Part shown: piece after piece, positions 1 through 64,000 of the stretch
Layout: each line of letters begins with the position of its first letter
How positions within the stretch are numbered: the first letter of the stretch is position 1
NCBI GenBank assembly: GCA_021786315.1
Contig: JAJYNN010000002.1
Span: forward strand, 545,494 to 609,493
Source: a bacterium
GTDB lineage: Bacteria > Patescibacteriota > Microgenomatia > Daviesbacterales > UBA10151
Direction of reading: 5' to 3'
Length of the DNA: 64,000 nt
Notes under the pieces: model-generated
Told to the model about the DNA's origin: nothing
Seen by the model: only the letters and a program-made list of their open reading frames with translations
Database searches by the model: none
Translations under genes and position numbers: made by a program

Positions 1-1
1 T

Positions 2-376
2 GAGCTTCCAATCCTTGGGTTTATCGCTGCCGGCCAGCCAATTATGACTTATACTGATCCGGACGCGACCGTTAATGTTCCGGCTCACATGATCACCGGC
101 AAAAAAAGGTCCTACGTTCTTCAGGTGAAAGGCGACTCGATGATCGAGGAGGGAATCTTAGACGGCGATTTCGTCATTATTGAAGAACAAACCACCGCCA
201 ACAATGGTGAAATAGTGGTCGCACTGTTGGATAATGGATTAGCGACCTTAAAAAGATTTTACCGGGAATCAACCCGGATCCGTCTCGAACCCGCTAATTC
301 CGCTATGCAGCCCATCTATGCAACTGATGTAAAGATTCAAGGTAAGTGCGTCGGGGTAATTAGAAGATTCAGCTAA
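2..376 (+). CDS. lexA: LexA repressor, C-terminal S24 peptidase domain (5'-truncated by window edge)
   Basis: In-frame translation from nt 2 gives ELPILGFIAAGQPI followed by VKGDSMIEEGILDGDFVIIE (LexA autocleavage/S24 motifs). The gene continues upstream of the window. Confidence 0.8.
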   Translation, partial: ELPILGFIAAGQPIMTYTDPDATVNVPAHMITGKKRSYVLQVKGDSMIEEGILDGDFVIIEEQTTANNGEIVVALLDNGLATLKRFYRESTRIRLEPANSAMQPIYATDVKIQGKCVGVIRRFS

Positions 377-633
377 AAGAAGCACTCTTACACGTTTATT
401 TCCGGTTTCTCACCTTTTCCTTAAAAATATTTGGTAAATTTACCACTATCAAGATTGGTTGAGACTGAGCAGAGTCTTATGTCAATTCATACACCCAGCT
501 TTTTGCTACAGACGGATACCAGTAAACAAGAGCTTATCAAAGCCGCACAAATTTCTTATGCCAAACTTCTGAAGAAAAAATGCTCGGTTGAGAAAGCCAG
601 ACAAAAAGTTCTGGAAGAAACTGGAGTGGTTTT

Positions 634-1308
634 CTAACTCTTACAGGGCTTGAGTTTTCGATAGATATAAAATCCTATTACCCCGATCACTACTGCAATA
701 ATTAAAGCATCAAACTTATGGAAGTAGGGGCCAATAGACTTCCAATTTTCTCCCAATTTAAACCCTACCCAAGCTAAAAAGTAAGACCAGACAAAGGATC
801 CGGCAAATGTTAAGACAATGAATCTGCCCAAAGGTAACCTGGCAATGCCGCACGGCAAGGAAATAACAGTCCTTACTCCGGGTAAAACCCGGCTTCCTAA
901 AACTACCGTATCTTTATATTTATGCAGTAAATTCTCCGCTTTATCCAATTCCTCTTCTGTCAAAAGTATCCATTTACCAAACCGTCTGACAAATCTCCTA
1001 ACAACTTTTTCGTGTCCCCAATAACCCAAGCCATAAGCAGCCAATGATCCGATAACATTTCCCAAGGCTCCGGCAATAGCCACTCCCAAAAGAGTAAATT
1101 TGCCTGCAAAAACCAAGTATCCGGAGAAGGGCATAATAATCTCTGAAGGAAGAGGAATCAAGGCTGACTCAATTGCCATAGTTATTGCCACACCCGGATA
1201 TCCTAACGTAGAGATGACATGGATGACCCAACCTGCTACACTTTCTAGCATGCTATATATTGTACCAACACCTATAGGGAATTTAAAAGACATAACTTTA
1301 AGGGTCAT
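634..1308 (-). CDS. DedA/TVP38 family membrane protein (start codon uncertain; alternatives at 1251 or 1179)
   Basis: Multi-TM protein with DedA-like motifs (LPLPSEIIMPFSGYL; GKWILLTEEELDKAE; GVRTVISLPCGIARLPLGRF). Confidence 0.7.
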   Translation of the reverse strand: MTLKVMSFKFPIGVGTIYSMLESVAGWVIHVISTLGYPGVAITMAIESALIPLPSEIIMPFSGYLVFAGKFTLLGVAIAGALGNVIGSLAAYGLGYWGHEKVVRRFVRRFGKWILLTEEELDKAENLLHKYKDTVVLGSRVLPGVRTVISLPCGIARLPLGRFIVLTFAGSFVWSYFLAWVGFKLGENWKSIGPYFHKFDALIIAVVIGVIGFYIYRKLKPCKS

Positions 1309-1924
1309 CGAGGTTTTGCAGGCTGTTGATGGGGTAATCTGTGAAGACAGCCGGAGAACAGGACAACTTTTAAATCATCTGGGGATCAGGAAACCATTTC
1401 TGGTTTTAAATGATTTTAATGAATCCAGAATGGTTTCAGATATCTTGCAAAAGCTACAGGCCGGACAAAATTTGGCCTTGGTTTCCGATGCAGGAACACC
1501 TTTAGTATCTGATCCGGGATATAAGTTAGTAAGATCATGTATTGAACAAAATATTTCCGTAGACTCTTTGCCAGGTCCGTCTGCCGCAATCACCGCCCTC
1601 ACTTTATCTGGTTTACCCCCAGATAAATTTTTCTTTTTAGGATATCTCCCTGAAAAACAAGGAAAGAGACTTGAGCTCCTTAAGTCCCTTAATACTTTAC
1701 ACTCTATACTTAATACTACTTTTATAGCCTACGTCGCTCCGCACAAATTAGTCCGGACACTTGAGGATATGCAAAGTACATTGGGGAATATAGATGTGGT
1801 CTTGGCCCATGAACTTACCAAGGTTCATCAATCTACCGAAAAGAGAACTGTTGAAGACTGGTTGAATCAATTCAAAAAACAACCTCCCAGAGGAGAATAC
1901 GTACTCCTTTTTAACTTAGGTTAA
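1250..1924 (+). CDS. rsmI: 16S rRNA (cytidine1402-2'-O)-methyltransferase RsmI
   Basis: MLYIVPTPIGNLKDITLRVIEVL...GVICEDSRRTGQLLNHLGI and VSDAGTPLVSDPG are tetrapyrrole-methylase/RsmI signatures. The longer ORF from 1100 would overlap dedA, so the ATG at 1250 was chosen. Confidence 0.85.
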   Translation: MLYIVPTPIGNLKDITLRVIEVLQAVDGVICEDSRRTGQLLNHLGIRKPFLVLNDFNESRMVSDILQKLQAGQNLALVSDAGTPLVSDPGYKLVRSCIEQNISVDSLPGPSAAITALTLSGLPPDKFFFLGYLPEKQGKRLELLKSLNTLHSILNTTFIAYVAPHKLVRTLEDMQSTLGNIDVVLAHELTKVHQSTEKRTVEDWLNQFKKQPPRGEYVLLFNLG

Positions 1925-1991
1925 ATCCACGAAAAAGCGCCCTTTAGATCTTTCGATCCTCAAGGCGCTTACTTCACCATTCATTTTTGTG

Positions 1992-2234
1992 TTAACCCCA
2001 ACCCAACCAATGGAAACGGAAAGCTATCCCAACAAAAGCCATAACAGCCCCCGCACCTACGCCTATTAGCAGCCAATTAGCCACTTTTTCCAAAAAATCA
2101 TCATGTTCCTGTCCCGGTAACCACATACCACCAATATAAGTCTTCGGTTTCCCTAATTCGAACATAACAACCAACTCCAGAAACGAGAATACCAGGAAAA
2201 GAACTCCTCCGACGGCAATTAGGGCAATGTCCAC
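1992..2234 (-). CDS. small two-TM membrane protein (paralog of 2249..2449)
   Basis: 80 aa, starts MDIALIAVGGVLFLV. Preceded by an AGGAGG RBS inside a repeated leader, aacaggaggtaaaaggtggacatt. Confidence 0.4.
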   Translation of the reverse strand: MDIALIAVGGVLFLVFSFLELVVMFELGKPKTYIGGMWLPGQEHDDFLEKVANWLLIGVGAGAVMAFVGIAFRFHWLGWG

Positions 2235-2248
2235 CTTTTACCTCCTGT

Positions 2249-2449
2249 TTAATGAAGATGCCAAACAATGCCTGCGGCAACTATTATTAATCCAACACAA
2301 ACACCTCGTCTCGTCACTCTCTCTAGACTTTTCCCAAATCCTGGATTACGCAAGACATCATACATGGGCCTACCCAAGTCGATTAATGCTGGGATAAACA
2401 GAAATCCAAGGATCACTACTACCCCGACAATAATCATAACAATGTCCAC
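2249..2449 (-). CDS. small two-TM membrane protein (paralog of 1992..2234)
   Basis: 66 aa, starts MDIVMIIVGVVVILG. Near-identical RBS/leader to the downstream paralog. Confidence 0.4.
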   Translation of the reverse strand: MDIVMIIVGVVVILGFLFIPALIDLGRPMYDVLRNPGFGKSLERVTRRGVCVGLIIVAAGIVWHLH

Positions 2450-2665
2450 CTTTAACCTCCTGTTTTTTTGTTTTTCCCATTATCTATCTAAAGGCATTAC
2501 TTTGCCATTAATTTCAATCTTAGGTCAAACACAAATTTTGAAGGTGCAAAAGAAAAAATAGCAGGAGAAAGAAATAAGACAAAGCTTAACTTGTCTCTTT
2601 CCCTCTCTTACATGAAGTGTATTCTACTAAATTTCAAGGGGGTAATCAAATATTATGGGCCTTTT

Positions 2666-4126
2666 TTAAATTAATCTTCTGGACACCATTCTTCTTTCCA
2701 CCCAAGCCAAGTGTTCAGGAACTGATTCAGCTTGCAATGGTGTATTAACCGTTACTCCCCAAATGCCTGATTCAACCAAGAAGTCCAAAATTTCATGATG
2801 TAAAGCCAATTCCCCTTTTATTAAGACAGGAATCTTGGATTGATGCAAAATTTTAAAGGCAGGTTTTAAGAATTTTACCAAAGCCTGGACATGGTCCTTA
2901 TAAAATTGCCCTTCTGAAACCTCATATCCCCCAAGATTTTTTTGCAGTTCATCCAGATTCAAAATTATTCCGTCAATTCCTACCGTTAAATAATCCTCCA
3001 GATTTATAAAGTTCTCCGGTACCCCACACTCTAACCAAAAACGCAAAACCCCTTTTCGGCTGATTCCTCTAACTGCCAACTCTCTTTTAAGTTGTAAAAG
3101 TTCCCCGGATGTCCTCGTTAAAGGAATTCCCAGTTCTAAGTTATATAAGCTTTTCTTATTACGAATAAACAAAAAGGTCTTGGCAGTTTCATCCAAAATA
3201 CTTGTCTGATTTATAAGCCTTAACGTTCCCCGGATTTTGGAAGCATCAACAATATCCGGAAGTTTATAAATTACCGGTTTTCCGGGAAAACTCAAAGCTG
3301 ATTCCCCTATTTGAAAAACTAGATTATCAAATCCTTTGATCTTTTCTCCCTCAATTAAAATCCCGTCAATATTATGGGCAACTGCAAAACCCGAAGAAAG
3401 GTTTAAAAAAAGCTTAACCGCTTTTTTACAAAGCTCAACTTCAACCTTTTTTGTAATAACTATGTCCTCTGTCTTTGATACCGGTAGCGTTTGGGTAAAA
3501 GGAGATACGGAAACAATAAATGGTTTTCCCTCGATAATTAAAAATCTATATACTTGAGGAATAAACAGTTTCTTATTGGCATCCAAAACAACCTGGTCAA
3601 TTTTCTTCAACATTGGGGGCGGAAGTTTGGCTGGTGATTTGATTATTACCTCTTTTAAATCCGGGTCAAAATAAGCCGAGACTTCAGAAAACGAATCATG
3701 GACATTAAAAATTACCTGGGATGAAAGGTTAGAAGCTACTCCGTTTCCCAATCCATTATTCCAAATCTTTAGCTTAATTTCTTCAATCCAAATATTAAGC
3801 AATGCTTTCCAAAAATCATTCTTCTTTTTGAAAATTAAACCTTGAATAAAAAATGCTTTAAAATTTTTAGTTTCCTTCTCTAGTTCTTCAGGAATAGAAA
3901 TTTTAGCCAGGTCACTTTTAATTAATTCCAACCTGCTTTCAAACACTTCGCTTTTTATACCCTGGATGTGTTTCAAAATTACATTCAAAACAATTTCCGG
4001 AGGGGAAACAGCAACCCCTAAGACTACAGGAATTCCCGACCTTTGAAGCTTGGCTAAATTAAAGATATCAGCTCCCAAGATTGGTTGGTCTACTTCAGTA
4101 ATATGTTTTATCGGCAGAACAGTCAT
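2666..4126 (-). CDS. PEP-utilizing enzyme family protein (pyruvate,water/phosphate dikinase-like N-terminal and C-terminal domains; no obvious central phospho-His domain)
   Basis: The N-terminus (ILGADIFNLAKLQRSGIPVVLGVAVS) resembles the PEP/pyruvate-binding ATP-grasp domain. The C-terminus (LRFWLECGVPENF...GIDGIILNLDEL) resembles the PEP-utilizer TIM barrel. No catalytic His motif was recognised. Confidence 0.4.
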   Translation of the reverse strand: MTVLPIKHITEVDQPILGADIFNLAKLQRSGIPVVLGVAVSPPEIVLNVILKHIQGIKSEVFESRLELIKSDLAKISIPEELEKETKNFKAFFIQGLIFKKKNDFWKALLNIWIEEIKLKIWNNGLGNGVASNLSSQVIFNVHDSFSEVSAYFDPDLKEVIIKSPAKLPPPMLKKIDQVVLDANKKLFIPQVYRFLIIEGKPFIVSVSPFTQTLPVSKTEDIVITKKVEVELCKKAVKLFLNLSSGFAVAHNIDGILIEGEKIKGFDNLVFQIGESALSFPGKPVIYKLPDIVDASKIRGTLRLINQTSILDETAKTFLFIRNKKSLYNLELGIPLTRTSGELLQLKRELAVRGISRKGVLRFWLECGVPENFINLEDYLTVGIDGIILNLDELQKNLGGYEVSEGQFYKDHVQALVKFLKPAFKILHQSKIPVLIKGELALHHEILDFLVESGIWGVTVNTPLQAESVPEHLAWVERRMVSRRLI

Positions 4127-4128
4127 AA

Positions 4129-4638
4129 CTAATTCCCGGCGGCTTGTTCAACTAAAAATACCTGGTCGCCGACACGGATCCCATTAGTGTCAATAAACCC
4201 GGTGTTGACCTCTAACATCATATCAACTGGGACAACCGGCGCATAGATAGGAAGGGTTGAATCCTTTTGGCCATCCAAAGGCGGTTGGACATTCCTTAAA
4301 AGATCAACAACTTTTCCCTGCCTGATAAAGATAAAGTCCAAAGGAAACTTCATTCCCCTCATCCAAAATTGGTATTTGCTCTCTTTAGGAAAAACAAACA
4401 GCATCCCGGAATCCGCTGGCAAGCTATCCCTTCCCCCCAACCCTTTACTTCTGAGTTCTGGGGTATCAGCTATCTCTATATTTAAGTATATATTGCCTAT
4501 TTTAATTTGATGGGCAGTAGACCGTGCTTGTTGGAATATGGGAGTAACCCCGCCCAATACTTGGGGATTGTATAAAACAAAAATCGAGCCAAGAATAACT
4601 AATCCCAAAAAAACAATTTGAATCCAAAATTTTTTCAA
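4129..4638 (-). CDS. DUF192 (COG1430) domain protein, N-terminal signal/TM
   Basis: LFVFPKESKYQFWMRGMKFPLDFIFIRQGKVVDL matches the DUF192 core. Confidence 0.6.
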   Translation of the reverse strand: MKKFWIQIVFLGLVILGSIFVLYNPQVLGGVTPIFQQARSTAHQIKIGNIYLNIEIADTPELRSKGLGGRDSLPADSGMLFVFPKESKYQFWMRGMKFPLDFIFIRQGKVVDLLRNVQPPLDGQKDSTLPIYAPVVPVDMMLEVNTGFIDTNGIRVGDQVFLVEQAAGN

Positions 4639-4656
4639 GGCAATAACATCATACCA

Positions 4657-5220
4657 TCATTGACACTTTCCCCAAAGGCCGCGGTTATTTTCCCTTGCTT
4701 CCCTCTCTGCTTCCAAAAACTGAGACTGAAACTTTACGTCAGGAGGATAAGTGGAAGCTTTGGCAAATCCCTGGCGCGCTAAATAATCATTAATGAATAA
4801 CCAGTTTCCGTTCTCCTGATTAATATATACATACCGTAACAACCTGCCAAATTTGTCGGCGTCCGATACATCTTTGACTAAAATCGCTTCTTTCCCTAAA
4901 ACCAGCTTTTTATTCTCATCGGATGCTTCTTTCCCAAAACACCCGACAGGCCTCCTCGGGTCAACTGTTTCCGGAGTATCAATACCAATATACCTAACCT
5001 TTACCCCTTCCTTGATTTCTATAGTATCTCCGTCAATCACCCGGGTAATTACCACCTTTTGCCCCTCAGGCCCCAAAGTTCCTGAGTTAGTTGATTCCGG
5101 AATAGAAGATGTGGTAACAGTTGGGGTGGATGACAATGAGCTTGTTTTCAACCCACCAACCACCAAAGAAGTGCCAATTACAAACAATGAGATTGCAATT
5201 ACAAGGAGCCGTTTATTCAT
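4657..5220 (-). CDS. secreted thermonuclease (staphylococcal nuclease homolog, SNase-like)
   Basis: Signal peptide, then ITRVIDGDTIEI...VRYIGIDTPE...RLLRYVYI...GLWG, the canonical SNase motifs. Confidence 0.85.
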   Translation of the reverse strand: MNKRLLVIAISLFVIGTSLVVGGLKTSSLSSTPTVTTSSIPESTNSGTLGPEGQKVVITRVIDGDTIEIKEGVKVRYIGIDTPETVDPRRPVGCFGKEASDENKKLVLGKEAILVKDVSDADKFGRLLRYVYINQENGNWLFINDYLARQGFAKASTYPPDVKFQSQFLEAEREARENNRGLWGKCQ

Positions 5221-6173
5221 TAATTTTTAAACACTTGGGTAAACATAATCCCATATTCATCCCCATTGGCTATTCCAATCCCAATTCTATGATAATCTTC
5301 CGAAAGAATATTGGCCCTGTGTCCGGGACTGTTCATTAACCCCTGCTGGGCTAACTCAAGCGAAGGGGCATAAGCCAAGTTCTCTCCTATCACCCGATAA
5401 TCAATTCCTGCAGCCAAAGCCCTATCAGCCACGTCTTTGCCCTGTAAATCATAATGGGCAAAATATCCATTCCTAAACATATCCGCGCTGTGGTCCCGGG
5501 CAATCTGGCGAAGCGTCGGGTCATAAACCAGCGGCGGAATTCCCCGGCTCACCCTTTCTTTATTCACCATATCAATCATCTGCATTTCCATTTCCTCATC
5601 AAATACAAACTTGTCATTCTTAAACCCTAAACCAACACTCTCATTAGTCTTTGGTTCAATAGTTAAAAATGTTAGAGTGTCGTTAGCAAATCCCCCAAAT
5701 GCAGCTTTCAATGGTGATTCAATCCGGTAGGAATAGGATAAAATCCATGTTGCAATTTTAGAGTTATTTACATCCTTTTTGAGTGTTGGCTGTATGGGAA
5801 AAACCGCAACCAGGATTAAAATGATTGCTACGAATATTGTTCCTTTTAAAAAAGCCGGAATAGTACTTAGAAACTTCTCACCCGGTAATTGGGGAATTTT
5901 TGGCGCTAACTTGTATAAAGTCCTTGCCAAAAAAAACATTACCGCTTCCACCAGATACCACATAATAATAAACCCCAGGACATTGGCAAACGAATGAGGG
6001 AGGGTAAAAAAATTTTCAAGTACCTTTGCAGCTAAACCATAAAACTGTAACGAAACTAAAAATGATAAAACGAACCCCAAAAGATCAAAGGTCTCAAAAA
6101 ATAAAGGTTTTCCAAAACCCTGGACAGCAAAAAGAGCAACAATGGCGATAATACTGAAGTCAACCCAATTCAC
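5220..6173 (-). CDS. CvpA-family membrane domain fused to C-terminal CAP/SCP (YkwD-like) domain
   Basis: N-terminal MNWVDFSIIAIVALFAVQGF with 4 TM segments (CvpA-like). C-terminal YFAHYDLQGKDVADRALAAGIDYRVIGENLAY...GHRANIL is the CAP-domain signature. Confidence 0.65.
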   Translation of the reverse strand: MNWVDFSIIAIVALFAVQGFGKPLFFETFDLLGFVLSFLVSLQFYGLAAKVLENFFTLPHSFANVLGFIIMWYLVEAVMFFLARTLYKLAPKIPQLPGEKFLSTIPAFLKGTIFVAIILILVAVFPIQPTLKKDVNNSKIATWILSYSYRIESPLKAAFGGFANDTLTFLTIEPKTNESVGLGFKNDKFVFDEEMEMQMIDMVNKERVSRGIPPLVYDPTLRQIARDHSADMFRNGYFAHYDLQGKDVADRALAAGIDYRVIGENLAYAPSLELAQQGLMNSPGHRANILSEDYHRIGIGIANGDEYGIMFTQVFKN

Positions 6174-6296
6174 TATTTCCTACATATTTTACTACAATTT
6201 GGACCCCCGAAAATAGAATTAACCATATTATTACGCGATCATTGTTATTTTCTAATCCTCCCGCAGTAGCATGATCCTACTTGAAAGGAGGAGCCA

Positions 6297-6467
6297 ATGA
6301 AAAAAACTCCCAGCCAAAAAAAAGAAAGGAAGGAAGAGGGAAATGACGAAATCGTAGTCCCTACCGATCAAAAAATTCACGAACCCGATCTCCCCTTATT
6401 ACAATACGATGATTTTGGTATGGAGGATCCCCGGGTAAAAATGCTCTTTCCTAAAAGATACCCTTAA
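6297..6467 (+). CDS. small Lys/Glu-rich protein (56 aa), below ORF-track cutoff
   Basis: ATG with AGGAGG 6 nt upstream (gaaaggaggagccaATG). Open frame MKKTPSQKKERKEEGNDEIVVPTDQKIHEPDLPLLQYDDFGMEDPRVKMLFPKRYP ends at TAA. Confidence 0.25.
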   Translation: MKKTPSQKKERKEEGNDEIVVPTDQKIHEPDLPLLQYDDFGMEDPRVKMLFPKRYP

Positions 6468-6472
6468 AACTC

Positions 6473-7240
6473 TCAAATCTGAATTTTTGAAAAAAGGTAA
6501 GTGCCAACCCCCAGAAGAATTAATGTAATAGCACTTAACACAAAAAAATCCAGCGTCAATCCAAATTGAGCTGCTCCTGTCAGGGTTCCCCGAAGCCCGT
6601 CGACTCCATAAGAAAGCGGGTCAATTCTGGCAACAATATTTAAGGCTTGGGGTAAGCCTGTTAAAGGAAAAAGCGCCCCTGATAAGAAGAAAAATGGCAT
6701 GACCATAAAATTCATTATCAGCTGGAACCCCTGCATATCTTCCAAAATAGAAGCAATCGCGGTTCCCAAAGCTGTAAAAAGTAAAGCAATTAAAAACATG
6801 AAGATAATTGCCAAAGGAAACTCTCCTAAACTATGTATTCTAAAACCTACCAATGATGCCAAAATTACCACGATAATCCCCTGAATCATAGCTACCGTTG
6901 CCCCTCCCAAAGTTCTGCCTAACATTATTTCCCATCTGGAAATCGGCGCCACTAAAGTTTCCTTCAGGAAACCAAATTGCTTATCCCAAATAATCTCTAT
7001 TCCTGAAAAAATTGCCGTAAATAAAATGCTCATGGCAATAATTCCGGGAGCTAAAAATTCTAAGTAGTTCCCCTGGCCTGCCTTCTGGAAAATGGGTCCA
7101 AAACCAAATCCTAATGCCAAGAGAAATAGCAAAGGTTGCCCTAAAGCCCCCACGATTCTGGATCTCGCCCGGAAATATCGTTTTAACTGGCGAAGCCACA
7201 AAATATAAACTGCCCCCAAATTCATCTTCTCCCTCCCCAA
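6473..7240 (-). CDS. ABC-2 type transporter permease
   Basis: 6 TM segments with ABC-2 family architecture. Overlaps the upstream ATPase gene by 19 nt. Confidence 0.75.
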   Translation of the reverse strand: MGREKMNLGAVYILWLRQLKRYFRARSRIVGALGQPLLFLLALGFGFGPIFQKAGQGNYLEFLAPGIIAMSILFTAIFSGIEIIWDKQFGFLKETLVAPISRWEIMLGRTLGGATVAMIQGIIVVILASLVGFRIHSLGEFPLAIIFMFLIALLFTALGTAIASILEDMQGFQLIMNFMVMPFFFLSGALFPLTGLPQALNIVARIDPLSYGVDGLRGTLTGAAQFGLTLDFFVLSAITLILLGVGTYLFSKIQI

Positions 7241-8025
7241 ACTCTGCTTGCCATCCTCATCTGTTCTTTAGCACCCGCCTCTTCTTCCCGGATTGCCTTC
7301 CCGGTTAATTTCAGGAAAGCCTGCTCTAAACTGGAAGATTTAGTTCTGGACTTCAATTCCTTTGGAGAACCTAAGGAAATAATTTTACCGTGATCAATAA
7401 CGGCCACCCGCCCGGCAACATCTTCTGCCTCATTCATATAATGGGTAGTAAAAAAGATGGTAATCTCTTCTTTTTTATTAAGGTTTTTAATATATTCCCA
7501 AATATGGTTTCTTGTTTGGGGATCCAGTCCCAGGGTTGGCTCATCAAGGAAAAAGATTTTAGGGTGATGAAGCAGCCCGCGGGCAATTTCCAGTCTTCTT
7601 TTCATCCCTCCGGAAAAAGTTTTTACTAAATTATTTCTTCTATCCCAAAGTTCAACAAACCTCAAAAGTTCCTCTGTTCTTTGTTTTCTGATATCTCCCG
7701 GTACCTTATATAAAACTCCGTGAAATTCCATATTTTCATAAGCCGTGAGTTCGTCATCCAAACTCGGATCCTGGAAAACAATGCCAAAAGTTTTGCGGGC
7801 CCCTTCAGAATCTTTTACCGGGTCAATTCCATTCAGCTCAATTTTTCCTTCTGTCGGATGAAGCAGTGTAGTCAGCATCTTAATGGTGGTTGTTTTGCCT
7901 GCTCCGTTAGGACCCAGGAAAGCAAAAATCTCCCCTTTGGGAACTTCAAAAGAGATACCATCCACTGCCGTTAAATCTCCGTATTTTTTAATTAGATTCT
8001 TTGCTACAACCGTATTTTTTGCCAC
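7222..8025 (-). CDS. ABC transporter ATP-binding protein
   Basis: Walker A GPNGAGKTT, signature LSGGMKRRLEIA, Walker B IFFLDEPT. Confidence 0.9.
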   Translation of the reverse strand: MAKNTVVAKNLIKKYGDLTAVDGISFEVPKGEIFAFLGPNGAGKTTTIKMLTTLLHPTEGKIELNGIDPVKDSEGARKTFGIVFQDPSLDDELTAYENMEFHGVLYKVPGDIRKQRTEELLRFVELWDRRNNLVKTFSGGMKRRLEIARGLLHHPKIFFLDEPTLGLDPQTRNHIWEYIKNLNKKEEITIFFTTHYMNEAEDVAGRVAVIDHGKIISLGSPKELKSRTKSSSLEQAFLKLTGKAIREEEAGAKEQMRMASRVWGGRR

Positions 8026-8075
8026 AGCTTTTAGTATAGCTCAAAAGTGTAAGAATTTGATAGGCAAAATGGAAA

Positions 8076-8107
8076 CTTTGTAAAAGCTATGGGTTTTATG
8101 GTATAAT
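8076..8107 (+). promoter_or_regulatory. candidate sigma70 promoter with extended -10 (TGgTATAAT) upstream of the RRM protein gene
   Basis: tttgtaaaagctatgggttttaTGgTATAAT. Leaves a ~140 nt 5'UTR. Confidence 0.35.
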
Positions 8108-8250
8108 TACCATGTACTCTGTTAGTGTGTAAAGAAACTGCGTGTTAGGTTGGCAGGATCTGAAGCTTAAGAGACTGTCAAACATTCTTCTTTGTGTTTA
8201 AACCCCAGAGAAAGTGAGTTGAAAAGAAAAAAGGTGGTGAATATTTTAAT

Positions 8251-8598
8251 ATGACAAAGTTATTTGTAGGCGGATTGCCTTATGCTGTCAACAGCGATGA
8301 ACTTAAGAATACTTTCAGCCAGTTCGGTTCAGTTTTATCTGCTACCGTTATTACTGATAAGTTTTCCGGCCAAAGCAAAGGTTTTGGATTCGTCGAAATG
8401 GAAAACGATGAAGAAGCCCAAACAGCTATCAAGGAACTTGATGGTTCAGATATGGGTGGTCGTAAGGTTGCTGTTTCAGTAGCTCGTCCCAAGGAAGAAA
8501 GACCTCAAGGAGGATTCAGACGCGACAACAATCGTGGTGGATTCGGTGGAGGTTTTAATCGCGGTGGACGCGATGATCGAAGAGGCGGAAGATATTAA
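8251..8598 (+). CDS. RNA-binding protein, RRM domain with Gly/Arg-rich tail
   Basis: RNP2 LFVGGL and RNP1 KGFGFVEM. C-terminal RGGFGGGFNRGGRDDRRGG. Confidence 0.9.
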   Translation: MTKLFVGGLPYAVNSDELKNTFSQFGSVLSATVITDKFSGQSKGFGFVEMENDEEAQTAIKELDGSDMGGRKVAVSVARPKEERPQGGFRRDNNRGGFGGGFNRGGRDDRRGGRY

Positions 8599-8691
8599 GA
8601 CAATCGTCATTGATTGTTAAATTGTCGAGACGATTATCATGTAATTATCTTCGATAATTATAATCTTTCAGATCTGAAGATCTAAGAAAAA

Positions 8692-8716
8692 GGAGCTCGC
8701 AAGAGCTCCTTTTTTG
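8692..8716 (+). terminator. rho-independent terminator
   Basis: GGAGCTC-GCAA-GAGCTCC hairpin followed by TTTTTTG. Confidence 0.7.
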
Positions 8717-8756
8717 TCCCCCTTGCCAAAATATAAAATTTTTATAGAATATCCAC

Positions 8757-9530
8757 ATGCACGAGTTATTAATCTCCAAAGACCAACCGGACAATCAACT
8801 AACTCAAACCTCCCGGCAAAAAAATCTTCTCAGAAAAGTAAACTTTGATATCGATGGGGTACTCGCAAAAGCCCCTGTGCCCGGAAAAACTGTTTTTGCT
8901 TTGGTTATCAGGCGGTTCCATCCCAAACTGGGAAAAACATACAAGCCATACCATCCCGGAAAAAGCGAAATTATTTCCCGGGTTTTTGAGCCTGTTACTT
9001 CCCGTTTTATCACTCCATATGAATCTCGTCGATTACGCCCGGATGTGGTTCCTGGTTTAAGAGGATTTCAGGCAATCGGCAAGCGTCAGGGAGTTGATCT
9101 GACAATGGGAATCCTTTCCGGACGGGAACTACCTGCACATTCAACAACCAGACTATGGATTATCACCAACCCTCGGCTATCCCATTTTTTTCAACCTGAA
9201 AACGTTTCTTTAAATACCGGCAACAGTTCGTCGTTATCGAAAGAGCTGGGGACAATAGCAGATGCCGAAAGGTTTTACTCTGTCCTCCAGGTAGACGATG
9301 ACCCCAAGGCGGCTGTCCAAACTGCTTTAATTAATGGAATGACATTAGTTGATGCCAATGGGGAACAAAAAGTTGCAAAGACTGCATCTATTTTAATTAA
9401 CAACCTTTCCACTAAACCCGGGCTACTGCGTTGGGCAGGTGTGGAGTTACCGGAAAATGTCATCCCCGTAGACTCACTCTTTTTGGCAGCTCTAGCTTAT
9501 GAAAGAATGATCGCCGACGGAATAATGTAG
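8757..9530 (+). CDS. hypothetical protein (possible HAD-like DxDG motif FDIDGVL)
   Basis: 257-aa ORF. Only a weak N-terminal FDIDGVLAK motif. No other recognisable domain. Confidence 0.35.
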   Translation: MHELLISKDQPDNQLTQTSRQKNLLRKVNFDIDGVLAKAPVPGKTVFALVIRRFHPKLGKTYKPYHPGKSEIISRVFEPVTSRFITPYESRRLRPDVVPGLRGFQAIGKRQGVDLTMGILSGRELPAHSTTRLWIITNPRLSHFFQPENVSLNTGNSSSLSKELGTIADAERFYSVLQVDDDPKAAVQTALINGMTLVDANGEQKVAKTASILINNLSTKPGLLRWAGVELPENVIPVDSLFLAALAYERMIADGIM

Positions 9531-9535
9531 CTTGG

Positions 9536-11317
9536 TTATTTAGCACTGAGATTAATTTTGCGGATGCGGATGTTTTTGGGGGTCACTTCCACCAACTCTG
9601 TATCATCTATATATTCCAAGGCATCTTCCAAAGAAATAACCCGAGGGGCATTAAAGTGTTCCGAAACTCCTTCTCCGGAAGACCGGTGGTTTGTTTGCTG
9701 TTTTTCTTTGCAAACATTAATCCGGATATCATCCAACCGGGAATTTTGCCCAATCACCTGGCCAGCATAAACCGGAACAGACGGACCAATAAAAAGTTCT
9801 CCCCTGTCTTGAGCCCCAATCAAAGCATAGAGCTTACTGATTCCGCTTTCGTGAACCACCAAGGATCCTCTTTCACGGACATAAGAGCTTCCGGTATCTT
9901 TCCTAAATTCCAAGAAGGTTACATTAATAATCCCTAAACCGTGGGTGTCGGTAATAAATTCACTGCGGTAGCCAAAAAGCTCTTTGGTGGAAATAATAAA
10001 TTCCATGGTAACCACTCCGTTTTCAGTGTTCATATCCTGCAAATCCCCATGGCGGGTTCCCATCTTTTGCATAACAACCCCGGAGAAGTTTTCCGGCACT
10101 TCAATCAAAACCCTTTCATAAGGGGTAAAAGTTTGCCCATCAATTACTTTCTCGATTACTTGCGGACGGGAAACTTGGAATTCATAACCCTCCCGGCGCA
10201 TTCTTTCAATAAGAATCGCTAAATGGAGCTCTCCTCTTCCGGAAACAATCCAGGAACCATTGCTCTCCTGAACTTTCAAAGCCACATCAGTTTCCAACTC
10301 TCGGTTCAACCTGTCTTGGATTTGCCTAGCGGTTTTAAATTCCCCCTCTTTTCCGGCAAATGGAGAAGAATTAACGCTAAAGGTCATCTTGACGGTTGGT
10401 TCTTCAATGGATAAAAGTGGTAAAGCTTCAGCATTATTAGGATCAGCAATGGTCTCTCCAATAGTGATTTCCGGAATACCCGAGATGGAGACAATATCCC
10501 CCGCCTGTACTTCGCTTGTTTCTACCCTTTCCAAACCCTGATAAGTCATCAACGAAGTTAAGCGGTATTTTTTCTTTTCCCCGTCACGATTGATATGCAT
10601 CACATCTTGGCCAGCCTTGATTGTTCCGTTGTATATTCTGCCTGTAGCAATCCGGCCTTTAAAGTTGTCTCCGGAAATGGCCGCCACTAACATCTGTAAT
10701 GGTTTGTTAGAATCACCGGACGGAGAGGGAATGTGTTCCAAGATGGCATCAAAAATCGGGGTAATATCTTCCATCTTATCCAGCATTGGCTCCAAACCGG
10801 CTTTACCCAGCTTGCTTGAAGAATAAATAACCGGGAAAAAGGCAGTCTCTTCATCAGCCCCAAGTTCCAAAAACAGGTCAAAGGTTTTATTTAAAACATG
10901 CTCAATCCGGGCATCGGGTTTATCAATCTTGTTGATTACCACAATAATTTTATGGCCTAGCTCCAAGGCTCTCTTTAAAACAAATCTGGTTTGGGGCATA
11001 GGTCCTTCCTTGGCATCCACCAAAAGCAGACAACCATCAGCCATCTTTAATACCCGTTCAACTTCCCCTCCAAAGTCAGCGTGTCCTGGGGTATCAATAA
11101 TATTGATCTTGGTATCTTTCCAAATGATGGAGGCATTCTTGGAAAAAATAGTAATTCCTCTTTCCTTTTCCAAGTCATTGCTATCCATGATGAGGTCAGA
11201 ATCTTCAGTAAATTGTTTACCCAATTTGGTCTGTGATTGACGCAGCAAAGCATCCACCAAAGTAGTTTTACCGTGATCAACGTGAGCAATGATGGCAACA
11301 TTTCTTATATTATTCAT
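9536..11317 (-). CDS. typA: translational GTPase TypA/BipA
   Basis: NIRNVAIIAHVDHGKTTLVD, DTPGHADFGGEVER, NKIDK, with EF-G-like domains. Confidence 0.95.
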   Translation of the reverse strand: MNNIRNVAIIAHVDHGKTTLVDALLRQSQTKLGKQFTEDSDLIMDSNDLEKERGITIFSKNASIIWKDTKINIIDTPGHADFGGEVERVLKMADGCLLLVDAKEGPMPQTRFVLKRALELGHKIIVVINKIDKPDARIEHVLNKTFDLFLELGADEETAFFPVIYSSSKLGKAGLEPMLDKMEDITPIFDAILEHIPSPSGDSNKPLQMLVAAISGDNFKGRIATGRIYNGTIKAGQDVMHINRDGEKKKYRLTSLMTYQGLERVETSEVQAGDIVSISGIPEITIGETIADPNNAEALPLLSIEEPTVKMTFSVNSSPFAGKEGEFKTARQIQDRLNRELETDVALKVQESNGSWIVSGRGELHLAILIERMRREGYEFQVSRPQVIEKVIDGQTFTPYERVLIEVPENFSGVVMQKMGTRHGDLQDMNTENGVVTMEFIISTKELFGYRSEFITDTHGLGIINVTFLEFRKDTGSSYVRERGSLVVHESGISKLYALIGAQDRGELFIGPSVPVYAGQVIGQNSRLDDIRINVCKEKQQTNHRSSGEGVSEHFNAPRVISLEDALEYIDDTELVEVTPKNIRIRKINLSAK

Positions 11318-11517
11318 TTATTAATCCTTTCTGTTGCCATCACAAGATCTTTTTGTGAAACAAAAAGTAGACTTATGATTGCGACATTTCTCCTGTTCTT
11401 CATTTGACATTCCTTTCCCATTAAAAAAACCGCCTGTCCGCGGTGCAATAATTATACCTTTTTAAGCTTCAAATCACAAACATAAAGGTGACGCCTCGTC
11501 CGAAGGCAGGCGCCACC

Positions 11518-11850
11518 TTAAGAAATTACTAGAACATCACCAATTTCAGTTTTAGTTTGTTTTATTGTCCCTTCAGGTAATTCCAAAACCAATCCATATT
11601 TAGGGTTCCAAAAGAAAAACTGATTGGGTTCAATGGATTCTCCGATCTTTACCACCTTATTACTCTTGTCCAAAACCAAGATATCAATATTCTCCTTCAT
11701 CAATAGGGTATGCATCCCCAATCTCGTTTTAAACATCAGAGATCTGGGGTTGGATTTTCTAAGCAGCCCCAAGAATTTATCCAAAACAGAATTACAAAGT
11801 TTTAAATCAGTGGCCAGAATAGTTTTTTTGCTTTGATTGACAACTTCCAT
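11518..11850 (-). CDS. DUF192 (COG1430) domain protein, second copy
   Basis: LRKSNPRSLMFKTRLGMHTLLMKENIDILVLD follows the DUF192 pattern. Confidence 0.5.
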   Translation of the reverse strand: MEVVNQSKKTILATDLKLCNSVLDKFLGLLRKSNPRSLMFKTRLGMHTLLMKENIDILVLDKSNKVVKIGESIEPNQFFFWNPKYGLVLELPEGTIKQTKTEIGDVLVIS

Positions 11851-11862
11851 ACTTATTCTGTA

Positions 11863-12138
11863 TCAAAACCATTTTTTTGCTTTAGGATTGCGATGAGGAC
11901 AACCAGGCCAACAACACGGCCTGCGCATACCTTCTTTAAGTTCCGAAACCACTCGCTTGACGTGTTCCTCTCTCGTCTCGGGTTTTTTAACAATAGTAAC
12001 CCAACAAATCCACTCATTACGGGCAAGTGGTGTAATACTCTCCCAAGCTTCTAGAGCTTTGGGATCAGAAATGAGAGCTTTTCGCAAATCATCCGGCAAG
12101 TCATGCACTACGCCACCGGGAATATTTTTTGGGGTCAT
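11863..12138 (-). CDS. YdeI/OmpD-associated (DUF1905/YdeI-like) family protein
   Basis: DLPDDLRKALISDPKALEAWESITPLARNEWICWVTIVKKPETREEHVKRVV is typical of YdeI. Confidence 0.6.
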   Translation of the reverse strand: MTPKNIPGGVVHDLPDDLRKALISDPKALEAWESITPLARNEWICWVTIVKKPETREEHVKRVVSELKEGMRRPCCWPGCPHRNPKAKKWF

Positions 12139-12434
12139 GAAGTTATTTTATCAAAGTTGTGACCCGGCTAACACTACTTTTTACTTCGTAAAAAGATGTT
12201 GTAATTCTCGCTTCGCTCAAATTATGTGGATTCGAAGGGCCTCTTCCTTAGTCAGACAGAAATAAAAAAGGCGAGGCATAAAACCCCGCTTTTTAATTGT
12301 GACCCGGCTGGGATAGGCACTCCTCGAAGACTCGGAGTTGAACCTCCTTAGCTGTGCCAGATGCGGAGATTCTCGATCCAATAACCGCCTCAAAAATGAA
12401 ATTGCGCTTGGAAAAACCAAACTCAATTTCATTG

Positions 12435-12506
12435 TGACCCGGCTGGGATTCGAACCCAGGACCAAAAGCTTAAAAGGCTTCTGCTCTACCGCTGAGCTAC
12501 CGGGCC
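12435..12506 (-). tRNA. tRNA-Lys (anticodon UUU)
   Basis: Reverse complement GGCCCGGTAGCTCAGCGGTAGAGCAGAAGCCTTTTAAGCTTTTGGTCCTGGGTTCGAATCCCAGCCGGGTCA folds as a cloverleaf. Anticodon loop CTTTTAA, T-loop TTCGAAT. Confidence 0.9.
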
Positions 12507-12618
12507 AGATAGCACTAGATATTTTACCTCAATTTGATCTCAGTTAAAAGCCTTTTGCTTTACTCTTTTATTACTTCTTTAATATTTGAAAGTTAAAGGG
12601 TGTGTCTATACTTTTCCC

Positions 12619-13803
12619 ATGAACCTAGATATTCCGAGTACTTTTCAGTCAATTTGGCAAGCTACAACCCCGGAGACAAATTATCCGGCTTTAGAAAAAG
12701 ATCTGGAAGTTGATGTAGTAGTCATTGGCGGAGGCATCGCCGGGTTAAACGCCGCTTACTTTTTAAAAAACCGGGGATTAAAGATTGCGGTCATCGAGAT
12801 GGGGAAAATTGTTACCGGTACCTCAGGTAACACTACCGCTAAAATAACCTCTCTCCATGGCCTAAGATATGCCTATTTGAGAGAACATTTTGGTCAGGAT
12901 AAAGCTCAAATTTATGGGAATTCCAATGAATGGGCTATCTCTGAACTTCAGAGGATTATTCAAAAAGAGAATATTGAGTGTGATTTTTATCAGGCTCCCA
13001 GTTTTACCTATACCAACTCCCCTGATGATTTAGACAGTATTAAACAAGAGGTGGAGACAGCCCAAAAATTAGGGCTTCCGGCATCTTTTGTAAATTCCAT
13101 TCCCGGAATTAATTTGGATATTTTAGGAGCGGTGCGGTTTGACCATCAGGGATATTTTCACCCCAGAAAATTCCTTTTAAGAATTGCTGAACTAATTAAT
13201 AGAGATGGCAGTTATATTTTTGAAAATACTCCTGCCCAGGATATTAAAGAGAGTGAACGTTGCAATGTTCAAACTCCTAAAGCAACCCTTCTGGCCAAAT
13301 CCGTTGTTATTGCCACTAATCTCCCTTTCTATGACCCGGAAAAAATCTTTTCCCAGCTGGAAAGAAGCGGTTCCTTTGTTATTGCTGCCAAGCCCGCCTC
13401 CATCTTTCCCGAAGCAATGTTTATCGGCACCCGGGGCAAAGACATGTCATTCCGCCCCCACAAGAATCATCAGGAAAGGTGGTTAATTATCGGAGAAAGG
13501 CATAATGAGATGGGGATGGGTAAAAATATGAATGAAAATATCGAAACCCTGGCAAAGCTTACTAAAGAACACTTTCAGACAGATCAAATTGAGTTTAAAT
13601 GGGGGGCAGCCGACACCATGTCTTTGGATAAAGTGCCGTATATCGGTAGGATGCCCGGGTCGAAAAATGTCTATGTGGCCACCGGTTTTAATACCTGGGG
13701 AATGACTACTAGTTTTGTTTCTGCTAAGTTGCTTACGGACTTAATTTTAGGGGAGAAAAACGACTGGGAGAGCCTGTATACCCCTAAAAGGCTAAGGAGG
13801 TGA
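12619..13803 (+). CDS. FAD-dependent oxidoreductase (DAO family)
   Basis: Rossmann motif VVVIGGGIAGLNAAYFL. The ORF track begins at TTG 12586. The ATG at 12619 (MNLDIPS) is preferred. Confidence 0.8.
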   Translation: MNLDIPSTFQSIWQATTPETNYPALEKDLEVDVVVIGGGIAGLNAAYFLKNRGLKIAVIEMGKIVTGTSGNTTAKITSLHGLRYAYLREHFGQDKAQIYGNSNEWAISELQRIIQKENIECDFYQAPSFTYTNSPDDLDSIKQEVETAQKLGLPASFVNSIPGINLDILGAVRFDHQGYFHPRKFLLRIAELINRDGSYIFENTPAQDIKESERCNVQTPKATLLAKSVVIATNLPFYDPEKIFSQLERSGSFVIAAKPASIFPEAMFIGTRGKDMSFRPHKNHQERWLIIGERHNEMGMGKNMNENIETLAKLTKEHFQTDQIEFKWGAADTMSLDKVPYIGRMPGSKNVYVATGFNTWGMTTSFVSAKLLTDLILGEKNDWESLYTPKRLRR

Positions 13804-13808
13804 TCGAG

Positions 13809-14060
13809 TTGGATTTAAAACCCGGTGAGGGAAAGGTTATTGATTACCAGGGGCAAAAAGTTGCTGTCTATAAGGATGAAAAAGACAGGATCTTTGCCAT
13901 TTCAGGAAACTGTACCTATGAGGGCTGTATTATTAATTGGGACCCGGTGCAAAAAATTTGGGTCTGTCCTTGTTGCGGGTCAAGATATAGCTTGGAAGGA
14001 AAAGTTTTAAAAGGACCGGCAACAGTGGACTTACAAAAGGTTAAGATAAAAGAAGACTAG
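13809..14060 (+). CDS. Rieske [2Fe-2S] domain protein
   Basis: CTYEGC...17 aa...CPCCGS Rieske-like Cys/His boxes. AAGGAGG RBS at 13794-13800, likely TTG start. Immediately follows the FAD oxidoreductase. Confidence 0.7.
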   Translation: MDLKPGEGKVIDYQGQKVAVYKDEKDRIFAISGNCTYEGCIINWDPVQKIWVCPCCGSRYSLEGKVLKGPATVDLQKVKIKED

Positions 14061-14689
14061 TCTTTTTCAGCAGAGTTGGTGGCAGGATGGGCTGATTTGC
14101 TGCCTTCTTTCTGCCAATTCTTCCCCTCAGAAGTAGCAGAGTTAAAACTCTTAAGTGTCCTGATAATTTTAGATGCATCCTCACGGATAGCATGAATATC
14201 TTGTCTTATCGCCTTAAATTGAGTTTCAATAGCCTGGAATCCAGCTTTGTCTACTGCGGTTCCTTTTTGGGCATCAACATTTGCCAATCTTGTCTTGGCA
14301 TCAGCCAATTTACTTCTGGCATCAGTCATAGCTGCACTCATAGAAGTCACATCTTTTCCGGCATTTTTCGCGGCATCAATTCGAATTTGTAACTTATCTA
14401 AAATCTTGCCTGCAAGATCCAAAGACCTACTTAAGGCAGTTTCCCTGGCATCAACTGCTTTTCTCACTCTGGTAACTATTGCCTCCTTTTTGGCGTCTCT
14501 TTTTTCGGATACTTTTTCCTTTATATTGGTAACTCTTTCCTTGACAGTCTCCTCCAGTCTCCTAATTCCGGAGGTGGAAGCATTAGTTGGCCTCACTTCA
14601 TTACTGCCTTCCGCAAAAACAACTCCCGTCGCAGAAAGCGCTACAACAACAGACAAAGCTATAGCGATAGTGGCTTTTTGTATCTTCAT
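14057..14689 (-). CDS. secreted coiled-coil protein, hypothetical
   Basis: Signal peptide, then Ala/Lys/Glu-rich heptad-like sequence. Confidence 0.4.
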   Translation of the reverse strand: MKIQKATIAIALSVVVALSATGVVFAEGSNEVRPTNASTSGIRRLEETVKERVTNIKEKVSEKRDAKKEAIVTRVRKAVDARETALSRSLDLAGKILDKLQIRIDAAKNAGKDVTSMSAAMTDARSKLADAKTRLANVDAQKGTAVDKAGFQAIETQFKAIRQDIHAIREDASKIIRTLKSFNSATSEGKNWQKEGSKSAHPATNSAEKD

Positions 14690-14982
14690 AATCCCTTTAA
14701 TTCATTGGATAAATCAGAACCAGTGGTATCAATGTTGGCAAGATCCTTATCCAAAGCTGTTAAATCCTGGTCCAAAGCCTGGTCAGAAACATCTGGGGTA
14801 GGAGTTACCCGCACGTTTTGGGAAACTGTACCCTCCTGGGCGGGTTTTATTTCATTAATAGTCTTGGTGATTCCAATTTTTGAACCAAACTTATCTAAAA
14901 CACCAATTTTTACCGGGGAAAACATGTAGTACCCTGCAAGGATAAGAATTAAAGCTAAAAAAGCAACGAATAACTTAATCAT
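14686..14982 (-). CDS. small membrane-anchored hypothetical protein
   Basis: N-terminal TM MIKLFVAFLALILILAGYYMF. Start overlaps the downstream gene's stop. Confidence 0.3.
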   Translation of the reverse strand: MIKLFVAFLALILILAGYYMFSPVKIGVLDKFGSKIGITKTINEIKPAQEGTVSQNVRVTPTPDVSDQALDQDLTALDKDLANIDTTGSDLSNELKGL

Positions 14983-15091
14983 AGAGCAGTAAATTTATAC
15001 TACAACCAGCCCTAAAAACTGTCAAGAATATCAAACTAAATCAAGTCTAGATAATGTTGTAACTTCTATATCTTGTAGATATACTAAATTT

Positions 15092-16069
15092 ATGGAAGAT
15101 AACCTGCCCAAATCTGATAATCAATTTTGGTATGAAAATCAGCCCAACCATAATGAACCTCTTCAACCACAACCAGAACCTGCTCCTGCTGGTCCTCCAA
15201 TTCAAATAACAGAGAATAAGAAATACTCAGAGAAAAATGACCCGCCGATGGTAGATGTTAAAGTGACCAATCCTGTCTCCTACTTTAAAAAGTGGGTTAA
15301 ACATCTTTTAGGTAATGAGGGTATTGATATCGGTTTCAAATTTAAAGTTAAACCCTTAACCGCCATAGCTTTAATGGTTGCCTTGGCTGTTTCTTTTGGC
15401 ACTGGTTATGGAACTGGATTAAACGCCGCTGCCGGAGTTTTATTCCCCAACTCCTCCCCGCTTTTACACAGAACCGTGATGTACCAAGGAAATTTGCAAA
15501 AGGCAGGTGACAAATATCTTCTAATCCTTCCCAATTCAGATACTTATACTTTAAAACCCAAATCCAATACTAATATTAACTTTCAAAATTTAACTGATGG
15601 CCCGGTTTTAGTTAAAGGAAACTTAACCAGGGAAGCGTTTGTGATTGAACCCTCAGAAGTTATATCTTTAGGTGGTTCAGCCCCTGAGCCGCAAGCTACC
15701 CTTACCCCAACTAACTCTTCCATCTCTAATCCCACCGATTTCCCTAGTCTTTACCCCAGCCTGACTTGGGAAGTAACTCAAGAAAAAGTTTTAATATTTA
15801 CTTCGGGAAAAAGAAAGATCGAACAAAATGGTGTCTACCTGGAATCTGCTCAGGTACCTACTCTTCCTCAAGATTTCTTGAATTACTATACCAATGAGCT
15901 ACAAACCAAAGGTTTTGAGGAAACCTTAAATTCCAAAGATCCGGAAGGAACCACAATCACCTTTGCCAAAAATGACCTCTACTTAACCTTCGGCATCAAA
16001 AACATCTTTAAAGGCTCAGGCGACACCCGCCAACTCTCCGGCTACAAAGCCTTCATAGAACATAACTGA
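15092..16069 (+). CDS. Pro-rich membrane-anchored hypothetical protein (paralog A of 26482..27273)
   Basis: The core DPPMVDVKVTNPVSYFKKWVKHLLGNEGIDIGFKFKVKPLTAIALMVALAVSFGTGY is shared with the island-borne paralog. Confidence 0.5.
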   Translation: MEDNLPKSDNQFWYENQPNHNEPLQPQPEPAPAGPPIQITENKKYSEKNDPPMVDVKVTNPVSYFKKWVKHLLGNEGIDIGFKFKVKPLTAIALMVALAVSFGTGYGTGLNAAAGVLFPNSSPLLHRTVMYQGNLQKAGDKYLLILPNSDTYTLKPKSNTNINFQNLTDGPVLVKGNLTREAFVIEPSEVISLGGSAPEPQATLTPTNSSISNPTDFPSLYPSLTWEVTQEKVLIFTSGKRKIEQNGVYLESAQVPTLPQDFLNYYTNELQTKGFEETLNSKDPEGTTITFAKNDLYLTFGIKNIFKGSGDTRQLSGYKAFIEHN

Positions 16070-16084
16070 TCTCCACGCAGGGCG

Positions 16085-16702
16085 TTGCCTTGCGTAGGCT
16101 CAGTTAACAACATATGGTATTATTCCCCCATGGCTGAAAGATCAATATTAGGAATAACAGAAGAAAGAGTTAATAGAGCTGAAGACATTGTAGAAGAAAC
16201 TACCGATATCGAAAGAACCGACGATATGTTTAGGTTTATTAGAGGTGTAAACAAAAGGATATCCCGGGAACAAAGAGAACTTTATCTTAATTTAAAAACC
16301 GCCAAGGAAAGATTTCAAGTTGGTTCAGCACTCGCTTATGGATATGCAGCTGCAGTAACTTATGAAATGCTTCCTGATGAAGTAAGAAAAATTGAACTCA
16401 CTCAGGATCAAGTGGAGACTTCAACCAAGAGCCTACTTGATTCAAACCAAGATGAAAATGGATGCTTTGATTGGTATTTGGACAAATTAATAGCCGACTC
16501 TCCTTATTATATTAACTGGTTAATAGATACACTTGAAGATATTGAAGACCCAGAAGAAAAGCGTGATTTTACCTATGGTAGCGTTCTAGTCACACTTCCT
16601 TTTTATCAAAGAGGCGAGGCGTTTATCTTAGCCAATCAAATATGGTATAGACAAGACAGACCTCTCCTTACCTTACTCGAAGTTGAACTTGTACCACAAT
16701 AA
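16085..16702 (+). CDS. hypothetical protein (acidic)
   Basis: 205-aa ORF. No recognisable domain. Confidence 0.35.
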   Translation: MPCVGSVNNIWYYSPMAERSILGITEERVNRAEDIVEETTDIERTDDMFRFIRGVNKRISREQRELYLNLKTAKERFQVGSALAYGYAAAVTYEMLPDEVRKIELTQDQVETSTKSLLDSNQDENGCFDWYLDKLIADSPYYINWLIDTLEDIEDPEEKRDFTYGSVLVTLPFYQRGEAFILANQIWYRQDRPLLTLLEVELVPQ

Positions 16703-16810
16703 CAACACTATTTTCTCAACCCTACTGGCCTTCAGGATTATTTTTTGTTAAAATTACCACTACGGCGCGTTCGTCATAGTGCGCAAGCGCCAGACGAACT
16801 ACCTTGAAAA

Positions 16811-18406
16811 CTAAATATAGATGGCGCGTTCGTCTAGAGGCCTAGGACACTGGGTTTTCATCCCAGGAATCGCGGGTTCGAATCCCGCACGCGCTACTGA
16901 GAGGGATTGTAAGAAGGTTGTGTTTGATTTCCTCTGCGCGGGTGGGGGCGCGCAGAGCTCTCTAAAGCCCTGATTGTAGTCTACGGAAAGTTGCCGATTC
17001 AATAAAAAGAAGTTCGAGCCGACAGTTTTTGCTCCTATGCTTAAATCGGAGCATGTATTTTTTGCGCGCGCGATTTTTGCGCACGAAAGTGCGCTTCCGA
17101 CCCACTCTCTCATAGGTTCGAGCCAACTCGAACCGTTTTGTCTTATTCTCTCCAAATCTTCCTGAATTTTAAGTTTTTGTTCAAAAACTTCGTTCTTTTT
17201 ACTTTTATAAGTTTCACCATCTATTACCTGATCCAAGAAACTATCAAGTAACAAATTGAGCTTTTTATCTAAAGTTTCCAGCTCGTTTTTTAGGGAGATT
17301 ATATTTTCCTCAATGAACTTTTGCTCCTCAACTTCATCCCGATCCATCCATTTATACCAATCATGAGCCCAACTTTCGGGAATAGACACATCAGAAACAA
17401 TCTTTCTTACTTGTAGTTCTAAATCTTCTTGAGAAATATATTTTTGAGAACAAGGTTTAATTTTCTTAGTGCATCTATAGTAAATAAAGGTTTGTTTATT
17501 ACCATTTTTATATTTTTTAGTATGAGTTTCGGTAGTAATAGCCGCACCGCACTCTCCGCACCTCATCAAACCTCTAAAAGCAAAATCATGGCCATTTTTC
17601 CTTGGTCTTTCAATTCTTTTTATTTCTTGTTGAGCAGAATCAAATAGTTTTTTAGAGATAAATGTTTTATGAGAGCCCTGATAATACTCACCGTTATACT
17701 TTAAAATCCCAATATAAAATCTGTTGGATAGCATTTTCTTTATTTGGTTTATATGTAAAGGTTTTTTGTTTATGGTTGTACTTACCCAACCTCGAGTTAA
17801 CCCTAATTTGTGAAGATAGAGGGATATTTCCTTGTAAGATTTACCTCCCTCGGCAAAAAGTTCAAAGGCCTTTTTAATTGCTAAAGAAGTTTCCGGATCT
17901 ACTTGAACAGTTTTTGTATTCGAGTCGTTTTTATACCCGAAAGGTGCTTTCATTGGCCAAACTCCATTGCGAAGTTTTTGCCTTAGCCCACGTTTTACAT
18001 TTTCTGATAAGTTGTCGACATAATATTTGGATTGGCCAAAGGCAATATTTAGCATAAATTTTCCCTGTGGAGTATTTTCAAACCAGAAGGTAGGGAATTT
18101 AAGGTTTAGAAGATTACCGGTATCCAAGAGGTAAATTATTTGGCCGCCGTCAATTGAGTTACGAGCTAATCTATCGGGATGCCAGGCAATAATACCTTGT
18201 GCCTGTCCTTTCTCGATCTTTTTTATTACCTCTGCGAATTTTTCTCTTCCGGGGAGTTTAGCGGTTTTTGACTCTGTTATAAATTCTTTGATTTCTAAGT
18301 TCTCTCTTTTGGCAAATTCTTGAAGCTCAGCAATTTGAGCCTCAATAGAAAGGACTTGTCTATCCTTCTCATCTGTTGATTTTCGGCAGTATGCTATATA
18401 TTTCAT
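16811..18406 (-). CDS. large serine recombinase (resolvase/invertase catalytic domain + recombinase domain + Zn-ribbon + coiled coil)
   Basis: N-terminal YCRKSTDEKDRQVLSIEAQ (Y-x-R-x-S motif), GIIAWHPDRLARN, a Cys4 ribbon CGECG...YYRC, and a coiled-coil tail. The frame has no stop until 16811, so it reads through IR1-left into the tRNA-Glu antisense. The true 3' end is uncertain. Confidence 0.8.
   Translation of the reverse strand: MKYIAYCRKSTDEKDRQVLSIEAQIAELQEFAKRENLEIKEFITESKTAKLPGREKFAEVIKKIEKGQAQGIIAWHPDRLARNSIDGGQIIYLLDTGNLLNLKFPTFWFENTPQGKFMLNIAFGQSKYYVDNLSENVKRGLRQKLRNGVWPMKAPFGYKNDSNTKTVQVDPETSLAIKKAFELFAEGGKSYKEISLYLHKLGLTRGWVSTTINKKPLHINQIKKMLSNRFYIGILKYNGEYYQGSHKTFISKKLFDSAQQEIKRIERPRKNGHDFAFRGLMRCGECGAAITTETHTKKYKNGNKQTFIYYRCTKKIKPCSQKYISQEDLELQVRKIVSDVSIPESWAHDWYKWMDRDEVEEQKFIEENIISLKNELETLDKKLNLLLDSFLDQVIDGETYKSKKNEVFEQKLKIQEDLERIRQNGSSWLEPMREWVGSALSCAKIARAKNTCSDLSIGAKTVGSNFFLLNRQLSVDYNQGFRELCAPPPAQRKSNTTFLQSLSVARAGFEPAIPGMKTQCPRPLDERAIYI
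16823..16896 (+). tRNA. tRNA-Glu (anticodon UUC)
   Basis: GGCGCGTTCGTCTAGAGGCCTAGGACACTGGGTTTTCATCCCAGGAATCGCGGGTTCGAATCCCGCACGCGCTA. D-arm TTCGTCTAGAGGCC is typical of tRNA-Glu. Anticodon loop TTTTCAT. Confidence 0.9.
16894..16996. repeat. IR1-left: 103-bp perfect inverted repeat (partner 18490..18592)
   Basis: Exact reverse-complement match to 18490-18592, verified base by base. Overlaps the last 3 nt of tRNA-Glu. Confidence 0.9.
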
Positions 18407-18489
18407 GGCAGTTTATCTTTAGGGGAAAAGTTCTTTTAGCGACAGCGTTTCCCAGAAATTTTTGCGTGTCTTCTTACTATCTTTCTTTA

Positions 18490-18592
18490 CGGCAACTTTC
18501 CGTAGACTACAATCAGGGCTTTAGAGAGCTCTGCGCGCCCCCACCCGCGCAGAGGAAATCAAACACAACCTTCTTACAATCCCTCTCAGTAG
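18490..18592. repeat. IR1-right: 103-bp perfect inverted repeat (partner 16894..16996)
   Basis: Exact reverse complement of 16894-16996. Lies between the recombinase start (18406) and IR2. Confidence 0.9.
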
Positions 18593-18703
18593 TACGGTAT
18601 CAACAAATTCGAACCTATTTCAAATCGACGTATGCATCGGTCGGTCGGTAGAAGCCCCTCCGCTTCGCGTCGGGGCCTTCTGATCTTTAAGCTCGGCCTT
18701 CGG
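18589..18703. repeat. IR2-left: 115-bp perfect inverted repeat (partner 28385..28499)
   Basis: Exact reverse complement of 28385-28499. Abuts IR1-right, sharing 4 nt. Confidence 0.9.
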
Positions 18704-18764
18704 TCGAAGCTCTGAAACTGTCGGTTCCGAAAACGCAAAAATTTCAAAGAACTTTTCCAAAAAA

Positions 18765-21700
18765 TTATGCACTAAGTTGTATGTATGGATAATCCTTGTA
18801 AAGATTCTCTGCCTGTTCATATACCTTATCAACCATCAAGTCCACCTCTGCAAATGAAATATTATTCCTTAATAAGACTAACCTCACATCTGCTCTTACT
18901 CGAGCTTTAATAATTTCATGGTTAGTCCAGTCAATTGCTATATCTGCCCTTATAGCATGTATAATTTCTTTCACAATCCTCTTTAGATTACTATCTTTTA
19001 AAGACTTCTTACCCAGTGATAAGGCATCATAAAAAGCTAATTCCTCTACTGTTAATCCAATCTCCTTGCCAACTTCACTTGCTTGTCTAATTTCTCTAGC
19101 CAGTTCTAATAATTTATCTATCACTTTAGATGAATTGATAATATTGTTTTCATATTCCTCAATGATTTCTTCTAATTTATTAAGGAGAGTGTCATACCTT
19201 AAAATATTTGTTCTTCTGCGCATTTTTAATTCATCTTTTAACAGTTTGTTTATTGCCTCAATTGTTAGATTCTTAAATCTAGATTTCTTAATATCTTCCA
19301 GGAATCTTTCATCCAATATAGAAATATCAGGTTCCTCTCTCCCATTTTGAGAAAATATATCTATTACACCCTCAGCGACTATATTTTTTGAGATTAGATC
19401 TTTAATCGCGGTTTCTGTTTCATTACTTATATAGATTGGGTCTACAGTAGTGTTTTTAATGATAATTTTTCTAACTCCTTCGAAAAATTCTAGTTCTTCC
19501 CGAATATTATTTGCCGCTTTATGTGGCATTACTAAAGAGAAAAATTTATATAGTCTGCTGGAAAGGCTTAAGTATTGGTCTTTTTGTGCTGTATTTATAC
19601 CACCAGATACCGGATCCGTTAAAATTCCATTAACCGCTCTTGCAAAAAGTGACGCCAGTTCGCTACTAGGTAACTTATGCCAGTTGGTATATTCAATCCC
19701 TTCAAAAAATTTCTTTACTTTTTTATAGTGTTCTAACATTTTCGCGACCATCTCCTCTATTGGAACCATGGCTTGTTTTTGAACATCCGAAGTGTAGATT
19801 GCTAAAGCTTTCTTTAAGTTATCAGCAACACCAATATAATCAACAATTAACCCACCCTCTTTATCTTTATAGCGTCTGTTAACCCTAGCAATTGCCTGCA
19901 TCAAAGTATGACCTTCAAGAGGTTTATCTAAATAGAGTGTATTTAAATGAGGAACATCAAAGCCTGTAAGCCACATATCACAAACGATAACAATTTTTAA
20001 AGGATCTTCAGGATTTTTGAATCTTTTCTCAATTTCCCTATTATCTAACTCTTCTTGAATTTGTCCCTGAAAATCCTTACTGCCAGAAACAACAACAGCA
20101 ATTTCCGGTGCACCCTTCATTGTTTTGATAATTTCGTACATTCTTGCAGCAATTCTTCTACTCATAGTCACAAGTAATGCCTTTCCTTTATATCTTCTAT
20201 TTATAAAATGAAAAACGACATCATAAGCCACTTTTTGTAATCGATCCTCCGCTCCAATAGCGCTCTCCAAAGTAGCCCATTTATTCCTTAAGACGTCTTT
20301 TGTATCTATTGGATGCTCAGCTAATAATTGATCAAAGTCCAAATCAATGTATTTGTTGAAAACATGTAGAGGGGTTAATCGTCCTTCATAGTAGATTGGC
20401 ACCGTTGTTCCGTCCTCAACTGCTTTATCAATTGGATATTCACTAAATTCCTCACCAAAGACCATTTGTGTATTTCTGTTTTGCAAAGAGATTGGAGTAC
20501 CAGTAATACCCATAAAAGAGGCATTTGGTAAAACATCTCTAACATTGCCTGCAAATGTGGCATATTGCGATCTGTGCGCTTCGTCTGCAATCACGATAAT
20601 ATTTTCTCTTTCCGATAAAGGTTCTCTCGTATCAAACTTCTGAATAGTAGTAAATAGAACCTCGGATCCAGCTCCTTTTAGCTGATTAATTAATCCAGCG
20701 ATACTGCCTGCTTGTTTTACAGTGGGGTAACCTGTTCGCAAGAAAGTTTTATACAGCTGCTGATCCAAATCATTACGGTCTGTTAAAAACAGTATTGTCG
20801 GGCTTTTTAGTTGCTCCGCTCTTTTAGCTTTATTAACATAGAAAACCATAGATAAAGATTTTCCGCTTCCTTGTGTATGCCAAAAAACTCCAATCTTTTT
20901 ATTACTAACGATAGCTTGTAAAGTTCTTCCAATCGCTTTGTTCACGCCAAAATATTGATGATACATCGCCATCTTCTTGGTAAATTTAGAAGCATCTTTC
21001 TCAGCGTCTGCCTCAAAGACAATAAAGTTCTCAATTAGATCAAGTAAATGATTTTTATTAAACATTCCCTTTATCAAAAGTTCTAATTCTGACTTCTCTA
21101 GATTTTTTTCGTTCTCACTCTCTATTCCTTTCCAAACATTAAAAAAGTCGAAGGAAGACGAAATAGTTCCATGCTTCGCCTTCATTAGATCGCTGATAAC
21201 AAGTACCTGGTTATACAAAAATATCTTTGGAATTTCTTTTTTATACAAGTCGTGAATTTGTGAGTATGCGTCGGCAATTGTCACCTTTCCATCAACGGGA
21301 TTTTTTACTTCAAATAATCCCACGGGAATTCCGTTAATAAAAACGACCACGTCTGGAATTCTTATAGAAGATCCTTGAACAGAAAATTGGTTAACTACTA
21401 AAAACTCGTTGTTATCCGGATTTCTATAATCAATAATATTTACGATCTCACCTTTAAGATCATTATTTTTGTCTTTGACTTCTACTCTTATCCCTTCCGT
21501 CAACCACTTAAAAACTTCTTTGTTTCCTAACTCTAAATCCTGATGATCATATTTAGTGATCTTATCTACAACCTCGTTAACTTTTTCATCTGGAATATCT
21601 GGATTTATTCTTTTTAAAGATCTTTTTAGTCGCGTCTCTAGAACAACCTCTCTATAATCACTACGTTCTTGAAAAGTTCCGCCAGGGGAGATATCAGGAC

Positions 21701-21782
21701 CATATGCATGTTCATAACCCAATTCATTGAGCCATTCTAATACTGGTTTTTCTGCTAAATTATTTTCATTAAGTTTTGACAT
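18765..21782 (-). CDS. hsdR: type I restriction enzyme R subunit HsdR
   Basis: HTQGSGKSLSMVFYV (Walker A), IVIADEAHRSQY (DEAH box), helicase C motifs. 1005 aa. Confidence 0.95.
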   Translation of the reverse strand: MSKLNENNLAEKPVLEWLNELGYEHAYGPDISPGGTFQERSDYREVVLETRLKRSLKRINPDIPDEKVNEVVDKITKYDHQDLELGNKEVFKWLTEGIRVEVKDKNNDLKGEIVNIIDYRNPDNNEFLVVNQFSVQGSSIRIPDVVVFINGIPVGLFEVKNPVDGKVTIADAYSQIHDLYKKEIPKIFLYNQVLVISDLMKAKHGTISSSFDFFNVWKGIESENEKNLEKSELELLIKGMFNKNHLLDLIENFIVFEADAEKDASKFTKKMAMYHQYFGVNKAIGRTLQAIVSNKKIGVFWHTQGSGKSLSMVFYVNKAKRAEQLKSPTILFLTDRNDLDQQLYKTFLRTGYPTVKQAGSIAGLINQLKGAGSEVLFTTIQKFDTREPLSERENIIVIADEAHRSQYATFAGNVRDVLPNASFMGITGTPISLQNRNTQMVFGEEFSEYPIDKAVEDGTTVPIYYEGRLTPLHVFNKYIDLDFDQLLAEHPIDTKDVLRNKWATLESAIGAEDRLQKVAYDVVFHFINRRYKGKALLVTMSRRIAARMYEIIKTMKGAPEIAVVVSGSKDFQGQIQEELDNREIEKRFKNPEDPLKIVIVCDMWLTGFDVPHLNTLYLDKPLEGHTLMQAIARVNRRYKDKEGGLIVDYIGVADNLKKALAIYTSDVQKQAMVPIEEMVAKMLEHYKKVKKFFEGIEYTNWHKLPSSELASLFARAVNGILTDPVSGGINTAQKDQYLSLSSRLYKFFSLVMPHKAANNIREELEFFEGVRKIIIKNTTVDPIYISNETETAIKDLISKNIVAEGVIDIFSQNGREEPDISILDERFLEDIKKSRFKNLTIEAINKLLKDELKMRRRTNILRYDTLLNKLEEIIEEYENNIINSSKVIDKLLELAREIRQASEVGKEIGLTVEELAFYDALSLGKKSLKDSNLKRIVKEIIHAIRADIAIDWTNHEIIKARVRADVRLVLLRNNISFAEVDLMVDKVYEQAENLYKDYPYIQLSA

Positions 21783-21783
21783 A

Positions 21784-22602
21784 TTAGTGATCTTCCAATT
21801 GTAATTTTTGTTGAGGTTCTTTATATGACTCTATATCAACTACTTTAATTTTGGGAACCTCATAATCACTATTTCTTATTACTATCCCTCTCAACTGAAC
21901 TTTTTCCATTTCAAGATATTCGTGAAATTTCGTCGTACTCTTTTCTTTATCCAAAGGAGAAACATTTAAGGTGTACCCTTTATAAATAAATCCTAAATCA
22001 TTTAATTTTTTATTTATCCGTGTAATTTCTCCATCTATAACAACTTCCTCTCCGTTTCTAAGTTCCGGTAATATGGGATCTTCTTGTTTATCTACATAAA
22101 ATTGATACTTATTATCGCAAGTAATCTTGAATGACTTATCTCCTATAACGATTTCCGCATGTTCGTTGTATTCGCTAACTGGCCTCGCCATTTTTTCTGC
22201 ACCTTTTCTGAAATCATAACTTCTACATAATTCAAAGACCTTCTTGTCGGAAATGGCGTCTAACAATTCTTTTGTGGGATTCTTCAAGCTATTCGATCCA
22301 AATCTATCGATTATTACAAAGGCTGATACTATTATTGTGGCTACATAACTTATTCGCTCTACGGTTTGCCAGGGGTGCTTCTGAACATATATAAGCTTTG
22401 TTCTAACCGAACCATTTTCAATTGGAAGAACGTATATATTATCGTAAGCCAGCATTCCTATTTTTGCTGCTTCTTTTAAACATGTCTCCAAGCCAATAAT
22501 TGCTTCTCCTAACTCTTTAGCTGGCATTGCACTTTTTTCCGCAGAATACACTAAGAATATTTCCGATGAAGAGGGATCGACTTGGAATAGTTGTTGATTC
22601 AT
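21784..22602 (-). CDS. hypothetical protein embedded between hsdS and hsdR (no recognisable domain)
   Basis: 272-aa ORF, translationally coupled on both sides (1-nt gaps) inside the hsdM-hsdS-X-hsdR operon. Confidence 0.5.
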   Translation of the reverse strand: MNQQLFQVDPSSSEIFLVYSAEKSAMPAKELGEAIIGLETCLKEAAKIGMLAYDNIYVLPIENGSVRTKLIYVQKHPWQTVERISYVATIIVSAFVIIDRFGSNSLKNPTKELLDAISDKKVFELCRSYDFRKGAEKMARPVSEYNEHAEIVIGDKSFKITCDNKYQFYVDKQEDPILPELRNGEEVVIDGEITRINKKLNDLGFIYKGYTLNVSPLDKEKSTTKFHEYLEMEKVQLRGIVIRNSDYEVPKIKVVDIESYKEPQQKLQLEDH

Positions 22603-23745
22603 CTAAATTGTTATTTCTCCTTTCATTAATTTTGGTAAAAGCAAATCACGCAAAGCAGTTAATTTTTGATTTTCCAGCTTTAAACTGATCATAGTTCTGT
22701 AAGTAACATCAAAAATATTTATATTTTTATTGTCAGATATAAAAATATTTTGTTCTTTTAAATGCTCTTTTTTAATATGTCCCATGGTCGTAGCTTTGGC
22801 ACCCGCCTGTTGTTGAAAAAATTTTAGCTTCGACTTAAGAAGAAAATATATAAACCCTTTGGAAAAATCACTTGTTGGAACTACATTAAATATATGCTGG
22901 TTTAATATCGCCTTATCTTTATCCCAGATATACAAATCTACTGTACCAGACCAAGAGAATAGCAAGTCACCGTTTTGGATGTAATATTTATCGTCCACCT
23001 TTTTGTCTATCCATTCAGTATTATCTGAAACTCCTCTGTTTAAGTCAGCAATTTTTATTAGCGGAAGTCCTTTCTTCATTCTGTTTGTAATTTTTCCAAA
23101 AGCCCCGCCATTAATATAATTCGCTATATCCAACAATGAATATTTAGTACCTTCATTAGAGGAGAACCATTTTTTAAAAAATGTCTGGGCCATTTCTTCT
23201 AAAGTTTTTGAAATTTTATTGTTCACTTCAATCTTTTCATCTAATGCAGCTAAAATTCTGGAAATTTTTTTTTGTATAGACAATGGAGGGGTTGGAACTA
23301 AAACATTCTCGAAAGTACCAAGATTAATATTGTCTTGTGCGCTACCGATGGCATAACTTTGAATATTTCTCTTAAGATATTGCAGAGAATATAGAATAAA
23401 ATCTGGATCGCTTTTTTCTTCGTCTGCTAAAAAACCGATTACACTATCAGGGAAACACGCCGGAAAAGTTAGTTTTCCTAAATCTGCAATATTTGCTGCG
23501 ATCGTTATACAAATTGTATTAACGGGCCACATCCTACTTTGTTTTAAACCATTTTCACTGTATGTTTGTGAATATGAAGTTATTCGACCACCTGAGGCTT
23601 TCACATCACCTGTTTGTATAAATGGGTACGGACCACCATACAATATCCTTGCGTCTCTTGGCCGATGTCGAGATCTTCCTCTATTAAGTTCACCTAACTG
23701 AGTTAATTTTTTTAATTGCCAATTATCTGGAATCTGATTTTGCAT
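22603..23745 (-). CDS. hsdS: type I restriction-modification specificity subunit HsdS (two target-recognition domains)
   Basis: 380 aa. Duplicated TRD/conserved-helix architecture. Positioned between hsdM and hsdR. Confidence 0.85.
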   Translation of the reverse strand: MQNQIPDNWQLKKLTQLGELNRGRSRHRPRDARILYGGPYPFIQTGDVKASGGRITSYSQTYSENGLKQSRMWPVNTICITIAANIADLGKLTFPACFPDSVIGFLADEEKSDPDFILYSLQYLKRNIQSYAIGSAQDNINLGTFENVLVPTPPLSIQKKISRILAALDEKIEVNNKISKTLEEMAQTFFKKWFSSNEGTKYSLLDIANYINGGAFGKITNRMKKGLPLIKIADLNRGVSDNTEWIDKKVDDKYYIQNGDLLFSWSGTVDLYIWDKDKAILNQHIFNVVPTSDFSKGFIYFLLKSKLKFFQQQAGAKATTMGHIKKEHLKEQNIFISDNKNINIFDVTYRTMISLKLENQKLTALRDLLLPKLMKGEITI

Positions 23746-23746
23746 A

Positions 23747-25537
23747 TTAATAATTAATCTTTTTTAGATTTTCTAAAATTTCCTTTTCTAATTTTTCAGA
23801 TTTTGTGAAATATTGTTTTAGTTCTGATTCTAATTCTTTCATCTTTTCTTCGAACGGAACTCCATCCTCCTCTTCATCCTCCACTCCAACAAAACGACCC
23901 GGTGTTAAAACATAACCACTTTTTACAATTTCCTCTTTTGTTGTTGCCTTACAAAATCCGGAAACATCTTTATATTCTCCATTTTCGCTCCTCCAAGCCC
24001 TCACAGTATTAGCAATTAGCTGAACTTGTTCTTCATTAAAAGTCACTTGTTTTCGAGAGATTTGAGTAAAATATTTTGAGTCTCGAGCATCAATGAAAAG
24101 AGTTTCTCCTTTTCTGTTTCTGAATCTGCCGGATTCTTTATTTTTTGTGACAAACCATAACGACACTGGAAGGGAAACATTAAAAAATAGTTTTGGAGGA
24201 CAAGCAATTATTACATCAATCAGATCATCCTCAATCATTCTTTTTCTGATTTCACCTTCCTTGCCGGAAACAGCCAACGCTCCATTAGCCATTACAAATC
24301 CAGCTATTCCATTTGGGGTTAAGTGGTTTATAAAATGTTGAATCCACATAAAGTTAGCATTTCCTTTCGGAGGAGTGCCATAAACTAATCTCGGATCTTT
24401 TTCAGAAAGACGATCTGAATCCCATTCTGCATTAAATGGAGGATTAGCCAGGATAAAATCGACTTTAAGTTCTCTGAACTTGTCATCATAGTAAGAATTA
24501 CCAAATTGGATATTTCCAAAAACTCCACGGATAGCAAGATTCATCTTGCAGAGCTTTAAAGTTGTTTGATTACTTTCTTGGCCGAATATGGATATTTTTG
24601 TCGGATCTTTATGGTGCTCTTGCAAGAATTTGCTGGACTGGACAAACATTCCACCAGACCCACAACATGGGTCTAAAACCCTACTGTTTTCATAAGGTTC
24701 AAGAATTTCAACTAAAAGTTTTACTAGCGAACGAGGTGTATAAAATTCTCCTCCTCTTTTACCCTCAGCATCAGCAAACTGTCCCAAGAAATATTCATAG
24801 ACTCTACCAAGTAAATCTTTCTCTCTATCCTCATCATCGTTGAAATCTATCCGGGAAAAAATATTAATGAGTTCTCCTAAGATTTGACTTTCAAGTGGAA
24901 CGCGAACATAACTCTTTGGCAGAACTCCTGTCAGCTGTTCAGGGTTTTCATTTTCTATAGCTTCCATAGCATCGTCGATATACTTCGCTAAATCTGATAA
25001 GGCAGCTTTGCTTCTCAAATATTCCCATCTGGCGATTTCTGGAATATAAAAGATCCCCTCCTTCTTATACATGTCTTTATCTTCCAAAATCATTTCTCGA
25101 GCAGCGGGGTTAGGGATATAGTATTGCTTGTTTTTGGAATCACTCATCCATTTTTGAAGTTTTTCTCTTCTTTGGTAAAAAGAATCAGAAATATACTTAA
25201 GGAAAATAAGACCTAAAACGACATTCTTGTAATCAGAAGAATCAATATTACCCCTAAGTCTATCTGCAGCTGCCCATAGCTCTTTTTCAAAATGAATATC
25301 TGTTTTAGGTTTACTAGCTAAATCCCGAGCTTCCTTTGCTGTAGCTTTTTGAGTTTGGATAATTCTATCTTTAAAATCCTGAGGAAGAGTATTGTACTTT
25401 AGAAGATATTTTTTACCCTCTGTTCGTGTTTCGATTTCTCCAGCATTAATTTTACCTTGGAGTTGCTTTAAAACAGCCTGACGAGATATACCTAATATCC
25501 TGGCGATATCACTAATTGAGATAAAATTTTCATCCAT
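23747..25537 (-). CDS. hsdM: type I restriction-modification N6-adenine methyltransferase HsdM with extra N-terminal HTH-like domain
   Basis: HsdM_N motif ELWAAADRLRGNIDSSDYKNVVLGLIFLKYISD, SAM motif LDPCCGSGGM, catalytic NPPF (FILANPPFN). The first ~85 aa (ISISDIARILGISRQAVLKQL) are an additional HTH. Confidence 0.95.
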   Translation of the reverse strand: MDENFISISDIARILGISRQAVLKQLQGKINAGEIETRTEGKKYLLKYNTLPQDFKDRIIQTQKATAKEARDLASKPKTDIHFEKELWAAADRLRGNIDSSDYKNVVLGLIFLKYISDSFYQRREKLQKWMSDSKNKQYYIPNPAAREMILEDKDMYKKEGIFYIPEIARWEYLRSKAALSDLAKYIDDAMEAIENENPEQLTGVLPKSYVRVPLESQILGELINIFSRIDFNDDEDREKDLLGRVYEYFLGQFADAEGKRGGEFYTPRSLVKLLVEILEPYENSRVLDPCCGSGGMFVQSSKFLQEHHKDPTKISIFGQESNQTTLKLCKMNLAIRGVFGNIQFGNSYYDDKFRELKVDFILANPPFNAEWDSDRLSEKDPRLVYGTPPKGNANFMWIQHFINHLTPNGIAGFVMANGALAVSGKEGEIRKRMIEDDLIDVIIACPPKLFFNVSLPVSLWFVTKNKESGRFRNRKGETLFIDARDSKYFTQISRKQVTFNEEQVQLIANTVRAWRSENGEYKDVSGFCKATTKEEIVKSGYVLTPGRFVGVEDEEEDGVPFEEKMKELESELKQYFTKSEKLEKEILENLKKINY

Positions 25538-25627
25538 GCCGGAAGCAGTATAGTACTAAAAAATAATTCTGTCAAGTTGTCATCGTGACAACCTTAAATT
25601 AGAAATAATTGCGATACAAGAGTTTCT

Positions 25628-26485
25628 TCAGTAACACTTTTTAGTGCTACTACCCTCTAAATAATAAGACTCTTTTTTAGGATCAAACCGATATGTATTC
25701 TTTTCTTCGGTATCACTTCCATGATCTCCACAAGACCAACCTTGCTCAACCTTCCCTTCAGAATTTGGCAGAAAGTTATCGACCCAGTAGAAAGTTTGAT
25801 CTTTGTTGATTATTGGATAGACAACAGCTTTATTATTGGCCTTACTATATCCCAAGACTAAATGTTCAGTATGTCCACAAGCCAAAGTAAAACCATTTAG
25901 GAGAAACTCATAATAATACCCATCGCCGTTTAAATCCTGAAAATTCATCAAGTCCACATCTGTATACTCGAGTTGTTCTACAGAAGGTTCGCTACCTTCC
26001 AATTTCAAATAAGCCGGATCAGCGTTCATTCTGATATTTTGATAAGCTAAACGGATATTATTGCTTGGAGGTAATGGTTTCCCTGTACTTAAATCTACAT
26101 TAGAGCCCGAACCCGGAATCGAAACATCATTAATAAGTTTGTTGTTTTGTATCAGGGCTAAATGATAGTTACCTTCAATCGCTCTTCCCTCTATGCCGGA
26201 AGCACAAGAAGTATAAGCAGACCATCTGCGGGATGGTTCTAATAATTCGTCTGTTTTAGAGTTTAATACATAGAGCACCAAGTACGATTCAGGAGAAAGA
26301 TTGGGAATTTTCTTATATTCTCGGAGTAATGCTTCTTTGGGAATTAAGTTCTTGATAGAACTGTCGCTAATATTTGTTTTATCGGGTTTATTTATGTTTT
26401 TTGTATCAATTTTTAAAGAGGGAAAATAGAAGAAACCAACAATCAACACAAATGGAATGATAAATAATAACTTTTTTCTGCTCAT
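25628..26485 (-). CDS. secreted/membrane-anchored Cys-containing hypothetical protein
   Basis: N-terminal TM LLFIIPFVLIVGFFYF. No recognisable domain. Confidence 0.4.
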   Translation of the reverse strand: MSRKKLLFIIPFVLIVGFFYFPSLKIDTKNINKPDKTNISDSSIKNLIPKEALLREYKKIPNLSPESYLVLYVLNSKTDELLEPSRRWSAYTSCASGIEGRAIEGNYHLALIQNNKLINDVSIPGSGSNVDLSTGKPLPPSNNIRLAYQNIRMNADPAYLKLEGSEPSVEQLEYTDVDLMNFQDLNGDGYYYEFLLNGFTLACGHTEHLVLGYSKANNKAVVYPIINKDQTFYWVDNFLPNSEGKVEQGWSCGDHGSDTEEKNTYRFDPKKESYYLEGSSTKKCY

Positions 26486-27273
26486 TTATTACTATCAAAA
26501 ATATTTATTTCAGATACATTAATAACATTGGCTTCTCTAGTTAGGTTTCCTTTAACCATTACTTGTTTGTTTATAGAATTGTTGATGGTATTGAGGGCTG
26601 TTTGGGATTTTGGGAGTAGCTTCCATAAAGTTGTATCGGGTAAAGATAAATAGTATTGTCCGTCTTGAGTTTTCTGAATAGTTCCTTGATAGACAATAGC
26701 TCGATGAAGGATAGGGCTTGAGTTAGGGAAAAGAATTCCGGCAGCCGAATTTAGACCAGAGGTATAACCAGTTCCGAAAGAAGCTGCGAGGGCAATCATA
26801 ATAGCTACTGCAGTCATAGGCTTAATTCTAAACTTAAATCCAATATCTATGCCCTCGTTTCCCAAAAGGTGTTTAATCCATTTTTTAAAGTAAGTTACGG
26901 GATTAGTAACTTTCACATCCACCATTGGAGGATCATTATTTTCTGAGTATTTATCATTTTGGGTTACTTGGATTGGAGCAGGGTAAGAGGAATCAGGGTG
27001 ATCAGGGATATTAGGGGAAATTGGAGGATTGGGATTATCAGGGACAGTATAATCACTTTTAATAAAGTGTCCTTGGGCATCTCGCTTTTGGTGTTTTGCT
27101 AATTCACTTTGAACAGGGTCTATTAAGTCAGGAGAAGGATTTGAAGGAATAGGAGGAATGGGGGTATCAGGGAAATTGGGGGGATTCGGGGAAGGAGTTT
27201 GAGCTAATGGTTCGGGTTGAGTTGGTTGTTGAGGGGTAAAGGAATTATTAGGATCAGGCAGTTTGTCATCCAT
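26482..27273 (-). CDS. Pro-rich membrane-anchored hypothetical protein (paralog B of 15092..16069)
   Basis: Shares the DPPMVDVKVTNPVTYFKKWIKHLLGNEGIDIGFKFRIKPMTAVAIMIALAASFGTGY core with the chromosomal paralog. Confidence 0.5.
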   Translation of the reverse strand: MDDKLPDPNNSFTPQQPTQPEPLAQTPSPNPPNFPDTPIPPIPSNPSPDLIDPVQSELAKHQKRDAQGHFIKSDYTVPDNPNPPISPNIPDHPDSSYPAPIQVTQNDKYSENNDPPMVDVKVTNPVTYFKKWIKHLLGNEGIDIGFKFRIKPMTAVAIMIALAASFGTGYTSGLNSAAGILFPNSSPILHRAIVYQGTIQKTQDGQYYLSLPDTTLWKLLPKSQTALNTINNSINKQVMVKGNLTREANVINVSEINIFDSNK

Positions 27274-27339
27274 AAATCCAGTATATCTACTAGATTAGAA
27301 AGGTGCAACTGCAGCGGAAATATACAAAAAGTTATCCAA

Positions 27340-28330
27340 TATATTGTGTATTGACTCGGCTTTCCATACAAGGTGTAAAATTTAATTACTCTCTGCAGTA
27401 GCGGAGGTAGAAGGGAGGGCCATGAATTTGACCCAACTTTTGTACTCCGTGAGTATCTTTGGTAATTGAAACTAGCAAACGGACAAGCAAGGAGGATCCA
27501 AATAACCTTGCTTACTTAATTGTTCAGGGAAGATTACTGACAACACTCTAGCGGAGGCTCACCTTTGTCTTACCTAAAGGTTAAGTGTTGTCTACCGGAA
27601 AATTGGGAGAGAATAACCAATCAAAGCAAACTGAGACGTCGGTTTGGGGAGATATAGGTATTAGGTACTTTTGTAGGTGAGAGGGCCACTCAGTATTCTC
27701 ACTGGGTGGCCTTTTCTTTATTCTCCTTGCAAACTCTTTTCTCTTCTGTGGCGGTTCCGCCGCCCCCGCCCCTTTGGGATAATAACCGTTCAGGAGGGCA
27801 GCACCTTAGAAGAAATCTTTTTGGAATTAGTAGTAAGTAAAATGGGTGCTGCCCGACAATAGCGAGGGCCGAGAAAGCCAAGTCATATTTTAGAAGAACC
27901 GGCCCGAGCCCTCGGAATTAGTGCGAGAAAGTTTCTCGAGAAACTTTCGAGCGGCATGGATGCAAGTAGGGCTAAAAATTGCGGCGGGGGCGATTGCGGA
28001 CAAACCCCCGCAACGGCAGGAGGTATTAGAAAGAAGAAAAGGGTAGGCGAAAAGTACCGAAGGTAACCTTACCCAACGAACTTTTCGCCGAGTTAGATAC
28101 TACCAATACTAGTTCGTAAGGCAACAATATAGGCGAGGCGCCCCCTAGGGCGACCTCTCGCCCAAAAGCGGGGGTGCCGCTACTACTAATTTGGGTGGGT
28201 GGGTTAGTTCAGGATACAAGATTTACTCTTCTTACCCGTTACCGTAGCGGTAACGGTATCCGTAACGGTCCGTTACGGTGATTAGCTTGTCAAAAACCGC
28301 TAAACTCCCCATTCTTAAATATCTTAATAA
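27340..28330 (+). other. ~1 kb GC-rich non-coding region with dense predicted secondary structure (candidate structured ncRNA and/or iteron/ori-like region)
   Basis: No ORF of 62 aa or longer on either strand. GC-rich helices in an AT-rich genome. Several helices only work with G-U pairs on the + strand. Contains a 22-bp perfect palindrome and four ~11-nt CCGTTACGG-type repeats. Confidence 0.3.
27684..27720 (+). terminator. rho-independent terminator-like hairpin inside the non-coding region
   Basis: GGCCACTCAGT-attctc-ACTGGGTGGCC followed by TTTTCTTTA. Confidence 0.5.
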
Positions 28331-28384
28331 TTCTTTAAAAATCGCGCGCTTTTCTGTCTCTTAGCAAAAAATACCAGAGCGAGG

Positions 28385-28499
28385 CCGAAGGCCGAGCTTA
28401 AAGATCAGAAGGCCCCGACGCGAAGCGGAGGGGCTTCTACCGACCGACCGATGCATACGTCGATTTGAAATAGGTTCGAATTTGTTGATACCGTACTAC
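28385..28499. repeat. IR2-right: 115-bp perfect inverted repeat (partner 18589..18703)
   Basis: Exact reverse complement of 18589-18703. Confidence 0.9.
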
Positions 28500-28510
28500 A
28501 AAAGAAAAAG

Positions 28511-28540
28511 TCCTCCCTTCGGGGAGGCTTTTTGTTTTTT
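28511..28540. terminator. bidirectional rho-independent terminator
   Basis: CCTCCC-TTCG-GGGAGG hairpin with a T-run on the + strand (CTTTTTGTTTTTT) and an A-run before it. Insulates the island from the sigma/anti-sigma operon. Confidence 0.65.
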
Positions 28541-28639
28541 AACTGTGATTAGGCAAGAATCTGCGCATCTCGCAGAGCTAAGCAGGTTCGATCAGGCAAA
28601 GCCTGACAACATCTTCGAGCAAAGCGAGAAGTAGTGTTA

Positions 28640-28657
28640 ATCCCCGCACGCGCTACT
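28640..28657 (+). repeat. direct repeat of tRNA-Glu 3' end (putative attR core)
   Basis: atccccgcacgcgctact versus tRNA 16882-16898 atcccgcacgcgctact (one extra C). Preceded by the motif acaacatcttcgagcaaagcgagaagtagtgtta. Confidence 0.7.
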
Positions 28658-29219
28658 TGTTACGATTAAAATGGTGAGTTTTTAGACCCTTAACCTCACC
28701 GTTTCCTTTTTGAGTTTCAGAAGCAGCCCGCCGCAATTTTTCCGAAGAAGCAGGATTCTTCCGGGCTTCATCTTCAAACTTTCTTCCCTGAATATTGATC
28801 TCCTTTTTAACTTCCTCTTTCCGGGCAGAACTGCTTGCCATATTTTCACTATCCTTTACCGCTTCCTGATAATGCTCAATCGCATCATCCAATTTCTTTG
28901 GGTCATTACTTACTTTCAAAACATCATCGCCCCTTCTTTCTATAATTAAGGAGGGGTTATTGGTGGCTTTGGCCACTATATTATCAGCCAATACTTTAAT
29001 CGGATAGAACGTGTCCCCGGGTTCAGCTGCCTGAACTACCCCTCCAAACCCGCCTAGAATTATTAATGCCCCAATCAAACTCAAGACTATCTTTGAATAA
29101 GGAACAGGCGAATTATAAGCATTCTGATCACCCAATTTGGACTCCAACTTTTTCCACTCTTTATCAGGATTATTATCTGAAATATTAATATAGCTTTTTC
29201 TTAATTCCTCTAATTTCAT
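28653..29219 (-). CDS. putative anti-sigma factor / membrane protein downstream of ECF sigma
   Basis: Single TM IVLSLIGALIILGGFGGVV. Start overlaps the sigma gene stop by 4 nt. Confidence 0.4.
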   Translation of the reverse strand: MKLEELRKSYINISDNNPDKEWKKLESKLGDQNAYNSPVPYSKIVLSLIGALIILGGFGGVVQAAEPGDTFYPIKVLADNIVAKATNNPSLIIERRGDDVLKVSNDPKKLDDAIEHYQEAVKDSENMASSSARKEEVKKEINIQGRKFEDEARKNPASSEKLRRAASETQKGNGEVKGLKTHHFNRNK

Positions 29220-29749
29220 TCTGTCTCCTCTAAAACCTCTTTCATTTTTTTTAAAACCCTGTGGATTTTCACCCTTAAAGCGCCCTCCCGAATTCCCAAT
29301 ACTTTGGAGATTTCAGTAAATGACAATTCCTCAAAATACCGCAGAATGACAATTTGTTTTTCTTCTTCCTTAAGCAAAGAAAGCGCTTCCCATACTTTTT
29401 TGGATGTCTCTTCACGGACCAGGTTTTCATCCGGTTTTTCATTTGCTTCAATTTCCATTGCCCCCTCCAAAGAGGTTTCTTTCTTCTTGCGGGAGAAATC
29501 AATAATGGAATTCTTAGCAATTTTAAAAAGGTACGCCTGAAAAGAGCCACCGGCAAAATGGCTAAACGAAGGGAGATTTTTCCAGGCTTTAATAAAAGTT
29601 TCCTGGGAAATGTCCTGCGCCAGGTCATGGTCATGCAGGTTGAGGAAACAGTAACGGAAAATCCGCCGCGAAAACATCCGGTAAATTTTACTGAAGGCAT
29701 CCTTGTCTCCTTTTTGAGCTTGCGAAAGCCACTGTTCGAGGTCGTCCAT
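29216..29749 (-). CDS. ECF-type RNA polymerase sigma-70 family factor
   Basis: Region 2 FSKIYRMFSRRIFRYCF...DLAQDISQETFIKAWKNL. Region 4 IVILRYFEELSFTEISKVLGIREGALRVKIHRVLKKM. Confidence 0.85.
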   Translation of the reverse strand: MDDLEQWLSQAQKGDKDAFSKIYRMFSRRIFRYCFLNLHDHDLAQDISQETFIKAWKNLPSFSHFAGGSFQAYLFKIAKNSIIDFSRKKKETSLEGAMEIEANEKPDENLVREETSKKVWEALSLLKEEEKQIVILRYFEELSFTEISKVLGIREGALRVKIHRVLKKMKEVLEETE

Positions 29750-29829
29750 GAAGGTTCATACTATAATGTAGAACGTTCAGAAATTCAATTTGTAACATTT
29801 TTTAACGAACTGCGTTCTATTCTTTAGAG

Positions 29830-30312
29830 ATGAAAAAAGTTTTACTTTTAAGCGCCGGCATTTTAATTGTTACCGCAACACCGGCTTTAGCCAAAGAAAA
29901 CGGTAATAAAACTCCGGAAAACGGTAAATTAAATGAACAGGCAGAAATCAAAGATACCGGTAAAGAGTGTAACCCAGATGACCAATGGAAAAACCACGGC
30001 GAGTATGTTTCCTGTGTGGCTAGGTTACACCTAGGGAGCGCAACAACCTCCGCAGCCGCCAAGTCTGATATCGGCAAGAAAGAAGCTAAAGAAAAGGAGA
30101 CTGAAGATAATGGGAATGAAATTTCGCCCACTGCCGCCCCAAGTGGAACCTTAACTCCAACCCCAACATCTACCATTTCCGCTACCCCTACCCCAGTAAG
30201 TACCGAATCCGCCCAATTATTAACCGAAAAAGCCCAGGCTTTAACCAATGAATTGAACGGAGTAATAACATTCCTCAATAACGTCCTGGCATCCTTGAAA
30301 AGTTTACTTTAA
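29830..30312 (+). CDS. secreted hypothetical protein with Thr/Pro-rich linker
   Basis: Signal peptide MKKVLLLSAGILIVTATPALA. TPTPTSTISATPTPVST low-complexity segment. Confidence 0.4.
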   Translation: MKKVLLLSAGILIVTATPALAKENGNKTPENGKLNEQAEIKDTGKECNPDDQWKNHGEYVSCVARLHLGSATTSAAAKSDIGKKEAKEKETEDNGNEISPTAAPSGTLTPTPTSTISATPTPVSTESAQLLTEKAQALTNELNGVITFLNNVLASLKSLL

Positions 30313-30668
30313 CCGGTAATATTTTTAATCAATTCAACTTTAGGATTATTTTTATCTTCAGCAAAATCCACCCCGACAAAATCTAGCCGATAAGGTTTAT
30401 CTTCCCAATTAATTTCCTGTAAATAAAATTTTGCTGTTTTTAAAAGATATTGGATTTTCCAGGGAGTCATGGATTCAACAGGCAGACCAAATTCATGGGA
30501 ATACCTTGTCTTAACCTCCACAAAAACCAAATATTCCTTATCCTGGGCCACAATATCAATTTCTCCCCCTCTAATCCGGTAGTTTTTCTTAAGAATTTTA
30601 TATCCATGGCTTTGGAGATATTTACAAGCGAGTTCTTCCCCCAAGTCACCAACATTTTTTGTAGTCAT
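30309..30668 (-). CDS. YraN family endonuclease (UPF0102)
   Basis: GEELACKYLQSHGYKILKKNYRIRGGEIDIVAQDKEYLVFVEVKTR is the YraN signature. Confidence 0.8.
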   Translation of the reverse strand: MTTKNVGDLGEELACKYLQSHGYKILKKNYRIRGGEIDIVAQDKEYLVFVEVKTRYSHEFGLPVESMTPWKIQYLLKTAKFYLQEINWEDKPYRLDFVGVDFAEDKNNPKVELIKNITG

Positions 30669-30775
30669 CGATTTAGGATTTAGGAATTAGGAATAAATTC
30701 TTAAATCTTACCTCTTAAATCTTAAGAACTTGCTCACAAGTTCGCAAGACCTTGCGACAGCAAGCTGTCTTAAAT

Positions 30776-31408
30776 CTATATTAAGAACTTTTCCAGATTA
30801 AAAGATTTCCTATGAATTCGGGATAAACCATGTTTTTTGATGGCATCCCGATGAGCCTTTGTCCCGTAACCCTTATGTTTATTAAAACCATATTGGGGAT
30901 ATTTTCCGTGCAATTCATCCATTAATTTATCCCGGTGAACCTTGGCAATAATAGAAGCTGCCGCTATCGAGATAGACAATTGATCTCCTTTAATAATCGG
31001 TTCCTGTTTCTTCCGATTAAGATGCTTAATGTAAAAAGCGTCTATTAGAATAAAGTCAGGATTCTTATCCAGGGATTTAACTGCTTTCCTGAAAGCCATC
31101 TGGGTAGCTTTACCAATTCCCAGCTTATTAATGTGACAGACAGGAATTTCGGCAATTGACCAGGCAAGGGCAGTTTTCTTAATCTCTTCTGCCAGTTTCT
31201 CCCGCTTTTTCGGAGTTAAAAGTTTAGAATCAGCAATTCCCTCCGGTATCTCACGCAAGGCGTCACCTTGCACAGGCTCAGCAAAGATTACAGCACCGAC
31301 CACCACCGGCCCGGCAAAACACCCCCGGCCAACCTCATCCAAGCCACAAACATACCGATAACCTAATTTCCAGTATTTTTCTTCAAATTCGAGTGTGGGA
31401 TAGATCAT
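30776..31408 (-). CDS. rnhB: ribonuclease HII
   Basis: VCGLDEVGRGCFAGPVVVGAV, DSKLLTPKKRE, and a C-terminal KGYGT. Start chosen at MIYPTLEFEEKYWK. Confidence 0.9.
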   Translation of the reverse strand: MIYPTLEFEEKYWKLGYRYVCGLDEVGRGCFAGPVVVGAVIFAEPVQGDALREIPEGIADSKLLTPKKREKLAEEIKKTALAWSIAEIPVCHINKLGIGKATQMAFRKAVKSLDKNPDFILIDAFYIKHLNRKKQEPIIKGDQLSISIAAASIIAKVHRDKLMDELHGKYPQYGFNKHKGYGTKAHRDAIKKHGLSRIHRKSFNLEKFLI

Positions 31409-31547
31409 AAACCTTTGATAAAAACAATTTATAAATACCAAGTACCAATTTACAATGAATTTTCAAAAACTCAATGATCAAAAGTTTAGAACTTCGAACA
31501 TTGAAATTTATTTGAAAATTGTAAACTGAAAATTGAAAATTCTGAAG

Positions 31548-31862
31548 TTAAACCCTTGTAGCTTGTCTACCAGTTAAATTGCGGAGGTAATAAAGCTTGC
31601 TTCTTCGAACATTAGTAGCATTCTTCTTCACTTCAACTTTAACAATGGATTTTGCGTCCAAAGGCCACTTTCTTTCAACACCAATTCCGCCAGCACCAAT
31701 ATGGCGGACAGTCATCATCTGGTTTTCACCGCGTCCGGATAAAGCAATAATAATGCCCTCAAAAACCTGGACACGGGTTTTATTGCCTTCAACCACGGTT
31801 GAATGGACACGAACCGTGTCGCCAATGTGAATTTCTGTTGTGCTTATTTTTCCTGAAATCAT
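31548..31862 (-). CDS. rplS: 50S ribosomal protein L19
   Basis: GDTVRVHSTVVEGNKTRVQVFEGIIIALSGRG...RHIGAGGIGVERKWPL. Confidence 0.95.
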   Translation of the reverse strand: MISGKISTTEIHIGDTVRVHSTVVEGNKTRVQVFEGIIIALSGRGENQMMTVRHIGAGGIGVERKWPLDAKSIVKVEVKKNATNVRRSKLYYLRNLTGRQATRV

Positions 31863-31889
31863 GGACTAAATTTTAACCTAAGATCAGCT

Positions 31890-34800
31890 TCAAGTCAATC
31901 TAACAACACCTTTTCCTAAAATTCCTTCAATGTTTTCAATCATCGCCGGATCAGCTTTCACCCCAAAAGGCAAATCCATCCTTTGTAAGTTTGGCCCTCC
32001 ATTGGGCAAAAGCAAAGCTACTTTAGACTTTCCTGGATACTCACGCAAAGTCCGGTTAATCTTTTGTAGAGTTTCCGCCCCCGCCCCTTTAGGCACCATA
32101 ATTTCCAATTCTTTCTCTTTAACTCTCTGGCTCCCTGATTCACCGGTTCTCTGGCTCTCTGATCTTCCGGTTTTCCGGTCTTCCGATACTTTGGTATCCA
32201 AATTAAAGGTATCCGGATCATAAGAAACTATCCTATCAATCACCAATGAAAGTTGTTCCTCCCTTTTATCCAGTTTGGCCCAGATTACTACTACATTATC
32301 CTTTTCCATACATTGTTTTGAGGTTTCAAAAGTTTTCGGAAAGACCACCGCTTCCATTTCAGAGGTTCCATCCGACACCTGCAGAAAAGCCATCTCAGCC
32401 TGAGTTTTCTTGGTCATCACCTTCTTCACATTGGTAATCACTCCTGCTACCACCACTTTCATTCCCGCCAGTTCCTCGCCTAAGTCCGAAATTTTCTGCT
32501 CGCAAATCCTATTGGCCTGGCGAAGCTTGGAAATATAAGGAGGTTCGTGCAGATAAAATCCTAAAAGGTCTTTTTCAAAACCCAACATCTGATCCAAAGC
32601 CAATTCTTCCACGTCCGGCAAAGGCACAACTATTTCATCAACATTTTCCTCTTCCCCAAATAAAGAAACCTGGTTGGAAGCCACCCTTTTGGCTTGCTGA
32701 TGCACTTTTTCAATGACAGTATCCAAAACCAGAAGCTGGGCTGCCCGGGAACCAAATTGGTCTAAAGCTCCAGCCTTAATCAAGCTTTCCAAAGTCTTTT
32801 TATTCACCAAGCGGTTATCCACCCGAGTGCAAAGATCAACCAAAGAGTTAAATGGTGTTTTCTTTCGGGCCTCAATAATCGATTCAATAGCTGAAATTCC
32901 AACGTTTTTAATTGCCGACATCCCAAAACGTATACCCTGAGCCTGAATTTCCCCTGTTGTTCCGCCAACCTGCCTCTCCAAATCACCTTCACTAAGCTTT
33001 TCCAAAGTAAACCCAACTCCTGATTTATTGACATCAGGTGGCAAAACCACAATACCCATTCTTTTACATTCATCCATGGCATTGGCAATCTTCTCTGCAT
33101 CCCCATACTCGGCCGACATCACCGCCGCCATATATTCAACCGGGAAGTTAGCTTTCATATAACCCGTTTGGTAAGAAACCATGGCATAGGAAGCGCTGTG
33201 GGATTTATTGAAGCCATAAGCCGCAAATTTTTCGATCAGATCAAACAGTTCTTCTGCTTTTTCATGGCTCATCCCTCCCGCCACAGAACCTTCAACGAAA
33301 TGCGCCCGCTGCTTGGCCATCTCCTCCGGAATTTTTTTGCCCATAGCTTTACGGAATTTATCCGCCTCCTCCCAGGTGTAACCGGCAATATTAATAGCCG
33401 TCATAATAACGTCTTCCTGATAAACCAAGAGTCCCAAAGATCTATCCATATAACTTTCCATCCTGGGATCAAGATAAGTAATTCTGGAGGGGTCACGTTT
33501 ACGGGCAATATATTCCGGAATAATTGAAAGTGGACCCGGGCGATATAGGGCAATCATCGCCATGATATCGAAGATATTGGTGGGACGCAGCTCCATCAAG
33601 TACCGAGTCATGCCTGAACCCTCAAGCTGAAACAAACCCATGGTTTCCCCCCGAGCCATCATGTCGTACGTCTTTTTGTCATCAAGCGGTAAATTGCCCA
33701 AATCAACATTAATATCCCGATTATCTTTCACGAATTTAACCGCTTGTCCTAAAATAGACAAATTACGAATTCCCAACATGTCCATCTTAACTAACCCCAC
33801 ACCATCTTCACCAACAGCGAACATATCGTATTGGGTTACAATCTTATCCCCATTTGACTCCCTTTGGAGCGGAGTAAAATCTGTCAGCGGTGTGGGAGCA
33901 ATAACCAACCCGGCGGCATGGACTGAGGCATGACGGACCGTTCCTTCAACCCGCTTAGCAAGCTCTATTAGTTTTTTAACCTGGGGGTCATCCCGATAGA
34001 GCTGGTTGAGCTCGGGAACCTCTTTTAAAGCATCATCTAAAGTCTGGTGAAATCCCTGCTTGGGCGGCGGCACCAGTTTAGCAATTCTGTCTACCTCCCC
34101 ATAGGTCATCCCCAAAACCCGGCCGATATCCCGGATGGCCGCCCGGCCCATCATAGTTCCAAAGGTCACAATATGGGCCACTTTATCCTGACCGTATTTG
34201 TCCATCACGTAGCGGATTACCTCATCCCTTCTGTCGTCAGCGAAATCACTATCAATATCAGGAAGAGACGGCCTCCAGGGGTTTAAAAACCTTTCAAAGG
34301 GAAGTAAGTAATCTACCGGATTAATATTCGTGACCCCCAATACATAAAGGGTAAGCGCCCCAGCAGCTGAACCTCTGGTATTAGTGATAATACCATGCTC
34401 GTGTGACCAGTTAATAAAATCGTGGACAATTAAAAAATACGTTCCGTACCCCTTTTGTTCAATAACAGAAAGTTCATAATCCAATCTTTCCCGAAGCCTT
34501 CCATCATCATTGGGGAACTTTTCTTTAAATTTTTCATCACACATCTCTTTCAAATAATCCATTGGTTTTTTACCACCTGGAACATCAAAAATAGGAAAGT
34601 ACGGCTTTCCAAGGGTTATCTCAAAATCAATTTTATCTGCCACTTTTAGGGTATTACTAATAGCGTCAGGGATTTCACTAAACATAGCGGACATTTCTTC
34701 TGTAGAGCGAATATAAAGGTTGGGGGTATCAATCATCCGCAGGCGGTTAATATCCCGAATATACTTTCCGGTTTGGACACAAAGGACTGCATCCTGAGCC

Positions 34801-35513
34801 TCAGCATCATCGGCCTTAACGTAATGGTAATCGTTGGTAGCAACAATTGGGATGCCAACTTTGGGGCTCAACTCCTGAACGGCTTTCCACCAAATCTTTT
34901 GGAACTTTTCCATCCTTTGGAGGTCTTGGATAACCTTGGGGTCAAGATTTTTGTTCTCAGCTAAAATTTTGGCATATTCGTGATCCTGTAACTCTAGGAA
35001 ATAATTTCCTTCCCCAAAAATAGATAAGTAATTTTTAACGATCTCCTCCCCTTTCTTAAAATCATCTTCCTTTAAACTCTCTGCAAATTCCCCTCCGGGA
35101 CATCCGGAAAGTGCAATAATTCCTTCATGAAACTCTTTTAAAAGCTCTTTATCCACCCGAGGTTTGTAGTAGTAACCATCAAGGTAAGCAATAGAAACCA
35201 GCTTCATCAGGTTTTTATAACCCTCAAAGTTTTTGGCCAGGAGTGTTAAATGGTAAGGTTCAGTATCAATTTTCCCTTCTTTGTCCTTGTGTGACCTTTT
35301 GGCCACATAAACCTCACACCCCACAATTGGTTTAATCTCATTATCCAAACAAGCCTTATAAAACTCGATTGCTCCATACATCGAGCCGTGGTCGGTCACG
35401 GCCACTGCCGGCATTTCCATCTCTTTGACAGCCTTAACCAGCTTTTTAATCTTAGATAAACCATCAAGAAGGGAATATTCTGTATGACCGTGGAGATGAA
35501 CGAAGTTAGCCAT
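31890..35513 (-). CDS. dnaE: DNA polymerase III alpha subunit
   Basis: PHP domain FVHLHGHTEYSLLDG, polymerase core, HhH, and OB fold. The C-terminal region carries a short tandem-repeat insertion. Confidence 0.95.
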   Translation of the reverse strand: MANFVHLHGHTEYSLLDGLSKIKKLVKAVKEMEMPAVAVTDHGSMYGAIEFYKACLDNEIKPIVGCEVYVAKRSHKDKEGKIDTEPYHLTLLAKNFEGYKNLMKLVSIAYLDGYYYKPRVDKELLKEFHEGIIALSGCPGGEFAESLKEDDFKKGEEIVKNYLSIFGEGNYFLELQDHEYAKILAENKNLDPKVIQDLQRMEKFQKIWWKAVQELSPKVGIPIVATNDYHYVKADDAEAQDAVLCVQTGKYIRDINRLRMIDTPNLYIRSTEEMSAMFSEIPDAISNTLKVADKIDFEITLGKPYFPIFDVPGGKKPMDYLKEMCDEKFKEKFPNDDGRLRERLDYELSVIEQKGYGTYFLIVHDFINWSHEHGIITNTRGSAAGALTLYVLGVTNINPVDYLLPFERFLNPWRPSLPDIDSDFADDRRDEVIRYVMDKYGQDKVAHIVTFGTMMGRAAIRDIGRVLGMTYGEVDRIAKLVPPPKQGFHQTLDDALKEVPELNQLYRDDPQVKKLIELAKRVEGTVRHASVHAAGLVIAPTPLTDFTPLQRESNGDKIVTQYDMFAVGEDGVGLVKMDMLGIRNLSILGQAVKFVKDNRDINVDLGNLPLDDKKTYDMMARGETMGLFQLEGSGMTRYLMELRPTNIFDIMAMIALYRPGPLSIIPEYIARKRDPSRITYLDPRMESYMDRSLGLLVYQEDVIMTAINIAGYTWEEADKFRKAMGKKIPEEMAKQRAHFVEGSVAGGMSHEKAEELFDLIEKFAAYGFNKSHSASYAMVSYQTGYMKANFPVEYMAAVMSAEYGDAEKIANAMDECKRMGIVVLPPDVNKSGVGFTLEKLSEGDLERQVGGTTGEIQAQGIRFGMSAIKNVGISAIESIIEARKKTPFNSLVDLCTRVDNRLVNKKTLESLIKAGALDQFGSRAAQLLVLDTVIEKVHQQAKRVASNQVSLFGEEENVDEIVVPLPDVEELALDQMLGFEKDLLGFYLHEPPYISKLRQANRICEQKISDLGEELAGMKVVVAGVITNVKKVMTKKTQAEMAFLQVSDGTSEMEAVVFPKTFETSKQCMEKDNVVVIWAKLDKREEQLSLVIDRIVSYDPDTFNLDTKVSEDRKTGRSESQRTGESGSQRVKEKELEIMVPKGAGAETLQKINRTLREYPGKSKVALLLPNGGPNLQRMDLPFGVKADPAMIENIEGILGKGVVRLT

Positions 35514-35593
35514 TTTTCTGTCCCATTTTAACAGCCTAATGGATCCCCATTTCAAGTGGGTAGATTACATTTAAAATTTCCAATTCTCAATTT

Positions 35594-36478
35594 TCAATTT
35601 CTAAGTAATTCAGAAACAGTGACAAATTGAAAACCTCTCTTTTTAAGGTCAGGAATTATCTTCTCCAAAGCATCATTAGTCTTGGGGGCATTCGGCCCTC
35701 CATGAATATGGAAAACAATGATCGAGCCGTTTTGTACTTGAGATTCGACCTTGTTAATAATCGACTGGGTATTGGGGTTAAAGCCGTCACCCGAGATAAC
35801 GTCCCAATGGACAACCTTTAACCCTAATTTAGCTACGGTTTCCAAATTTACCTTATCGTAACATCCTCCGGGGAAACGGAAATATTTAGGGGTAACCCCC
35901 GTAACCGCAACGATCTCCTTTTGGGCTTGTTCTACCTCATCTACGGCTGATTCTGAAAGAAAAGGCAGCTTAAAGCAGCTCTTAGTAAAAGCCGGGTGGG
36001 CATAGGAATGATTGCCAATCTCTATCAATTTATCCTGGGCCAATTCCTTAGCTTCCTGAGGATATGCCTTAACCCAAAGTCCGGTTAAAAAGATAGTGGC
36101 CGGTACATTTTCCCGATCCAAAGTATCTTTAATCGGCTTGTTGTACCAAGACTTCACTACCCCTTTTTGCAGCAGCGCCAACATCCCCGGAGTCATGTCC
36201 GCATCAAAAGTTAAAGCCACTACCTTTTTATTCCGAGGCCCGTGTTCAATAACCTCCGGCTTCAGAGCTTGCTGGGGAGAACTTTGGAACTTCCGGATAA
36301 TAAAATTTTTTGGTGACGGCTGCTCAGCTTGTTCAGGGGGATAAACAAATGACTGGTAATCTACGGCAATAAAAATTAAAACAGAAAATACTAATCCAAC
36401 CAAAACAATGGTGATATTTTTAAGATTTCTTTTAAAAAGATCGACCGGGTATCTTTTAACCTTTTTTCTTTGCCTCAC
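35594..36478 (-). CDS. polysaccharide deacetylase (NodB homology domain) with N-terminal TM
   Basis: VALTFDADMTPGM (TFDD motif), HSYAHP, FRFPGG. Confidence 0.7.
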   Translation of the reverse strand: MRQRKKVKRYPVDLFKRNLKNITIVLVGLVFSVLIFIAVDYQSFVYPPEQAEQPSPKNFIIRKFQSSPQQALKPEVIEHGPRNKKVVALTFDADMTPGMLALLQKGVVKSWYNKPIKDTLDRENVPATIFLTGLWVKAYPQEAKELAQDKLIEIGNHSYAHPAFTKSCFKLPFLSESAVDEVEQAQKEIVAVTGVTPKYFRFPGGCYDKVNLETVAKLGLKVVHWDVISGDGFNPNTQSIINKVESQVQNGSIIVFHIHGGPNAPKTNDALEKIIPDLKKRGFQFVTVSELLRN

Positions 36479-36490
36479 AGGAATTATTGT

Positions 36491-37816
36491 CTAGGATTCC
36501 AATTTTTCCTGCAAGACACGTCTTACAGTTTCTATATTCACTTTACCGCCGGTTTTTCTCATTACCCCACCAATTAAAGACTGGATAGCGTTTGTTTTGC
36601 CATTCTTGTAATCATCTACGGACTTCTCGTTTTCCATTAAGACTTCATCCACCACTTTTTCAATTTCCCCTTCATCTTCAACAACCCCTACTTTCCTATT
36701 GGCAATTTCTTCCACAACCTGTTTAGGCTTGACCTCATCAATATTTACCTTCCTGTTGATGATGTAATTAGCTATATCCGTTGGACTCACTCCTATATCC
36801 TTACCATCTTCAACTGTTTTTTCAAAATAGTTAGCCAACTCCTTGGAATCCACTAAAATCTGGGCATTGGCCTTAGAAATTCCATAATCCGAGATAAATC
36901 TTTTTACTTTCGCTTCCGGTAGTTCCGGCATACCAGACTCCAGACTCTTGACTCTAGACTCTTCCATTCTGATTTCCGGTAAATCCGGATCCGGAAAATA
37001 CCTGTAATCGTGCGCTTCCTCCTTGCTTCTTTGCAAAAATGTTTCTTTTTTGTTTTCATTCCAACCCCTGGTTTCCTGGGTTAATTTTTCACCTTTTTCC
37101 AAAGCCTCAATCTGCCTTTTAATTTCATATTCAATAGCTGCCACCATAAACCTAAATGAATTAATATTCTTCAATTCAATTCGATAGTTGGGCAATTCCG
37201 TTTCTCCAATCTTCCGAACCGACACATTTGCCTCCAACCGCATATCTCCCCGTTCCATATCAGCATTGGAAACCCCCAGGTACCTGAAAATCTGCTGAAG
37301 CTTCTTGGCATAATCTCGAACCTGGGAAGAATCATGAAAATCCGGTTCGCTGACTATTTCCACCAAGGGAACTGATGAACGGTTGAAATCAATTAGGGTT
37401 TGTCCATCGGTATGTGTCAGCTTTCCTGTATCCTCTTCCTGGTGGACCCGATTGATTCTGATTTTGGTGACATTGCCATCTTTATCCTCCACCTCTAACC
37501 AACCGTTTTTACAAAGCGGCCATCGGTATTGGGAAATCTGGTAACCTTTTGGTAAATCCGGATAGAAATAATTCTTCCTCTCAAACCGGGAGACATCAGC
37601 AATTTGGCAATTTAGGGCTAGACCAATTTTCATACAATCTTCAATAGCTTGTTCGTTGATATAGGGGAGCGATCCGGGAAGCCCCAAATTTGTCGGATCC
37701 GTACAGCTGTTTGGTTCTTTGCTAAAATAATCCGCCGAAGACCCCGAAAACATCTTCGACTTGGTGTTGAGTTCTACGTGTACCTCTAACCCAATAACTG
37801 GTTCGTATTGATTCAT
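36491..37816 (-). CDS. gatB: Asp-tRNA(Asn)/Glu-tRNA(Gln) amidotransferase subunit B
   Basis: YEPVIGLEVHVELNTKSKMF is the GatB N-terminal signature, with a C-terminal YqeY-like tail. Confidence 0.95.
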   Translation of the reverse strand: MNQYEPVIGLEVHVELNTKSKMFSGSSADYFSKEPNSCTDPTNLGLPGSLPYINEQAIEDCMKIGLALNCQIADVSRFERKNYFYPDLPKGYQISQYRWPLCKNGWLEVEDKDGNVTKIRINRVHQEEDTGKLTHTDGQTLIDFNRSSVPLVEIVSEPDFHDSSQVRDYAKKLQQIFRYLGVSNADMERGDMRLEANVSVRKIGETELPNYRIELKNINSFRFMVAAIEYEIKRQIEALEKGEKLTQETRGWNENKKETFLQRSKEEAHDYRYFPDPDLPEIRMEESRVKSLESGMPELPEAKVKRFISDYGISKANAQILVDSKELANYFEKTVEDGKDIGVSPTDIANYIINRKVNIDEVKPKQVVEEIANRKVGVVEDEGEIEKVVDEVLMENEKSVDDYKNGKTNAIQSLIGGVMRKTGGKVNIETVRRVLQEKLES

Positions 37817-37939
37817 TCCGCCTAGTCTAAATAATTTTCAATTTTAAATTCAAAATTTTCAATTAATTTTCAATGCCTTAATTTTTAAAAATTTAAACAT
37901 TGGATCATTTATTAAAAATTAAAAATTAGAAATTAGAAA

Positions 37940-39313
37940 TTAAGCCTCCTTTCCTAAATCTGGTTTTTTATTATGCCAATCAGTTGATTGTTCATAAATT
38001 TCCCCTATATTTAAAATTGTCTCTTCATCCAAATATTTACCTAAAATCTGCAAACCTACCGGCAGACCATCGGAAAATCCGCAGGGAACTGACAACCCAG
38101 GGATTCCAGCGAGCGATGCCGGGATTGTATAGACATCAGATAGATACATAGTTAAAGGATCTTCAATCTTTTCTCCCAAATTCCAGGCTACTGTCGGAGA
38201 AACCGGACCCACAATCACCTCACATTTTTCAAATGCTTTTTCAAAATCCTGTTTAATCAAGGTTCGAACTTCGGCAGCTTTGGCAAAATAATCATCGTAG
38301 TATCCGGTAGAGAGAGCAAAAGTTCCGAGCATTATTCTTCTTTTAACCTCCGGGCCAAAGTCTTCCCGCCCTGATCCAAACCTAATACCGTCAAATTTGG
38401 CCATATTGGAAGAAACCTCAGAAGACATAATAATGTAATAGGCAGCCACGGCATATTCAGTGTGAGGCAAGCTCACTTCGACAATTTCCGCTCCCAATTC
38501 TTCTAACTTTTTAATAGCTTCACGGATAACCTTCTCTACCCCTTTATCCAATCCCTTACCAAAATATTCTCTCGGCACCCCAACCCTTACTCCCGCAAGG
38601 CATCCCCTTGCGGCGCAAGGCGTCACCTTGCACGAAGCTGGATCAACACAATTTGAGTCCTTTCCATCTGGCCCGGAAATCCATTCTAAAACTAACCTGG
38701 CATCTGCCACTGATTTTGTTATCGGGCCAATTTGGTCCAAAGATGAGGCCATAGCAATTGCCCCATACCTGGGCACCCTTCCATAACTCGGTTTAAGCCC
38801 GACCACTCCACAAAGTGAGGCTGGTTGGCGGATTGAGCCACCGGTATCGGTTCCCAAAGCAAAAGTACAAAGGTCTGCCGCTACCGCTGCCGCTGATCCG
38901 CTGGAAGATCCGCCGGGTACTTTTGTCTCATTCCAAGGGTTTTTCGTTGGACCATAGGCTGAATTCTCGCCCGATGAACCCATGGCAAACTCGTCCAAAT
39001 TTGTTTTTCCGATTATCCCAATCCCCTTTTCTTTGAGGCGGTCAATTACTGTTGCACTATAAGGAGGAACGAAATTACTCAATATTTTTGATCCCGCAGT
39101 AGTCCTAATATTTTGAGTACAAATTATATCCTTTATTGCTGCAGGCATATTTTGGGGATTTTTTTTAATTTCCAGAAAAATATTTAGCCTCGGATTTATT
39201 TTTTCAATTCTTTCGAGGTAAGCCTTATTTAATTCCTCCGATGAGAATTTCTTTTCCTCTAAAGCTTTTAAGGTTTCTATCAGTGTTAATCCGGTAATAT
39301 CATTCATTCTCAA
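37940..39313 (-). CDS. gatA: Glu-tRNA(Gln) amidotransferase subunit A (amidase signature)
   Basis: [15 protein letters not shown] amidase signature. Located in a gatCAB operon. Confidence 0.95.
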
Positions 39314-39593
39314 AAACTCCCTTCGTTACAAAAAAGTGGTTATTTTTAGAAGAGGCATTCTGCAATGCAGCATCCTGGGTCAAGTTTTTAGTTACTTCAT
39401 CCTTCTTCATAACGTTGAATGATCCGGTAACATTAAATGTCGGTTCAACTCCCTCAGTTCCAACCTTATTTAGCTGGTCAATATAATCCAAAATTCGGGA
39501 AATTTGTTCTGCGTAAACTTCAATTTGCTCTTCAGTTAAGGGTAATTTTGCTAATTTAGCCGTGTGTTTGACCTGATCGGATGTAAGCTTCAT
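39300..39593 (-). CDS. gatC: Glu-tRNA(Gln) amidotransferase subunit C
   Basis: 97 aa, [37 protein letters not shown]. Confidence 0.9.
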
Positions 39594-39637
39594 AAAAGGA
39601 TTATACTTGATACTCGGGTTCGTGTTAATATCAATTC

Positions 39638-40093
39638 ATGAGGAGAGTCACTCTCTGCCTTTTAGTTAAAGAAAACCATGTACTTCTAGCCATGAAAAAA
39701 CGCGGATTTGGACAGGGGCTTTGGAATGGAGTCGGAGGAAAACTAAACGAAGGCGAGACCATAAAACAAGCAGCGATCCGCGAAACCCGAGAAGAAATTA
39801 ACATCATCCCCAGGGAACTAGAGAAAGTTGCAACTGTCGATTTTCTCTTTTCAGACAAACCCGAATGGAACCAACAGATGGTGGTTTTTAAGTGTACAAA
39901 ATGGGAGGGTAAGCCCCAGGAATCAGAAGAGATGAAACCACGATGGTTTAAAGTTGATAGGATCCCGCTCAAAAAAATGTGGGAAGCCGATACCCACTGG
40001 CTGCCCAAAGTTTTATCAGGAATTTCGATAAGAGCTAAATTTATTTATACAGCTGACCAAAAGCTACAAAAATCAAAGCTTGTAGAAATCTAG
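39638..40093 (+). CDS. NUDIX hydrolase (MutT-like)
   Basis: Nudix box GGKLNEGETIKQAAIRETREEINI. Confidence 0.8.
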   Translation: MRRVTLCLLVKENHVLLAMKKRGFGQGLWNGVGGKLNEGETIKQAAIRETREEINIIPRELEKVATVDFLFSDKPEWNQQMVVFKCTKWEGKPQESEEMKPRWFKVDRIPLKKMWEADTHWLPKVLSGISIRAKFIYTADQKLQKSKLVEI

Positions 40094-40355
40094 AGTTAAT
40101 TACTAGATTCATATCTCTCTCTTACAGTTTCCTTACTTTAGAAATTTAAACTATTACCTTGTAGTGAGAGAAACCCAAGATAATAATCTAGCTAAAACTA
40201 AAGAGGAAGGGAAAACAGAAAAAACCTTAACTCCATACACATTATTCTTTTGCGTGGAAGAAAGATATCTCCAGGAAAGTTGGATCGGCAACCCTGATGT
40301 AACTGCAGCTTGCTTATTATCGCCGGAAAAACCCCAAAAACCTAAGAGGAAAAAA

Positions 40356-41300
40356 TTAACTTCTTAAGTAACTTTTTAATTTCTCCAAAGAATCCCAATC
40401 ATGAATAGAAACAGTCAAAACTTGTTTTTTGAGTGTCTTAAGCTTCTTGACCTTTTCTTCAACTTGCTTTTTATCCATCAAATCCGTCTTGGTTAAGAGA
40501 ATTATTTCTTTTTTCTTTAAAAGTTCCGGGTTAAACTTTTTCATCTCCCCTTGTACGGTTTTGTAGTCACCTAAAACATCTTCAGATTCCGAAGGAATAC
40601 AATGGATCAATAAGTTAACCTTTTCAATATGTTTCAAAAACTTAATCCCCAAGCCCTTCCCTTCAGCTGCTCCTTCAATTAAACCCGGGATATCAGCAAT
40701 AACCTTGCCATCGAATACACCTAAATTAGGTTCTAAGGTGGTAAAAGGGTAAGCTGCAGTTTTAACACTGGCGGCAGTAAGCTCGTTCAATAAACTGCTT
40801 TTGCCGGCATTAGGCAAACCAATCAGACCAAAATCAGCAATCAACCGCAAAATTACTTTGAAATGTTTTTCTTCGCCCGGTAAGCCTTTTTGGGCAAACT
40901 TAGGTGTGGTTCTTCGGGAAGATTTAAATTCAGCATTTCCTTTCCCCCCTAATCCGCCTTTACAAACCAGTAAGACCTGATCCGACTCAGCAAGCTCAAA
41001 TTGCTCACCAGTATTTACTTCTGTGAATAACGAGCCAACAGGAAAGGTATAGGTTGCATCTTTGCCGTCTTTGCCAAACTTTAAAAAACTACCGCCCATT
41101 TCCCCATTCTCCGCCTCTATCATTTTTTTATTGGCGTATTGATTTAGAGCAGTGATATCCGAAGTGGCCTTAACGTACAAATCTCCACCACGACCACCAT
41201 TGCCTCCATCTGGGCCAGCCTTTTCTTTGGGATAAAAGGAAACTTTTCCAACTCCCCCATGTCCAGCTCTTAAAGTAATGTTTACTTCATCAATTAGCAT
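40356..41300 (-). CDS. obg: GTPase Obg/CgtA
   Basis: Gly-rich Obg fold GHGGVGKVSF...GGNGGRGGDLY. GTPase motifs GLIGLPNAGKSSL, DIPGLIEGA, TKTD. Confidence 0.9.
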   Translation of the reverse strand: MLIDEVNITLRAGHGGVGKVSFYPKEKAGPDGGNGGRGGDLYVKATSDITALNQYANKKMIEAENGEMGGSFLKFGKDGKDATYTFPVGSLFTEVNTGEQFELAESDQVLLVCKGGLGGKGNAEFKSSRRTTPKFAQKGLPGEEKHFKVILRLIADFGLIGLPNAGKSSLLNELTAASVKTAAYPFTTLEPNLGVFDGKVIADIPGLIEGAAEGKGLGIKFLKHIEKVNLLIHCIPSESEDVLGDYKTVQGEMKKFNPELLKKKEIILLTKTDLMDKKQVEEKVKKLKTLKKQVLTVSIHDWDSLEKLKSYLRS

Positions 41301-41392
41301 ATTTCTCCTACAATTTACTAAGCTAGTATAGCATAAAAATCATTCAAAGACCTATAGTTTACTTTTCCAAAAAATTTTACTATAATTCGAAG

Positions 41393-41974
41393 ATGTGTCT
41401 AGAGAAAGCAATACAACTTTATCCTCTCCCCAGAGAGTTATACAAACCCTACATTCGCGTAGGAATCCAACCACCACTTGATATTAATAGGGTCACTTCA
41501 GAATTTATTTTCGGTGACAGAAGACAAGTTGTCCTTAAAACTCCAGTTACTGGAGACGGAAGCTTAATTCTCTCATATTCTAAAAACGGTAAAACAAAGG
41601 AGGGTGGCGTAGTCAGCCTAAAAGAAAATAATTCCGACTTGCTAGTTCTGCAAGTCCAGGGAGCAACTTCAGGGATATCTTATCGTTTGCTTACAGGACT
41701 GCGTTGGGAATCATTTGCAGCCGATCAAATCAGGCGAATCGGCTGTTTTTTAGCAAAACATGGATCCATAGATAGAATTGCCGTTCCTTTCTTTATTGAA
41801 GGTATTGACAGTGCGAAATCAGAGAATGCTTATCACAAATACCAGATAGTTGCAGCCAGACTCGGATTAAAACCTTCGACAGAAGAGAAAATGTTTGTCG
41901 GGGAAATAGATGAGGTAATAAAACAGTGCCCTAACTGTTGCTTAAATTGCCTTCCATCTGGTGAAGGGCTTTGA
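41393..41974 (+). CDS. hypothetical protein
   Basis: 193-aa ORF. No recognisable domain. C-terminal CPNCCLNC. Confidence 0.3.
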   Translation: MCLEKAIQLYPLPRELYKPYIRVGIQPPLDINRVTSEFIFGDRRQVVLKTPVTGDGSLILSYSKNGKTKEGGVVSLKENNSDLLVLQVQGATSGISYRLLTGLRWESFAADQIRRIGCFLAKHGSIDRIAVPFFIEGIDSAKSENAYHKYQIVAARLGLKPSTEEKMFVGEIDEVIKQCPNCCLNCLPSGEGL

Positions 41975-42866
41975 TCCTATCCTGAATTGAGGGATGGGTA
42001 TTGAAAAGTCCGGTTAGCCAACTGCCGGCTTCTTTGCCTTTTAAGGGATTCACTATGTACATATGGGCTGTGCCTGAAGTGGCTGATCGTACAGGTTGAG
42101 GATCTGAAGAAATTTTAAGTAATGCATTTTCCAAACCCTGAGGATATCTTGTTAAAATCACCCCAGAAGCATCTGCCAAAAACTCTCTCCTTCGGGAAAT
42201 GGCCAGTTGGATCAAAGTAGCCACAATCGGCGCCAAAATGGCCGCCACAAGGGCCAAGATGGCAAAAATGGAGTTATTCCCCTCCCGGTCACGGTCTCTT
42301 CCCCCAAACCACATTGACCTTAGGAAAATATCTGCAAGTATTGCAATCGTTCCCACCAAAACTGCAACCACTGCCATAAGTAATGTATCCCTATTCCCCA
42401 CATGAGACAGTTCATGGGCAGTTACCCCTTCCAACTCTTGTTTGTTTAACCTTTCCAATAGGCCTGATGTATAGGCAATAGCTGCATGTTTCGGATCACG
42501 TCCGGTGGCAAATGCATTGGGAGCACTATCATCAATCACATAAATTTTAGGAGTTGGCAATCCCGCCGCAATACAAAGATTTTCCACTAAATGATACAGC
42601 TCCTTGTTTTGGTCGTGTTTTAATTCTTTGGCTCCGGAAATCCCCAATACAATCCTGTCGGAGTAGTAATAAGAGACAACATTCATTATTCCGGCAATGA
42701 TTAAAGCAAGGCCGACAATCCCCAACCCCCCAATGTTTCCATACCCTAAACCTCGGGCAAGCACATAAACCACTGCCGTCACAAAAATTGTAAAGAAAAT
42801 AAAAATTAACCAGGTTTTGAGGATATTGCCGGAAACCTGATCCCACGCAGTATTAACTTTAGCCAT
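41931..42866 (-). CDS. htpX: zinc metalloprotease HtpX (M48)
   Basis: HELSHVGNRD (HEXXH), TM helices, and a C-terminal NTHPSIQDRI. Confidence 0.9.
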   Translation of the reverse strand: MAKVNTAWDQVSGNILKTWLIFIFFTIFVTAVVYVLARGLGYGNIGGLGIVGLALIIAGIMNVVSYYYSDRIVLGISGAKELKHDQNKELYHLVENLCIAAGLPTPKIYVIDDSAPNAFATGRDPKHAAIAYTSGLLERLNKQELEGVTAHELSHVGNRDTLLMAVVAVLVGTIAILADIFLRSMWFGGRDRDREGNNSIFAILALVAAILAPIVATLIQLAISRRREFLADASGVILTRYPQGLENALLKISSDPQPVRSATSGTAHMYIVNPLKGKEAGSWLTGLFNTHPSIQDRIKALHQMEGNLSNS

Positions 42867-42871
42867 AGGAG

Positions 42872-43420
42872 TTAGAACTTTACTTTAATGTCAGCCTTTT
42901 CTTCGTCGGTTGCCTGAAAGAAATCAGCCTTCTGAAAATTAAATAAATTAGCGATCAAAGCAGAAGGAAAAGTTTCAATTGAATTGTTTAAATCCAAAAC
43001 GTTGGTGTTATAAAACTGTCTGGCAGCAGCCACTTTAGTTTCAGTATCAGAAATTTCCTCTTGTAATTCCTTAAAGTTTTCCGAAGCTCTAAGTTGAGGA
43101 TAATTCTCAGCTACCGCAAACAAGCTCTTTAAAGCCCCGGAAAGCTGGTTATTTGCCGCTGCAGCCTCCTGTGGCCCCTTAGCACCCAACAAAGCACTTC
43201 TAGCCTTGGTAACGTTTTCAAAAACTTCTTTTTCGTGCTTAGCATACCCCTTTACAGTTTCTACTAAGTTGGGAATCAATGAGGATCTTCTTTTAAGCTG
43301 GACATCAATTTGTGACCAGGCTTCCCGAACACGATTCCTTAATGTTACCAGGCTGTTATAGGTGGCAAGCAGCCAAAGAAGGATAACAAAAATGATTCCA
43401 GCCAGAATATACAGAGCCAT
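42872..43420 (-). CDS. lemA: LemA family protein
   Basis: N-terminal TM, then [25 protein letters not shown]. Conserved lemA-htpX pairing. Confidence 0.85.
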
Positions 43421-43426
43421 AACTTC

Positions 43427-45169
43427 TTATATCTTAATCCATTCTAACACTTTTGTTAAGCTCCAGCTGTTAATAATATCATTCTTTGTCAGCCATCCCC
43501 TTTTAGCAACTGCTACCCCAAATTTCATCTGGTTCATATCTGAGGCTTTATGGGAGTCAGTGTCAATGACAAATTTTACCCCAATTGCCTTTGCCATCCG
43601 CACCAACATATCCGGTAAATCTAATCTGTCAGGATAAGCATTAATTTCTAAAGCTTTCTGGTTTTCAGCAGCAAACTTAAAAATCCTCTCCCAATCCGCC
43701 TCGGACGATTCGCGCCTGTTGATCAACCTATTTGTGGGATGCCCCAAAACTTTAACATAAGGATTTTCTAAAGCTTTAAGTATTCTCTTGGTCATCTCTT
43801 CCCGGGGTAGAGAGTGTTGACTATGAACAGAAGCAATGGCAAAATCTAAAAGTTTTAAACCCTCGTCAGGCACTGATAAGCTGCCATCTGGCTGAATATC
43901 TACTTCGAGTAAATTTAGTACTCGAACACTTTTATTGTTCGAGGAATTATATTTATCAATTACTTCTTTATGCTTCTGGATAAGATGGATGATCTGTTCC
44001 GAGGAATGGTTAGAAATACTGGGAGAGTGGTCAGAAATCCCGATATATTCATACCCTAGCTTCTTCCCCTCTTCAGCGATTTCTGTGATCGAACTTGATC
44101 CCAAGTCATGCGACGGCTCAATAGGGAAATTATCATGCAGATGAAAATCACCTTTAATATCTTCTATCCCCACTAAATCAGGTAAGGTATCTTTTACGGC
44201 TGCTTCTATTTCGCCAGTATCCTCCCGAATCTCCGGCGGTGGCATTTTCATCCCTAATAGTCTATAGAACTCTTCTTCAGTTGGGGTTTTTACCACCTTC
44301 CCGGTTTTAACATCCTTCACTCCATATTCCGAAAGCGATAATCCTTTGTGTTCGGCCAAAGTCCGAAGATGGATATTGTGGGATTTAGAACCTGTGAAGT
44401 GCTGAAGCAAGGCACCGTAAGAATCAGGGTCAGCAATTAAAAAATCCAATTCCAAACCAGAGGATAAGCGCACATCAACTTTGCTTTCACCCTTACCTAA
44501 GACTTCATTTACCCCAGGCATCCGGATAATGTATTCCACAACTTCCTTGGGTTTTTTGGAAGCTACAGCAAAATCCAAATCCCCTACAGTCGCCACCATC
44601 CTTCTTAAACTCCCTAAAACATCTGCATGAATAATATCCGGGTTGGGCTTTAAGTAGTCCAAAACCTTTTCCGCCTGGGTGTAGGCATAAGGAAGCAACA
44701 TCCTCCCGCTCTGTGTCTTCTTAATGCCTTCCAACCCCCCAAGAACTTTATCGGCAATCTTTTCCGAAAGGCCTTTTTTAACCAAAAGTCCTGATTGAAG
44801 CTTATCTTGTAAATCTCCAACATCCTTTGCTCCCAGTTCGGCAAGTTTTAAGGCAGTTTTGGGACCCACTCCGGGAACATCTAAAAATTCAAAGGTTGCC
44901 TCAGGAATACCTCTTTTCAGATCTTCCCAATGTTTAACTTTTCCGATTTTAAAAAGCTCCTCCAAATGGGCTTGGATACTCTCCCCAACACCCGGAACCT
45001 GACCCAACTTCCCTTCTTCCCGAAGATCCTTTATCTCCGAAGTCGAATGTTCAATAGACGTAGCCGCATTTTCATAAGCCCGTATCTGGAAAACGCTGGC
45101 TTTTTTGAGGATTAATGCCGCTGCAACTTCGCGAAGGCTTTTGGCAACCGCCGCATTGGTCCATGTCAT
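43427..45169 (-). CDS. DNA polymerase X family protein with C-terminal PHP phosphoesterase domain
   Basis: HhH motifs PGVGPKTALKL, Pol-beta nucleotidyltransferase core, PHP domain HLHDNF...SDHSP. Confidence 0.85.
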   Translation of the reverse strand: MTWTNAAVAKSLREVAAALILKKASVFQIRAYENAATSIEHSTSEIKDLREEGKLGQVPGVGESIQAHLEELFKIGKVKHWEDLKRGIPEATFEFLDVPGVGPKTALKLAELGAKDVGDLQDKLQSGLLVKKGLSEKIADKVLGGLEGIKKTQSGRMLLPYAYTQAEKVLDYLKPNPDIIHADVLGSLRRMVATVGDLDFAVASKKPKEVVEYIIRMPGVNEVLGKGESKVDVRLSSGLELDFLIADPDSYGALLQHFTGSKSHNIHLRTLAEHKGLSLSEYGVKDVKTGKVVKTPTEEEFYRLLGMKMPPPEIREDTGEIEAAVKDTLPDLVGIEDIKGDFHLHDNFPIEPSHDLGSSSITEIAEEGKKLGYEYIGISDHSPSISNHSSEQIIHLIQKHKEVIDKYNSSNNKSVRVLNLLEVDIQPDGSLSVPDEGLKLLDFAIASVHSQHSLPREEMTKRILKALENPYVKVLGHPTNRLINRRESSEADWERIFKFAAENQKALEINAYPDRLDLPDMLVRMAKAIGVKFVIDTDSHKASDMNQMKFGVAVAKRGWLTKNDIINSWSLTKVLEWIKI

Positions 45170-45188
45170 GAAATTAATATAACATAAA

Positions 45189-46127
45189 TTAAAACACTGC
45201 CATGGGAGCCAGGTGGTCTGAAATATATATTTTCTCTCCTTTTACCATTTTCGGACGGGTTCCCATCAGCATAACTCTTTTAGGGATCAAATCCGCGCAA
45301 CCCCAAATATAATCCATCCATCTTTGCAGTACACTGTAACTGGGAACGTTCTGCAGTTCTCTGGCATGGATATCATAAAACCACCTTAAATCAGGTGGCC
45401 ATGTGTGGCTGAGCCTCCTTTTAATCGGAGAACGGAAGAAGGGGAATTGCCGCCCAATCGGCGGTTCAAAAACATAACGGTATTTGCGGTTTAAGGACCT
45501 CGTCCAATCGATCAACCCCGCCTGTTCAAATTCCCGGTAGAGATTGGTAAAAATATCCGCATTTAAATCCCCAACAAGAAGCATATTGGTGAAGGATCGG
45601 AGCTGGTAAATTGAGCTGCCCAACAACTCTTCTCTAATTCCCCCGGATAACTGCAGTCCTTCCACAATAAAATCCCTAAAAATCCTTAAACACTCAAGAC
45701 CCTCCTGGATTTGGGTCCTTTCATGAAAATCCAGATGGGTATTGGCAAAAACCAAAGGCTGATTCTCATGGCGAAGCTCCATTAATGCCACCCCCCTTTG
45801 GTAATCAGAACGCCTAGTTGAGGAGAAAATTTTGACTCCCGACCTGATTACATCCAAATTGGTAACTATGGCCAAACCGTATTTTCCGGGCACAGATATA
45901 GGAAAAAAGAAGACTTCTTCGGGATTAAAGTGTAGCTCTGTCTCCAAATCCTTTAAAAAGTTGGTCTTACGGATATTTACTTCCTGCAAGGCCAAAATTA
46001 TCCCCCTTTGATTCCCACCATGAAAACCATGATGTCTTAAAACCTCATATATATAATCCCTTCTTTTCTCCCAAATGAAGTCTTCCCATAAATTTAAGGT
46101 GCCAACCAGAAGTTCCTTCTCTGCCAT
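45189..46127 (-). CDS. endonuclease/exonuclease/phosphatase (EEP) family protein
   Basis: LALQEVN, FANTHLDFHE, LLVGDLNAD, SDHLAP are conserved EEP motifs. Confidence 0.6.
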   Translation of the reverse strand: MAEKELLVGTLNLWEDFIWEKRRDYIYEVLRHHGFHGGNQRGIILALQEVNIRKTNFLKDLETELHFNPEEVFFFPISVPGKYGLAIVTNLDVIRSGVKIFSSTRRSDYQRGVALMELRHENQPLVFANTHLDFHERTQIQEGLECLRIFRDFIVEGLQLSGGIREELLGSSIYQLRSFTNMLLVGDLNADIFTNLYREFEQAGLIDWTRSLNRKYRYVFEPPIGRQFPFFRSPIKRRLSHTWPPDLRWFYDIHARELQNVPSYSVLQRWMDYIWGCADLIPKRVMLMGTRPKMVKGEKIYISDHLAPMAVF

Positions 46128-46138
46128 AACAGTACATT

Positions 46139-47041
46139 ATGGTTTTTTTACTTAAGAAAGAGGTGAAGATTATGCAAGAATACTATTTACTAAAGGCTGT
46201 CAATAAAATTACTCCTTTCTTAACGGCGTTTGCGATACTAGACATTATGTTGGTGGCTGACGGCTGTGAGGTTATAAAGGGTAATATTGATCCAATTGTG
46301 ATTGCCGAAGAATTTGTAATCCAAGAATTAATCAAGATGTTTCCCAAAGAGACAGAACAGTTTTACGACATCATCCGATTTTATGTCCGTGATTTTAAGA
46401 ACGTTTATTCTGAACACCGGCTTTGGAAATTTTTGGCAGGGTTATCCAATGAATATATGTTCAAAAGCGTTTATCAAATCTTAAGGGGTGATCAATATTA
46501 TTGGAATCTGGAATCTATTCCTCTAAAAGATTTAAGGGTAAAAATGCTTTCTGGGAAAATCGACAAAATTTTAAGAAGTGTCGATTTCCGGGCAGATAAA
46601 GCCGGGGAAATCTTACAAAAGTTGGACCCCAAAGAGAGGAATGAGCTTATTGAGCCATTTAAGCTGAGTGAGGATAACTATCCAATCTTGGTAGTGCAAG
46701 AAGGCAATGAGCTAGTTGTTCATGACGGGAATAGGAGGACAATGGATGCGGCTATTTATGGCATGCCGGCTATCAAGGGATATGTGGGAAGACTAAAGAA
46801 TCCTCCTGGAAAACCAGCTATTTCAGAGGGATTTATTATCTTACTGTTTCATTTATTTAAGGATGTTGATGATTTGGATGATACCTTGGTTGAAGCTTTA
46901 TGTAGGATATTAATTGATGTCAAAAAAACTTATAAAGATGCTCCTGAATTAATTGATATGTATATCCCCCGGACTTTTGAGGTATTAAAAAATAGCAAAC
47001 AAAGAGAAATGCTGGAAAAAGTTTTAAAGGAAAAAGGTTAG
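46139..47041 (+). CDS. hypothetical protein
   Basis: 300-aa ORF. No recognisable domain. Confidence 0.35.
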   Translation: MVFLLKKEVKIMQEYYLLKAVNKITPFLTAFAILDIMLVADGCEVIKGNIDPIVIAEEFVIQELIKMFPKETEQFYDIIRFYVRDFKNVYSEHRLWKFLAGLSNEYMFKSVYQILRGDQYYWNLESIPLKDLRVKMLSGKIDKILRSVDFRADKAGEILQKLDPKERNELIEPFKLSEDNYPILVVQEGNELVVHDGNRRTMDAAIYGMPAIKGYVGRLKNPPGKPAISEGFIILLFHLFKDVDDLDDTLVEALCRILIDVKKTYKDAPELIDMYIPRTFEVLKNSKQREMLEKVLKEKG

Positions 47042-47183
47042 CTTGCGGGACCGACGGGACTAAGACCACCTTTTTGTTCTTCGAACAAAAACGATCTTGT
47101 CTTCTCGCTTCGCTCGAAGATCGAACCAACTTAGAACTTCGTTCTGCGTATATTTCTCTCCCAAGCAATCAGCCAATAAAAAA

Positions 47184-47209
47184 GTCCCCATAAAGGGGAC
47201 TACTTTTTT
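47184..47209. terminator. bidirectional terminator hairpin
   Basis: AAAAAA-GTCCCC-ATAAA-GGGGAC-TACTTTTTT. Confidence 0.55.
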
Positions 47210-47211
47210 GT

Positions 47212-47288
47212 TGGCGGGACCGACGGGACTCGAACCCGCGACCTCTTCCGTGACAGGGAAGCGCTCTAACCAACTGAGCTACGATCCC
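47212..47288 (-). tRNA. tRNA-Asp (anticodon GUC)
   Basis: Reverse complement GGGATCGTAGCTCAGTTGGTTAGAGCGCTTCCCTGTCACGGAAGAGGTCGCGGGTTCGAGTCCCGTCGGTCCCGCCA. Anticodon loop CTGTCAC. Confidence 0.9.
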
Positions 47289-47323
47289 AAGCCAAGATAT
47301 TTTATCAAAGCTAGAGCCTAGGG

Positions 47324-48232
47324 TCAACGAAAGACTATTCTTTTTTTCCATGATTGGTTTTGTTCTGGTAAGAGCTCCATTCGCTCTCTTAAAGCAATTC
47401 CCTCCAAAATTTCCGGGGTAATTGGAATGCCCAATATATCTTCATACTCAGTAATCACTCCATCCATTACTTCCCGGAACTTTTTTAGGCCGTTGGTTCG
47501 AGATACGGGAGATCCTAGATACTGAATTTTATGTAATACTTGTCCCGCTTGAGAACAGTATCCTCTATAGTAATACCATAAGCTACTTTCATAAATCGAA
47601 TAAGAAGAGAGTCCTCGATTCTGTTGTAGATAATAGACATACGCATCCACAGGAGCAGGGTAAGTTAGAAGCCCGCCTTCCTGCTTAAAAAAAGCCTCCA
47701 CAATAGTTTGTTGGTATAAGTTAAAAGCAGAAAAATTTTTCCCAGTTTCATAAGGAATAACTCCCCTTCTTATTACTGGCCGATGGCACTCTCTCCTAAT
47801 CCACTCAGGGAGGCACTTATTGAAATGGTCAACCAGCTGACCCAATCTATCAAGCATAATTTTAGTACTTTCTACCTCTCTTGTTGGTAAAGTAGTCAAT
47901 GCACTAGGTTCCGGCGAGACTTGATCCACACGAGTAGAACCATCATCAGTAAAATCTGTACCTCCGAAAGCTCTAAGAAGAACAGAAACACGGGCTCCTT
48001 CATCAGTAAACGACTTATCGGCAATATCTAATAGAACCTGTATTTCTTCCAGAGAACCAAGAGCTCTCGAGAACCTCTTCGAACCTGCCTCCAAGGAAGC
48101 TGCATCTTCAGTCTTTCCGGAAATCCGTAAAAGACCCTCTAATCCGGATAATTTTTCTGAAGTCTGCTCCAACTTAGCCCTGGCTTCCCCGAGAGTTACG
48201 TCCCCTGCTAACGAAAAATCTCTCTCTGACAT
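47324..48232 (-). CDS. hypothetical protein
   Basis: 302-aa ORF. No recognisable domain. Confidence 0.35.
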   Translation of the reverse strand: MSERDFSLAGDVTLGEARAKLEQTSEKLSGLEGLLRISGKTEDAASLEAGSKRFSRALGSLEEIQVLLDIADKSFTDEGARVSVLLRAFGGTDFTDDGSTRVDQVSPEPSALTTLPTREVESTKIMLDRLGQLVDHFNKCLPEWIRRECHRPVIRRGVIPYETGKNFSAFNLYQQTIVEAFFKQEGGLLTYPAPVDAYVYYLQQNRGLSSYSIYESSLWYYYRGYCSQAGQVLHKIQYLGSPVSRTNGLKKFREVMDGVITEYEDILGIPITPEILEGIALRERMELLPEQNQSWKKRIVFR

Positions 48233-48284
48233 GCAGCAAGACTACAATACATAGATTAAAAAAGTCAAAAAAACACTCGCTCCC

Positions 48285-48313
48285 TTGACAAAAGTTTTTA
48301 AATCCTTTAAATA
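48285..48313 (+). promoter_or_regulatory. sigma70-type promoter upstream of LysM gene
   Basis: TTGACA, a 17-nt spacer, TAAATA. AGGAGG RBS at the gene start. Confidence 0.45.
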
Positions 48314-48393
48314 CAAACTATACTTCAAAAGAATCTTTTTTACTGCCACAAGAGATTTTCTGCTCAAGCTAATTACAGTTAGGAGGTGAGAAA

Positions 48394-49062
48394 ATGCCAA
48401 GAAAAAAACAAACACTTGCTATCGCTACAGCCAGGCGAACCGCAAAAATTGGTCGGGTTTCAAGGTCTTCCTCGAATCTTTCTCTAATCCAAAAATTACA
48501 AAAGGAGTTAAACATCAACCAATCGTACCTTTCAGTACTATTGGGAATTTTGATTGTTTTAGTAGTTGGAGTTTTGGTCTTTAACTACGTCAAGAGAAAT
48601 GAAGGAAATCTGGGGCCAGCCCAACAAACAGTTTCGGAAAACAAAAATGCAGATGTTAAGCCGGAAAACTTGCCGGGTAAATACACTGTTAAGGACGGTG
48701 ACACTCTATTCAAGATTGCCCAAGCTTATTACAACGATGGTTACAAATATCCTGAGTTAGTAAAAGCCAATAAAATTGCTGACGAGAACGTTATCGCCGT
48801 CGGCCAGGTAATAGACATTCCAAAACTGGAAGTAGCTTCCGACACTCAAACTGCCTTGGGTACAGGCGGATCTACTAACGAAACTATCTGGGGAGATAAA
48901 ATCACCGGCGATACATATACGGTAGTAGAAGGTGACTGGCTTTCCAAGATTGCGGGACGGGCTTATGGGGATATTTATGCTTTTGACAAAATTGCCAAAG
49001 CAAACAACATTACTGACGTCGATAATATCGAACCAGGAACAGTCCTAAAAATTCCGCGTTAA
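48394..49062 (+). CDS. LysM-domain protein (two LysM repeats) with N-terminal TM
   Basis: YTVKDGDTLFKIAQAYY...VIDIP and YTVVEGDWLSKIAGRAY...VLKIP. Confidence 0.85.
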   Translation: MPRKKQTLAIATARRTAKIGRVSRSSSNLSLIQKLQKELNINQSYLSVLLGILIVLVVGVLVFNYVKRNEGNLGPAQQTVSENKNADVKPENLPGKYTVKDGDTLFKIAQAYYNDGYKYPELVKANKIADENVIAVGQVIDIPKLEVASDTQTALGTGGSTNETIWGDKITGDTYTVVEGDWLSKIAGRAYGDIYAFDKIAKANNITDVDNIEPGTVLKIPR

Positions 49063-49400
49063 GCAATCCCGGCGAATAAAATTAGGAGCAATCCTAAAAT
49101 TATTACCAAAACCAGAAGGCTTGGTAGTCCTGTGAAGGCAAAAAAGCCGGAGAAAATTCCTAAAACGGAAAGTGCCCAAAGCAGTAAAAGCAAGCCGGCA
49201 ACAATTTGAAGTGGAGCCGGAAGCAAAGTTATCACCCACAGAACCACAGCTAAAATCAGCAGGTTTAAAAGAGTGATGGGAATGCCGTTAAATGTAAAAA
49301 GTATAATATTGGGTATTAATAACCCGGGGATTGTGACGTACCCTAAAAACCACAGGATTATTAAGAGAATAAGCAGCGCCCCCAACATATCTTGTATCAT
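49059..49400 (-). CDS. small hydrophobic membrane protein (3' part of a 264-aa ORF; upstream part is antisense to the GlsB gene and probably not coding)
   Basis: MIQDMLGALLILLIILWFLGY... with 3-4 TM segments. Confidence 0.3.
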   Translation of the reverse strand: MIQDMLGALLILLIILWFLGYVTIPGLLIPNIILFTFNGIPITLLNLLILAVVLWVITLLPAPLQIVAGLLLLLWALSVLGIFSGFFAFTGLPSLLVLVIILGLLLILFAGIA

Positions 49401-49515
49401 AATTCCCTCTCCTAAGAAGCCAGTTAAAATCGGGTAAGAAAGCAGACATATATCTCTTGATAAATTCTTACCCACATCTGATTGAATATTTAACCCAAAA
49501 CAATAACATGTCATC

Positions 49516-49872
49516 ATGACAAATATCACTGGCATCTCCGACCTGTTCAAGATTAATGCCGGCATCATTTTGGCAGCAATTACGGCAAGTTTGATCACCT
49601 GGATCGTCTTCGGGATTGTAGTTGGAATTATTGCCCACTTCATAGACCGGGGCGAGGTCCGGGGAGGAATTCTTGGCACGATTTTAACGGCAATTATTGG
49701 GTCAATATTGGGAGGACTAATAGGAAATTTGGTTTTTGGCATTAGCGCCGTAGGCATTAATGGCCAAAGCTTCCTGGTTGCAGCCATCGGAGCCATAATT
49801 CTTGTCATACTTGAACGGATAATCTTCCGGAACCGGGAACATATTAAAACCAAAGTGACAAGATTGGATTAA
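49516..49872 (+). CDS. GlsB/YeaQ/YmgE family transglycosylase-associated membrane protein
   Basis: Gly-zipper TM repeats GIVVGIIAHFI...GGILGTILTAIIGSILGGLIGNLVFG. Confidence 0.65.
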   Translation: MTNITGISDLFKINAGIILAAITASLITWIVFGIVVGIIAHFIDRGEVRGGILGTILTAIIGSILGGLIGNLVFGISAVGINGQSFLVAAIGAIILVILERIIFRNREHIKTKVTRLD

Positions 49873-49874
49873 CA

Positions 49875-50768
49875 ATGCTAGTTAAAGGAACAGAAGTTAT
49901 TGGTGCCAAGGTTTTTACAATTGACGAAGGCGAACAGGTTGAGGATGTGGATGATGTTATCTACAATCCTCAAACGAACCGGGTAGAAGCCCTTCTTGTC
50001 TCCCCTAGCGGCATTTTTTCCGAAGCTAAGCTAATATTGCTTAAAGATGCCCGGGGTGTAGGTAAAGATGCGGTTTTAATTCAAAACAAAGATATTATGA
50101 AAAATTCCTCCGATATTCCCTCCAATTTAGCGTCCATTGCCACCAAAGGTGCCTATTTAACGGAAAACAGGATTATTTCCGAATCAGGAGTAGACCTGGG
50201 GAAAGTAGTTGATATTTTATTTGACAGCCAAAGCGGTAAAGTTGAGGAATTTGAAGTCTCCCAAGGCCTAAGAGATGTTGCAACAGGCAGAAAACGAGTT
50301 AAAGTTTCGGACATTATTACTGTCGGGAAAGATGCTGTAATTGTGAAAGGCTACACGGAAGAAAAAGTCAGTGAGCAGGCAAAAAGCGGCGGAGTTGTTG
50401 GGGCAGTCAATAAAGGTGCAGAAACTATCCGTCGGGAAGGGCCAAAATACTACGAACAGGCCAAAACCAAGGCTCAGGAATATGCCGATAGAGCCAGGAG
50501 TAAAGCCGAGGAATACCGGCAAAAACCGGAGACCCAAAAAACCATTAACGAAGCCAAAATAGAGGCAAAAAAACTAAAGGGGCAAGCTTCAGAAACATAC
50601 CAAAGGGTCAAGGGTAAAGCAAAAGAAGCAAAAAGGACACAGAGCCCAAAAGTTCGGTCAATGGCCCAAAGAGCCCGGGAAGAAGCAGCCCAATACCGTG
50701 CCCAAGCTCAACAAACTACTAGACCAAAATCCCGAAAAACAACTAAGAAATCCTCTAAAAGAAGGTGA
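49875..50768 (+). CDS. tandem PRC-barrel domain protein with Lys/Gln-rich C-terminal tail
   Basis: Two PRC-barrel-like segments (GAKVFTIDEGEQVEDVDDVIYNP...; GKVVDILFDSQSGKVEEFEVSQG), then a KAEEYRQKPETQK low-complexity tail. Confidence 0.5.
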   Translation: MLVKGTEVIGAKVFTIDEGEQVEDVDDVIYNPQTNRVEALLVSPSGIFSEAKLILLKDARGVGKDAVLIQNKDIMKNSSDIPSNLASIATKGAYLTENRIISESGVDLGKVVDILFDSQSGKVEEFEVSQGLRDVATGRKRVKVSDIITVGKDAVIVKGYTEEKVSEQAKSGGVVGAVNKGAETIRREGPKYYEQAKTKAQEYADRARSKAEEYRQKPETQKTINEAKIEAKKLKGQASETYQRVKGKAKEAKRTQSPKVRSMAQRAREEAAQYRAQAQQTTRPKSRKTTKKSSKRR

Positions 50769-50865
50769 CTTCCTCGCCAAAGCCAGGCGTTACCTTAGCA
50801 CTTTTCCCCTCCATAAAGGTGACCTCCTTGGCGTATAGCAAGGGGTCACCTTGCGCATTGAAAAG

Positions 50866-51291
50866 TTAAGGTAACTGGTTATCAGAAACTGGCGAGGCAG
50901 GAGTTGTGGGAGTTTCAACTTGTGTCTCTGCCGGCTTATTACTTTGTTCTACTTCTAATCCAGGAACTTGAGTAAATCGAGAAAGACCACCAGTCGCTTC
51001 TCCTAATGTATTCGATGCAGGTTGTGTTTTAAGGGGGATTGAAGGAATTGGTAACTTCACTTCAGGTTCCTCTTTTCTAGGAGGAGGAGTCACTCCTGAT
51101 TGCTCTAACGCAAAGTCTTTTACCTGACTGGCAGCTTCCTTGGTTGCAGCACCTAAAGCATCAGGCATCGACTTTGCAAGTAAACCAGCTGCTTCCCCAG
51201 CAGTCATATGTGGAGTTTCAGAAGAAGAATCAAGGGAACCCAAAGGTAGCTCTTTTTCTTCAAAGCTTCCACCAATCACATCATCTTTCAT
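50866..51291 (-). CDS. acidic low-complexity hypothetical protein
   Basis: 141-aa ORF. Pro/Thr/Glu-rich. Confidence 0.25.
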   Translation of the reverse strand: MKDDVIGGSFEEKELPLGSLDSSSETPHMTAGEAAGLLAKSMPDALGAATKEAASQVKDFALEQSGVTPPPRKEEPEVKLPIPSIPLKTQPASNTLGEATGGLSRFTQVPGLEVEQSNKPAETQVETPTTPASPVSDNQLP

Positions 51292-51431
51292 CTAGTTCAG
51301 TAGACCATAACCACATTAAAATATCAATCACCTTCCTTGGTTTCCTCCGCCAACTTGAGTTATAATTTGAGCGAAGCGATAATTTCAAGCTCCGCTTATA
51401 ATTTGAGCGAAGCGAGAATTACAGGATCGTT

Positions 51432-51460
51432 TTGACGCAGTCAAAAGGTAGCCCTATAAT
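51432..51460 (+). promoter_or_regulatory. sigma70 promoter of tRNA-Gly
   Basis: TTGACG, a 17-nt spacer, TATAAT. The tRNA starts 9 nt downstream. Confidence 0.55.
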
Positions 51461-51469
51461 ACTCACACT

Positions 51470-51540
51470 GCGGGATTCGTATAGTGGTAATATGCTTCCT
51501 TCCCAAGGAAGAGTCGAGGGTCCGATTCCCTTATCCCGCT
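51470..51540 (+). tRNA. tRNA-Gly (anticodon CCC)
   Basis: GCGGGATTCGTATAGTGGTAATATGCTTCCTTCCCAAGGAAGAGTCGAGGGTCCGATTCCCTTATCCCGCT. Anticodon loop TTCCCAA. Atypical T-loop TCCGATT. Confidence 0.8.
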
Positions 51541-51544
51541 CATA

Positions 51545-51946
51545 ATGAGCGAAAATGAACCTGATAATAATTTGGAAGCCTTTAGGTCTTATATCGAAGA
51601 AGAAATAGATAATCTTTTCGGAACACCTGAAATGCTTGATACAGTTCGCCCAATCGATCCTTGGTGTATGAGACTGGAAAAACCAATGGAGGAGCTTAAT
51701 TTAGGCGAAAAGAAAATCATAGAACAGGCCATCTTTAAAACAGCCGGATTAGAACCTCAAACACTGGAAGAATCAAAGATTAGACAATACGAAGCTCATG
51801 GTAAAGAAGGTACCAAAGGTGCGGGAAAAATCTATATCGAAGTTTTTCGAACCAACCAGGAAGAAGTCTTTTTACAAAAGTTAACGTATCCGGATGGAGA
51901 AATAAGGTGGGCCGTCGGCCCGGATGAAAATCTAAAAGAACTTTAA
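51545..51946 (+). CDS. hypothetical protein
   Basis: 133-aa ORF directly after tRNA-Gly. Confidence 0.3.
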   Translation: MSENEPDNNLEAFRSYIEEEIDNLFGTPEMLDTVRPIDPWCMRLEKPMEELNLGEKKIIEQAIFKTAGLEPQTLEESKIRQYEAHGKEGTKGAGKIYIEVFRTNQEEVFLQKLTYPDGEIRWAVGPDENLKEL

Positions 51947-51949
51947 ACC

Positions 51950-53236
51950 TTATCTTCCACCCTGAGCCAAAGTAAAAATCAGGGCAATGGCTGCAGTGGA
52001 CATTCCAATAAATGTTGTCCAGAGAATAAGGTTTGAAAGCCAACCATTCCTGTATTCCCCCATGATATTTTTATTTCTGCCGATTAAAGCAATTAAGAAT
52101 AGCAAAGGAACAGCCACAATACCGTTGATCACTGCCGTATAGACTAAAGCCTTGACCGGGTCAATGCCGACAAAATTAATCATCAGCCCAATCAAGGTAG
52201 CCAGGGTAATCACCCCGTAGAAACCATGTGCCTGTTTCAATTTCCTATATAAACCTTCTTTCCAGCCAAAAGCCTCGGATAAGGCATAAGCAGCGGAACC
52301 TGCAAGAACAGGAACTGCCAACAACCCTAGACCAACAAGCCCGGTTGCAAAGATAGTCTTAGCCATAAATCCGGCGTTGGGGAAAGTTTGTACCAGCGGT
52401 TCTAAAGCTTTCGCGGCATCAGCTGCTGTGCGAATATCAGTAATGCCATTTTTGTTTAACACCGTAGCCCCGACAACGATAATACTCCAAGTGGCTATCT
52501 CTGAGGCAACCATCCCTAAAGCATTATCAATCCGCAACTGTTTAATCTGTGCCCAGCCAATACTGGGCCGGCTACTACCATTTAACTCATGTTTCTCCCG
52601 CTCTTCCTCCACCTCCTCTGAAGCCTGCCAGAAAAACATATACGGAGAAATCGTTGTCCCCAAAACTCCAGTAATGATAAACAGAAAGGCAAAATTGAGT
52701 TCAAAGTGCGGCACAAAGGTAGCCCGGAGTAACTCCCTCCATGGTTGGGAAACCAAAAGCACAGTTAAAGGATAGGCCAAAAGGGTAAGAGCCAGCCATT
52801 TAAGCAACCTTGAGTAAAACTTATAGGAAGTAAAGATCTCCAAAACCAAAACAGTAAAGGTAAAAAACAGGGTCAGCAGGGCAAAGTTGACGGGGATAAT
52901 CAACTGAGTGGCTGCAGCCATAGCCCCAATATCCGCCCCAATATTAATCGTATTGGCCACCACAACCAGGAAAACTACCCCATAAAGAATCCTCTTACTA
53001 TAGTGGGTCCGGACTACCGCCGCGATTCCCTTTCCGGTAACCATTCCAATCCTTGCGCAACATTCCTGCACCCCCATCATAAAGGGGAGCATAAACAGGG
53101 CTGTCCAAAGTTGGCCTAGTCCAAACTGAGCTCCGGTTTGAATATATGTCCCTATCCCTGAATCATCATCATCTGCCGCGCCGGTTATGACTCCGGGTCC
53201 TAAAATTCTTAATAATCTATTAAATTTATGCTTCAT
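51950..53236 (-). CDS. mntH: NRAMP-family divalent metal (Mn2+/Fe2+) transporter
   Basis: GPGVITGAADDDDSGIGTY...FMMGVQECCARIGMVTGKG. About 11 TM segments. Confidence 0.9.
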   Translation of the reverse strand: MKHKFNRLLRILGPGVITGAADDDDSGIGTYIQTGAQFGLGQLWTALFMLPFMMGVQECCARIGMVTGKGIAAVVRTHYSKRILYGVVFLVVVANTINIGADIGAMAAATQLIIPVNFALLTLFFTFTVLVLEIFTSYKFYSRLLKWLALTLLAYPLTVLLVSQPWRELLRATFVPHFELNFAFLFIITGVLGTTISPYMFFWQASEEVEEEREKHELNGSSRPSIGWAQIKQLRIDNALGMVASEIATWSIIVVGATVLNKNGITDIRTAADAAKALEPLVQTFPNAGFMAKTIFATGLVGLGLLAVPVLAGSAAYALSEAFGWKEGLYRKLKQAHGFYGVITLATLIGLMINFVGIDPVKALVYTAVINGIVAVPLLFLIALIGRNKNIMGEYRNGWLSNLILWTTFIGMSTAAIALIFTLAQGGR

Positions 53237-53312
53237 CTATTTATGTATAACATATCTAAAACTCTCACAACACCCCGATTTTCCCGTTTTCTGGTAGAAT
53301 ATACACATTACT

Positions 53313-53385
53313 GCCGATGTAGCTCAGTGGCAGAGCAATGCTTTCGTAAAGCAAAGGTCGTGAGTCCGATTCTCACCATCGGCTC
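53313..53385 (+). tRNA. tRNA-Thr (anticodon CGU)
   Basis: GCCGATGTAGCTCAGTGGCAGAGCAATGCTTTCGTAAAGCAAAGGTCGTGAGTCCGATTCTCACCATCGGCTC. Anticodon loop TTCGTAA. Confidence 0.85.
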
Positions 53386-53473
53386 CGAGCAAAGCGAGAA
53401 GACAAAGTGAGAACAACATCTTCGAGCAGAGCGAGAAGTAGTGTTATTCTCACCATCGGCTCTCACAATTTTT

Positions 53474-54235
53474 ATGAACAGGCAAAAACTTAGATCAAGA
53501 GCAAGAGCATCATCCAATAGTTCCTTTACAGCCAGACGCTGGGAGAAAAAAAGCAAGAAAAAAATTTATCTGACTCTTACCGTTATCGCCATACTTCTCT
53601 ACTCATTTTTCACCTGGTTTCTGCCCACGCTCATAGGAAGCCTGTCTTTTGTAAACCAATTCAAACCAGCGCCAACACCTGTTCCTCAAGTCGCTGACAG
53701 TGTCACTTTAGCCCCACCCGTTTTAAATATTCCTTTTGAAGCAACAGGAAGTTCCACTATTAAGGTTAAAGGTTACGCTTCTCCTAATACATCAGTAAAA
53801 ATTTATCTGGATGATGATTTAAAAAGTACCGTTAAAACATCCGGTGACGGTAGCTTCACCTCAGATGATATCACCCTCAGCTTAGGTTCAAATAATATTT
53901 ACGGAAAAACTGTTGATGAAAGTAACCACGAAAGTTTACCCTCCACGACTCTCCGGATCAGTTACATTAACGAAAAACCGGATTTATCAGTGGATAGTCC
54001 GGCTGACAATCAGGTCATAAACGGCGGGGACAAAAAAGTTACAGTTTCCGGCAAAGTCAACCCAAAGGAGAATATGTCTTTGACTATCAATGGCCAAGTT
54101 ATCATCCTGAAAGATGACGGCAGCTTCTCTCAATCAATAGATATCAATGAAGGAGATAATAATATTGTAATTAAGGCAATTGACCAAGTTGGTAATAGTG
54201 CCCAAGTTACCCGTAAAGTTACTTATAATCCCTAA
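53474..54235 (+). CDS. membrane-anchored extracellular protein with two Ig-like (Big-type) domains
   Basis: TM IYLTLTVIAILLYSFFTWFLP, then two beta-rich repeats (TIKVKGYASPNTSVKIYLDDD...; KVTVSGKVNPKENMSLTINGQ...). The ORF-track start at 53441 lies within the tRNA-Thr scar. Confidence 0.5.
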   Translation: MNRQKLRSRARASSNSSFTARRWEKKSKKKIYLTLTVIAILLYSFFTWFLPTLIGSLSFVNQFKPAPTPVPQVADSVTLAPPVLNIPFEATGSSTIKVKGYASPNTSVKIYLDDDLKSTVKTSGDGSFTSDDITLSLGSNNIYGKTVDESNHESLPSTTLRISYINEKPDLSVDSPADNQVINGGDKKVTVSGKVNPKENMSLTINGQVIILKDDGSFSQSIDINEGDNNIVIKAIDQVGNSAQVTRKVTYNP

Positions 54236-54337
54236 GCGGAGCGAGAGAATTACAGGATCGTTCCGGCAAATGCCGGGAGGTAGCCTACAATAATACCTAG
54301 ATTGCATAAATAAACCCCAGCAGTTAATATACTTCCG

Positions 54338-55060
54338 ATGAAGACACTCTCCATAGTTATCCCTATTTTTAATGAAGAAAAATTTATCGCCACGACCTTA
54401 GAAAAGGTTATAAAAAGTGACACTCTTAGCTTTAAAAAGGAAATCATTTTGGTTGATGACGGATCTAAAGATCAAACACCAAAAATTTTAAAAAAATTAG
54501 AAAAACAATACCAAAAGAAAGTCAAAATAAAACTCATCCTGAAAAAGAAAAATCAAGGCAAAGGAGCGGCCCTAAAAGACGGATTTCTAGAGACTACCGG
54601 AGATATTGTCCTAGTCCAAGACGCGGATCTTGAATATAACCCCAATGATTACCCTACTCTCCTTGAACCCTTTATAAACCACGATGCCGATGTGGTTTAT
54701 GGCTCCAGACTTTTGTCCAACCGCCCCCACCGTGTCCTTTATTTTTGGCACTATGTTTCCAATATGGTTTTGACAACTTTATCCAATATGTTTACCAACT
54801 TAAATCTTTCGGATATGGAAACAGGATATAAGGTTTTTAAGGGAGATCTAATCCGTAAATTGGCCAAAAAATTAAAGAGCAAGAGGTTTGGATTTGAGCC
54901 GGAAATTACTGCTAGAATCTCTAAGGTCAAAGGCATTAAAGTATATGAAGTGGGAATTTCCTATTCCGGGAGAACTTACGAAGAAGGTAAAAAAATTGGC
55001 TGGAAAGACGGAGCTAAAGCGGTTTGGGAAATTTTTAAATACAATGTTTTAGAATCATGA
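54338..55060 (+). CDS. family 2 glycosyltransferase (Dpm1/polyprenyl-phosphate sugar transferase-like)
   Basis: LSIVIPIFNEE, LVDDGSKD, LVQDADLEY (DxD). Confidence 0.85.
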   Translation: MKTLSIVIPIFNEEKFIATTLEKVIKSDTLSFKKEIILVDDGSKDQTPKILKKLEKQYQKKVKIKLILKKKNQGKGAALKDGFLETTGDIVLVQDADLEYNPNDYPTLLEPFINHDADVVYGSRLLSNRPHRVLYFWHYVSNMVLTTLSNMFTNLNLSDMETGYKVFKGDLIRKLAKKLKSKRFGFEPEITARISKVKGIKVYEVGISYSGRTYEEGKKIGWKDGAKAVWEIFKYNVLES

Positions 55061-56238
55061 AATATATAACAAGTCTTATTTTATTAATTGGCCTTTTAGC
55101 CGGGCAGCTTTTTAAATTTCCCCAAGGGAACCAGGGAGGGGCCACGCTTTTGGATCTCGCAGTAATTATATTAATCCTTTTCTCAATTCCTAAAATTAAA
55201 CTCCAAAACTTAAAATTAAACCATTGGACCAAAGCCGCTTTTATCTTCTCCGGGGTAGCAATAATATCTTTAATTCTGACACCGCTCAGACTAAGCACCA
55301 GCCAATATCTTTTAAGCCTTGCCTATCCTTTCCGCTTTACACTTTATTTCTTGTTAGGCTTTCTAATTTCCAACGGTGCACTGCCAACCCTGAAGAAAAC
55401 CTTACCAAAAACTATTTTGTTCTCCGGAATAGGGCTTGCCGTCCTTGGGCTATTACAGCTAATCTTTATTCCGGATTTAGGGTTCATGTCAGAAGCCGGA
55501 TGGGATCCCCATTATTTCAGGACTGTTTCGACTCTTCTTGACCCAAACTTTCTCGGGGCATATCTAGTCTTAACTCTTCTTTCAATCACTCTGGATCAGT
55601 CAATTTCCCCAACAATAAAAAAGAGGCTTCCAGGTTTTATTATTACCTACCTGGCAATCATCACAACATTTTCCCGCAGTGCGGCAATCATGCTTTTTGT
55701 AAGTTTTACAGCACTTGCACTCTTAAAAAGATCCCCCAAATTATTATTGCTTTCCATATTCTTAACGGGTGGAGTTGGTTTAGGATTTTTAGGATACAAA
55801 CAGCTAGTTGCCCAACCCCGGGGAATCGACCGGCAACAATCGGCCTACTATCGCCTAAATTCCTGGCAGGAAGGATGGACAATGCTTCAATACTCCCCTG
55901 TTTTTGGAGTAGGGTTTAACGCCTACCGTTTTGCCCTTTCTCAATATCATCTGGGGACAGAAAATTTCAGCCAGACGCGTGGAGCGTCTGCCAATGATTC
56001 CAGCCTTTTATTCGTGGCAGCAACCACCGGAGTTGTGGGATTGGCTGTATTCTTTGCCTTTTTAACAACACTTATTCAGGGATCTCTCTTTAAAGTTACC
56101 CAAAACAAATGGAATCTAGTAATTGTCTCAGGCTTACTTGGCTTAATTGCCCAAAGTTTTTTTATTAATGTTCTTTTTTATCCCTGGATTTTAATTTGGG
56201 TTATCCTTGTTACAGTTTACGCTCAATCTAAGCAGTAA
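55057..56238 (+). CDS. O-antigen ligase/polymerase-like membrane protein (Wzy_C family)
   Basis: About 10 TM segments. Wzy_C-like IITTFSRSAAIMLFVSFTAL. Start overlaps the GT2 stop. Confidence 0.6.
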   Translation: MKYITSLILLIGLLAGQLFKFPQGNQGGATLLDLAVIILILFSIPKIKLQNLKLNHWTKAAFIFSGVAIISLILTPLRLSTSQYLLSLAYPFRFTLYFLLGFLISNGALPTLKKTLPKTILFSGIGLAVLGLLQLIFIPDLGFMSEAGWDPHYFRTVSTLLDPNFLGAYLVLTLLSITLDQSISPTIKKRLPGFIITYLAIITTFSRSAAIMLFVSFTALALLKRSPKLLLLSIFLTGGVGLGFLGYKQLVAQPRGIDRQQSAYYRLNSWQEGWTMLQYSPVFGVGFNAYRFALSQYHLGTENFSQTRGASANDSSLLFVAATTGVVGLAVFFAFLTTLIQGSLFKVTQNKWNLVIVSGLLGLIAQSFFINVLFYPWILIWVILVTVYAQSKQ

Positions 56239-57370
56239 TCTCTTGGTAGAGTTTGTTCAATTCTTGTGCTGACTTCTCCCAAGAAAATTTCTCTGCTTGT
56301 TTCATTCCCATCTGGCCCATTCGTCTCCTGATTCTTATATCTCCAATTATTTTTTTTATCTCATTTCCTATCTCTTTTGTATTACTAGGATCAATATACC
56401 TTGCTGCCTTTCCCCCCACTTCTGGAAGTGAGGAAATATTCGAGGTGATCACAGGGAGTCCTGCTTTCATCGCTTCTAATACCGGAATACCAAAACCCTC
56501 ATAAAAAGATGGGTAAACAAAAATCAAGGCATGTTTATACAAGTTAGCCAATTCCTCATCAGGCACAAATCCTAATTGTTTTATCCGATCTTGATGTTTA
56601 TTAATTAAATCCATCAATCCCTCGTTTTTCCAACCTGATTTTCCTACCAAAATTAAGGGCTCGGAAATTTTGCTTTCTAAATAAGCTTTAACTAAGTTTT
56701 CTAAATTCTTCCTTGGCTCCAAAGTTCCCACGGCTAATAAATATCCCGGCTTTAATCCATATTTTTCTAATGTTTCTTTTTCCTTACCCCTTTTCCCTAA
56801 ACCATCTCTCACGGCCGGGTAAATCACCTCCACCCTACCTTTTGGTTTAAACTCCATAAAATCTTTCTTGGTACTCTCTGAAATGGCAATCACCAAATCC
56901 GCATTTTTAGCGATTCTATTAAAGCGGGCTTTGTCCAATTGGGTTGTTTTGGGGTCATGCCATTGGGGAAACAGTACTGATGTCAGGTCGAACACTGTAG
57001 CCACTCTTTTTCCATGTCTTTGGGGAGGCATAAACCAATTAAATGAATGGAAAATATCAACAGGGCCAATAAATGTTTCTATTGGCGGCCAATTTAATTT
57101 TTGCCAAGTTAAAAAAGCCGTCCGGAAAAATTTCGCCGGCATCTTATAAACTTTCATTTCTACATTAGGATAATCTTTAAATTCTAAGTTTTTCAGATAT
57201 TCATAAGTAGAAAGGGTTGCGATCCCAAAAAGAATAAACTTATCTTTTTTACTCGAAGAGGAGCTTTGCTCATTAGTCTTGAGGAGATTTTTAATTAACT
57301 CAAAAGTGTAGACTCCAATTCCCGTCCGATTCTTATCATTTAAAACCGAAATATCAATCCCAATTCTCAT
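56228..57370 (-). CDS. family 4 (GT-B) glycosyltransferase
   Basis: MRIGIDIS start. C-terminal EGFGIPVLEAMKAGLPVITS. The longer ORF-track start (57412) would overlap tRNA-Val. Confidence 0.85.
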   Translation of the reverse strand: MRIGIDISVLNDKNRTGIGVYTFELIKNLLKTNEQSSSSSKKDKFILFGIATLSTYEYLKNLEFKDYPNVEMKVYKMPAKFFRTAFLTWQKLNWPPIETFIGPVDIFHSFNWFMPPQRHGKRVATVFDLTSVLFPQWHDPKTTQLDKARFNRIAKNADLVIAISESTKKDFMEFKPKGRVEVIYPAVRDGLGKRGKEKETLEKYGLKPGYLLAVGTLEPRKNLENLVKAYLESKISEPLILVGKSGWKNEGLMDLINKHQDRIKQLGFVPDEELANLYKHALIFVYPSFYEGFGIPVLEAMKAGLPVITSNISSLPEVGGKAARYIDPSNTKEIGNEIKKIIGDIRIRRRMGQMGMKQAEKFSWEKSAQELNKLYQEITA

Positions 57371-57440
57371 ATTAAGTGGAGTTAACTGGACTCGAACCAG
57401 TGACCTCTTCAATGTGAATGAAGCGCTCTAACCAACTGAG
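57367..57440 (-). tRNA. tRNA-Val (anticodon CAC)
   Basis: Reverse complement GGAGTTATAGCTCAGTTGGTTAGAGCGCTTCATTCACATTGAAGAGGTCACTGGTTCGAGTCCAGTTAACTCCA. Anticodon loop TTCACAT. Confidence 0.9.
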
Positions 57441-57523
57441 CTATAACTCCTTAACCTAGAAACACCTAATTTTACCATCCTCCCACTTGTCTTACAAACC
57501 CAAAATGTAGGATAATTACCGGT

Positions 57524-58144
57524 ATGGATCCCCAATACCCTAAAGAAGTTAACCCTGATTTAGCCAAAGCGACTGAAGAACATCCTTCATCATCAAAATT
57601 TAGGGATAGCTTAGTTGAACTGATTGAGTTTGTTGCCATCGTTGCAGCAGTATTAATCGTCTTGCGTTTTTTTATTGCCGAGCCTCACCGTGTCTCCGGA
57701 AGTTCAATGGTCCCCAATTTTCATGATGGAGATTATATTATTACCAACAAACTTGCCAAAAGCATTGCCCATCTTGAAAGGGGGGAAGTTATTATCCTGC
57801 ACAACCCCAGAAACACCGACCAGGTATTTATTAAAAGGATAGTTGGACTGCCGGGAGAAAAAATCCAAATTCTAGACGGGCAAGTGTATATTAACGGCAA
57901 ACAAATTCAGGAACCATACCTACCTCAGGGGCTCAAAACCTCCGGAGGGGCATTTCTTCCCGAAGGAGAAGAGATTACTATCCCCGATAACCAATATTTC
58001 GTCATGGGAGATAACAGGAACGGCAGCTCGGATTCAAGGGAATGGGGCACAGTCGAATACAACCTGGTCATCGGCCAAGCATGGGCAAGATATTGGCCAG
58101 CACAAAAGTTTGGAATTATTCCGGTCGATAAACCTTCGAATTAA
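57524..58144 (+). CDS. lepB: signal peptidase I (S26)
   Basis: Catalytic SGSSMVPNF (Ser), KRIVGLPGE (Lys), and GDNRNGSSDSREWG. Confidence 0.9.
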   Translation: MDPQYPKEVNPDLAKATEEHPSSSKFRDSLVELIEFVAIVAAVLIVLRFFIAEPHRVSGSSMVPNFHDGDYIITNKLAKSIAHLERGEVIILHNPRNTDQVFIKRIVGLPGEKIQILDGQVYINGKQIQEPYLPQGLKTSGGAFLPEGEEITIPDNQYFVMGDNRNGSSDSREWGTVEYNLVIGQAWARYWPAQKFGIIPVDKPSN

Positions 58145-58980
58145 AAGAGAGAAGTAATAGCTTCGTAGATTTTTCTCACTATTTCGGCATTAGCTTCCGG
58201 GTTTCCCGGAATCTTAAACTCTAATTTTGCCTGATTCCCGGTTAAGACGTACTTTACGTGAGCCTTTCTGTCACCTTTAGACAAAGCAGAAGCCAAACCT
58301 GCTTGGATCTTATCTATTTCATCGTTTAGGATATGCATATCAATTCTTTCACCCTTCTTGGCAGCAATTCCAAGCTTGGAACGCATTTTTCGGACAAGCT
58401 CTTCCGTTCCCCGGACTGACAAGTTTTTCTTAAGGACTTCTTTATATGCCTCAATAATCAAGTGAGGATCCTCTAAAGCAGCTAAAGCCCTAACGTGACC
58501 CTCTGTTGTTTGTTCAGACATCACCGCATCTTTTAAAGCGTCAGGCAAAGTCAAAAGGCGGATTGTGTTGGAAATGTAGGCGGGGCTCTTCCCTACCCTT
58601 TGGGCAATCTCGGCATTGGCCAAACCGAACTCATCCATCAGTCTTCTGTAAGCTTGGGCCCTCTCTAAAGCATTAAGGTCTTGCCTTTGGACATTTTCCA
58701 CAATTGCCATCTCCAGCATCCCTCTTGGAGAAGTTTCTTTCATAATTACAGGGACTTTTTTGAGGCCGGCGAGTTTAGAAGCTCTCCAGCGTCTTTCGCC
58801 GGCGATTATTTGAAATCCGGCAGGGGTCTTGGCAACAACCAAGGGTTCCAAAATTCCGTGTTCTCTGATTGATTCTGCAAGCTCGGCCAAAGACTCAGGG
58901 GTAATTAAACCTCTTGGTTGGAGTGGATTGGGCTCCAAGAGGTTGATATCTAACTCAAATACTTGGTCAATATTATCCAT
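58141..58980 (-). CDS. parB: ParB/Spo0J-like partition protein
   Basis: ParB box GILEPLVVA...[16 protein letters not shown], and an HTH. Confidence 0.85.
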
Positions 58981-59224
58981 TAATAATTTGAACTATGCTC
59001 TTACCTTTTTTCTTTGCAAATTCAACTTTTCCTGGAGTGGCTGCATAAATAGTAAAATCATTCCCTATCCTTGTTCCAATACCGGAATGAAACTTATTCC
59101 CCTTTTGTCTGACAATAATATTACCTACTTCAACAATTTCCCCACCATAACGTTTTACACCCAATCTCTTGGAAACTGAGTCTCTGCCATTTTTTGTTTT
59201 TCCACCTGCTTTTGTATGTGCCAT
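58973..59224 (-). CDS. rpmA: 50S ribosomal protein L27
   Basis: [29 protein letters not shown]. Confidence 0.95.
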
Positions 59225-59258
59225 ATATCTTTAAGGATACAATCCGTGAAAACAAAAA

Positions 59259-59582
59259 TCAAGCTTTTTTCACAGACTTTTTATCGTCTGCCAACTTAAT
59301 TCTTGTCATTTCCCTTTTTTGTCCTATTACTCTTCTATAATTAGCCTTTGCTTTGTAAGTTGCCACCCTTACTTTGGGTTTTCTGACATTGCCAACCACC
59401 TCAAAATTTAAAGTGGTCTTTAAGTATGGTTTTCCAATCTCGATTTTCTTACCATTGGAAACTAAAAGAACCTTGTCAATATTTAAGGTCTTTACATCCT
59501 CAGAAATTCGGTCAACTTCGATTGTTTGGCCAGGTTTAATTAAATATTGCCGGCCTGATATTTCAAAAATTGCATAATCCAT
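59259..59582 (-). CDS. rplU: 50S ribosomal protein L21
   Basis: MDYAIFEISGRQYLIKPGQTI... is an L21-family sequence. Start set at Met 13 of the track ORF. Confidence 0.9.
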   Translation of the reverse strand: MDYAIFEISGRQYLIKPGQTIEVDRISEDVKTLNIDKVLLVSNGKKIEIGKPYLKTTLNFEVVGNVRKPKVRVATYKAKANYRRVIGQKREMTRIKLADDKKSVKKA

Positions 59583-59614
59583 AAAGGGAATTATACCCTG
59601 ATCTTGCTGTAGCG

Positions 59615-60700
59615 TCAATCCAAATCACGATTAAACGATTTTTGCCTACTGAATCTGGAAACTGAAGCAATGAAGCTTAAGGACAAGAGTACCGAAAGAA
59701 GCGAACTGCCTCCATAAGAAAGCAGCGGTAAGGTAATACCGGTAATAGGAAATAGTCCGACATTCATCCCAATATTAATTGAGGTTTGGAAAAAGATCAT
59801 TCCTAAAACTCCTAAGATTAATAAATTCCCAAATCGGCTCGATGAGTTAGTGCAAATCTTCAAGGCTCTGGCAATTAAAACACCATATAGAGATAAAACA
59901 ATAAGTGACCCTAGGAGCCCAAGTTCCTCGGCGATAGACGCAAAGATAAAATCTGTCCGGAACTCGGGTAGAAATTGCAGTCTGGACTGAGTCCCTCTCC
60001 CTAAGCCCCTTCCGAGTACTTGTCCTGACCCAACAGCGATCATTGATTGAATAACGTTATAGCCTATCCCTAAAGGATCCTGAGTAGGCGAGAGAAAGCT
60101 GAAAATCCTTTGTCTTTGGTAATCTTTCAAGAAGAGCCAGATGATAGGCGCAGATACAGCCGAAGCCACACCCATGATCATAAACTTAAACCAGGAGATA
60201 TTTGCTCCCACAAGCATTATTACCCAGATAGAGAGTAAAGTAAGCGCTGTCCCTAAATCCGGCTGTTTAAAGATCAACCCTATTAAGGGTGCCGCAATAA
60301 GGAAACTTTTTAATAAATTCATCCAATTGGGAAGCCGGTTAGACCAAAATTTTGCCAGAAATAAAATCAAAGCCGGCTTCGCCAACTCCGATGGTTGAAG
60401 CTGAATCCCCCCTAATGGTATCCACCTAACGGATCCTCTGGTCTCAAAACCTAAAAGGAAAACTACAACAAGTAAAATTATTACTGACAGGTAAAAATAA
60501 AGTGTGTAATTTTTATATATTTCAAAATCTAAAGAAGAAAGACCCCAATAAATTAGAAGCCCGACTAAGGCAAACAAACCCTGCTGGAAAGCAAGCTTGG
60601 TATCCGAAGAATAAATCACTAAAATGCCTAATGAAAGCAGCAGAATAGCAGGAATAGTTATCAATAAGTCAGGCAGAAAACCGCTTTTAGGATTCATCAA
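59615..60700 (-). CDS. SEDS family peptidoglycan glycosyltransferase (RodA/FtsW)
   Basis: 10 TM segments. SEDS signature DFIFASIAEELGLLGSLIVL. Confidence 0.85.
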   Translation of the reverse strand: MMNPKSGFLPDLLITIPAILLLSLGILVIYSSDTKLAFQQGLFALVGLLIYWGLSSLDFEIYKNYTLYFYLSVIILLVVVFLLGFETRGSVRWIPLGGIQLQPSELAKPALILFLAKFWSNRLPNWMNLLKSFLIAAPLIGLIFKQPDLGTALTLLSIWVIMLVGANISWFKFMIMGVASAVSAPIIWLFLKDYQRQRIFSFLSPTQDPLGIGYNVIQSMIAVGSGQVLGRGLGRGTQSRLQFLPEFRTDFIFASIAEELGLLGSLIVLSLYGVLIARALKICTNSSSRFGNLLILGVLGMIFFQTSINIGMNVGLFPITGITLPLLSYGGSSLLSVLLSLSFIASVSRFSRQKSFNRDLD

Positions 60701-63523
60701 TTAAACAACTTCGATCTTTAAACTCTCGCCTTGTATAAGCTCCAAAGCATTGGTCTGTTTTAATATTAGCTCAACTAGATTTTTATCTTTTGGCACTTCC
60801 GGTACAAAAGCCTTTATCTTATCTTGTAAAGTCAGCCCGGATTCTTTCCTTGCCTGTTGGATTTGCCTGATTATCTCCCTAGCTTCTCCTTCTGCTTGAA
60901 GTTCCGGAGTAATTTTTGTATCCAATTCCCCTTTAGCCTCATTTGAGGATTTTTTATACTCAATCTCTTTAACATTTAACTCATCCGCCATAATCTTTTC
61001 TAATTCGTCATCTAATTTCCCCTCTGAGAAGTAAGTAAACTTCTGCAATGGTTGACGAAGTTTAATATTTGCTTCTTTTCTTAGGGCATGTCCCCTCTCC
61101 ACCATTTGTCTCACAAGGCTCATCTGCCTCACCAGCTCTTCATCAATTAGCCCCTTGTCTGTTTCCGGATAATCAGTTAAATGAACCGATTCTTCTCCGG
61201 TAAGGTTTCGATAAATTGCTTCAGAAACAAAAGGCATAAACGGAGCTAGTAACTTGCTCAAAGTCACTAAGACTTCGTAAAAAGTCGACAAAAACACTTT
61301 CTCATCTTCCTTATCAGCTACAGGCCCTACACGATCTCTGGATCTTCGGATATACCAAGTCGATAAGTCATTTACGACAAAATCTTCAATATTTCTGGAG
61401 GAATTATAAAAATCATATTTATCTAAATTATTATTCACAAGCTCCGTCAGCTGGTTCAGTCTGGATATGATCCATTTATCAAGCGCTGTCCTATTTCTCA
61501 CATCTTGAACTTCAACCTCGGATAAATTAGCATAGTCGACGAAAAACTTATAACTGTTCCATAAAATTAAGGAAAAACGGCGTAATTTTTCTGAAACTAA
61601 GTCAGAGGAGAAGGGTACGCTCCCCCCTGGAGGGCAATTAGTGTAGAAAAACCAGCGAATTGTATCCGCTCCGGTTTTTGAGATTACATCCCAAGGATTA
61701 ACTACATTTCCCTTGGATTTACTCATCTTTTGGCCTTTTTCATCCAAAATATGTCCTGTTGTAAAGATATTTTTAACAGGAGCAGGGGTGCTATTTCCCA
61801 AAAGCATCGCTTCGGCCATTAAAGTAAAGAACCACCCTCTTGTTTGGTCAATTGCCTCAACAATATAATCTGCCGGATACCATTCCTTATAAATCTCCTG
61901 GTTTTCAAAGGGATAGTGCCACTGGGCAAAAGGCATTGCTCCTGAATCCATCCAGACATCAACCACATCAGAAACCCTTCTCATTTCCTGGGAACATTCA
62001 GGACATTTGAACGTCACTTCATCAATAAAAGGCTTGTGTAAATCATCGGGAACTTTACCCCCTAACTCTTCAATCTCATTCCGTCCGCCAACAACCTTTA
62101 TATGTTTATCAGGGCACATCCAAACCGGCAGCGGTGTTCCCCAAAACCTGTTACGGGAAATATTCCAATCAATTAATGTTTCCAACCAGTTTTTCATTCT
62201 CCCGGTCTTTATAGTTTTGGGAACCCAATTAATCTTTTGATTATCCTCTAAAAGCGCCTCTTTAACCGCAGTGGTTTTAATGAACCAGGAATCAAGGGCA
62301 TAATAAAGAATCGGGGTGGAACATCTCCAACAAAACGGATAAGTGTGTTTTATGGTTCCTGATTTATAAAGGATGTTTCTATTTTTTAAGTTTTCGATAA
62401 CATCTTTGTCGGCATCTTTGACAAATTTTCCGGCAAATTCAGTGATTTCCGGCATAAACTCCCCCTTTAAGCTGACCGTGTGCTGTAAAGGCAAGTTCGC
62501 CTTTTTCCCCATTTCAAAGTCTTCGATTCCGTACATTACCGCAGTATGAACGATGCCAGTTCCCTCATCTTCCGTAGCAAAATCCCCTTCTAAAACATAG
62601 AATGCTTTGGGCTCCGGTTTGATGTAATTAAATAGTGGTTTGTAGTTTTTCCCTAAAATATCTTCAAATTTAACATCACCTAAAACTTTGTACTCTCCGT
62701 CTAAAACGCTTAATCTTTTCTTGGCCAAAATATATCTTTCATCATTTTGCTCCACTTTCACATATTGGATATTTTTTCCAATCGTCAGGCCAACATTTCC
62801 CGGAAGTGTCCAGGGAGTTGTTGTCCAGACCAAAAAATAGGTGCCTGGTTCATCTTCCAACTCAAATTTAATAAAAACGGATGGGTCTTCCACATCATCT
62901 TTATATCCTTGGGCCAACTCATGGGAAGAAAGCGAAGTTCCGCAACGAGGACAGTAAGGGACAACTTTGTAGTCCCGGTACAAAAGACCCTTTTCGGAAA
63001 CCTGTTTTAAAAACCACCAAACGCTTTCAATATATTCATTTTTATAAGTGATATACGCGTCATCGAAGTTAATCCAAAAAGCAATCCTCCTGGTTAAGTT
63101 CACCCACTCATCAACATAACGAAAAACAGATTGTTTACATTTTTCATTAAAGAATTTAACTGACTCAAATTGGCTATCTTTTAAATCTAAAATATCCTGT
63201 TTGCCCCGCAATCCCAACTCTTTCTCAACTTCAATCTCTACCGGTAACCCATGGGTATCCCAACCGGCTTTTCTCTCCACCAAAAAGCCTTTCATTGTTC
63301 TATAGCGCAAAACTAAATCTTTGAAAGACCTTACTAATACATGATGAATGCCTGGTTTACCATTTGCCGTTGGAGGGCCTTCATAAAAAACAAATCTCTC
63401 CCGACCTTCCCGGTTTTCTACGGATTTTGCAAAAGTTTTGTTATCTTCCCAATAAGCCAAAACCTCTTCTTCGAGAGTCGGCAAATCAACTTGCGACGAA
63501 ATAGGCTTAAATCTTGTTACCAT
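60701..63523 (-). CDS. ileS: isoleucyl-tRNA synthetase
   Basis: HIGH-type motif PTANGKPGIHHV, KMSKSKGN, editing domain. 940 aa. Confidence 0.95.
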   Translation of the reverse strand: MVTRFKPISSQVDLPTLEEEVLAYWEDNKTFAKSVENREGRERFVFYEGPPTANGKPGIHHVLVRSFKDLVLRYRTMKGFLVERKAGWDTHGLPVEIEVEKELGLRGKQDILDLKDSQFESVKFFNEKCKQSVFRYVDEWVNLTRRIAFWINFDDAYITYKNEYIESVWWFLKQVSEKGLLYRDYKVVPYCPRCGTSLSSHELAQGYKDDVEDPSVFIKFELEDEPGTYFLVWTTTPWTLPGNVGLTIGKNIQYVKVEQNDERYILAKKRLSVLDGEYKVLGDVKFEDILGKNYKPLFNYIKPEPKAFYVLEGDFATEDEGTGIVHTAVMYGIEDFEMGKKANLPLQHTVSLKGEFMPEITEFAGKFVKDADKDVIENLKNRNILYKSGTIKHTYPFCWRCSTPILYYALDSWFIKTTAVKEALLEDNQKINWVPKTIKTGRMKNWLETLIDWNISRNRFWGTPLPVWMCPDKHIKVVGGRNEIEELGGKVPDDLHKPFIDEVTFKCPECSQEMRRVSDVVDVWMDSGAMPFAQWHYPFENQEIYKEWYPADYIVEAIDQTRGWFFTLMAEAMLLGNSTPAPVKNIFTTGHILDEKGQKMSKSKGNVVNPWDVISKTGADTIRWFFYTNCPPGGSVPFSSDLVSEKLRRFSLILWNSYKFFVDYANLSEVEVQDVRNRTALDKWIISRLNQLTELVNNNLDKYDFYNSSRNIEDFVVNDLSTWYIRRSRDRVGPVADKEDEKVFLSTFYEVLVTLSKLLAPFMPFVSEAIYRNLTGEESVHLTDYPETDKGLIDEELVRQMSLVRQMVERGHALRKEANIKLRQPLQKFTYFSEGKLDDELEKIMADELNVKEIEYKKSSNEAKGELDTKITPELQAEGEAREIIRQIQQARKESGLTLQDKIKAFVPEVPKDKNLVELILKQTNALELIQGESLKIEVV

Positions 63524-63556
63524 ATGGGTAATTCTAACAAAAATGGTGCTCTGAAA

Positions 63557-64000
63557 CTAGTTGTTTCGGCGGAGGAAGGTGGGAATTTCAAATCTGTCAT
63601 CTGAATCTTCTGCCGCTACTTCTTCTACAACTTCCTCTTCTTCCGGCTCCTCTTCAGTAACCTCTTCCTGAGCCGTTGGCCTTTGGGGTTGTATATAACT
63701 TTGTGATAAAGGATTCATCCCTGCCCCGGCATATTCACGAAGCCTTGCCCTACTCTGGTCAAACCCAGTTGCAATAACCGAAACTATTAATTGGTCCACT
63801 TGGTCCTCTTTAATGGTGGCACCAAAGATAATGTTGGCATCCGGGTCGGCAGCGGCCGAAACAATCTTGGCTGCTTTGTCGACTTCTTCCATGGTTAAAT
63901 CCGGACCGCCAACAATATTGAACAAAACTCCCTTGGCGCCTTCAATGGAAACTTCCAAAAGCGGCGAAGCAATAGCCATGCGCGCTGCCGCTTCCGCCCT
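63557..64000 (-). CDS. ftsZ: cell division protein FtsZ, C-terminal portion (continues beyond window)
   Basis: [27 protein letters not shown]...[10 protein letters not shown]...[10 protein letters not shown] plus an acidic C-terminal tail. Confidence 0.85.

Follow-up and report, generated by a model that had tools for sequence, protein, structure and literature searches.

Displaced tRNA-Lys 3' ends and short gene-less units in a Patescibacteria genome: likely products of stacked integration

Introduction

Islands and prophages that are inserted by tyrosine integrases into tRNA 3' ends (Islander-type, T-loop sublocation class) regenerate the tRNA at one end and leave a displaced, same-strand 3' fragment at the other. 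Their identity block begins in the T-loop and extends slightly beyond the discriminator base, and repeated use of one tRNA stacks such fragments. Streptococcal CIMEs are kilobase-scale elements flanked by both att-type repeats, have no recombinase and accrete in tandem at a tRNA 3' end, the same site being used by a cognate ICE or IME. In the streamlined genomes of Prochlorococcus, tycheposons integrate serially at one tRNA, where later arrivals push earlier elements outward and leave extra partial tRNAs (10.1101/2020.12.28.424599). The ssrA-specific islands of Dehalococcoides are large-serine-recombinase islands that are site-specific at a small-RNA gene (PMC3146451).

The locus described here lies in a 64,000-nt stretch of DNA, hereafter the window, in which an intact tRNA-Lys(UUU) is followed by two displaced copies of its own 3' end. 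It has in common with Islander-type islands the intact regenerated tRNA, the displaced same-strand 3' repeat, the extent of the identity block and the stacking of fragments on one tRNA. Unlike them, the units enclosed by these repeats contain neither an integrase nor any other gene, measure 58-160 nt instead of kilobases and have no autonomous relative among the data searched, and the recombinase that we infer is probably a tyrosine integrase active at the T-loop sublocation. As in CIMEs, both att-type repeats flank a unit devoid of recombination and transfer genes, and accretion is in tandem at the tRNA 3' end; unlike in CIMEs, no cognate autonomous element at the same att site was found in the window, 84 related loci, the metagenome scan or IMG/VR. 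The locus resembles tycheposon arrays by its streamlined genome, by serial integrations at one tRNA and by remnants with extra partial tRNAs (10.1101/2020.12.28.424599). Unlike tycheposon remnants, which hold fragmented integrases and cargo in kilobase-scale islands (10.1101/2020.12.28.424599), the present units keep only a terminator and a promoter-like arm, and, again unlike tycheposons, one arm family is common to many different tRNAs.

Three copies of the tRNA-Lys(UUU) 3' end enclose two unrelated units

The plus-strand 19-mer ATTGTGACCCGGCTGGGAT, made up of the tRNA-Lys 3' end and three flanking nucleotides, occurs within the tRNA gene and again as copy 2, and the 13-mer TTGTGACCCGGCT has a third occurrence as copy 3 (Table 1). 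The three copies announced by an earlier note on this DNA are thus confirmed by sequence at the coordinates it gave, copy 2 being 19 nt and copy 3 13 nt long. Read on the tRNA strand, copy 2 is ATCCCAGCCGGGTCAC-AAT (16 nt plus 3 flanking nt), 135 nt downstream of copy 1, and copy 3 is AGCCGGGTCAC-AA, another 140 nt downstream (both spacings start to start). All copies have one orientation and lie downstream only, and the tRNA itself is intact.

Table 1. Positions of the tRNA-Lys repeats, the gene-less units and associated features in the window
Feature	Position	Strand	Evidence
Extra arm copy, not used in model building	11338-11375	plus	R1 match, 34.8 bits, E = 3.6e-5
Repeat copy 3, outermost displaced tRNA-Lys 3' end, 13 nt, positions 64-74 + AA	12157-12169	minus	
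Distal unit Lys_b, 126 nt	12170-12295	minus	terminator scan; motif searches; covariance-model match 50.8 bits; DNA fold z = -3.6
Repeat copy 2, displaced tRNA-Lys 3' end, positions 59-74 + AAT, 19/19 identical	12296-12314	minus	
Proximal unit Lys_a, 116 nt	12315-12430	minus	inverted repeat; alignments
Repeat copy 1, tRNA-Lys 3' end (about positions 58-74) + AAT flank	12431-12449	minus	sequence
Intact tRNA-Lys(UUU)	12434-12506	minus	ARAGORN; Rfam tRNA 73.5 bits
tRNA-Glu	16823-16897		
tRNA-Glu mini-unit, 140 nt, then displaced tRNA-Glu 3' end	28500-28656	plus	sequence comparison; covariance model
tRNA-Asp unit, about 150 nt, with displaced end	47045-47211	minus	terminator scan; covariance model
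Module of the unit family without tRNA fragment, upstream of tRNA-Gly	51360-51456	plus	covariance model 40.7 bits; alignments
tRNA-Thr unit, about 59 nt, without terminator, with displaced end	53386-53462	plus	sequence; covariance model

With up to 2 mismatches allowed, the 13-mer has six matches in the window, three of them exact, where 0.99 +/- 1.09 are expected and none of 100 shuffles reached six; the repeat sequence is not low-complexity. A strand and direction control was carried out with the last 15 nt of 66 tRNAs from the window and 84 related loci, with at most 2 mismatches. It returned 12 same-strand downstream copies, no reverse-strand copy and one upstream match, which came from a tRNA cut by the locus end and was set aside as an artefact. 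The shuffles and this control exclude unrelated low-complexity matches, a possibility that the earlier note had raised. The identical arrangement is present on Logan contig L001 of run SRR13178629, an independent assembly, and is therefore not the assembly artefact of one contig.

Lys_a contains an A/T-rich hairpin with 17-nt arms (12395-12411 and 12417-12433) followed by TTTTT, and its distal arm is degenerate (CTCC-GAGTCTTCGA-GGAG-TGCCT). In Lys_b, a terminator-like hairpin at 12271-12289 and its T run are followed by a middle with CTAAGG and TTCGAATCC strings, by GAGCGAAGCGAGAATTAC at 12201-12218 and by a palindromic distal arm at 12169-12206, the end of which, GTAGTGTT, directly adjoins copy 3. 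The motif ACAACATCTT...GTAGTGTTA lies at 12169-12202 on the tRNA strand and returns at 28606-28639 and 53413-53446, while GAGCGAAGCGAGAATTAC, also on the tRNA strand, returns at 51405-51422. Both motifs had been placed between copies 2 and 3 in the earlier note and are indeed there.

Lys_a and Lys_b show no significant similarity to each other (a local score of 14, where shuffles reach up to 24), which argues for two separate insertions and led to the rejection of slippage or of a tandem duplication of one unit. Each of them matches other units described below: the middle of Lys_a agrees with that of the tRNA-Glu unit (30/34) and its hairpin region with a tRNA-Lys unit of another genome, L103 (33/41), and Lys_b agrees with the module upstream of tRNA-Gly (44/49), the tRNA-Ile unit of L099 (44/50), the tRNA-Arg unit of L007 (31/37) and the tRNA-Asp unit (27/31). 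To judge from these alignments, they are two inserts from two sub-lineages of one family.

The earlier note had read the locus as serial integration and excision scars at one att site. Serial insertion is upheld by the single orientation, the downstream position, the intact tRNA and the unrelated inserts. The excision scars are not, because attB is restored without a trace when an element is excised by conservative site-specific recombination. Here the copies enclose a terminator, a short middle and a palindromic arm at the distal end, with both junction repeats in place. This DNA is residual or miniature element DNA.

Units of the same layout at other tRNAs of the window

Gene-less units of 58-160 nt are found downstream of four of the six tRNAs of the window (Lys twice, Glu, Asp and Thr), each ending in a direct repeat of about positions 58-74 of the tRNA. 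The displaced copy mostly begins at A58 in the T-loop and stops at position 74. In the distal tRNA-Lys unit the shared block has 11-13 nt (two species), in Lys_a 19 nt and in the Asp, Thr, Glu, Arg and Pro units 17 nt; lengths of 15-17 nt also belong to the overall range. An intrinsic terminator opens most units, and a terminator scan located such a hairpin beside the tRNA in the Lys_b, Asp and Glu units.

The Glu unit consists of a terminator read on both strands (28512-28527), a middle segment and the palindromic arm; its displaced end, AATCCCCGCACGCGCTAC at 28639-28656, has 17 nt with one extra C. The Asp unit has a bidirectional terminator (47183-47201), GAGCGAAGCGAGAAG, an arm at 47061-47104 and the displaced end AGTCCCGTCGGTCCCGC at 47045-47061 (17/17). 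In the Thr unit, two GAGCARAGCGAGAAG boxes and an arm at 53409-53446 precede the displaced end ATTCTCACCATCGGCTC at 53446-53462 (17/17). The Glu and Thr arms are identical at 32 of 33 positions. The module devoid of a tRNA fragment, with two GAGCGAAGCGA boxes and a palindromic arm, stands directly upstream of an intact tRNA-Gly (51470-51541) and overlaps a promoter-like site, TTGACG-17-TATAAT, recognised by eye. In the opposite direction, it faces a gene of 141 aa (50866-51291). Over 56 nt this module is 95% identical to the tRNA-Ile unit of L099 (53/56).

A later serine-recombinase island separates the tRNA-Glu unit from its tRNA

The tRNA-Glu locus also holds an 11.6-kb island that carries a type I restriction-modification system. 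The ORF at 16811-18406 encodes a large serine recombinase with the Pfam domains PF00239 (Resolvase), PF07508 (Recombinase) and PF13408 (zinc-ribbon), and exact repeats of 103 nt and 115 nt define a CTAC crossover at 16894-16897 and 28496-28499, between which the island extends. It thus shows both the recombinase domains and the short shared core junctions of large-serine-recombinase islands, and it is site-specific at a small-RNA gene as are the ssrA islands of Dehalococcoides (PMC3146451). The gene-less units differ from it, since the island shares only CTAC with its target and has no palindromic arm at its ends. The serine recombinase was accordingly rejected as the enzyme behind the units, the crossover and the arms being different.

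When the island is removed in silico, tRNA-Glu joins position 28500 directly and is followed by terminator, middle, arm and displaced end, which is the standard layout. The motif at 28606-28639, which the earlier note placed at the tRNA-Glu island end, is assigned by the reconstruction to an older 140-nt mini-unit and not to the 11.6-kb island. On this reconstruction the island is a separate and later event that split the mini-unit from tRNA-Glu.

A conserved palindromic arm adjoins the displaced tRNA ends

At the far end of the units, an imperfect palindrome of ~35 nt, ACAACATC-hairpin-GTAGTGTT, adjoins the displaced tRNA end, and does so directly in Lys_b, Glu, Thr, Asp, the tRNA-Arg unit of L007 and the tRNA-Lys unit of L103. 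It is laid out as ACAACAT, a variable and perfectly paired stem with its loop, and TAGTGTT; a GAGCRAAGCGAGAA box is found either inside the loop or immediately upstream of the arm. Ten copies were folded, and all of them adopt one shape, in which the outer stem AACAT/GTGTT is followed by a 2-nt bulge and an inner stem. Compared with shuffles, seven copies have a better fold than the mean, and five of the ten reach z < -2. In an alignment of 11 arm sequences, paired cells make up 89.9%, a figure that falls to 44-61% if the partner is slid, and four pairs and ten cells are changed on both sides, a covariation score reached by 0/500 shuffles; the structure in these tests was derived from the same sequences that were tested. 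The covariance model of the arm, R1, recovers all training copies and two copies outside the training set, namely that of L099 behind tRNA-Ile and the one at 11338-11375 in the window. On this evidence the arm is a real conserved element. Integron attC-like, dif/Xer-like and IS200/IS605-like arms were considered and set aside, since the arm does not agree with the sequence and spacing that define such elements.

Read on the opposite strand, the copy at 11338-11375 stops 21 nt short of the BipA start codon (11317). The arm is found just upstream of BipA, of the 141-aa gene and of a membrane-protein gene in L146, with one orientation in all three cases, and this position before protein genes is why it is regarded as promoter-like. 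The reverse complement of ATTACAACATC, GATGTTGTAAT, is conserved in the arm and resembles, in our reading of the sequence, an extended -10 box. The arm is probably a promoter region or a 5' regulatory element. A strict promoter scan called no promoter inside the units. Within them the promoter-like orientation is toward the tRNA, so that a unit reads as a promoter leading to a bidirectional terminator with almost nothing between.

Related genomes

The proteins of the window place it in a Patescibacterium close to Candidatus Daviesbacteria. The tRNA-Lys locus was compared by means of BipA, which is 81% identical to the BipA of a Microgenomates MAG, over 80 related loci. The neighbouring FAD oxidoreductase was also tried as an anchor; its nearest homologues are 68% identical and not syntenic. 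A metagenome scan (JGI) with the pattern ACAACATCT-N8-24-AGTAGTGTTA gave 84 loci, five of which were judged members of the family (L085 and L136, equivalent to L007; L099; L103; L146) and the remainder chance matches. The motif GAGCRRAGCGAGAAGTAGTGTT had zero matches in the GTDB genomes, and the species is absent from the GTDB representative set. The ~13 kb added beyond the window yielded no new tRNA.

The same layout exists behind Arg, Pro, Ile, Lys and Glu tRNAs in other Daviesbacteria and Patescibacteria. L007 has a unit of 133 nt at tRNA-Arg(UCU) and one of 36 nt at tRNA-Pro; tRNA-Arg(UCG) is followed by a unit in L023 (102 nt) and L028 (60 nt), tRNA-Ile in L099, tRNA-Lys(UUU) in L103 and tRNA-Glu(CUC) in L057, L062 and L072 (147-194 nt). 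The tRNA-Glu(CUC) units are absent from the syntenic loci L036, L037, L054 and L069, and they are the only ones with a clear presence/absence pattern.

At tRNA-Lys(UUU), the unit of the Daviesbacteria contig L103 has the same truncated junction GTAGTGTT|AGTCGGGTCAC as the window, and its 11-nt displaced copy, like that of the window, matches the tRNA variant of its own genome. In L006, tRNA-Lys(UUU) lies 25 nt from BipA and has no unit; flanking synteny at tRNA-Lys differs in both L006 and L103. The earlier note had also considered a locus identical in distant relatives. The junction of L103 goes some way in that direction, and the match to its own tRNA together with the empty locus of L006 speaks for a variable locus and not for a fixed ancient structure.

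An intact one-gene example is provided by L019, where an insert of 881 nt behind tRNA-Arg(UCG) contains a single NYN-domain gene (Pfam PF01936) reading toward the tRNA and a promoter-like region at its distal end, adjoining the displaced fragment. This fragment carries the T-arm version of the working tRNA-Arg of relatives, and the T-arm of the working tRNA of L019 differs from it, which argues that the insert supplied a new tRNA 3' end. Integrase-type recombination has this effect, and a target-site duplication does not. The displaced fragment differs from the working tRNA also in L028, less clearly than in L019.

The units of L057, L062 and L072 have a further trait of their own: the tRNA 3' end is present also as an inverted copy which, paired with the direct copy that ends the unit, closes a three-hairpin fold (z = -2.8 to -4.5). 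This inverted copy is absent from the units of the window. As modelled, the fold could be an undescribed structured RNA.

Search for a recombinase or an autonomous relative

Pfam scans of the larger ORFs of the window gave the serine recombinase only, with no tyrosine recombinase domain among the ORFs scanned, and the precomputed Pfam listings of neighbouring contigs yielded no recombinase for the units. The two tRNA-Lys units contain no gene, no ORF of relevant size and no integrase. Neither ~1 Mb of related loci nor the metagenome scan yielded a full-length element with the arm, and IMG/VR gave chance matches only. No recombinase lies near the loci of the metagenome scan. A gathering-threshold scan of the window with Rfam 15 returned tRNAs only; e-value scans found nothing credible in 12100-12560 and nothing beyond tRNAs in L057 7900-8300 and in 27250-28520.

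Origin of the units

The reading that we favour, with moderate confidence, is that the units derive, as stubs or as miniatures, from integrative cassettes that target tRNA genes, and that serial site-specific recombination has stacked them. The three copies would then be the junction repeats of two successive integrations into the tRNA-Lys(UUU) 3' end. Each incoming element would have had in its attachment site the tRNA sequence between the T-loop and position 74 (59-74 in the proximal and 64-74 in the distal unit), with an intrinsic terminator of its own behind it. Recombination inside the shared block would have rebuilt an intact tRNA with a terminator and pushed the earlier 3' end outward, where it would come to adjoin the distal arm, the palindrome of which overlaps a promoter-like box pointing back toward the tRNA. 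Lys_b, with copy 3, is presumed to be the older insert and Lys_a, with copy 2, the younger, on the usual assumption that every newcomer recombines with the intact tRNA; the copy of Lys_a is the longer one. At present only terminator, short middle and promoter arm would be left in 116 and 126 nt, and the units would be either small cassettes reduced to cargo-less stubs or miniature non-autonomous derivatives. The same family would have colonised tRNA-Glu, tRNA-Asp and tRNA-Thr in the window and other tRNAs in related genomes.

Several observations sit less easily with stacked integration. Short units outnumber gene-carrying ones by about 12 to 1 and several displaced ends are perfect (17/17, 19/19), which is awkward for many independent decays and speaks for recent activity or for selection acting on the copies. 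A simple double-stranded attP arm would not need the compensatory changes that are observed. Lys_a, presumed younger, has the more degenerate arm. The single unit of L103 looks like a hybrid of Lys_a and Lys_b, and given its resemblance to the hairpin region of Lys_a, the history of the tRNA-Lys locus may include collapse or exchange.

An explanation that we hold to be unlikely sees in the units small transcription units or structured RNAs with a function, and not debris. The arm would be the promoter or operator of a short RNA that is antisense to the tRNA flank and ends at the bidirectional terminator, and the copy of the tRNA 3' end would be kept by its use in pairing, processing or mimicry. 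The compensatory changes and common fold of the arm, the extended -10 likeness of GATGTTGTAAT in a module so oriented before three protein genes, the perfect identity of several displaced ends to the tRNA, the match of the 11-nt tRNA-Lys copy to its own tRNA variant in L103 and the window, and the three-hairpin fold of L057, L062 and L072 all point that way. However, the whole units of the window fold no better than shuffles (z = -0.4 to -1.7), their lengths over all genomes (36-194 nt) include obvious internal deletions (Thr, Pro, Lys_a), neither an Rfam match nor a strict promoter was obtained, and the inverted tRNA copy is confined to units outside the window. Another suggestion, quite unlikely in our view, is that the units are miniature elements which still move, comparable to MITEs but specific to tRNAs. 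An enzyme acting in trans would recognise the conserved T-loop and insert them, and the segment from T-loop to tRNA end would be a long target-site duplication. Near-identical arms at different tRNAs of one genome (Glu and Thr), the module shared almost unchanged by the window and L099, the constant 17 nt from A58 of most duplications and the lack of an autonomous partner nearby would fit such elements. Against this, the block varies in length (11-13, 15-17 or 19 nt), a displaced fragment that differs from the working tRNA, as in L019 and less clearly in L028, is better explained in L019 by an imported 3' end, and there are no terminal inverted repeats, the palindrome being at the distal end only, so that the features of MITEs or DDE derivatives are lacking. 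To our knowledge, no transposase family makes duplications of about 17 bp. Since the block length varies by element lineage with no fixed stagger, attP identity blocks fit better than target-site duplication.

Decay of tandem tRNA-Lys genes, or replication slippage, is very improbable as the source of the copies. T-loop-like strings do occur inside units, namely TTCGAATCC in Lys_b and GGTTCGATC in Glu and Asp, and L099 holds a second, 20-nt fragment of tRNA-Ile. When the units were aligned locally to their resident tRNA, only the terminal block scored above shuffles, with the 20-nt fragment of L099 as the sole exception, and an origin from tRNA-like or decayed tRNA halves was rejected. Moreover, the two tRNA-Lys units bear no relation to one another, 5' halves are missing, and the same foreign arm adjoins the fragment at five different tRNAs, usually at A58.

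Significance

The tRNA-Lys arrangement is the ordinary footprint of repeated tRNA integration, unusual only in its tiny inserts that recur behind many tRNAs. Candidate-phyla-radiation bacteria have tiny genomes, in which few mobile elements have been characterised. Integration footprints at four of six tRNA genes in 64 kb, two deep at tRNA-Lys, and at other tRNAs in relatives suggest that tRNA 3' ends are a major and reused entry point for foreign DNA in this lineage, where a terminator and a promoter-like arm may soon be all that is left of much of the incoming DNA. To map islands in these genomes, for instance the restriction-modification island at tRNA-Glu, displaced tRNA ends and the conserved arm can serve as inexpensive markers. 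A further proposal, which we put forward tentatively and consider doubtful, is that the units form a living family of gene-less hairpin-armed cassettes of ~60-160 nt that colonise the segment from T-loop to 3' end of many tRNA genes across Patescibacteria, are moved in trans by a putative recombinase and supply their neighbours with terminators and promoters. If true, they would constitute a class of tRNA-specific miniature mobile elements and, if mobile on their own, a new kind of miniature element.

The tRNA-Glu island and its recombinase

The island is inserted at tRNA-Glu, and its two junctions share the core CTAC. The reading frame of its large serine recombinase crosses the junction and covers the entire tRNA-Glu in antisense, and the cargo includes type I restriction-modification genes (table below).

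The joined ends of the island (16894-16996 plus 28385-28499) are found again as an exact, inverted, internal copy at 18490-18703. Immediately upstream of the recombinase gene, this copy forms an attP-like joint, and the gene is therefore bracketed by 103-nt inverted repeats. The arrangement is either a genuine invertible or nested structure or the product of an assembly mixing the integrated and excised forms of the element. A Logan contig from another run stops 29 nt inside the repeat.

The 1.1-kb stretch of the island at 27274-28384 contains G+C-rich hairpins, has no ORF of at least 90 aa and gave no match in Rfam. Within it, the 22 nt at 28289-28310 repeat exactly, in inverted orientation, the recombinase codons at positions 18251-18272. 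At 26482-27273 the island encodes a protein paralogous to one of 325 aa and no assigned function that is encoded on the chromosome (15092-16069), both proteins containing the motif NDPPMVDVKVTNPV.YFKKW.KHLLGNEGIDIGFKF.

Features at tRNA genes in the window and in loci of related genomes (L-numbers)
Feature	Locus	Positions	Strand	Description
Island	window	16811-28499		11.6 kb, at tRNA-Glu
Large serine recombinase gene	window	16811-18406	minus	in island
HsdR	window	18765-21782		in island
HsdS	window	22603-23745		in island
HsdM	window	23747-25537		in island
tRNA-Glu 5'-end repeat hairpin	window	16764-16800		GGCGCGTTCGTC ... GACGAAC
tRNA-Lys 5'-end repeat hairpin	L006	2320-2385		GGGCCGATAGCTCAAC ... 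GTTGAGCTATC
NYN-domain cassette	L019	3096-3836		single gene, 881 nt; behind tRNA-Arg(UCG), another Daviesbacteria MAG
Unit	L057	8056-8190		behind tRNA-Glu(CUC), other Patescibacteria
Unit	L062	2190-2355		as L057
Unit	L072	9770-9895		as L057
Unit	L099	1411-1551		behind tRNA-Ile; tRNA 58-74 copy matches 15/17

Repeats near tRNA genes and across the window

About 60 nt upstream of tRNA-Glu in the window, and of tRNA-Lys in L006, the first 12-16 nt of the tRNA occur a second time, the complementary sequence comes next, and the two make a hairpin. These hairpins are possibly leader elements that mimic the tRNA 5' end. A 20-nt palindromic family, CGCAAGGCGTCACCTTGCAC, is scattered through the window in five copies (16076, 31254, 38594, 38614 and 50837), two of them adjacent, and may represent a terminator or a REP-like element.

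Units and cassettes behind other tRNA genes

The one-gene cassette of L019 is bordered by the working tRNA and by a displaced fragment that differs in the T-arm. [quoted passage not shown] CCCCAACGGGAATCGCA). By pairing with the terminal direct copy, this inverted copy closes a fold of three hairpins (z = -2.8 to -4.5), in which the loops are GNRA/GAA and the stems covary. A string resembling GAGGAAAGUCC is present in these three units. They matched nothing in Rfam, and syntenic relatives lack them.

The conserved palindromic arm module of the tRNA-Ile unit is identical at 53 of 56 positions to the module upstream of tRNA-Gly in the window. This unit also carries an additional 20-nt perfect fragment of the same tRNA, starting within the anticodon. 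This second fragment suggests a nested second integration, which would have used an anticodon-loop sublocation.

What the first reader, a model, noticed from the sequence alone, without database searches (positions are those of the whole stretch)
16763..28657. ~11.7 kb island at the tRNA-Glu 3' end carrying a large serine recombinase and a type I R-M operon, closed by a copy of the tRNA 3' end
The island starts at the last base of tRNA-Glu (16896). An 18-nt copy of the tRNA 3' end (atccccgcacgcgctact, one indel) recurs at 28640-28657, in the att-duplication pattern of tRNA-targeting integrative elements.

The only recombinase inside is a large serine recombinase (16811-18406). No tyrosine integrase, Rep or relaxase was seen. 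This is unusual, because tRNA 3'-end duplication is normally a tyrosine-integrase signature.

Cargo:
- the hsdM-hsdS-unknown-hsdR operon
- two exported hypotheticals
- ~1.1 kb of structured GC-rich non-coding DNA

A bidirectional terminator (28511-28540) insulates the right end. A 14-nt copy of the tRNA-Glu 5' end, with a hairpin, sits at 16763-16800 just outside the left end.
Basis: partly seen in the sequence, partly recalled or inferred. Interest (0 to 1): 0.85.

Follow-up and report, generated by a model that had tools for sequence, protein, structure and literature searches.

The report
Serine-recombinase island at tRNA-Glu end
An 11.6-kb mobile island carrying a restriction-modification system sits at the very end of a tRNA-Glu gene; it belongs to a large, apparently undescribed family in Patescibacteria-type (CPR) assemblies, driven by a large serine recombinase and built with an extra inverted copy of its own attachment site.

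Summary
It runs from the tRNA-Glu 3' end (core CTAC, 16894-16897) to 28499, not to the 15-nt tRNA copy at 28643-28657. That copy belongs to a small repeat seen downstream of 4 of the 6 tRNAs in the window.

- X, 103 nt, flanks the recombinase gene.
- Y, 115 nt, flanks the cargo.

They meet at an internal inverted site, Y-core-X, that looks like an intact attP.

The same plan recurs in about 40 related loci. A tRNA of varied identity abuts the recombinase 3' end in 60 of 68 loci. The Y arm carries GTTCGAAT 4-5 bp further from the core than the tRNA T-loop motif, which is the canonical attP/attB offset of large serine integrases.

Two nested insertions into relatives' recombinase genes show the whole double-repeat unit inserted, with a 2-nt overlap at the junctions.

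Cargo varies widely and includes many R-M genes. A subfamily, including this island, carries a conserved structured non-coding module.

I found no excised form or empty site for this genome. The role of the internal attP is unknown.

The parts
16823..16897 (+). tRNA-Glu(UUC), the target gene. Its T-loop GGTTCGAAT plus the acceptor 3' strand act as the B-type half-site of attL.
   Evidence: ARAGORN and Rfam. The GTTCGA motif lies 18 nt from the core here and in 30 of 41 sites scored.
16894..16897 (+). Core CTAC, roughly tRNA positions 71-74 by my reading of the acceptor stem. This is copy 1 and lies in attL. The same 4 nt recur at 18589-18592 (reverse complement), 28496-28499 and 28654-28657.
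   Evidence: Junction comparison.
16894..16996 (+). X arm (P' side of attL). It contains the hairpin CTCTGCGCG-GGTGGGGG-CGCGCAGAG and encodes recombinase residues about 471-504 on the - strand.
   Evidence: Perfect 103-nt inverted repeat. Hairpin fold. tblastn finds the duplicated C-terminal segment.
16811..18406 (-). Large serine recombinase ORF of 531 aa. The last roughly 28 codons are antisense tRNA-Glu.
   Evidence: Pfam. More than 7600 homologs. Alignment A1 with catalytic residues invariant.
18490..18592 (-). X' arm, the inverted copy of X. Its inner edge lies 84 nt upstream of the recombinase start codon.
18565..18625 (-). Internal inverted attP-like site. On the - strand it reads GGTTCGAATTTGTTGATACCGTA-CTAC-TGAGAGGG (Y-core-X).
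   Evidence: The motif offset of +4/+5 bp matches attP versus attB geometry.
18589..18703 (-). Y' arm, the inner copy of the P-type arm.
   Evidence: Perfect 115-nt inverted repeat.
18765..25537 (-). Cargo: type I R-M operon. hsdM 23747-25537, hsdS 22603-23745, an embedded 272-aa OB-fold protein 21784-22602, and hsdR 18765-21782.
25628..27273 (-). Cargo: two hypothetical proteins (25628-26485 and 26482-27273) with hydrophobic segments. No family hits.
27739..28225 (+). Conserved structured non-coding module, either an RNA or structured single-stranded DNA. It always lies next to the outer Y arm and always in this orientation.
   Evidence: nhmmer hits in 9 other loci. 47 predicted pairs, 18 with compensatory changes. 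89.6% of cells paired against 81% in shuffles and about 45% in slid controls; 0 of 500 shuffles reach the observed values. No Rfam match.
28385..28499 (+). Y arm plus core. This is attR and the true right end of the element.
   Evidence: The same kind of far junction was found in 24 related elements.
28500..28642 (+). Host DNA outside the element. It holds the tRNA terminator (28512-28527) and a small tRNA-flank repeat.
   Evidence: Repeats at 53413-53446 and 47101-47121, and downstream of tRNA-Lys.
28643..28657 (+). 15-nt copy of the tRNA-Glu 3' end. It is the end of the small repeat, not of the recombinase island.

Best explanation
Window 16898-28499 is an integrated mobile island, bounded on the left by the shared core at 16894-16897. 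A divergent large serine recombinase (LSR) moves it, and it inserts at the extreme 3' end of a tRNA gene.

Shown:
1. The layout is tRNA-core-X / recombinase (antisense to the tRNA) / X'-core'-Y' / cargo / Y-core-host.
2. X and Y are each perfect inverted-repeat pairs.
3. The layout is conserved across a large family found in Patescibacteria-type assemblies.

Inferred:
1. tRNA-core-X is attL, Y-core-host is attR, and the internal inverted Y-core-X is an intact attP copy.
2. The recombinase recognises the tRNA T-loop motif GGTTCGAAT as a B-type half-site, and the same motif in Y, 4-5 bp further out, as a P-type half-site.
3. Exchange occurs at a 2-bp crossover inside the core, which corresponds roughly to tRNA positions 71-74. 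The tRNA therefore stays whole.
4. The other half-sites (X, and the host DNA downstream of the tRNA) share no such motif, so site identity seems to be set mainly by one half-site.
5. The island carries variable cargo, here a type I R-M system with an embedded OB-fold protein.

Not established: the role of the internal attP. My preferred reading is that it is a functional second recombinase-binding site. It could act as an operator or decoy, or as an inversion partner of attL. Gene conversion between the arms would keep them identical.
For: Family-wide association with tRNAs:
- In 60 of 68 related loci with enough downstream sequence, a tRNA on the opposite strand abuts or overlaps the recombinase 3' end. 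Thirteen tRNA identities are represented.

Conserved repeat architecture:
- X repeats of about 80-150 nt were found in about 40 loci. In 20 of 43 loci the arms have no mismatch over 90 nt.
- Where mismatches appear, they lie beyond a sharp inner edge, so those arms are simply shorter.
- Y repeats flank 0.7-9.7 kb of cargo in about 26 loci.
- The core shared by all three sites is usually 4-6 nt, taken from the end of the particular tRNA.

Canonical LSR att geometry:
- GTTCGA lies 18 nt from the core in the tRNA arm and 22-23 nt in Y. The offset is +4 in 16 loci and +5 in 11.
- This matches the roughly 5-bp shift of the zinc-ribbon-domain motif between attP and attB reported for LI/A118 integrase (PMC3783163).

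Direct evidence of insertion:
- In L208 and L216 a complete X-recombinase-X'-Y'-cargo-Y unit interrupts another recombinase gene between ..FMLSI and AFGQ.., with exactly a 2-nt overlap. Rejoining the flanks restores the ORF.

Mobility and target switching:
- Recombinase modules 84-94% identical in DNA sit at different tRNAs, in genomes whose host flanks show no similarity.

This window:
- The reconstructed empty site (tRNA, then terminator, then small repeat) matches the paralogous tRNA-Asp locus.
- The catalytic residues are intact.
- Island GC is about 33-37% against about 40-42% in the flanks.
Against: - No empty site, excised circle or strain lacking the island was found for this genome.
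- No recombination directionality factor was identified.
- The att sites are atypical for LSRs. Only one half-site of each carries the recognisable motif.
- No known LSR element that I am aware of, or found in 7 full-text searches, carries an internal inverted attP. The attL/attP/attR labels are therefore inferred from geometry, not tested.
- Module orientation is nearly fixed: recombinase versus tRNA 60:1, and the non-coding module 10:0. This argues against frequent inversion at the internal site.
Confidence: 0.75

Rival explanations
1. The island spans the tRNA end to 28657 and integrated by recombination within a 15-18-nt identity block at the tRNA 3' end. The direct repeat at 28640-28657 is attR.
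For: The 15-nt repeat is statistically real. It lies in direct orientation 11.7 kb from the tRNA. Two related loci (L024, L060) also have a 15-19-nt direct copy of the tRNA end 5-6 kb away.
Against: - The same kind of 14-17-nt copy occurs 59-150 nt downstream of tRNA-Lys, tRNA-Asp and tRNA-Thr, which carry no island. The spacer sequence there is homologous.
- Direct tRNA-end repeats are absent from most related elements.
- The conserved Y arm plus core ends at 28499 and is followed by a typical tRNA terminator.
Confidence: 0.06
2. The recombinase is a DNA invertase, not an integrase. The X and Y repeats are inversion sites that flip the recombinase gene and the R-M cargo, giving phase variation. 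The locus is a fixed chromosomal switch.
For: - Two perfect inverted-repeat pairs lie with a recombinase between them.
- One flipped recombinase module was seen (L065 compared with L072).
- The arms evolve in concert: 449 concerted sites against 60 discordant.
Against: - Orientation is almost invariant: 60:1 for the recombinase and 10:0 for the non-coding module.
- Cargo is unrelated between relatives.
- Near-identical modules occur at different tRNAs in unrelated flanks.
- Nested insertions show movement of the whole unit.
- The cargo is preceded by its own 1.1-kb upstream region inside the invertible segment, so its promoter presumably flips with it (inference; no promoter was mapped).
Confidence: 0.08
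3. Two separate elements with terminal inverted repeats lie side by side: a 1.7-kb recombinase unit with X ends and a cargo unit with Y ends. Each inserts through a palindromic attP formed by joining its own ends.
For: In the window, a central TA would allow a palindromic X'-TA-X site. The target so formed, tRNA|Y', would have GTTCGAA motifs in both half-sites.
Against: - Many cores contain no palindromic dinucleotide (TCACC, CAAC, CACCA). A palindromic site therefore cannot work across the family.
- X-only or Y-only units were not seen next to tRNAs.
- In both nested insertions the X unit and the Y unit arrived together, with a single 2-nt overlap.
Confidence: 0.05
4. The island is an immobile relic. 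The recombinase is retained for another role or is decaying, and the repeats are historical.
For: No excised or empty form was detected for this genome. A 22-nt recombinase fragment at 28289-28310 hints at past rearrangement.
Against: The ORF is intact with invariant catalytic residues. Both repeat pairs are 100% identical. Close relatives are clearly mobile.
Confidence: 0.06

Closest known systems
Large serine integrases of phages and integrative elements (LI/A118, Bxb1, phiC31, SPbeta SprA)
   Same: - Same three-domain enzyme, with conserved catalytic Ser and Arg residues.
- A 2-nt crossover overlap.
- A recognition motif placed 4-5 bp further from the centre in the element-side site than in the host-side site.
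   Different: - At most about 31% identity to phage integrases. The only PDB hit by sequence is a catalytic domain, 3g13.
- The target is the extreme 3' end of many different tRNAs.
- Only one half-site per att site carries the motif.
- The element keeps an internal inverted attP and two perfect inverted-repeat pairs.
- The recombinase ORF runs across attL.
- No directionality factor was identified.
- The family is almost absent from viral contigs, with 4 hits in IMG/VR.
tRNA-targeting islands and prophages with tyrosine integrases
   Same: Insertion at a tRNA 3' end, with the integrase gene next to the intact tRNA. Variable cargo that includes many defence genes.
   Different: There is no tyrosine integrase. 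The element's ends share only 4-6 nt, not a 15-50-nt duplicated tRNA 3' segment. Insertion is after the discriminator base rather than inside the tRNA.
phiRSM filamentous phage integrase, and Mycobacterium AICE serine recombinases predicted at tRNA-Leu
   Same: These are serine recombinases associated with a tRNA target (PMC4471427; PMC3218068).
   Different: phiRSM Int is a small resolvase-type enzyme with a 13-bp tRNA-Ser core, on an ssDNA phage. The AICE cases are predictions, and those elements encode conjugation and replication functions. Neither source describes nested inverted repeats or an internal attP.
Clostridial LSR transposons Tn4451 (TnpX) and Tn5397 (TndX). This comparison rests on my own knowledge and was not checked here.
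   Same: An LSR gene at one end of a cargo-carrying element, excision and insertion at a 2-bp core, and relaxed target choice.
   Different: Those elements have no tRNA target, no 100-nt perfect inverted-repeat pairs and no internal copy of the joint.
Yeast 2-micron plasmid (FLP) and CTXphi folded attP. These are architectural analogies only, from my own knowledge; CTXphi's use of XerC/D and dif appears.
   Same: Two inverted copies of a recombination site divide the element into two unique segments. A single-stranded circle of this element would fold into a double-stranded attP.
   Different: Those systems use tyrosine recombinases. There is no evidence here for a replicating circle or for a single-stranded stage.

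Membership tests
Large serine recombinase (serine integrase) family | N-terminal resolvase catalytic domain with a Ser nucleophile and conserved Arg/Asp residues | tested here: met
   PF00239, E 1.8e-22. R8, S10, D78, R79, L80 and R82 are invariant in 22 sequences. These correspond to Bxb1 R8, S10, D81, R82, L83 and R85 as listed in PMC12884075.
Large serine recombinase (serine integrase) family | C-terminal Recombinase domain plus zinc ribbon domain | tested here: met
   PF07508, E 1.6e-13. PF13408, E 6e-11. The coiled-coil insert was not tested separately.
LSR integrative element (attP x attB giving attL and attR) | 2-bp crossover, with a conservative and precise insertion | tested here: met
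   In two nested insertions the flanks overlap by exactly 2 nt (AA in L208, GA in L216), and rejoining restores the target ORF. This was shown for relatives, not for the window's own copy.
LSR integrative element (attP x attB giving attL and attR) | The same DNA motif in attP and attB half-sites, shifted about 5 bp toward the centre in attB | tested here: met
   GTTCGA lies at 22-23 nt in Y against 18 nt in the tRNA. The offset is +4 or +5 in 27 of 31 loci. Reference geometry comes from PMC3783163. It is met for one half-site only; X and the host side lack the motif.
LSR integrative element (attP x attB giving attL and attR) | An empty attB in related genomes, or an excised circle | tested here: inconclusive
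   None was found for this genome. Indirect support comes from the paralogous tRNA-Asp locus and from uninterrupted recombinase genes, which serve as empty sites for the nested subfamily.
LSR integrative element (attP x attB giving attL and attR) | A recombination directionality factor for excision | not testable with these tools
   These factors have no common signature. The conserved module contains no gene other than the recombinase.
Tyrosine-integrase tRNA island | A tyrosine integrase gene at the tRNA-proximal end | tested here: not met
   None of the island ORFs scanned has a Phage_integrase domain. None appeared among the 25 most frequent Pfam families of 80 cargo ORFs from relatives.
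Tyrosine-integrase tRNA island | Direct repeat of the tRNA 3' segment at both ends of the element | tested here: not met
   The 15-nt copy lies 144 nt beyond the conserved end and belongs to a repeat present at other tRNAs. Most relatives lack such a copy.
Invertible DNA switch (inverton) | Both orientations of the segment present among genomes or reads | tested here: not met
   Recombinase module 60 convergent to 1 flipped. The non-coding module is next to the outer Y arm in 10 of 10 loci. Read-level data were not available.
IS or transposon with terminal inverted repeats | The two termini of the mobile unit are inverted repeats of each other | tested here: not met
   The termini are X on the left and Y on the right, and they are unrelated. 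Each repeat pair links one terminus to the internal site.
Type I restriction-modification system (cargo) | HsdR, HsdM and HsdS subunits in one operon | tested here: met
   Pfam and PADLOC. REase_I E 2.4e-255, MTase_I E 3.9e-163, Specificity_I E 3.6e-79.
Known RNA families (Rfam 15), for the non-coding module | Match to a curated covariance model | tested here: not met
   Only tRNAs reach the gathering score in the window. In 27000-28900, only two weak matches near the terminator have E below 1.

The most novel reading that the evidence does not exclude
The internal inverted attP and the two perfect repeat pairs exist because the element passes through a single-stranded stage.

- A single strand of X-recombinase-X'-core'-Y'-cargo-Y folds into two long hairpins. 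Their stems together rebuild a double-stranded attP, giving a dumbbell.
- Alternatively, the internal site acts as a splint. It brings the two ends of an incoming linear strand together so that they can be joined into a circle.
- This would let an element with no conjugation or phage genes spread by DNA uptake, for example natural transformation. That these bacteria are naturally competent is my assumption and was not examined.
- The strand-specific structured module next to Y would then serve as a single-strand origin.
- This would be the first serine-recombinase element that uses a folded single-stranded attachment site, analogous to CTXphi with XerCD or to integron attC sites.
Probability: 0.12. 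Interest if true: 0.92.

Novelty: new variant of a known kind. Interest (0 to 1): 0.78.

Why it matters
**tRNA targeting by a serine integrase.** tRNA genes are the classic landing sites of tyrosine integrases. One survey found serine integrases at t(m)RNA genes in only 14 of 297 cases and called for experimental proof (PMC7192596). Another called such integration rare (PMC3218068). Here a very large family does this systematically. The search returned more than 7600 homologs, and the source names that exist place them in Patescibacteria, Parcubacteria and Microgenomates. The target is the extreme 3' end of at least 13 different tRNA types.

**Possible route for gene flow in CPR-type genomes.** The surveyed elements carry no recognisable conjugation, replication or phage genes among the most frequent cargo families. 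They could therefore be an important route for moving defence and other genes in these small genomes.

**A system for studying recognition.** Three features make it a natural case for studying how serine integrases recognise sites and control directionality:
- recognition apparently through one half-site;
- easy switching between tRNAs;
- an extra inverted attP that travels with the element.

It may also be a source of recombinases aimed at a near-universal sequence, the T-loop.

**Further leads.** A subfamily inserts into the recombinase gene of its relatives, which is an element-against-element conflict. The conserved structured non-coding module is a second lead.

Tried and rejected
1. **Empty site or excised form.**
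   - An exact search of JGI metagenomes for the predicted attB found nothing.
   - A search with the tRNA-Glu 3' end returned 120 loci from unrelated organisms.
   - Look-ups of flanking proteins returned only contigs identical to the window. The two short contigs carrying the right-flank gene and the 9-kb left-flank contig stop about 30 nt inside X or Y; a fourth stops inside the tRNA.
2. **Direct tRNA-end repeats as a family signature.** Absent from most relatives.
3. **Palindromic attP, or two elements with terminal inverted repeats.** Rejected because many cores have no palindromic dinucleotide, and because the X and Y units insert together.
4. **Guide RNA for target choice.** The non-coding module shows no more complementarity to its own tRNA than to other tRNAs.
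5. **Known RNA family for the non-coding region.** None found.
6. **Phage origin.** Only 4 of 2.9 million viral contigs encode a relative.
7. **Hairpin-loop flip between arms as a general feature.** Seen only in L208. In other loci the apparent arm mismatches are simply shorter arms.
8. **Promoter scans.** Hits do not exceed the shuffled expectation.
9. **Literature.** Seven full-text searches found no description of this family.
10. **A third nested insertion.** L215 could not be analysed because the contig ends 358 nt upstream of the fused gene.


Full report
**1. What is in the window**

- ARAGORN and Rfam place tRNA-Glu(UUC) at 16823-16897 on the + strand.
- A 531-aa ORF lies on the - strand at 16811-18406. 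It has the three domains of a large serine recombinase (LSR): Resolvase, Recombinase and Zn_ribbon_recom.
- Its last roughly 28 codons (..VARAGFEPAIPGMKTQCPRPLDERAIYI) are the reverse complement of the tRNA. The ORF therefore runs across the junction.
- To the right lie hsdR, a 272-aa unknown ORF, hsdS and hsdM, then two hypothetical ORFs, all on the - strand.
- After these comes 1.1 kb of non-coding DNA.
- GC is 33-37% across the genes, against about 40-42% in the flanks. It rises to 44-48% in the non-coding stretch.
- The 15-nt string CCCGCACGCGCTACT occurs at 16884-16898 and at 28643-28657. Chance expectation is 0.03 matches.

**2.

- The repeat finder shows two perfect inverted repeats.
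  - X, 103 nt: 16894-16996 and 18490-18592.
  - Y, 115 nt: 18589-18703 and 28385-28499.
- X brackets the recombinase gene. The left arm encodes residues about 471-504. The inner edge of the right arm is 84 nt upstream of the start codon.
- Y brackets the entire cargo.
- The two pairs abut at 18589-18592.
- Four junctions share the tetranucleotide CTAC:
  - A: tRNA..gcg-CTAC-TGAGAGG (X)
  - B, read on the - strand: ..GGTTCGAATTTGTTGATACCGTA-CTAC-TGAGAGG (Y then X)
  - C: ..GATACCGTA-CTAC-AAAAGAAAAAG (Y then host)
  - D: ..cccgcacgcg-CTAC-TTGTTACG
- Immediately after C comes a bidirectional terminator hairpin at 28512-28527.

**3. The family**

- The recombinase search returned more than 7600 hits. 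The best 120 share 44-73% identity with the query. The few that carry a source name are labelled Patescibacteria, Parcubacteria or Microgenomates.
- In many of the aligned sequences the C-terminal tail contains GFEP, GIEP or GVEP. These are antisense T-loops.
- I fetched 80 loci from species-representative genomes. Some record titles name other taxa; I did not verify the taxonomy.
- In 60 of the 68 loci with at least 120 nt downstream, a tRNA on the opposite strand abuts or overlaps the recombinase 3' end. The tRNAs are Pro, Leu, Lys, Glu, Arg, Tyr, Trp, Val, Gln, Ile, Ser, Gly and Asn.
- Direct copies of the tRNA end further along are rare.
- An inverted copy of the junction upstream of the recombinase is nearly universal.
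- X arms measure about 80-150 nt. The X-to-X' unit is 1.55-1.83 kb.
- A second inverted pair (Y, 50-166 nt exact) encloses 0.7-9.7 kb of cargo in about 26 of the 33 loci with enough sequence.
- The far junction always reads Y arm, then 2-10 nt (mode 4) identical to the end of that particular tRNA, then unrelated sequence. Examples are CGAC for Pro, TCACC for Lys, CAAC for Gln, CTGC for Trp and CCGC for Ser. By my reading these correspond roughly to tRNA positions 71-74.

**4. Why I read the sites as attL, attP and attR**

- Read toward the core, the Y arm looks like a pseudo tRNA 3' half: a conserved GTTCGAAT followed by a T-rich spacer.
- The motif starts 18 nt from the core boundary in the tRNA arm (30 of 41 sites scored) and 22-23 nt from it in Y (28 of 41). 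The offset is +4 in 16 loci and +5 in 11.
- Rutherford et al. showed that the zinc-ribbon-domain motif of LI integrase sits at positions 16-24 in attP half-sites. It is shifted 5 bp toward the centre in attB (PMC3783163).
- The geometry here fits that rule if the crossover lies within the core.
- The X side has only a weak purine-rich motif, and the host side is not conserved. Recognition therefore appears to rest mainly on one half-site. That is not canonical.

**5. Evidence that the whole unit moves**

1. Homologs of about 900 aa are in-frame fusions. One specific recombinase subfamily, highly similar among its members, is joined to residues about 122 onward of diverse other family members. 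Ten of the twelve sequences retrieved join at ..AFGQSKY.., and the other two read AFSQSKY or SFSQSKY.
2. In L208 the inserted DNA is a complete X1-recombinase-X1'-Y1'-ORF-Y1 unit of 2.84 kb. The displaced N-terminal fragment lies beyond it. The flanks overlap by 2 nt (AA), and rejoining gives ..MLSIAFGQ...
3. L216 shows the same nested plan with perfect arms of 85 and 95 nt and a 2-nt overlap (GA). It lies inside an outer element that has its own X (95 nt) and Y (80 nt) pairs.
4. These are occupied-versus-empty comparisons with the 2-bp signature of serine recombinases.
5. Recombinase modules 84-94% identical in DNA sit at different tRNAs: Ser-cga and Ser-gct, Gln-ttg and Gln-ctg, and Tyr, Leu and Arg. 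The 3-kb host flanks of those genomes show no similarity.
6. Cargo differs completely between elements. It includes type II methyltransferases, Alw26I, HpaII and HindIII endonucleases, Mrr, Vsr, a Shedu domain, a reverse transcriptase and LexA-like proteins. It also includes enolase, CrcB and transporters.
7. Viral contigs almost never carry the family.

**6. The right boundary and the 15-nt copy**

- Part of 28500-28642 recurs next to tRNA-Thr (53413-53446, 97%) and tRNA-Asp (47101-47121).
- tRNA-Lys, tRNA-Asp and tRNA-Thr each have a 16-17-nt copy of their own 3' end 59-150 nt downstream. The spacers are related to one another.
- After removing 16898-28499, the tRNA-Glu locus has the same plan as tRNA-Asp: tRNA, terminator, small repeat, then a copy of the tRNA end.
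- The copy at 28643-28657 therefore belongs to a different, small repeat system tied to tRNA flanks. The LSR element ends at 28499.

**7. The inverted repeats**

- The arms are perfect up to a sharp inner edge in nearly all loci.
- Between loci they differ at 15-30 of 90 sites, and both arms of a locus share the same state. I counted 449 concerted sites against 60 discordant. Some homogenising process therefore acts on them.
- Orientation is nearly fixed.
  - The recombinase is convergent with the tRNA in 60 loci. One flipped case was found, L065.
  - The non-coding module is beside the outer Y arm in 10 of 10 loci.
- Frequent inversion is therefore unlikely. Gene conversion between the arms is the simplest account.
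- Both arms contain stable GC-rich hairpins. The median z-score is about -2.9 against shuffles.
- Several hairpins share the loop GGTGGGG(G/T) on different stems.
- The conserved protein motif LCAPPPAQ is simply this hairpin translated.
- Why the element keeps an internal inverted attP is not explained by anything I could test.
- Possible roles are an operator or decoy site, an inversion partner for attL, or a device for a single-stranded stage (see the novel case).

**8. The non-coding region**

- A module at 27739-28225 is conserved in nine other loci (two of them partial matches), always in the same place and orientation.
- RNAalifold predicts 47 pairs, 18 of them with compensatory changes.
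- 89.6% of cells are paired, against 81% in shuffles and about 45% in slid controls. None of 500 shuffles reaches the observed values.
- An invariant U-G pair and several G-U variants point to the + strand as the functional one.
- It matches no Rfam family.
- It shows no target-specific complementarity.

**9. Other cargo**

- The 272-aa ORF between hsdS and hsdR has 30 homologs and no Pfam domain.
- Relatives occur in another type I operon in L208, where a 256-aa unannotated ORF holds the same position (not compared directly). One homolog lies next to a type ISP enzyme and another lies alone.

**10. Comparison with what is known**

- The enzyme is a divergent LSR. It is at most about 31% identical to phage integrases. 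Its only PDB hit by sequence is the catalytic domain 3g13.
- Use of tRNA genes by serine integrases is described as unknown or rare in the papers I read:
  - 14 of 297 predicted cases (PMC7192596);
  - eight predicted Mycobacterium AICEs, and phiRSM with a small resolvase-type enzyme (PMC3218068, PMC4471427).
- I found no description of an attL, inverted attP, attR layout.

**11. Verdict**

- The locus is a member of a large, apparently undescribed variant of LSR integrative elements.
- Mobility is shown for relatives and inferred for this copy.
- The mechanism behind the extra attP is open.

Noticed in passing
window 12300-12434 (-), 47040-47211 (-), 53387-53462 (+), 28500-28657 (+): Four of the six tRNAs in the window (Lys, Asp, Thr, Glu) are followed, 59-150 nt downstream, by a 14-17-nt direct copy of their own 3' end. 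The spacers share a repeat (GAATCTSCGCATCTSGCASAGCTAAGSAGGTTCRAY ... CTTCGAGCAAAGCGAGAAGTAGTGTTA). They look like miniature insertions or scars at tRNA ends, of unknown origin.
   Followed up: partly
L208 (reverse-complement coordinates about 1290-4128) and L216 (reverse-complement coordinates about 1170-4175); proteins P0002, P0003, P0005-P0008, P0010, P0019, P0023, P0024, P0054, P0086: One recombinase subfamily inserts its whole element into the recombinase gene of other family members, at essentially the same codon (..FMLSI|AFGQ..). This yields in-frame fusion ORFs of about 900 aa and a displaced N-terminal fragment. It amounts to an element that parasitises related elements.
   Followed up: yes
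window 27739-28225 (+): A conserved structured module of about 450 nt with strong covariation and no Rfam match. It is found in a subfamily of these elements beside the outer Y arm. It is a candidate new non-coding RNA or a structured single-stranded DNA element.
   Followed up: partly
window 28289-28310 (+) versus 18251-18272: A 22-nt stretch identical to recombinase codons about 45-52 lies in sense orientation on the + strand, inside the non-coding region near the Y arm. The segment is specific to this window and is unexplained.
   Followed up: no
window 16764-16800: An exact 12-nt copy of the tRNA-Glu 5' end (GGCGCGTTCGTC) lies 59 nt upstream of the tRNA. It sits within a hairpin (GTTCGTC...GACGAAC). 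None of the other five tRNAs has such a copy.
   Followed up: partly
window 21784-22602 (-): The unknown gene embedded between hsdS and hsdR encodes a protein with an OB-fold region. Relatives occur in another type I operon and next to a type ISP enzyme, so it may be an R-M accessory or defence protein.
   Followed up: partly
L065 1870-3524: tRNA-Asn lies directly upstream of the recombinase on the same strand. This is the only flipped recombinase module among about 61 loci. Its relative L072 has the usual convergent layout.
   Followed up: partly
window 16932-16957 and 18529-18554; X and Y arms of L004, L034, L012, L035: GC-rich hairpins with the conserved loop GGTGGGG(G/T) on different stems occur in both X and Y arms. 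The protein motif LCAPPPAQ is this hairpin translated. A related GGGTGGGTGGGTT run ends the structured module.
   Followed up: partly
window 27679-27716 (+): A strong terminator-like hairpin of 16 pairs plus a T run lies just upstream of the structured module. This suggests a separate + strand transcript in 27300-27720.
   Followed up: no
L208 reverse-complement coordinates about 2880-2895, compared with the junctions near 1290 and 4128: The internal attP of the nested element keeps GA at the crossover, while both outer junctions have AA. This suggests integration tolerated a one-base mismatch in the central dinucleotide. The hairpin loop also differs between the two X1 arms in a way that resembles an inversion.
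   Followed up: no

What the first reader, a model, noticed from the sequence alone, without database searches (positions are those of the whole stretch)
16894..18592. Serine recombinase gene bracketed by perfect 103-bp inverted repeats; its reading frame has no stop until it has read through the repeat and the tRNA
Bases 16894-16996 and 18490-18592 are exact reverse complements, checked base by base. They enclose only the recombinase gene.

The recombinase frame stays open through IR1-left and across the tRNA-Glu antisense strand to 16811. Its last ~60 codons are therefore repeat and tRNA sequence. The mirror ORF 18376-18651 translates the other repeat copy into the same peptide, LSVDYNQGFRELCAPPPAQRKSNTTFLQSLSV.

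Possible explanations:
- a self-contained invertible or transposable recombinase module (IS-like with 103-bp terminal inverted repeats)
- an inversion switch in which flipping changes the recombinase C-terminus or its expression
- a recent rearrangement, or an assembly artefact
Basis: seen in the sequence. Interest (0 to 1): 0.75.

Follow-up and report, generated by a model that had tools for sequence, protein, structure and literature searches.

The report
Mirror-ended recombinase element at tRNA
The perfect 103-base mirror repeat is real: it is one half of a conserved two-compartment mobile element, widespread in ultra-small (CPR/Patescibacteria) bacteria, that parks a recombinase gene and a cargo of defence genes exactly at the end of a tRNA gene, using a site that imitates part of the tRNA.

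Summary
Observation confirmed: 16894-16996 and 18490-18592 are exact reverse complements. They bracket one large serine recombinase (LSR) gene whose frame stays open through the repeat into antisense tRNA-Glu.

It is 115 nt long (18589-18703 / 28385-28499), abuts the first, and brackets a 9.7-kb type I restriction-modification cargo.

Three junctions share the core CTAC: tRNA|b, an inverted a|b, and a|terminator. This is what an integrated LSR element (attL, attR) carrying an extra inverted attP-like copy would look like.

The layout is family-wide. 68 of 80 related loci from many CPR lineages have the recombinase-bracketing repeat, next to tRNAs of 27 anticodon types. Arm 'a' carries a T-loop mimic 4-5 bp further from the crossover than the real T-loop, matching the published attP/attB register shift.

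Near-identical recombinases sit at different tRNAs, so the elements moved recently. The frame is kept stop-free through the arm, yet the arm evolves like a DNA site rather than a protein.

An assembly artefact, a lost stop codon and a stand-alone IS are rejected. A free-flipping switch is unlikely, because orientation is about 95% fixed. It is unresolved why an inverted site copy is kept and what keeps the arms identical. I found no published description.

The parts
16823..16897 (+). tRNA-Glu(UUC), the target. Its T-arm and acceptor 3' strand form the left half (X, attB-type) of junction 1.
   Evidence: ARAGORN; Rfam tRNA 60.7 bits.
16894..16897 (.). Core CTAC at junction 1 (tRNA|b), the inferred crossover region. 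It covers the last acceptor-stem base, the discriminator and the next base.
   Evidence: The same 4 nt are shared by all three junctions. In other loci the shared core is 3-7 nt in 16 of the 19 with IR2; the rest gave 12-23 nt or a cut arm.
16894..16996 (.). IR1 left arm, the 'b' arm next to the tRNA. It encodes recombinase codons 471-504.
   Evidence: Codon arithmetic.
16932..16957 (.). GC-rich hairpin inside arm b: CTCTGCGCG-GGTGGGGG-CGCGCAGAG. The mirror copy lies at 18529-18554.
   Evidence: Read. The hairpin sits at the same position in 26 aligned arms, and all 4 predicted pairs show compensatory changes. In Saccharibacteria the equivalent hairpin is followed by a T-run.
16811..18406 (-). 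Large serine recombinase gene, 531 aa. It has no stop codon of its own; the stop is supplied by antisense tRNA sequence.
17012..17020 (+). T-loop-like DNA motif GTTCGAGCC on the tRNA-sense strand. It is antisense to codons G-S-N (463-465).
   Evidence: The codons GGC TCG AAC occur in 59 of 70 loci. TCG is used for Ser 97% of the time here against 17% across these genes.
17115..17134 (+). Second T-loop-like motif, GGTTCGAGCC, antisense to W-L-E-P. In this clade it is part of a 20-bp palindrome.
   Evidence: TGGCTCGAACC is fixed family-wide. CTC is used for Leu 89% of the time here against 15% overall. The site is also flagged as terminator-like.
18407..18489 (-). 83-nt untranslated stretch between the upstream arm and the recombinase start codon.
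   Evidence: The median distance from arm to start codon across 68 loci is 64.5 nt.
18490..18592 (.). IR1 right arm, the reverse complement of 'b', upstream of the recombinase.
18589..18592 (.). Core GTAG at junction 2. Read on the minus strand, this junction is a|CTAC|b, an intact attP-like site in inverted orientation.
   Evidence: IR1 and IR2 overlap by these 4 nt.
18589..18703 (.). IR2 left arm, the reverse complement of 'a'. It contains the inverted T-loop mimic ATTCGAACC at 18607-18615.
18704..28384 (-). Cargo module with low GC. Genes: hsdR 18765-21782, unknown 21784-22602, hsdS 22603-23745, hsdM 23747-25537, unknown 25628-26485, unknown 26482-27273. All are on the minus strand.
   Evidence: Pfam; ORFs; GC 0.28-0.39 against 0.40-0.46 to the left.
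28385..28499 (.). IR2 right arm, the 'a' arm. It contains the T-loop mimic GGTTCGAAT at 28473-28481, 4 nt further from the core than the real T-loop is in tRNA-Glu.
28496..28499 (.). Core CTAC at junction 3 (a|Y), the right end of the element.
28500..28545 (+). Y, the presumed original sequence downstream of tRNA-Glu. It is an A-run, the hairpin GTCCTCCC-TTCG-GGGAGGC and a T-run, i.e. an intrinsic-terminator shape.
   Evidence: Read. In other loci Y is likewise a terminator or the next tRNA.

Best explanation
The 103-bp repeat is one of two adjacent pairs of long inverted repeats that define an 11.6-kb integrated element (16894-28499). The element belongs to a large, uncharacterised clade of large serine recombinases in CPR/Patescibacteria.

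On the + strand the layout is: tRNA-Glu | CTAC | b - recombinase(-) - b' | GTAG | a' - type I R-M cargo - a | CTAC | original tRNA terminator.

Shown:
- The three junctions are X|b, an inverted a|b, and a|Y, and they share a short core at the discriminator end of the tRNA.
- The same architecture recurs family-wide at tRNAs of at least 27 anticodon types.
- Arm 'a' carries a T-loop mimic 4-5 bp further from the core than the real T-loop.
- Recombinases at least 90% identical sit next to different tRNAs.

Inferred:
- X|b and a|Y are attL and attR. They were made by recombination between an attP (a|b) and an attB, where the attB is the tRNA 3' end plus an arbitrary right half.
- The recombinase's zinc-ribbon domain reads the T-loop motif. 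This would explain why any tRNA gene can serve as a target.
- The mobile form is a circle in which two inverted copies of a|b separate a recombinase module from a cargo module. Integration through the copy at the recombinase's 3' end gives the standard layout.
- A later element can integrate again at tRNA|b, which builds chains of modules.
- The arms also carry a hairpin. In several lineages it is followed by a T-run, so it could replace the displaced tRNA terminator and shield the recombinase gene from incoming transcription.
- The open frame through the arm makes the protein's tail depend on the neighbouring DNA. The tail itself is probably unstructured.

Not explained: what the inverted site copy is for, and how the arms stay identical.
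For: Structure in the window:
- IR1 and IR2 are both perfect and overlap by 4 nt.
- The three junction sequences share CTAC, and Y is terminator-shaped.
- The cargo has lower GC than the flank and encodes a complete type I R-M system.

Family-wide evidence:
- More than 7,600 homologues at E <= 1e-10, named Patescibacteria, Parcubacteria or Microgenomates where a name exists.
- 68 of 80 genome loci have IR1: median length 101.5 nt, 25 perfect and 18 at 97-99.9% identity.
- 49 of those 68 have a convergent tRNA whose 3' end overlaps the arm by 3-8 nt. These tRNAs cover 27 anticodon types.
- 19 loci have IR2 within the 4-kb flank. Cargo there is 0.6-3.7 kb and of varied content.

Site logic:
- The T-loop mimic in 'a' is 4 nt (24 loci) or 5 nt (12 loci) further from the junction than the real T-loop, out of 43 loci scored.
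- This matches the 5-bp shift of the zinc-ribbon-domain motif between attP and attB reported for a Listeria serine integrase (PMC3783163).

Mobility:
- Within clusters of at least 90% identity, the tails read into different tRNAs.
- Related loci keep the arms and the recombinase but differ in cargo.
- Chains occur. L083 reads tRNA-Lys|b2 rec2 b2'|a2' K2 a2|b1 rec1 b1'|a1' R-M cargo. L002 and L087 have the recombinase module between two different 'a' arms.

Enzyme:
- Resolvase, Recombinase and Zn-ribbon domains.
- The AlphaFold2 model has a confident long coiled coil at residues 344-423.
Against: - No circular form and no empty site was found, so excision and integration are inferred from junction logic only.
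- A circle with two identical inverted sites should integrate in either orientation. Yet about 92% of tails read into the tRNA and only 5 of 155 do not. Selection or silencing has to be invoked to explain this.
- Conservative serine recombination does not explain why 75-190-bp arms stay 97-100% identical.
- The right half-site 'b' shows only a weak 3-4-bp dyad with the tRNA side, so the attP is very asymmetric for an LSR.
- Canonical LSRs need a directionality factor for excision, and none is identified here.
- All data are assemblies, mostly MAGs, and nothing is experimental.
Confidence: 0.6

Rival explanations
1. Integron-like docking platform. The recombinase module (b...b') is the resident unit at the tRNA. 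The cargo (a'...a) is a separate cassette whose circular form has a perfectly palindromic attP (a|a'). The cassette is captured at the b'|Y junction and can be exchanged independently.
For: - Each module has its own perfect inverted repeat.
- Related loci share the arms and the recombinase but differ in cargo.
- Cargo size ranges from 0.6 to 9.7 kb, with varied content.
- Modules alternate in chains.
- Only 'a' carries the attP-register motif.
Against: - The recombinase module is never seen without an adjacent 'a' arm. Near-identical recombinases sit at different tRNAs, so the recombinase module itself moves.
- A 230-bp perfect palindrome in a free circle would be unstable in most bacteria.
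- No cargo-only insertion was looked for systematically.
Confidence: 0.2
2. Inversion switch, Hin-like or as in the yeast 2-micron plasmid. The recombinase, or RecA acting on the 103-bp homology, flips 16997-18489. This changes which neighbour drives or opposes recombinase transcription and swaps its C-terminal tail.
For: - The sites are in inverted orientation and the recombinase gene lies inside the segment.
- One relative, L047, has tRNA-Asn|b followed by the 5' end of the recombinase gene. This is opposite to its 91%-identical relative L049.
- 5 of 155 tails read into the reverse complement of 'a'.
- The frame is kept open so the tail depends on the flank.
Against: - Orientation is about 92-95% fixed across independent populations.
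- Three of the five alternative tails (loci L002, L083, L087) resolve into chains with two different 'a' arms, not simple flips. P0185 could not be resolved on its short contig, and in P0014's contigs (L084) the upstream arm is missing.
- Flipping leaves all sequence within 100 bp of each junction unchanged.
- The enzyme is a 531-aa LSR with a coiled coil, not a small invertase.
- Canonical LSRs do not recombine attL with attP.
Confidence: 0.2
3. Self-contained IS-like transposon: the recombinase with 103-bp terminal inverted repeats is the whole mobile element.
For: - Perfect terminal repeats enclose only the recombinase.
- The ORF runs through the end, as in many IS elements.
- There are many copies, often several per genome.
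Against: - There is no direct target duplication; the flanking 4 nt are inverted (CTAC/GTAG).
- Wherever the far side was readable, the module abuts an 'a' arm there. Alignments between copies extend through 'a'.
- Its circle junction would be a 206-bp perfect palindrome.
Confidence: 0.08
4. Assembly artefact, or a recent accidental rearrangement in this one genome.
For: Inverted repeats are a known failure mode of short-read assemblers. Many related contigs break at the arms.
Against: - The same geometry occurs in 68 of 80 loci. These come from SPAdes, MEGAHIT and other assemblies by different groups, including two complete genomes (CP055307.1, CP174360.1).
- Arm position relative to the start codon, the tRNA end and the T-loop mimic is conserved.
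- Some arms are slightly diverged, at 88-97% identity, which an artefact would not produce.
Confidence: 0.01

Closest known systems
Large serine integrases of temperate phages and integrative elements (phiC31, Bxb1, Listeria A118/LI, SPbeta SprA, TnpX/TndX, SCCmec CcrAB)
   Same: - Resolvase, Recombinase and zinc-ribbon domains plus a long coiled coil.
- Junctions have the attL / attP / attR relationship around a very short core.
- A recognition motif lies 4-5 bp further out in the element's site than in the host site, as published for LI integrase.
   Different: - At most 29% identical to any phage integrase. PDB sequences match only the first ~150 residues, weakly.
- The target is the 3' end of tRNA genes of many isotypes, not one specific gene.
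- An additional intact site copy sits in inverted orientation.
- The site arms are duplicated as 75-190-bp near-perfect inverted repeats, whereas known LSR sites are about 40-50 bp.
- The ORF has no stop of its own.
- No directionality factor is evident.
Hin/Gin/Cin/Pin serine DNA invertases (Salmonella H segment)
   Same: The recombinase gene lies inside a segment bounded by inverted recombination sites, as hin does within the H segment (my own knowledge).
   Different: - Those are ~190-aa enzymes with 26-bp sites and a Fis-bound enhancer, and both orientations are common.
- Here the enzyme is a 531-aa LSR with 100-bp arms and nearly fixed orientation.
Yeast 2-micron plasmid (FLP and 599-bp inverted repeats)
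   Same: Two long perfect inverted repeats divide the element into two unique segments, one of which carries the recombinase gene. This matches the inferred circular form here (my own knowledge).
   Different: It uses a tyrosine recombinase, is a eukaryotic plasmid and is never integrated. Its repeats serve copy-number amplification.
tRNA-targeting genomic islands with tyrosine integrases, including tycheposons
   Same: Cargo islands, often carrying defence genes, are inserted at tRNA genes. Tycheposons occasionally use large serine recombinases (27 of 937 elements; bioRxiv 10.1101/2020.12.28.424599).
   Different: Those elements are bounded by direct repeats of the tRNA 3' part and target specific tRNAs. 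The text I read describes no bracketing inverted repeats.
Integrons (intI, attI, attC cassettes)
   Same: A recombinase gene has a capture site immediately upstream, and exchangeable cargo units are bounded by repeats (my own knowledge).
   Different: Integrons use a tyrosine recombinase and single-stranded folded attC substrates, and the platform does not move by itself.

Membership tests
Large serine recombinase (LSR) superfamily | N-terminal resolvase catalytic domain containing the nucleophilic serine | tested here: met
   PF00239 covers residues 4-150, E = 1.8e-22. S10 is invariant in 75 aligned homologues.
Large serine recombinase (LSR) superfamily | Recombinase domain followed by a zinc-ribbon domain with an embedded coiled coil | tested here: met
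   PF07508 covers residues 171-263 and PF13408 covers 277-333. Cysteines C283, C286, C312 and C319 are invariant. The AlphaFold2 model has helices at 344-391 and 397-423 with pLDDT around 85-91.
Serine integrase att-site logic | attL and attR are hybrids of attP and attB joined at a short common core | tested here: met
   X|b, a|b and a|Y share CTAC in the window. They share 3-7 nt in 16 of the 19 other loci with IR2; the other three gave 12-23 nt or a cut arm.
Serine integrase att-site logic | The zinc-ribbon-domain motif lies about 5 bp closer to the centre in attB than in attP | tested here: met
   The T-loop motif is offset by 4 nt in 24 loci and by 5 nt in 12 loci, of 43 scored. The published value is 5 bp (PMC3783163). 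This holds for the left half-site only. That the zinc-ribbon domain binds this motif is inferred.
Serine integrase att-site logic | Each site is an imperfect palindrome of two similar half-sites | tested here: not met
   'a' and 'b' are unrelated in sequence. X|b shows only a 3-4-bp dyad at positions 9-12, no better than with shuffled partners. Y is not conserved.
Serine integrase att-site logic | Unidirectional attP x attB reaction, with excision needing a directionality factor | not testable with these tools
   No biochemistry was possible. No candidate factor was identified, and the two unknown cargo ORFs have no Pfam match.
Hin/Gin-type invertase switch | Small serine recombinase (~190 aa) with a C-terminal helix-turn-helix | tested here: not met
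   The protein is 531 aa with LSR architecture.
Hin/Gin-type invertase switch | Both orientations of the segment occur in populations | tested here: inconclusive
   One flipped relative was found (L047, compared with L049). 5 of 155 tails read into the other flank, and three of those are chains. No read-level data were available.
Insertion sequence with terminal inverted repeats | Terminal inverted repeats flanked by a direct target-site duplication | tested here: not met
   The repeats are present, but the flanking 4 nt are CTAC and GTAG, which are inverted, and they belong to the shared core.
Insertion sequence with terminal inverted repeats | The bracketed unit occurs by itself at different sites | tested here: not met
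   Wherever the upstream flank was readable, it is an 'a' arm with the T-loop mimic. Exceptions have 'a' arms on both sides or no upstream arm at all (L084).
hsdS-shuffling 'epigenetic inverton' of type I R-M systems | Several hsdS genes or fragments separated by inverted repeats within hsdS | tested here: not met
   There is one hsdS (22603-23745). The repeats lie outside the genes, at the ends of the whole R-M block. Compared with PMC7672463.

The most novel reading that the evidence does not exclude
This may be a previously undescribed class of modular mobile element. A large serine recombinase would recognise the universal T-loop/T-arm sequence of tRNA genes through a tRNA-mimicking attP half-site, so it could dock at essentially any tRNA gene.

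The element would keep a second, inverted, intact attP between a recombinase module and a cargo module. That copy would let modules be flipped, exchanged or stacked without a separate directionality factor, like a serine-recombinase counterpart of an integron platform combined with a 2-micron-type inverted-repeat circle.

The stop-less ORF and the DNA-level-fixed T-loop motifs inside the coding sequence would be parts of an extended, res-like recombination or regulatory site.
Probability: 0.3. Interest if true: 0.85.

Novelty: new variant of a known kind. Interest (0 to 1): 0.7.

Why it matters
CPR/Patescibacteria are a large share of bacterial diversity, have tiny genomes, and have almost no characterised mobile elements.

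This recombinase family has thousands of members, often several per genome, and carries defence and other cargo to tRNA loci. It is therefore probably a main route of gene flux and of tRNA-linked rearrangement in these organisms. It may also be one reason their assemblies often end at these loci.

Mechanistically, it offers a natural example of a serine integrase whose target is a generic structural gene feature, the T-arm, rather than one unique sequence. The attP/attB register shift can be read directly from the genomes.

Such enzymes could become integrases with predictable landing sites in any genome. The unexplained features (an inverted spare attP, 100-bp arms kept identical, a stop-less ORF, recognition motifs embedded in coding sequence) are directly testable with purified protein and long reads.

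Tried and rejected
- Exact look-up of the recombinase in the contig index found nothing on record.
- Two metagenome scans returned no match: one for the predicted empty site (tRNA-Glu end joined to the terminator), one for the terminator alone. Precise insertion is therefore inferred, not shown.
- The viral-contig scan returned only two contigs, each with the first 117 residues of a relative and no intact element.
- Rfam found nothing but the tRNA in 16000-19500.
- Promoter and terminator consensus scans were at chance level. I did not use the outward-facing promoter-like match in the arm.
- I tested whether arm 'b' mimics the tRNA T-arm in inverted, attB-register form. Only a 3-4-bp dyad appeared, no better than with shuffled partners, so I dropped that idea.
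- hsdS-inverton reading: rejected, because there is a single hsdS and the repeats lie outside the genes.
- Seven literature searches found no description of this architecture (paper check). The library lacks most subscription journals, so absence is not proof.
- I considered that the rare tails reading into the reverse complement of 'a' were excised circles or simple flips. L002, L083 and L087 show two different 'a' arms, so they are chains. The P0185 contig is too short to tell.
Full report
**1. The observation**

Bases 16894-16996 and 18490-18592 are exact reverse complements: 103 nt, 100% identical, 1493 nt apart. tRNA-Glu(UUC) occupies 16823-16897 on the + strand, so the repeat begins with the last four bases of the tRNA, CTAC.

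The only substantial ORF between the arms is 16811..18406 on the minus strand, 531 aa. Its Pfam domains are Resolvase (residues 4-150), Recombinase (171-263) and Zn_ribbon_recom (277-333), which makes it a large serine recombinase (LSR). Codons 471-504 are arm sequence and codons 505-531 are antisense tRNA. The mirror ORF 18376..18651 contains the same 32-residue peptide.

**2.

A whole-window repeat search found a second perfect inverted repeat, 18589-18703 / 28385-28499: 115 nt, 100% identical, 9681 nt apart. Its left arm overlaps the right arm of the first repeat by the four bases GTAG.

Between its arms lies a block of lower GC. All its genes are on the minus strand:
- hsdR, 18765-21782
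- an unknown ORF
- hsdS, 22603-23745
- hsdM, 23747-25537
- two further unknown ORFs

Call the 99 nt after CTAC 'b' and the 111 nt before CTAC 'a'. The + strand then reads: tRNA-Glu|CTAC|b - recombinase(-) - b'|GTAG|a' - cargo - a|CTAC|Y.

Y (28500-28545) is an A-run, a GC hairpin and a T-run. That is the shape of an intrinsic terminator one would expect right after a tRNA gene.

There are therefore three junctions: X|b, a|b (inverted) and a|Y. X|b and a|Y relate to a|b exactly as attL and attR relate to attP. X|Y, the tRNA followed by its terminator, would be the unoccupied attB.

**3. It is a family trait, not an accident**

The recombinase has more than 7,600 homologues at E <= 1e-10. Where a name exists, it is Patescibacteria, Parcubacteria or Microgenomates.

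I fetched the 80 best loci from one-genome-per-species contigs and searched each against itself. The results:
- 68 of 80 loci have an inverted repeat with one arm a median 64.5 nt upstream of the start codon and the other over the 3' end of the ORF.
- Arm length has a median of 101.5 nt (range 44-138).
- Arm identity is 100% in 25 loci, 97-99.9% in 18, 90-97% in 19 and below 90% in 6.
- In 49 of the 68, ARAGORN finds a convergent tRNA whose 3' end overlaps the outer end of the arm by 3-8 nt. These tRNAs cover 27 anticodon types.
- Most of the remaining loci are cut by contig ends or have a T-arm-like sequence at that position.
- 19 loci show the second repeat pair within the 4-kb flank, abutting the first as in the window.
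- Three-way shared cores are 3-7 nt in 16 of those 19. Typical cores are xCAC, xCCA or CAGCC, i.e. the discriminator or CCA end of the tRNA.
- Cargo in those loci is 0.6-3.7 kb. It varies in content: a methyltransferase plus an inositol monophosphatase, a reverse transcriptase, or a PLD-family gene just beyond the reverse-complemented 'a' motif in a variant locus with no detectable repeats.

The loci come from many laboratories and assemblers and include two complete genomes. An assembly artefact or a private rearrangement is therefore excluded.

**4. How the target is recognised**

In nearly every locus, the sequence outside the upstream arm (the end of 'a') carries a conserved motif. In this window's clade it reads about GAAAT-GGTTCGAAT-TTnTTCGTA. 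This copies the tRNA T-loop GGTTCGAATCC found on the other side.

Measured to the same repeat boundary, the mimic lies 4 nt (24 loci) or 5 nt (12 loci) further out than the genuine T-loop, among 43 loci scored.

[quoted passage not shown] The match supports calling 'a' an attP-type half-site and the tRNA an attB-type half-site. It also explains how one recombinase family can use tRNAs of any isotype.

This is inference from sequence geometry, and binding has not been shown. The right halves do not fit the canonical picture:
- 'b' is unrelated to 'a'.
- Y is not conserved.
- The dyad between the tRNA side and 'b' is only 3-4 bp, no better than with shuffled partners.

**5. Evidence of movement**

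Within protein clusters of at least 90% identity, the part encoded by the arm is the same but the tail beyond it differs: TPPGIEPGLQG, SGAGLEPATSTMST, IPEGLEPSTCRLRAG..., SPEGFEPSTVTLRG.... The same recombinase therefore sits next to different tRNAs.

Related loci align from 'a' through the recombinase to the outer junction and stop there, while the cargo differs.

Chains exist. In L083 the order is tRNA-Lys|b2 rec2(-) b2'|a2' K2 a2|b1 rec1(+) b1'|a1', followed by a type I R-M cargo. In L002 and L087 the recombinase module lies between two different 'a' arms.

Two assumptions would generate all these arrangements:
- The only reaction is a|b recombining with [tRNA end]|[anything].
- The donor is a circle with two inverted a|b copies, and a later element may integrate at the tRNA|b junction of an earlier one.

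I found neither a circle nor an empty site, so this remains a model.

**6. Orientation**

Of 155 complete C-terminal tails, 138 were classed automatically as antisense-tRNA. Five more of the 'other' class are antisense-tRNA by eye. Five read into the reverse complement of 'a', for example ...FLV|NVFDKIRTYFKSVC; the window's mirror ORF reads ...LSV|VRYQQIRTYFKS.

L047 has tRNA-Asn directly followed by b and the 5' end of the recombinase gene, opposite to its 91%-identical relative L049.

The opposite orientation therefore occurs but is rare. Because the arms are symmetric, site-specific recombination cannot set the orientation. Selection is my guess: for instance, convergent tRNA transcription may silence the recombinase, while sense read-through from a tRNA may be harmful. 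This is not shown.

**7. The open reading frame**

In 56 of 58 loci the recombinase frame has no stop anywhere in the arm. Summed over loci, there is 1 in-frame stop against 132 in the other two frames. Homologues are conserved in length to the arm's outer end (R471, L473, F481, L484 and V504 are at least 90% conserved) and diverge immediately after it. The idea of a lost stop codon is refuted.

Yet the arm does not evolve like ordinary coding sequence:
- Among 18 related pairs, substitutions at codon positions 3:1:2 are 2254:579:366 in the gene body but 45:33:33 in the arm.
- The third-position rate in the arm is about 2.6-fold lower than in the body.
- AlphaFold2, run with a 75-sequence alignment, gives pLDDT below 50 for residues 443-463 and for nearly all of 479-531.

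The arm also holds a GC-rich hairpin (16932-16957) that is maintained by compensatory changes. In Saccharibacteria that hairpin is followed by a T-run.

My reading is that the arm is primarily a DNA element: a site plus a hairpin or terminator. Translation is allowed, or required, to run through it, so the protein's last residues report what lies beyond the junction. Why stops are excluded is unexplained.

**8. Recognition-like motifs inside the gene**

Two conserved peptide motifs near the 3' end, WLEP and GSN, are encoded by the same DNA word in two frames: TGG CTC GAA CC and GGC TCG AAC. Both are the reverse complement of GTTCGAGCC, a consensus T-loop.

Codon choice at these positions is fixed across lineages that share only 43-73% protein identity:
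- TCG is used for Ser 97% of the time, against 17% across these genes.
- CTC is used for Leu 89% of the time, against 15% overall.
- AAC is used in all 65 cases with Asn, against 37% overall.

These are DNA-level or RNA-level constraints. They lie roughly 5-25 nt (the commonest spacings) and about 120 nt inside the arm, on the tRNA-sense strand. They may be accessory binding sites, as in a res site, but I did not test this.

**9. Comparison with what is known**

The enzyme is an LSR by every sequence criterion tested. It is far from characterised ones: at most 29% identical to any phage integrase, and PDB sequences match only its catalytic domain, weakly.

The junction logic and the register shift are those of serine integrases. 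The following are not part of that picture:
- generic tRNA targeting
- the spare inverted attP
- 75-190-bp near-identical arms
- the stop-less ORF
- the modular chains

The system resembles several others in single respects but fails their defining features (see the membership table):
- Hin, because the recombinase gene lies inside an inverted-repeat segment.
- The 2-micron plasmid, because two inverted repeats split a circle.
- Integrons, because a recombinase has a capture site upstream of it.

Seven searches of the open-access library found no description of this architecture. Tycheposons use tRNA targets and occasionally LSRs, but the text I read mentions no bracketing inverted repeats.

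**10. Verdict**

It is the visible corner of an 11.6-kb, two-module, tRNA-docked LSR element of a kind that is abundant in CPR bacteria and apparently undescribed.

I rate it a new variant of a known kind, namely serine-integrase integrative elements. Several features have no current explanation. My confidence by level:
- About 0.85 in the architecture and its generality.
- 0.6 in the combined statement that it is an integrated LSR element with attL, inverted attP and attR junctions and T-loop read-out.
- 0.3 or less in any specific account of what the inverted copy and the long identical arms are for.

Noticed in passing
window 28606-28656 and 53387-53462: A 17-nt copy of the tRNA-Glu 3' end (ATCCCCGCACGCGCTAC, 28640-28656) lies 140 nt beyond the element's right end. 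It is preceded by a 37-nt sequence that recurs (95% identical) after tRNA-Thr (53313-53386). There the sequence precedes a 17-nt duplicate of the tRNA-Thr 3' end, only 59 nt downstream of the gene. These look like stubs of another tRNA-targeting element family bounded by direct repeats.
   Followed up: partly
window 16765-16776: GGCGCGTTCGTC, identical to the first 12 nt of tRNA-Glu, occurs 47 nt upstream of the tRNA inside a small inverted-repeat region (16765-16804).
   Followed up: no
window 17012-17020 and 17115-17134; all related loci: The conserved peptide motifs GSN and WLEP of the recombinase are both encoded by GGCTCGAAC, the reverse complement of a T-loop consensus, with synonymous codons fixed family-wide. 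This indicates a DNA- or RNA-level constraint inside the coding sequence. In this clade the second motif forms a 20-bp palindrome, GGTTCGAGCCAACTCGAACC.
   Followed up: partly
proteins P0002, P0003, P0005-P0007, P0010, P0023, P0086; loci L081/L082 positions 1-360: Homologues of about 900 aa are a complete recombinase fused in frame to a second copy that lacks its first ~117 residues. Two viral contigs carry only residues 1-117 followed by unrelated DNA. Codon ~117 is therefore a recurrent breakpoint, possibly a secondary target site inside the recombinase gene. New elements may disrupt resident ones there.
   Followed up: partly
L055, L072, L073, L040, L074 (cargo edges, about 2050-2360 and 3650-3750): In Parcubacteria-type loci, inverted copies of 27-39 bp flank the inner edges of the cargo module. 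They copy recombinase codons ~443-452 (which include the GSN motif region) and ~25-47. The repeat system there is therefore more complex than two simple pairs.
   Followed up: partly
L084-L086 (contigs from three samples): A variant locus with no upstream arm at all. A coding ORF runs to within 34 nt of the recombinase start. The 3' arm and a reverse-complemented 'a' motif are present, followed by a PLD-family nuclease gene.
   Followed up: partly
window 12190-12225, 51360-51433: Short repeats containing GAGCGAAGCGAGAA occur near tRNA-Lys (12434-12506) and tRNA-Gly (51470-51541). They resemble the GAGCAAAGCGAGAAG repeats found after tRNA-Thr and at 28612-28630. This may be a tRNA-associated repeat family in this genome.
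   Followed up: no
loci L003, L006, L012, L030, L059, L066, L078 and others: Many MAG contigs start or end exactly at an arm of these repeats. These elements therefore coincide with many contig ends in the loci fetched.
   Followed up: no
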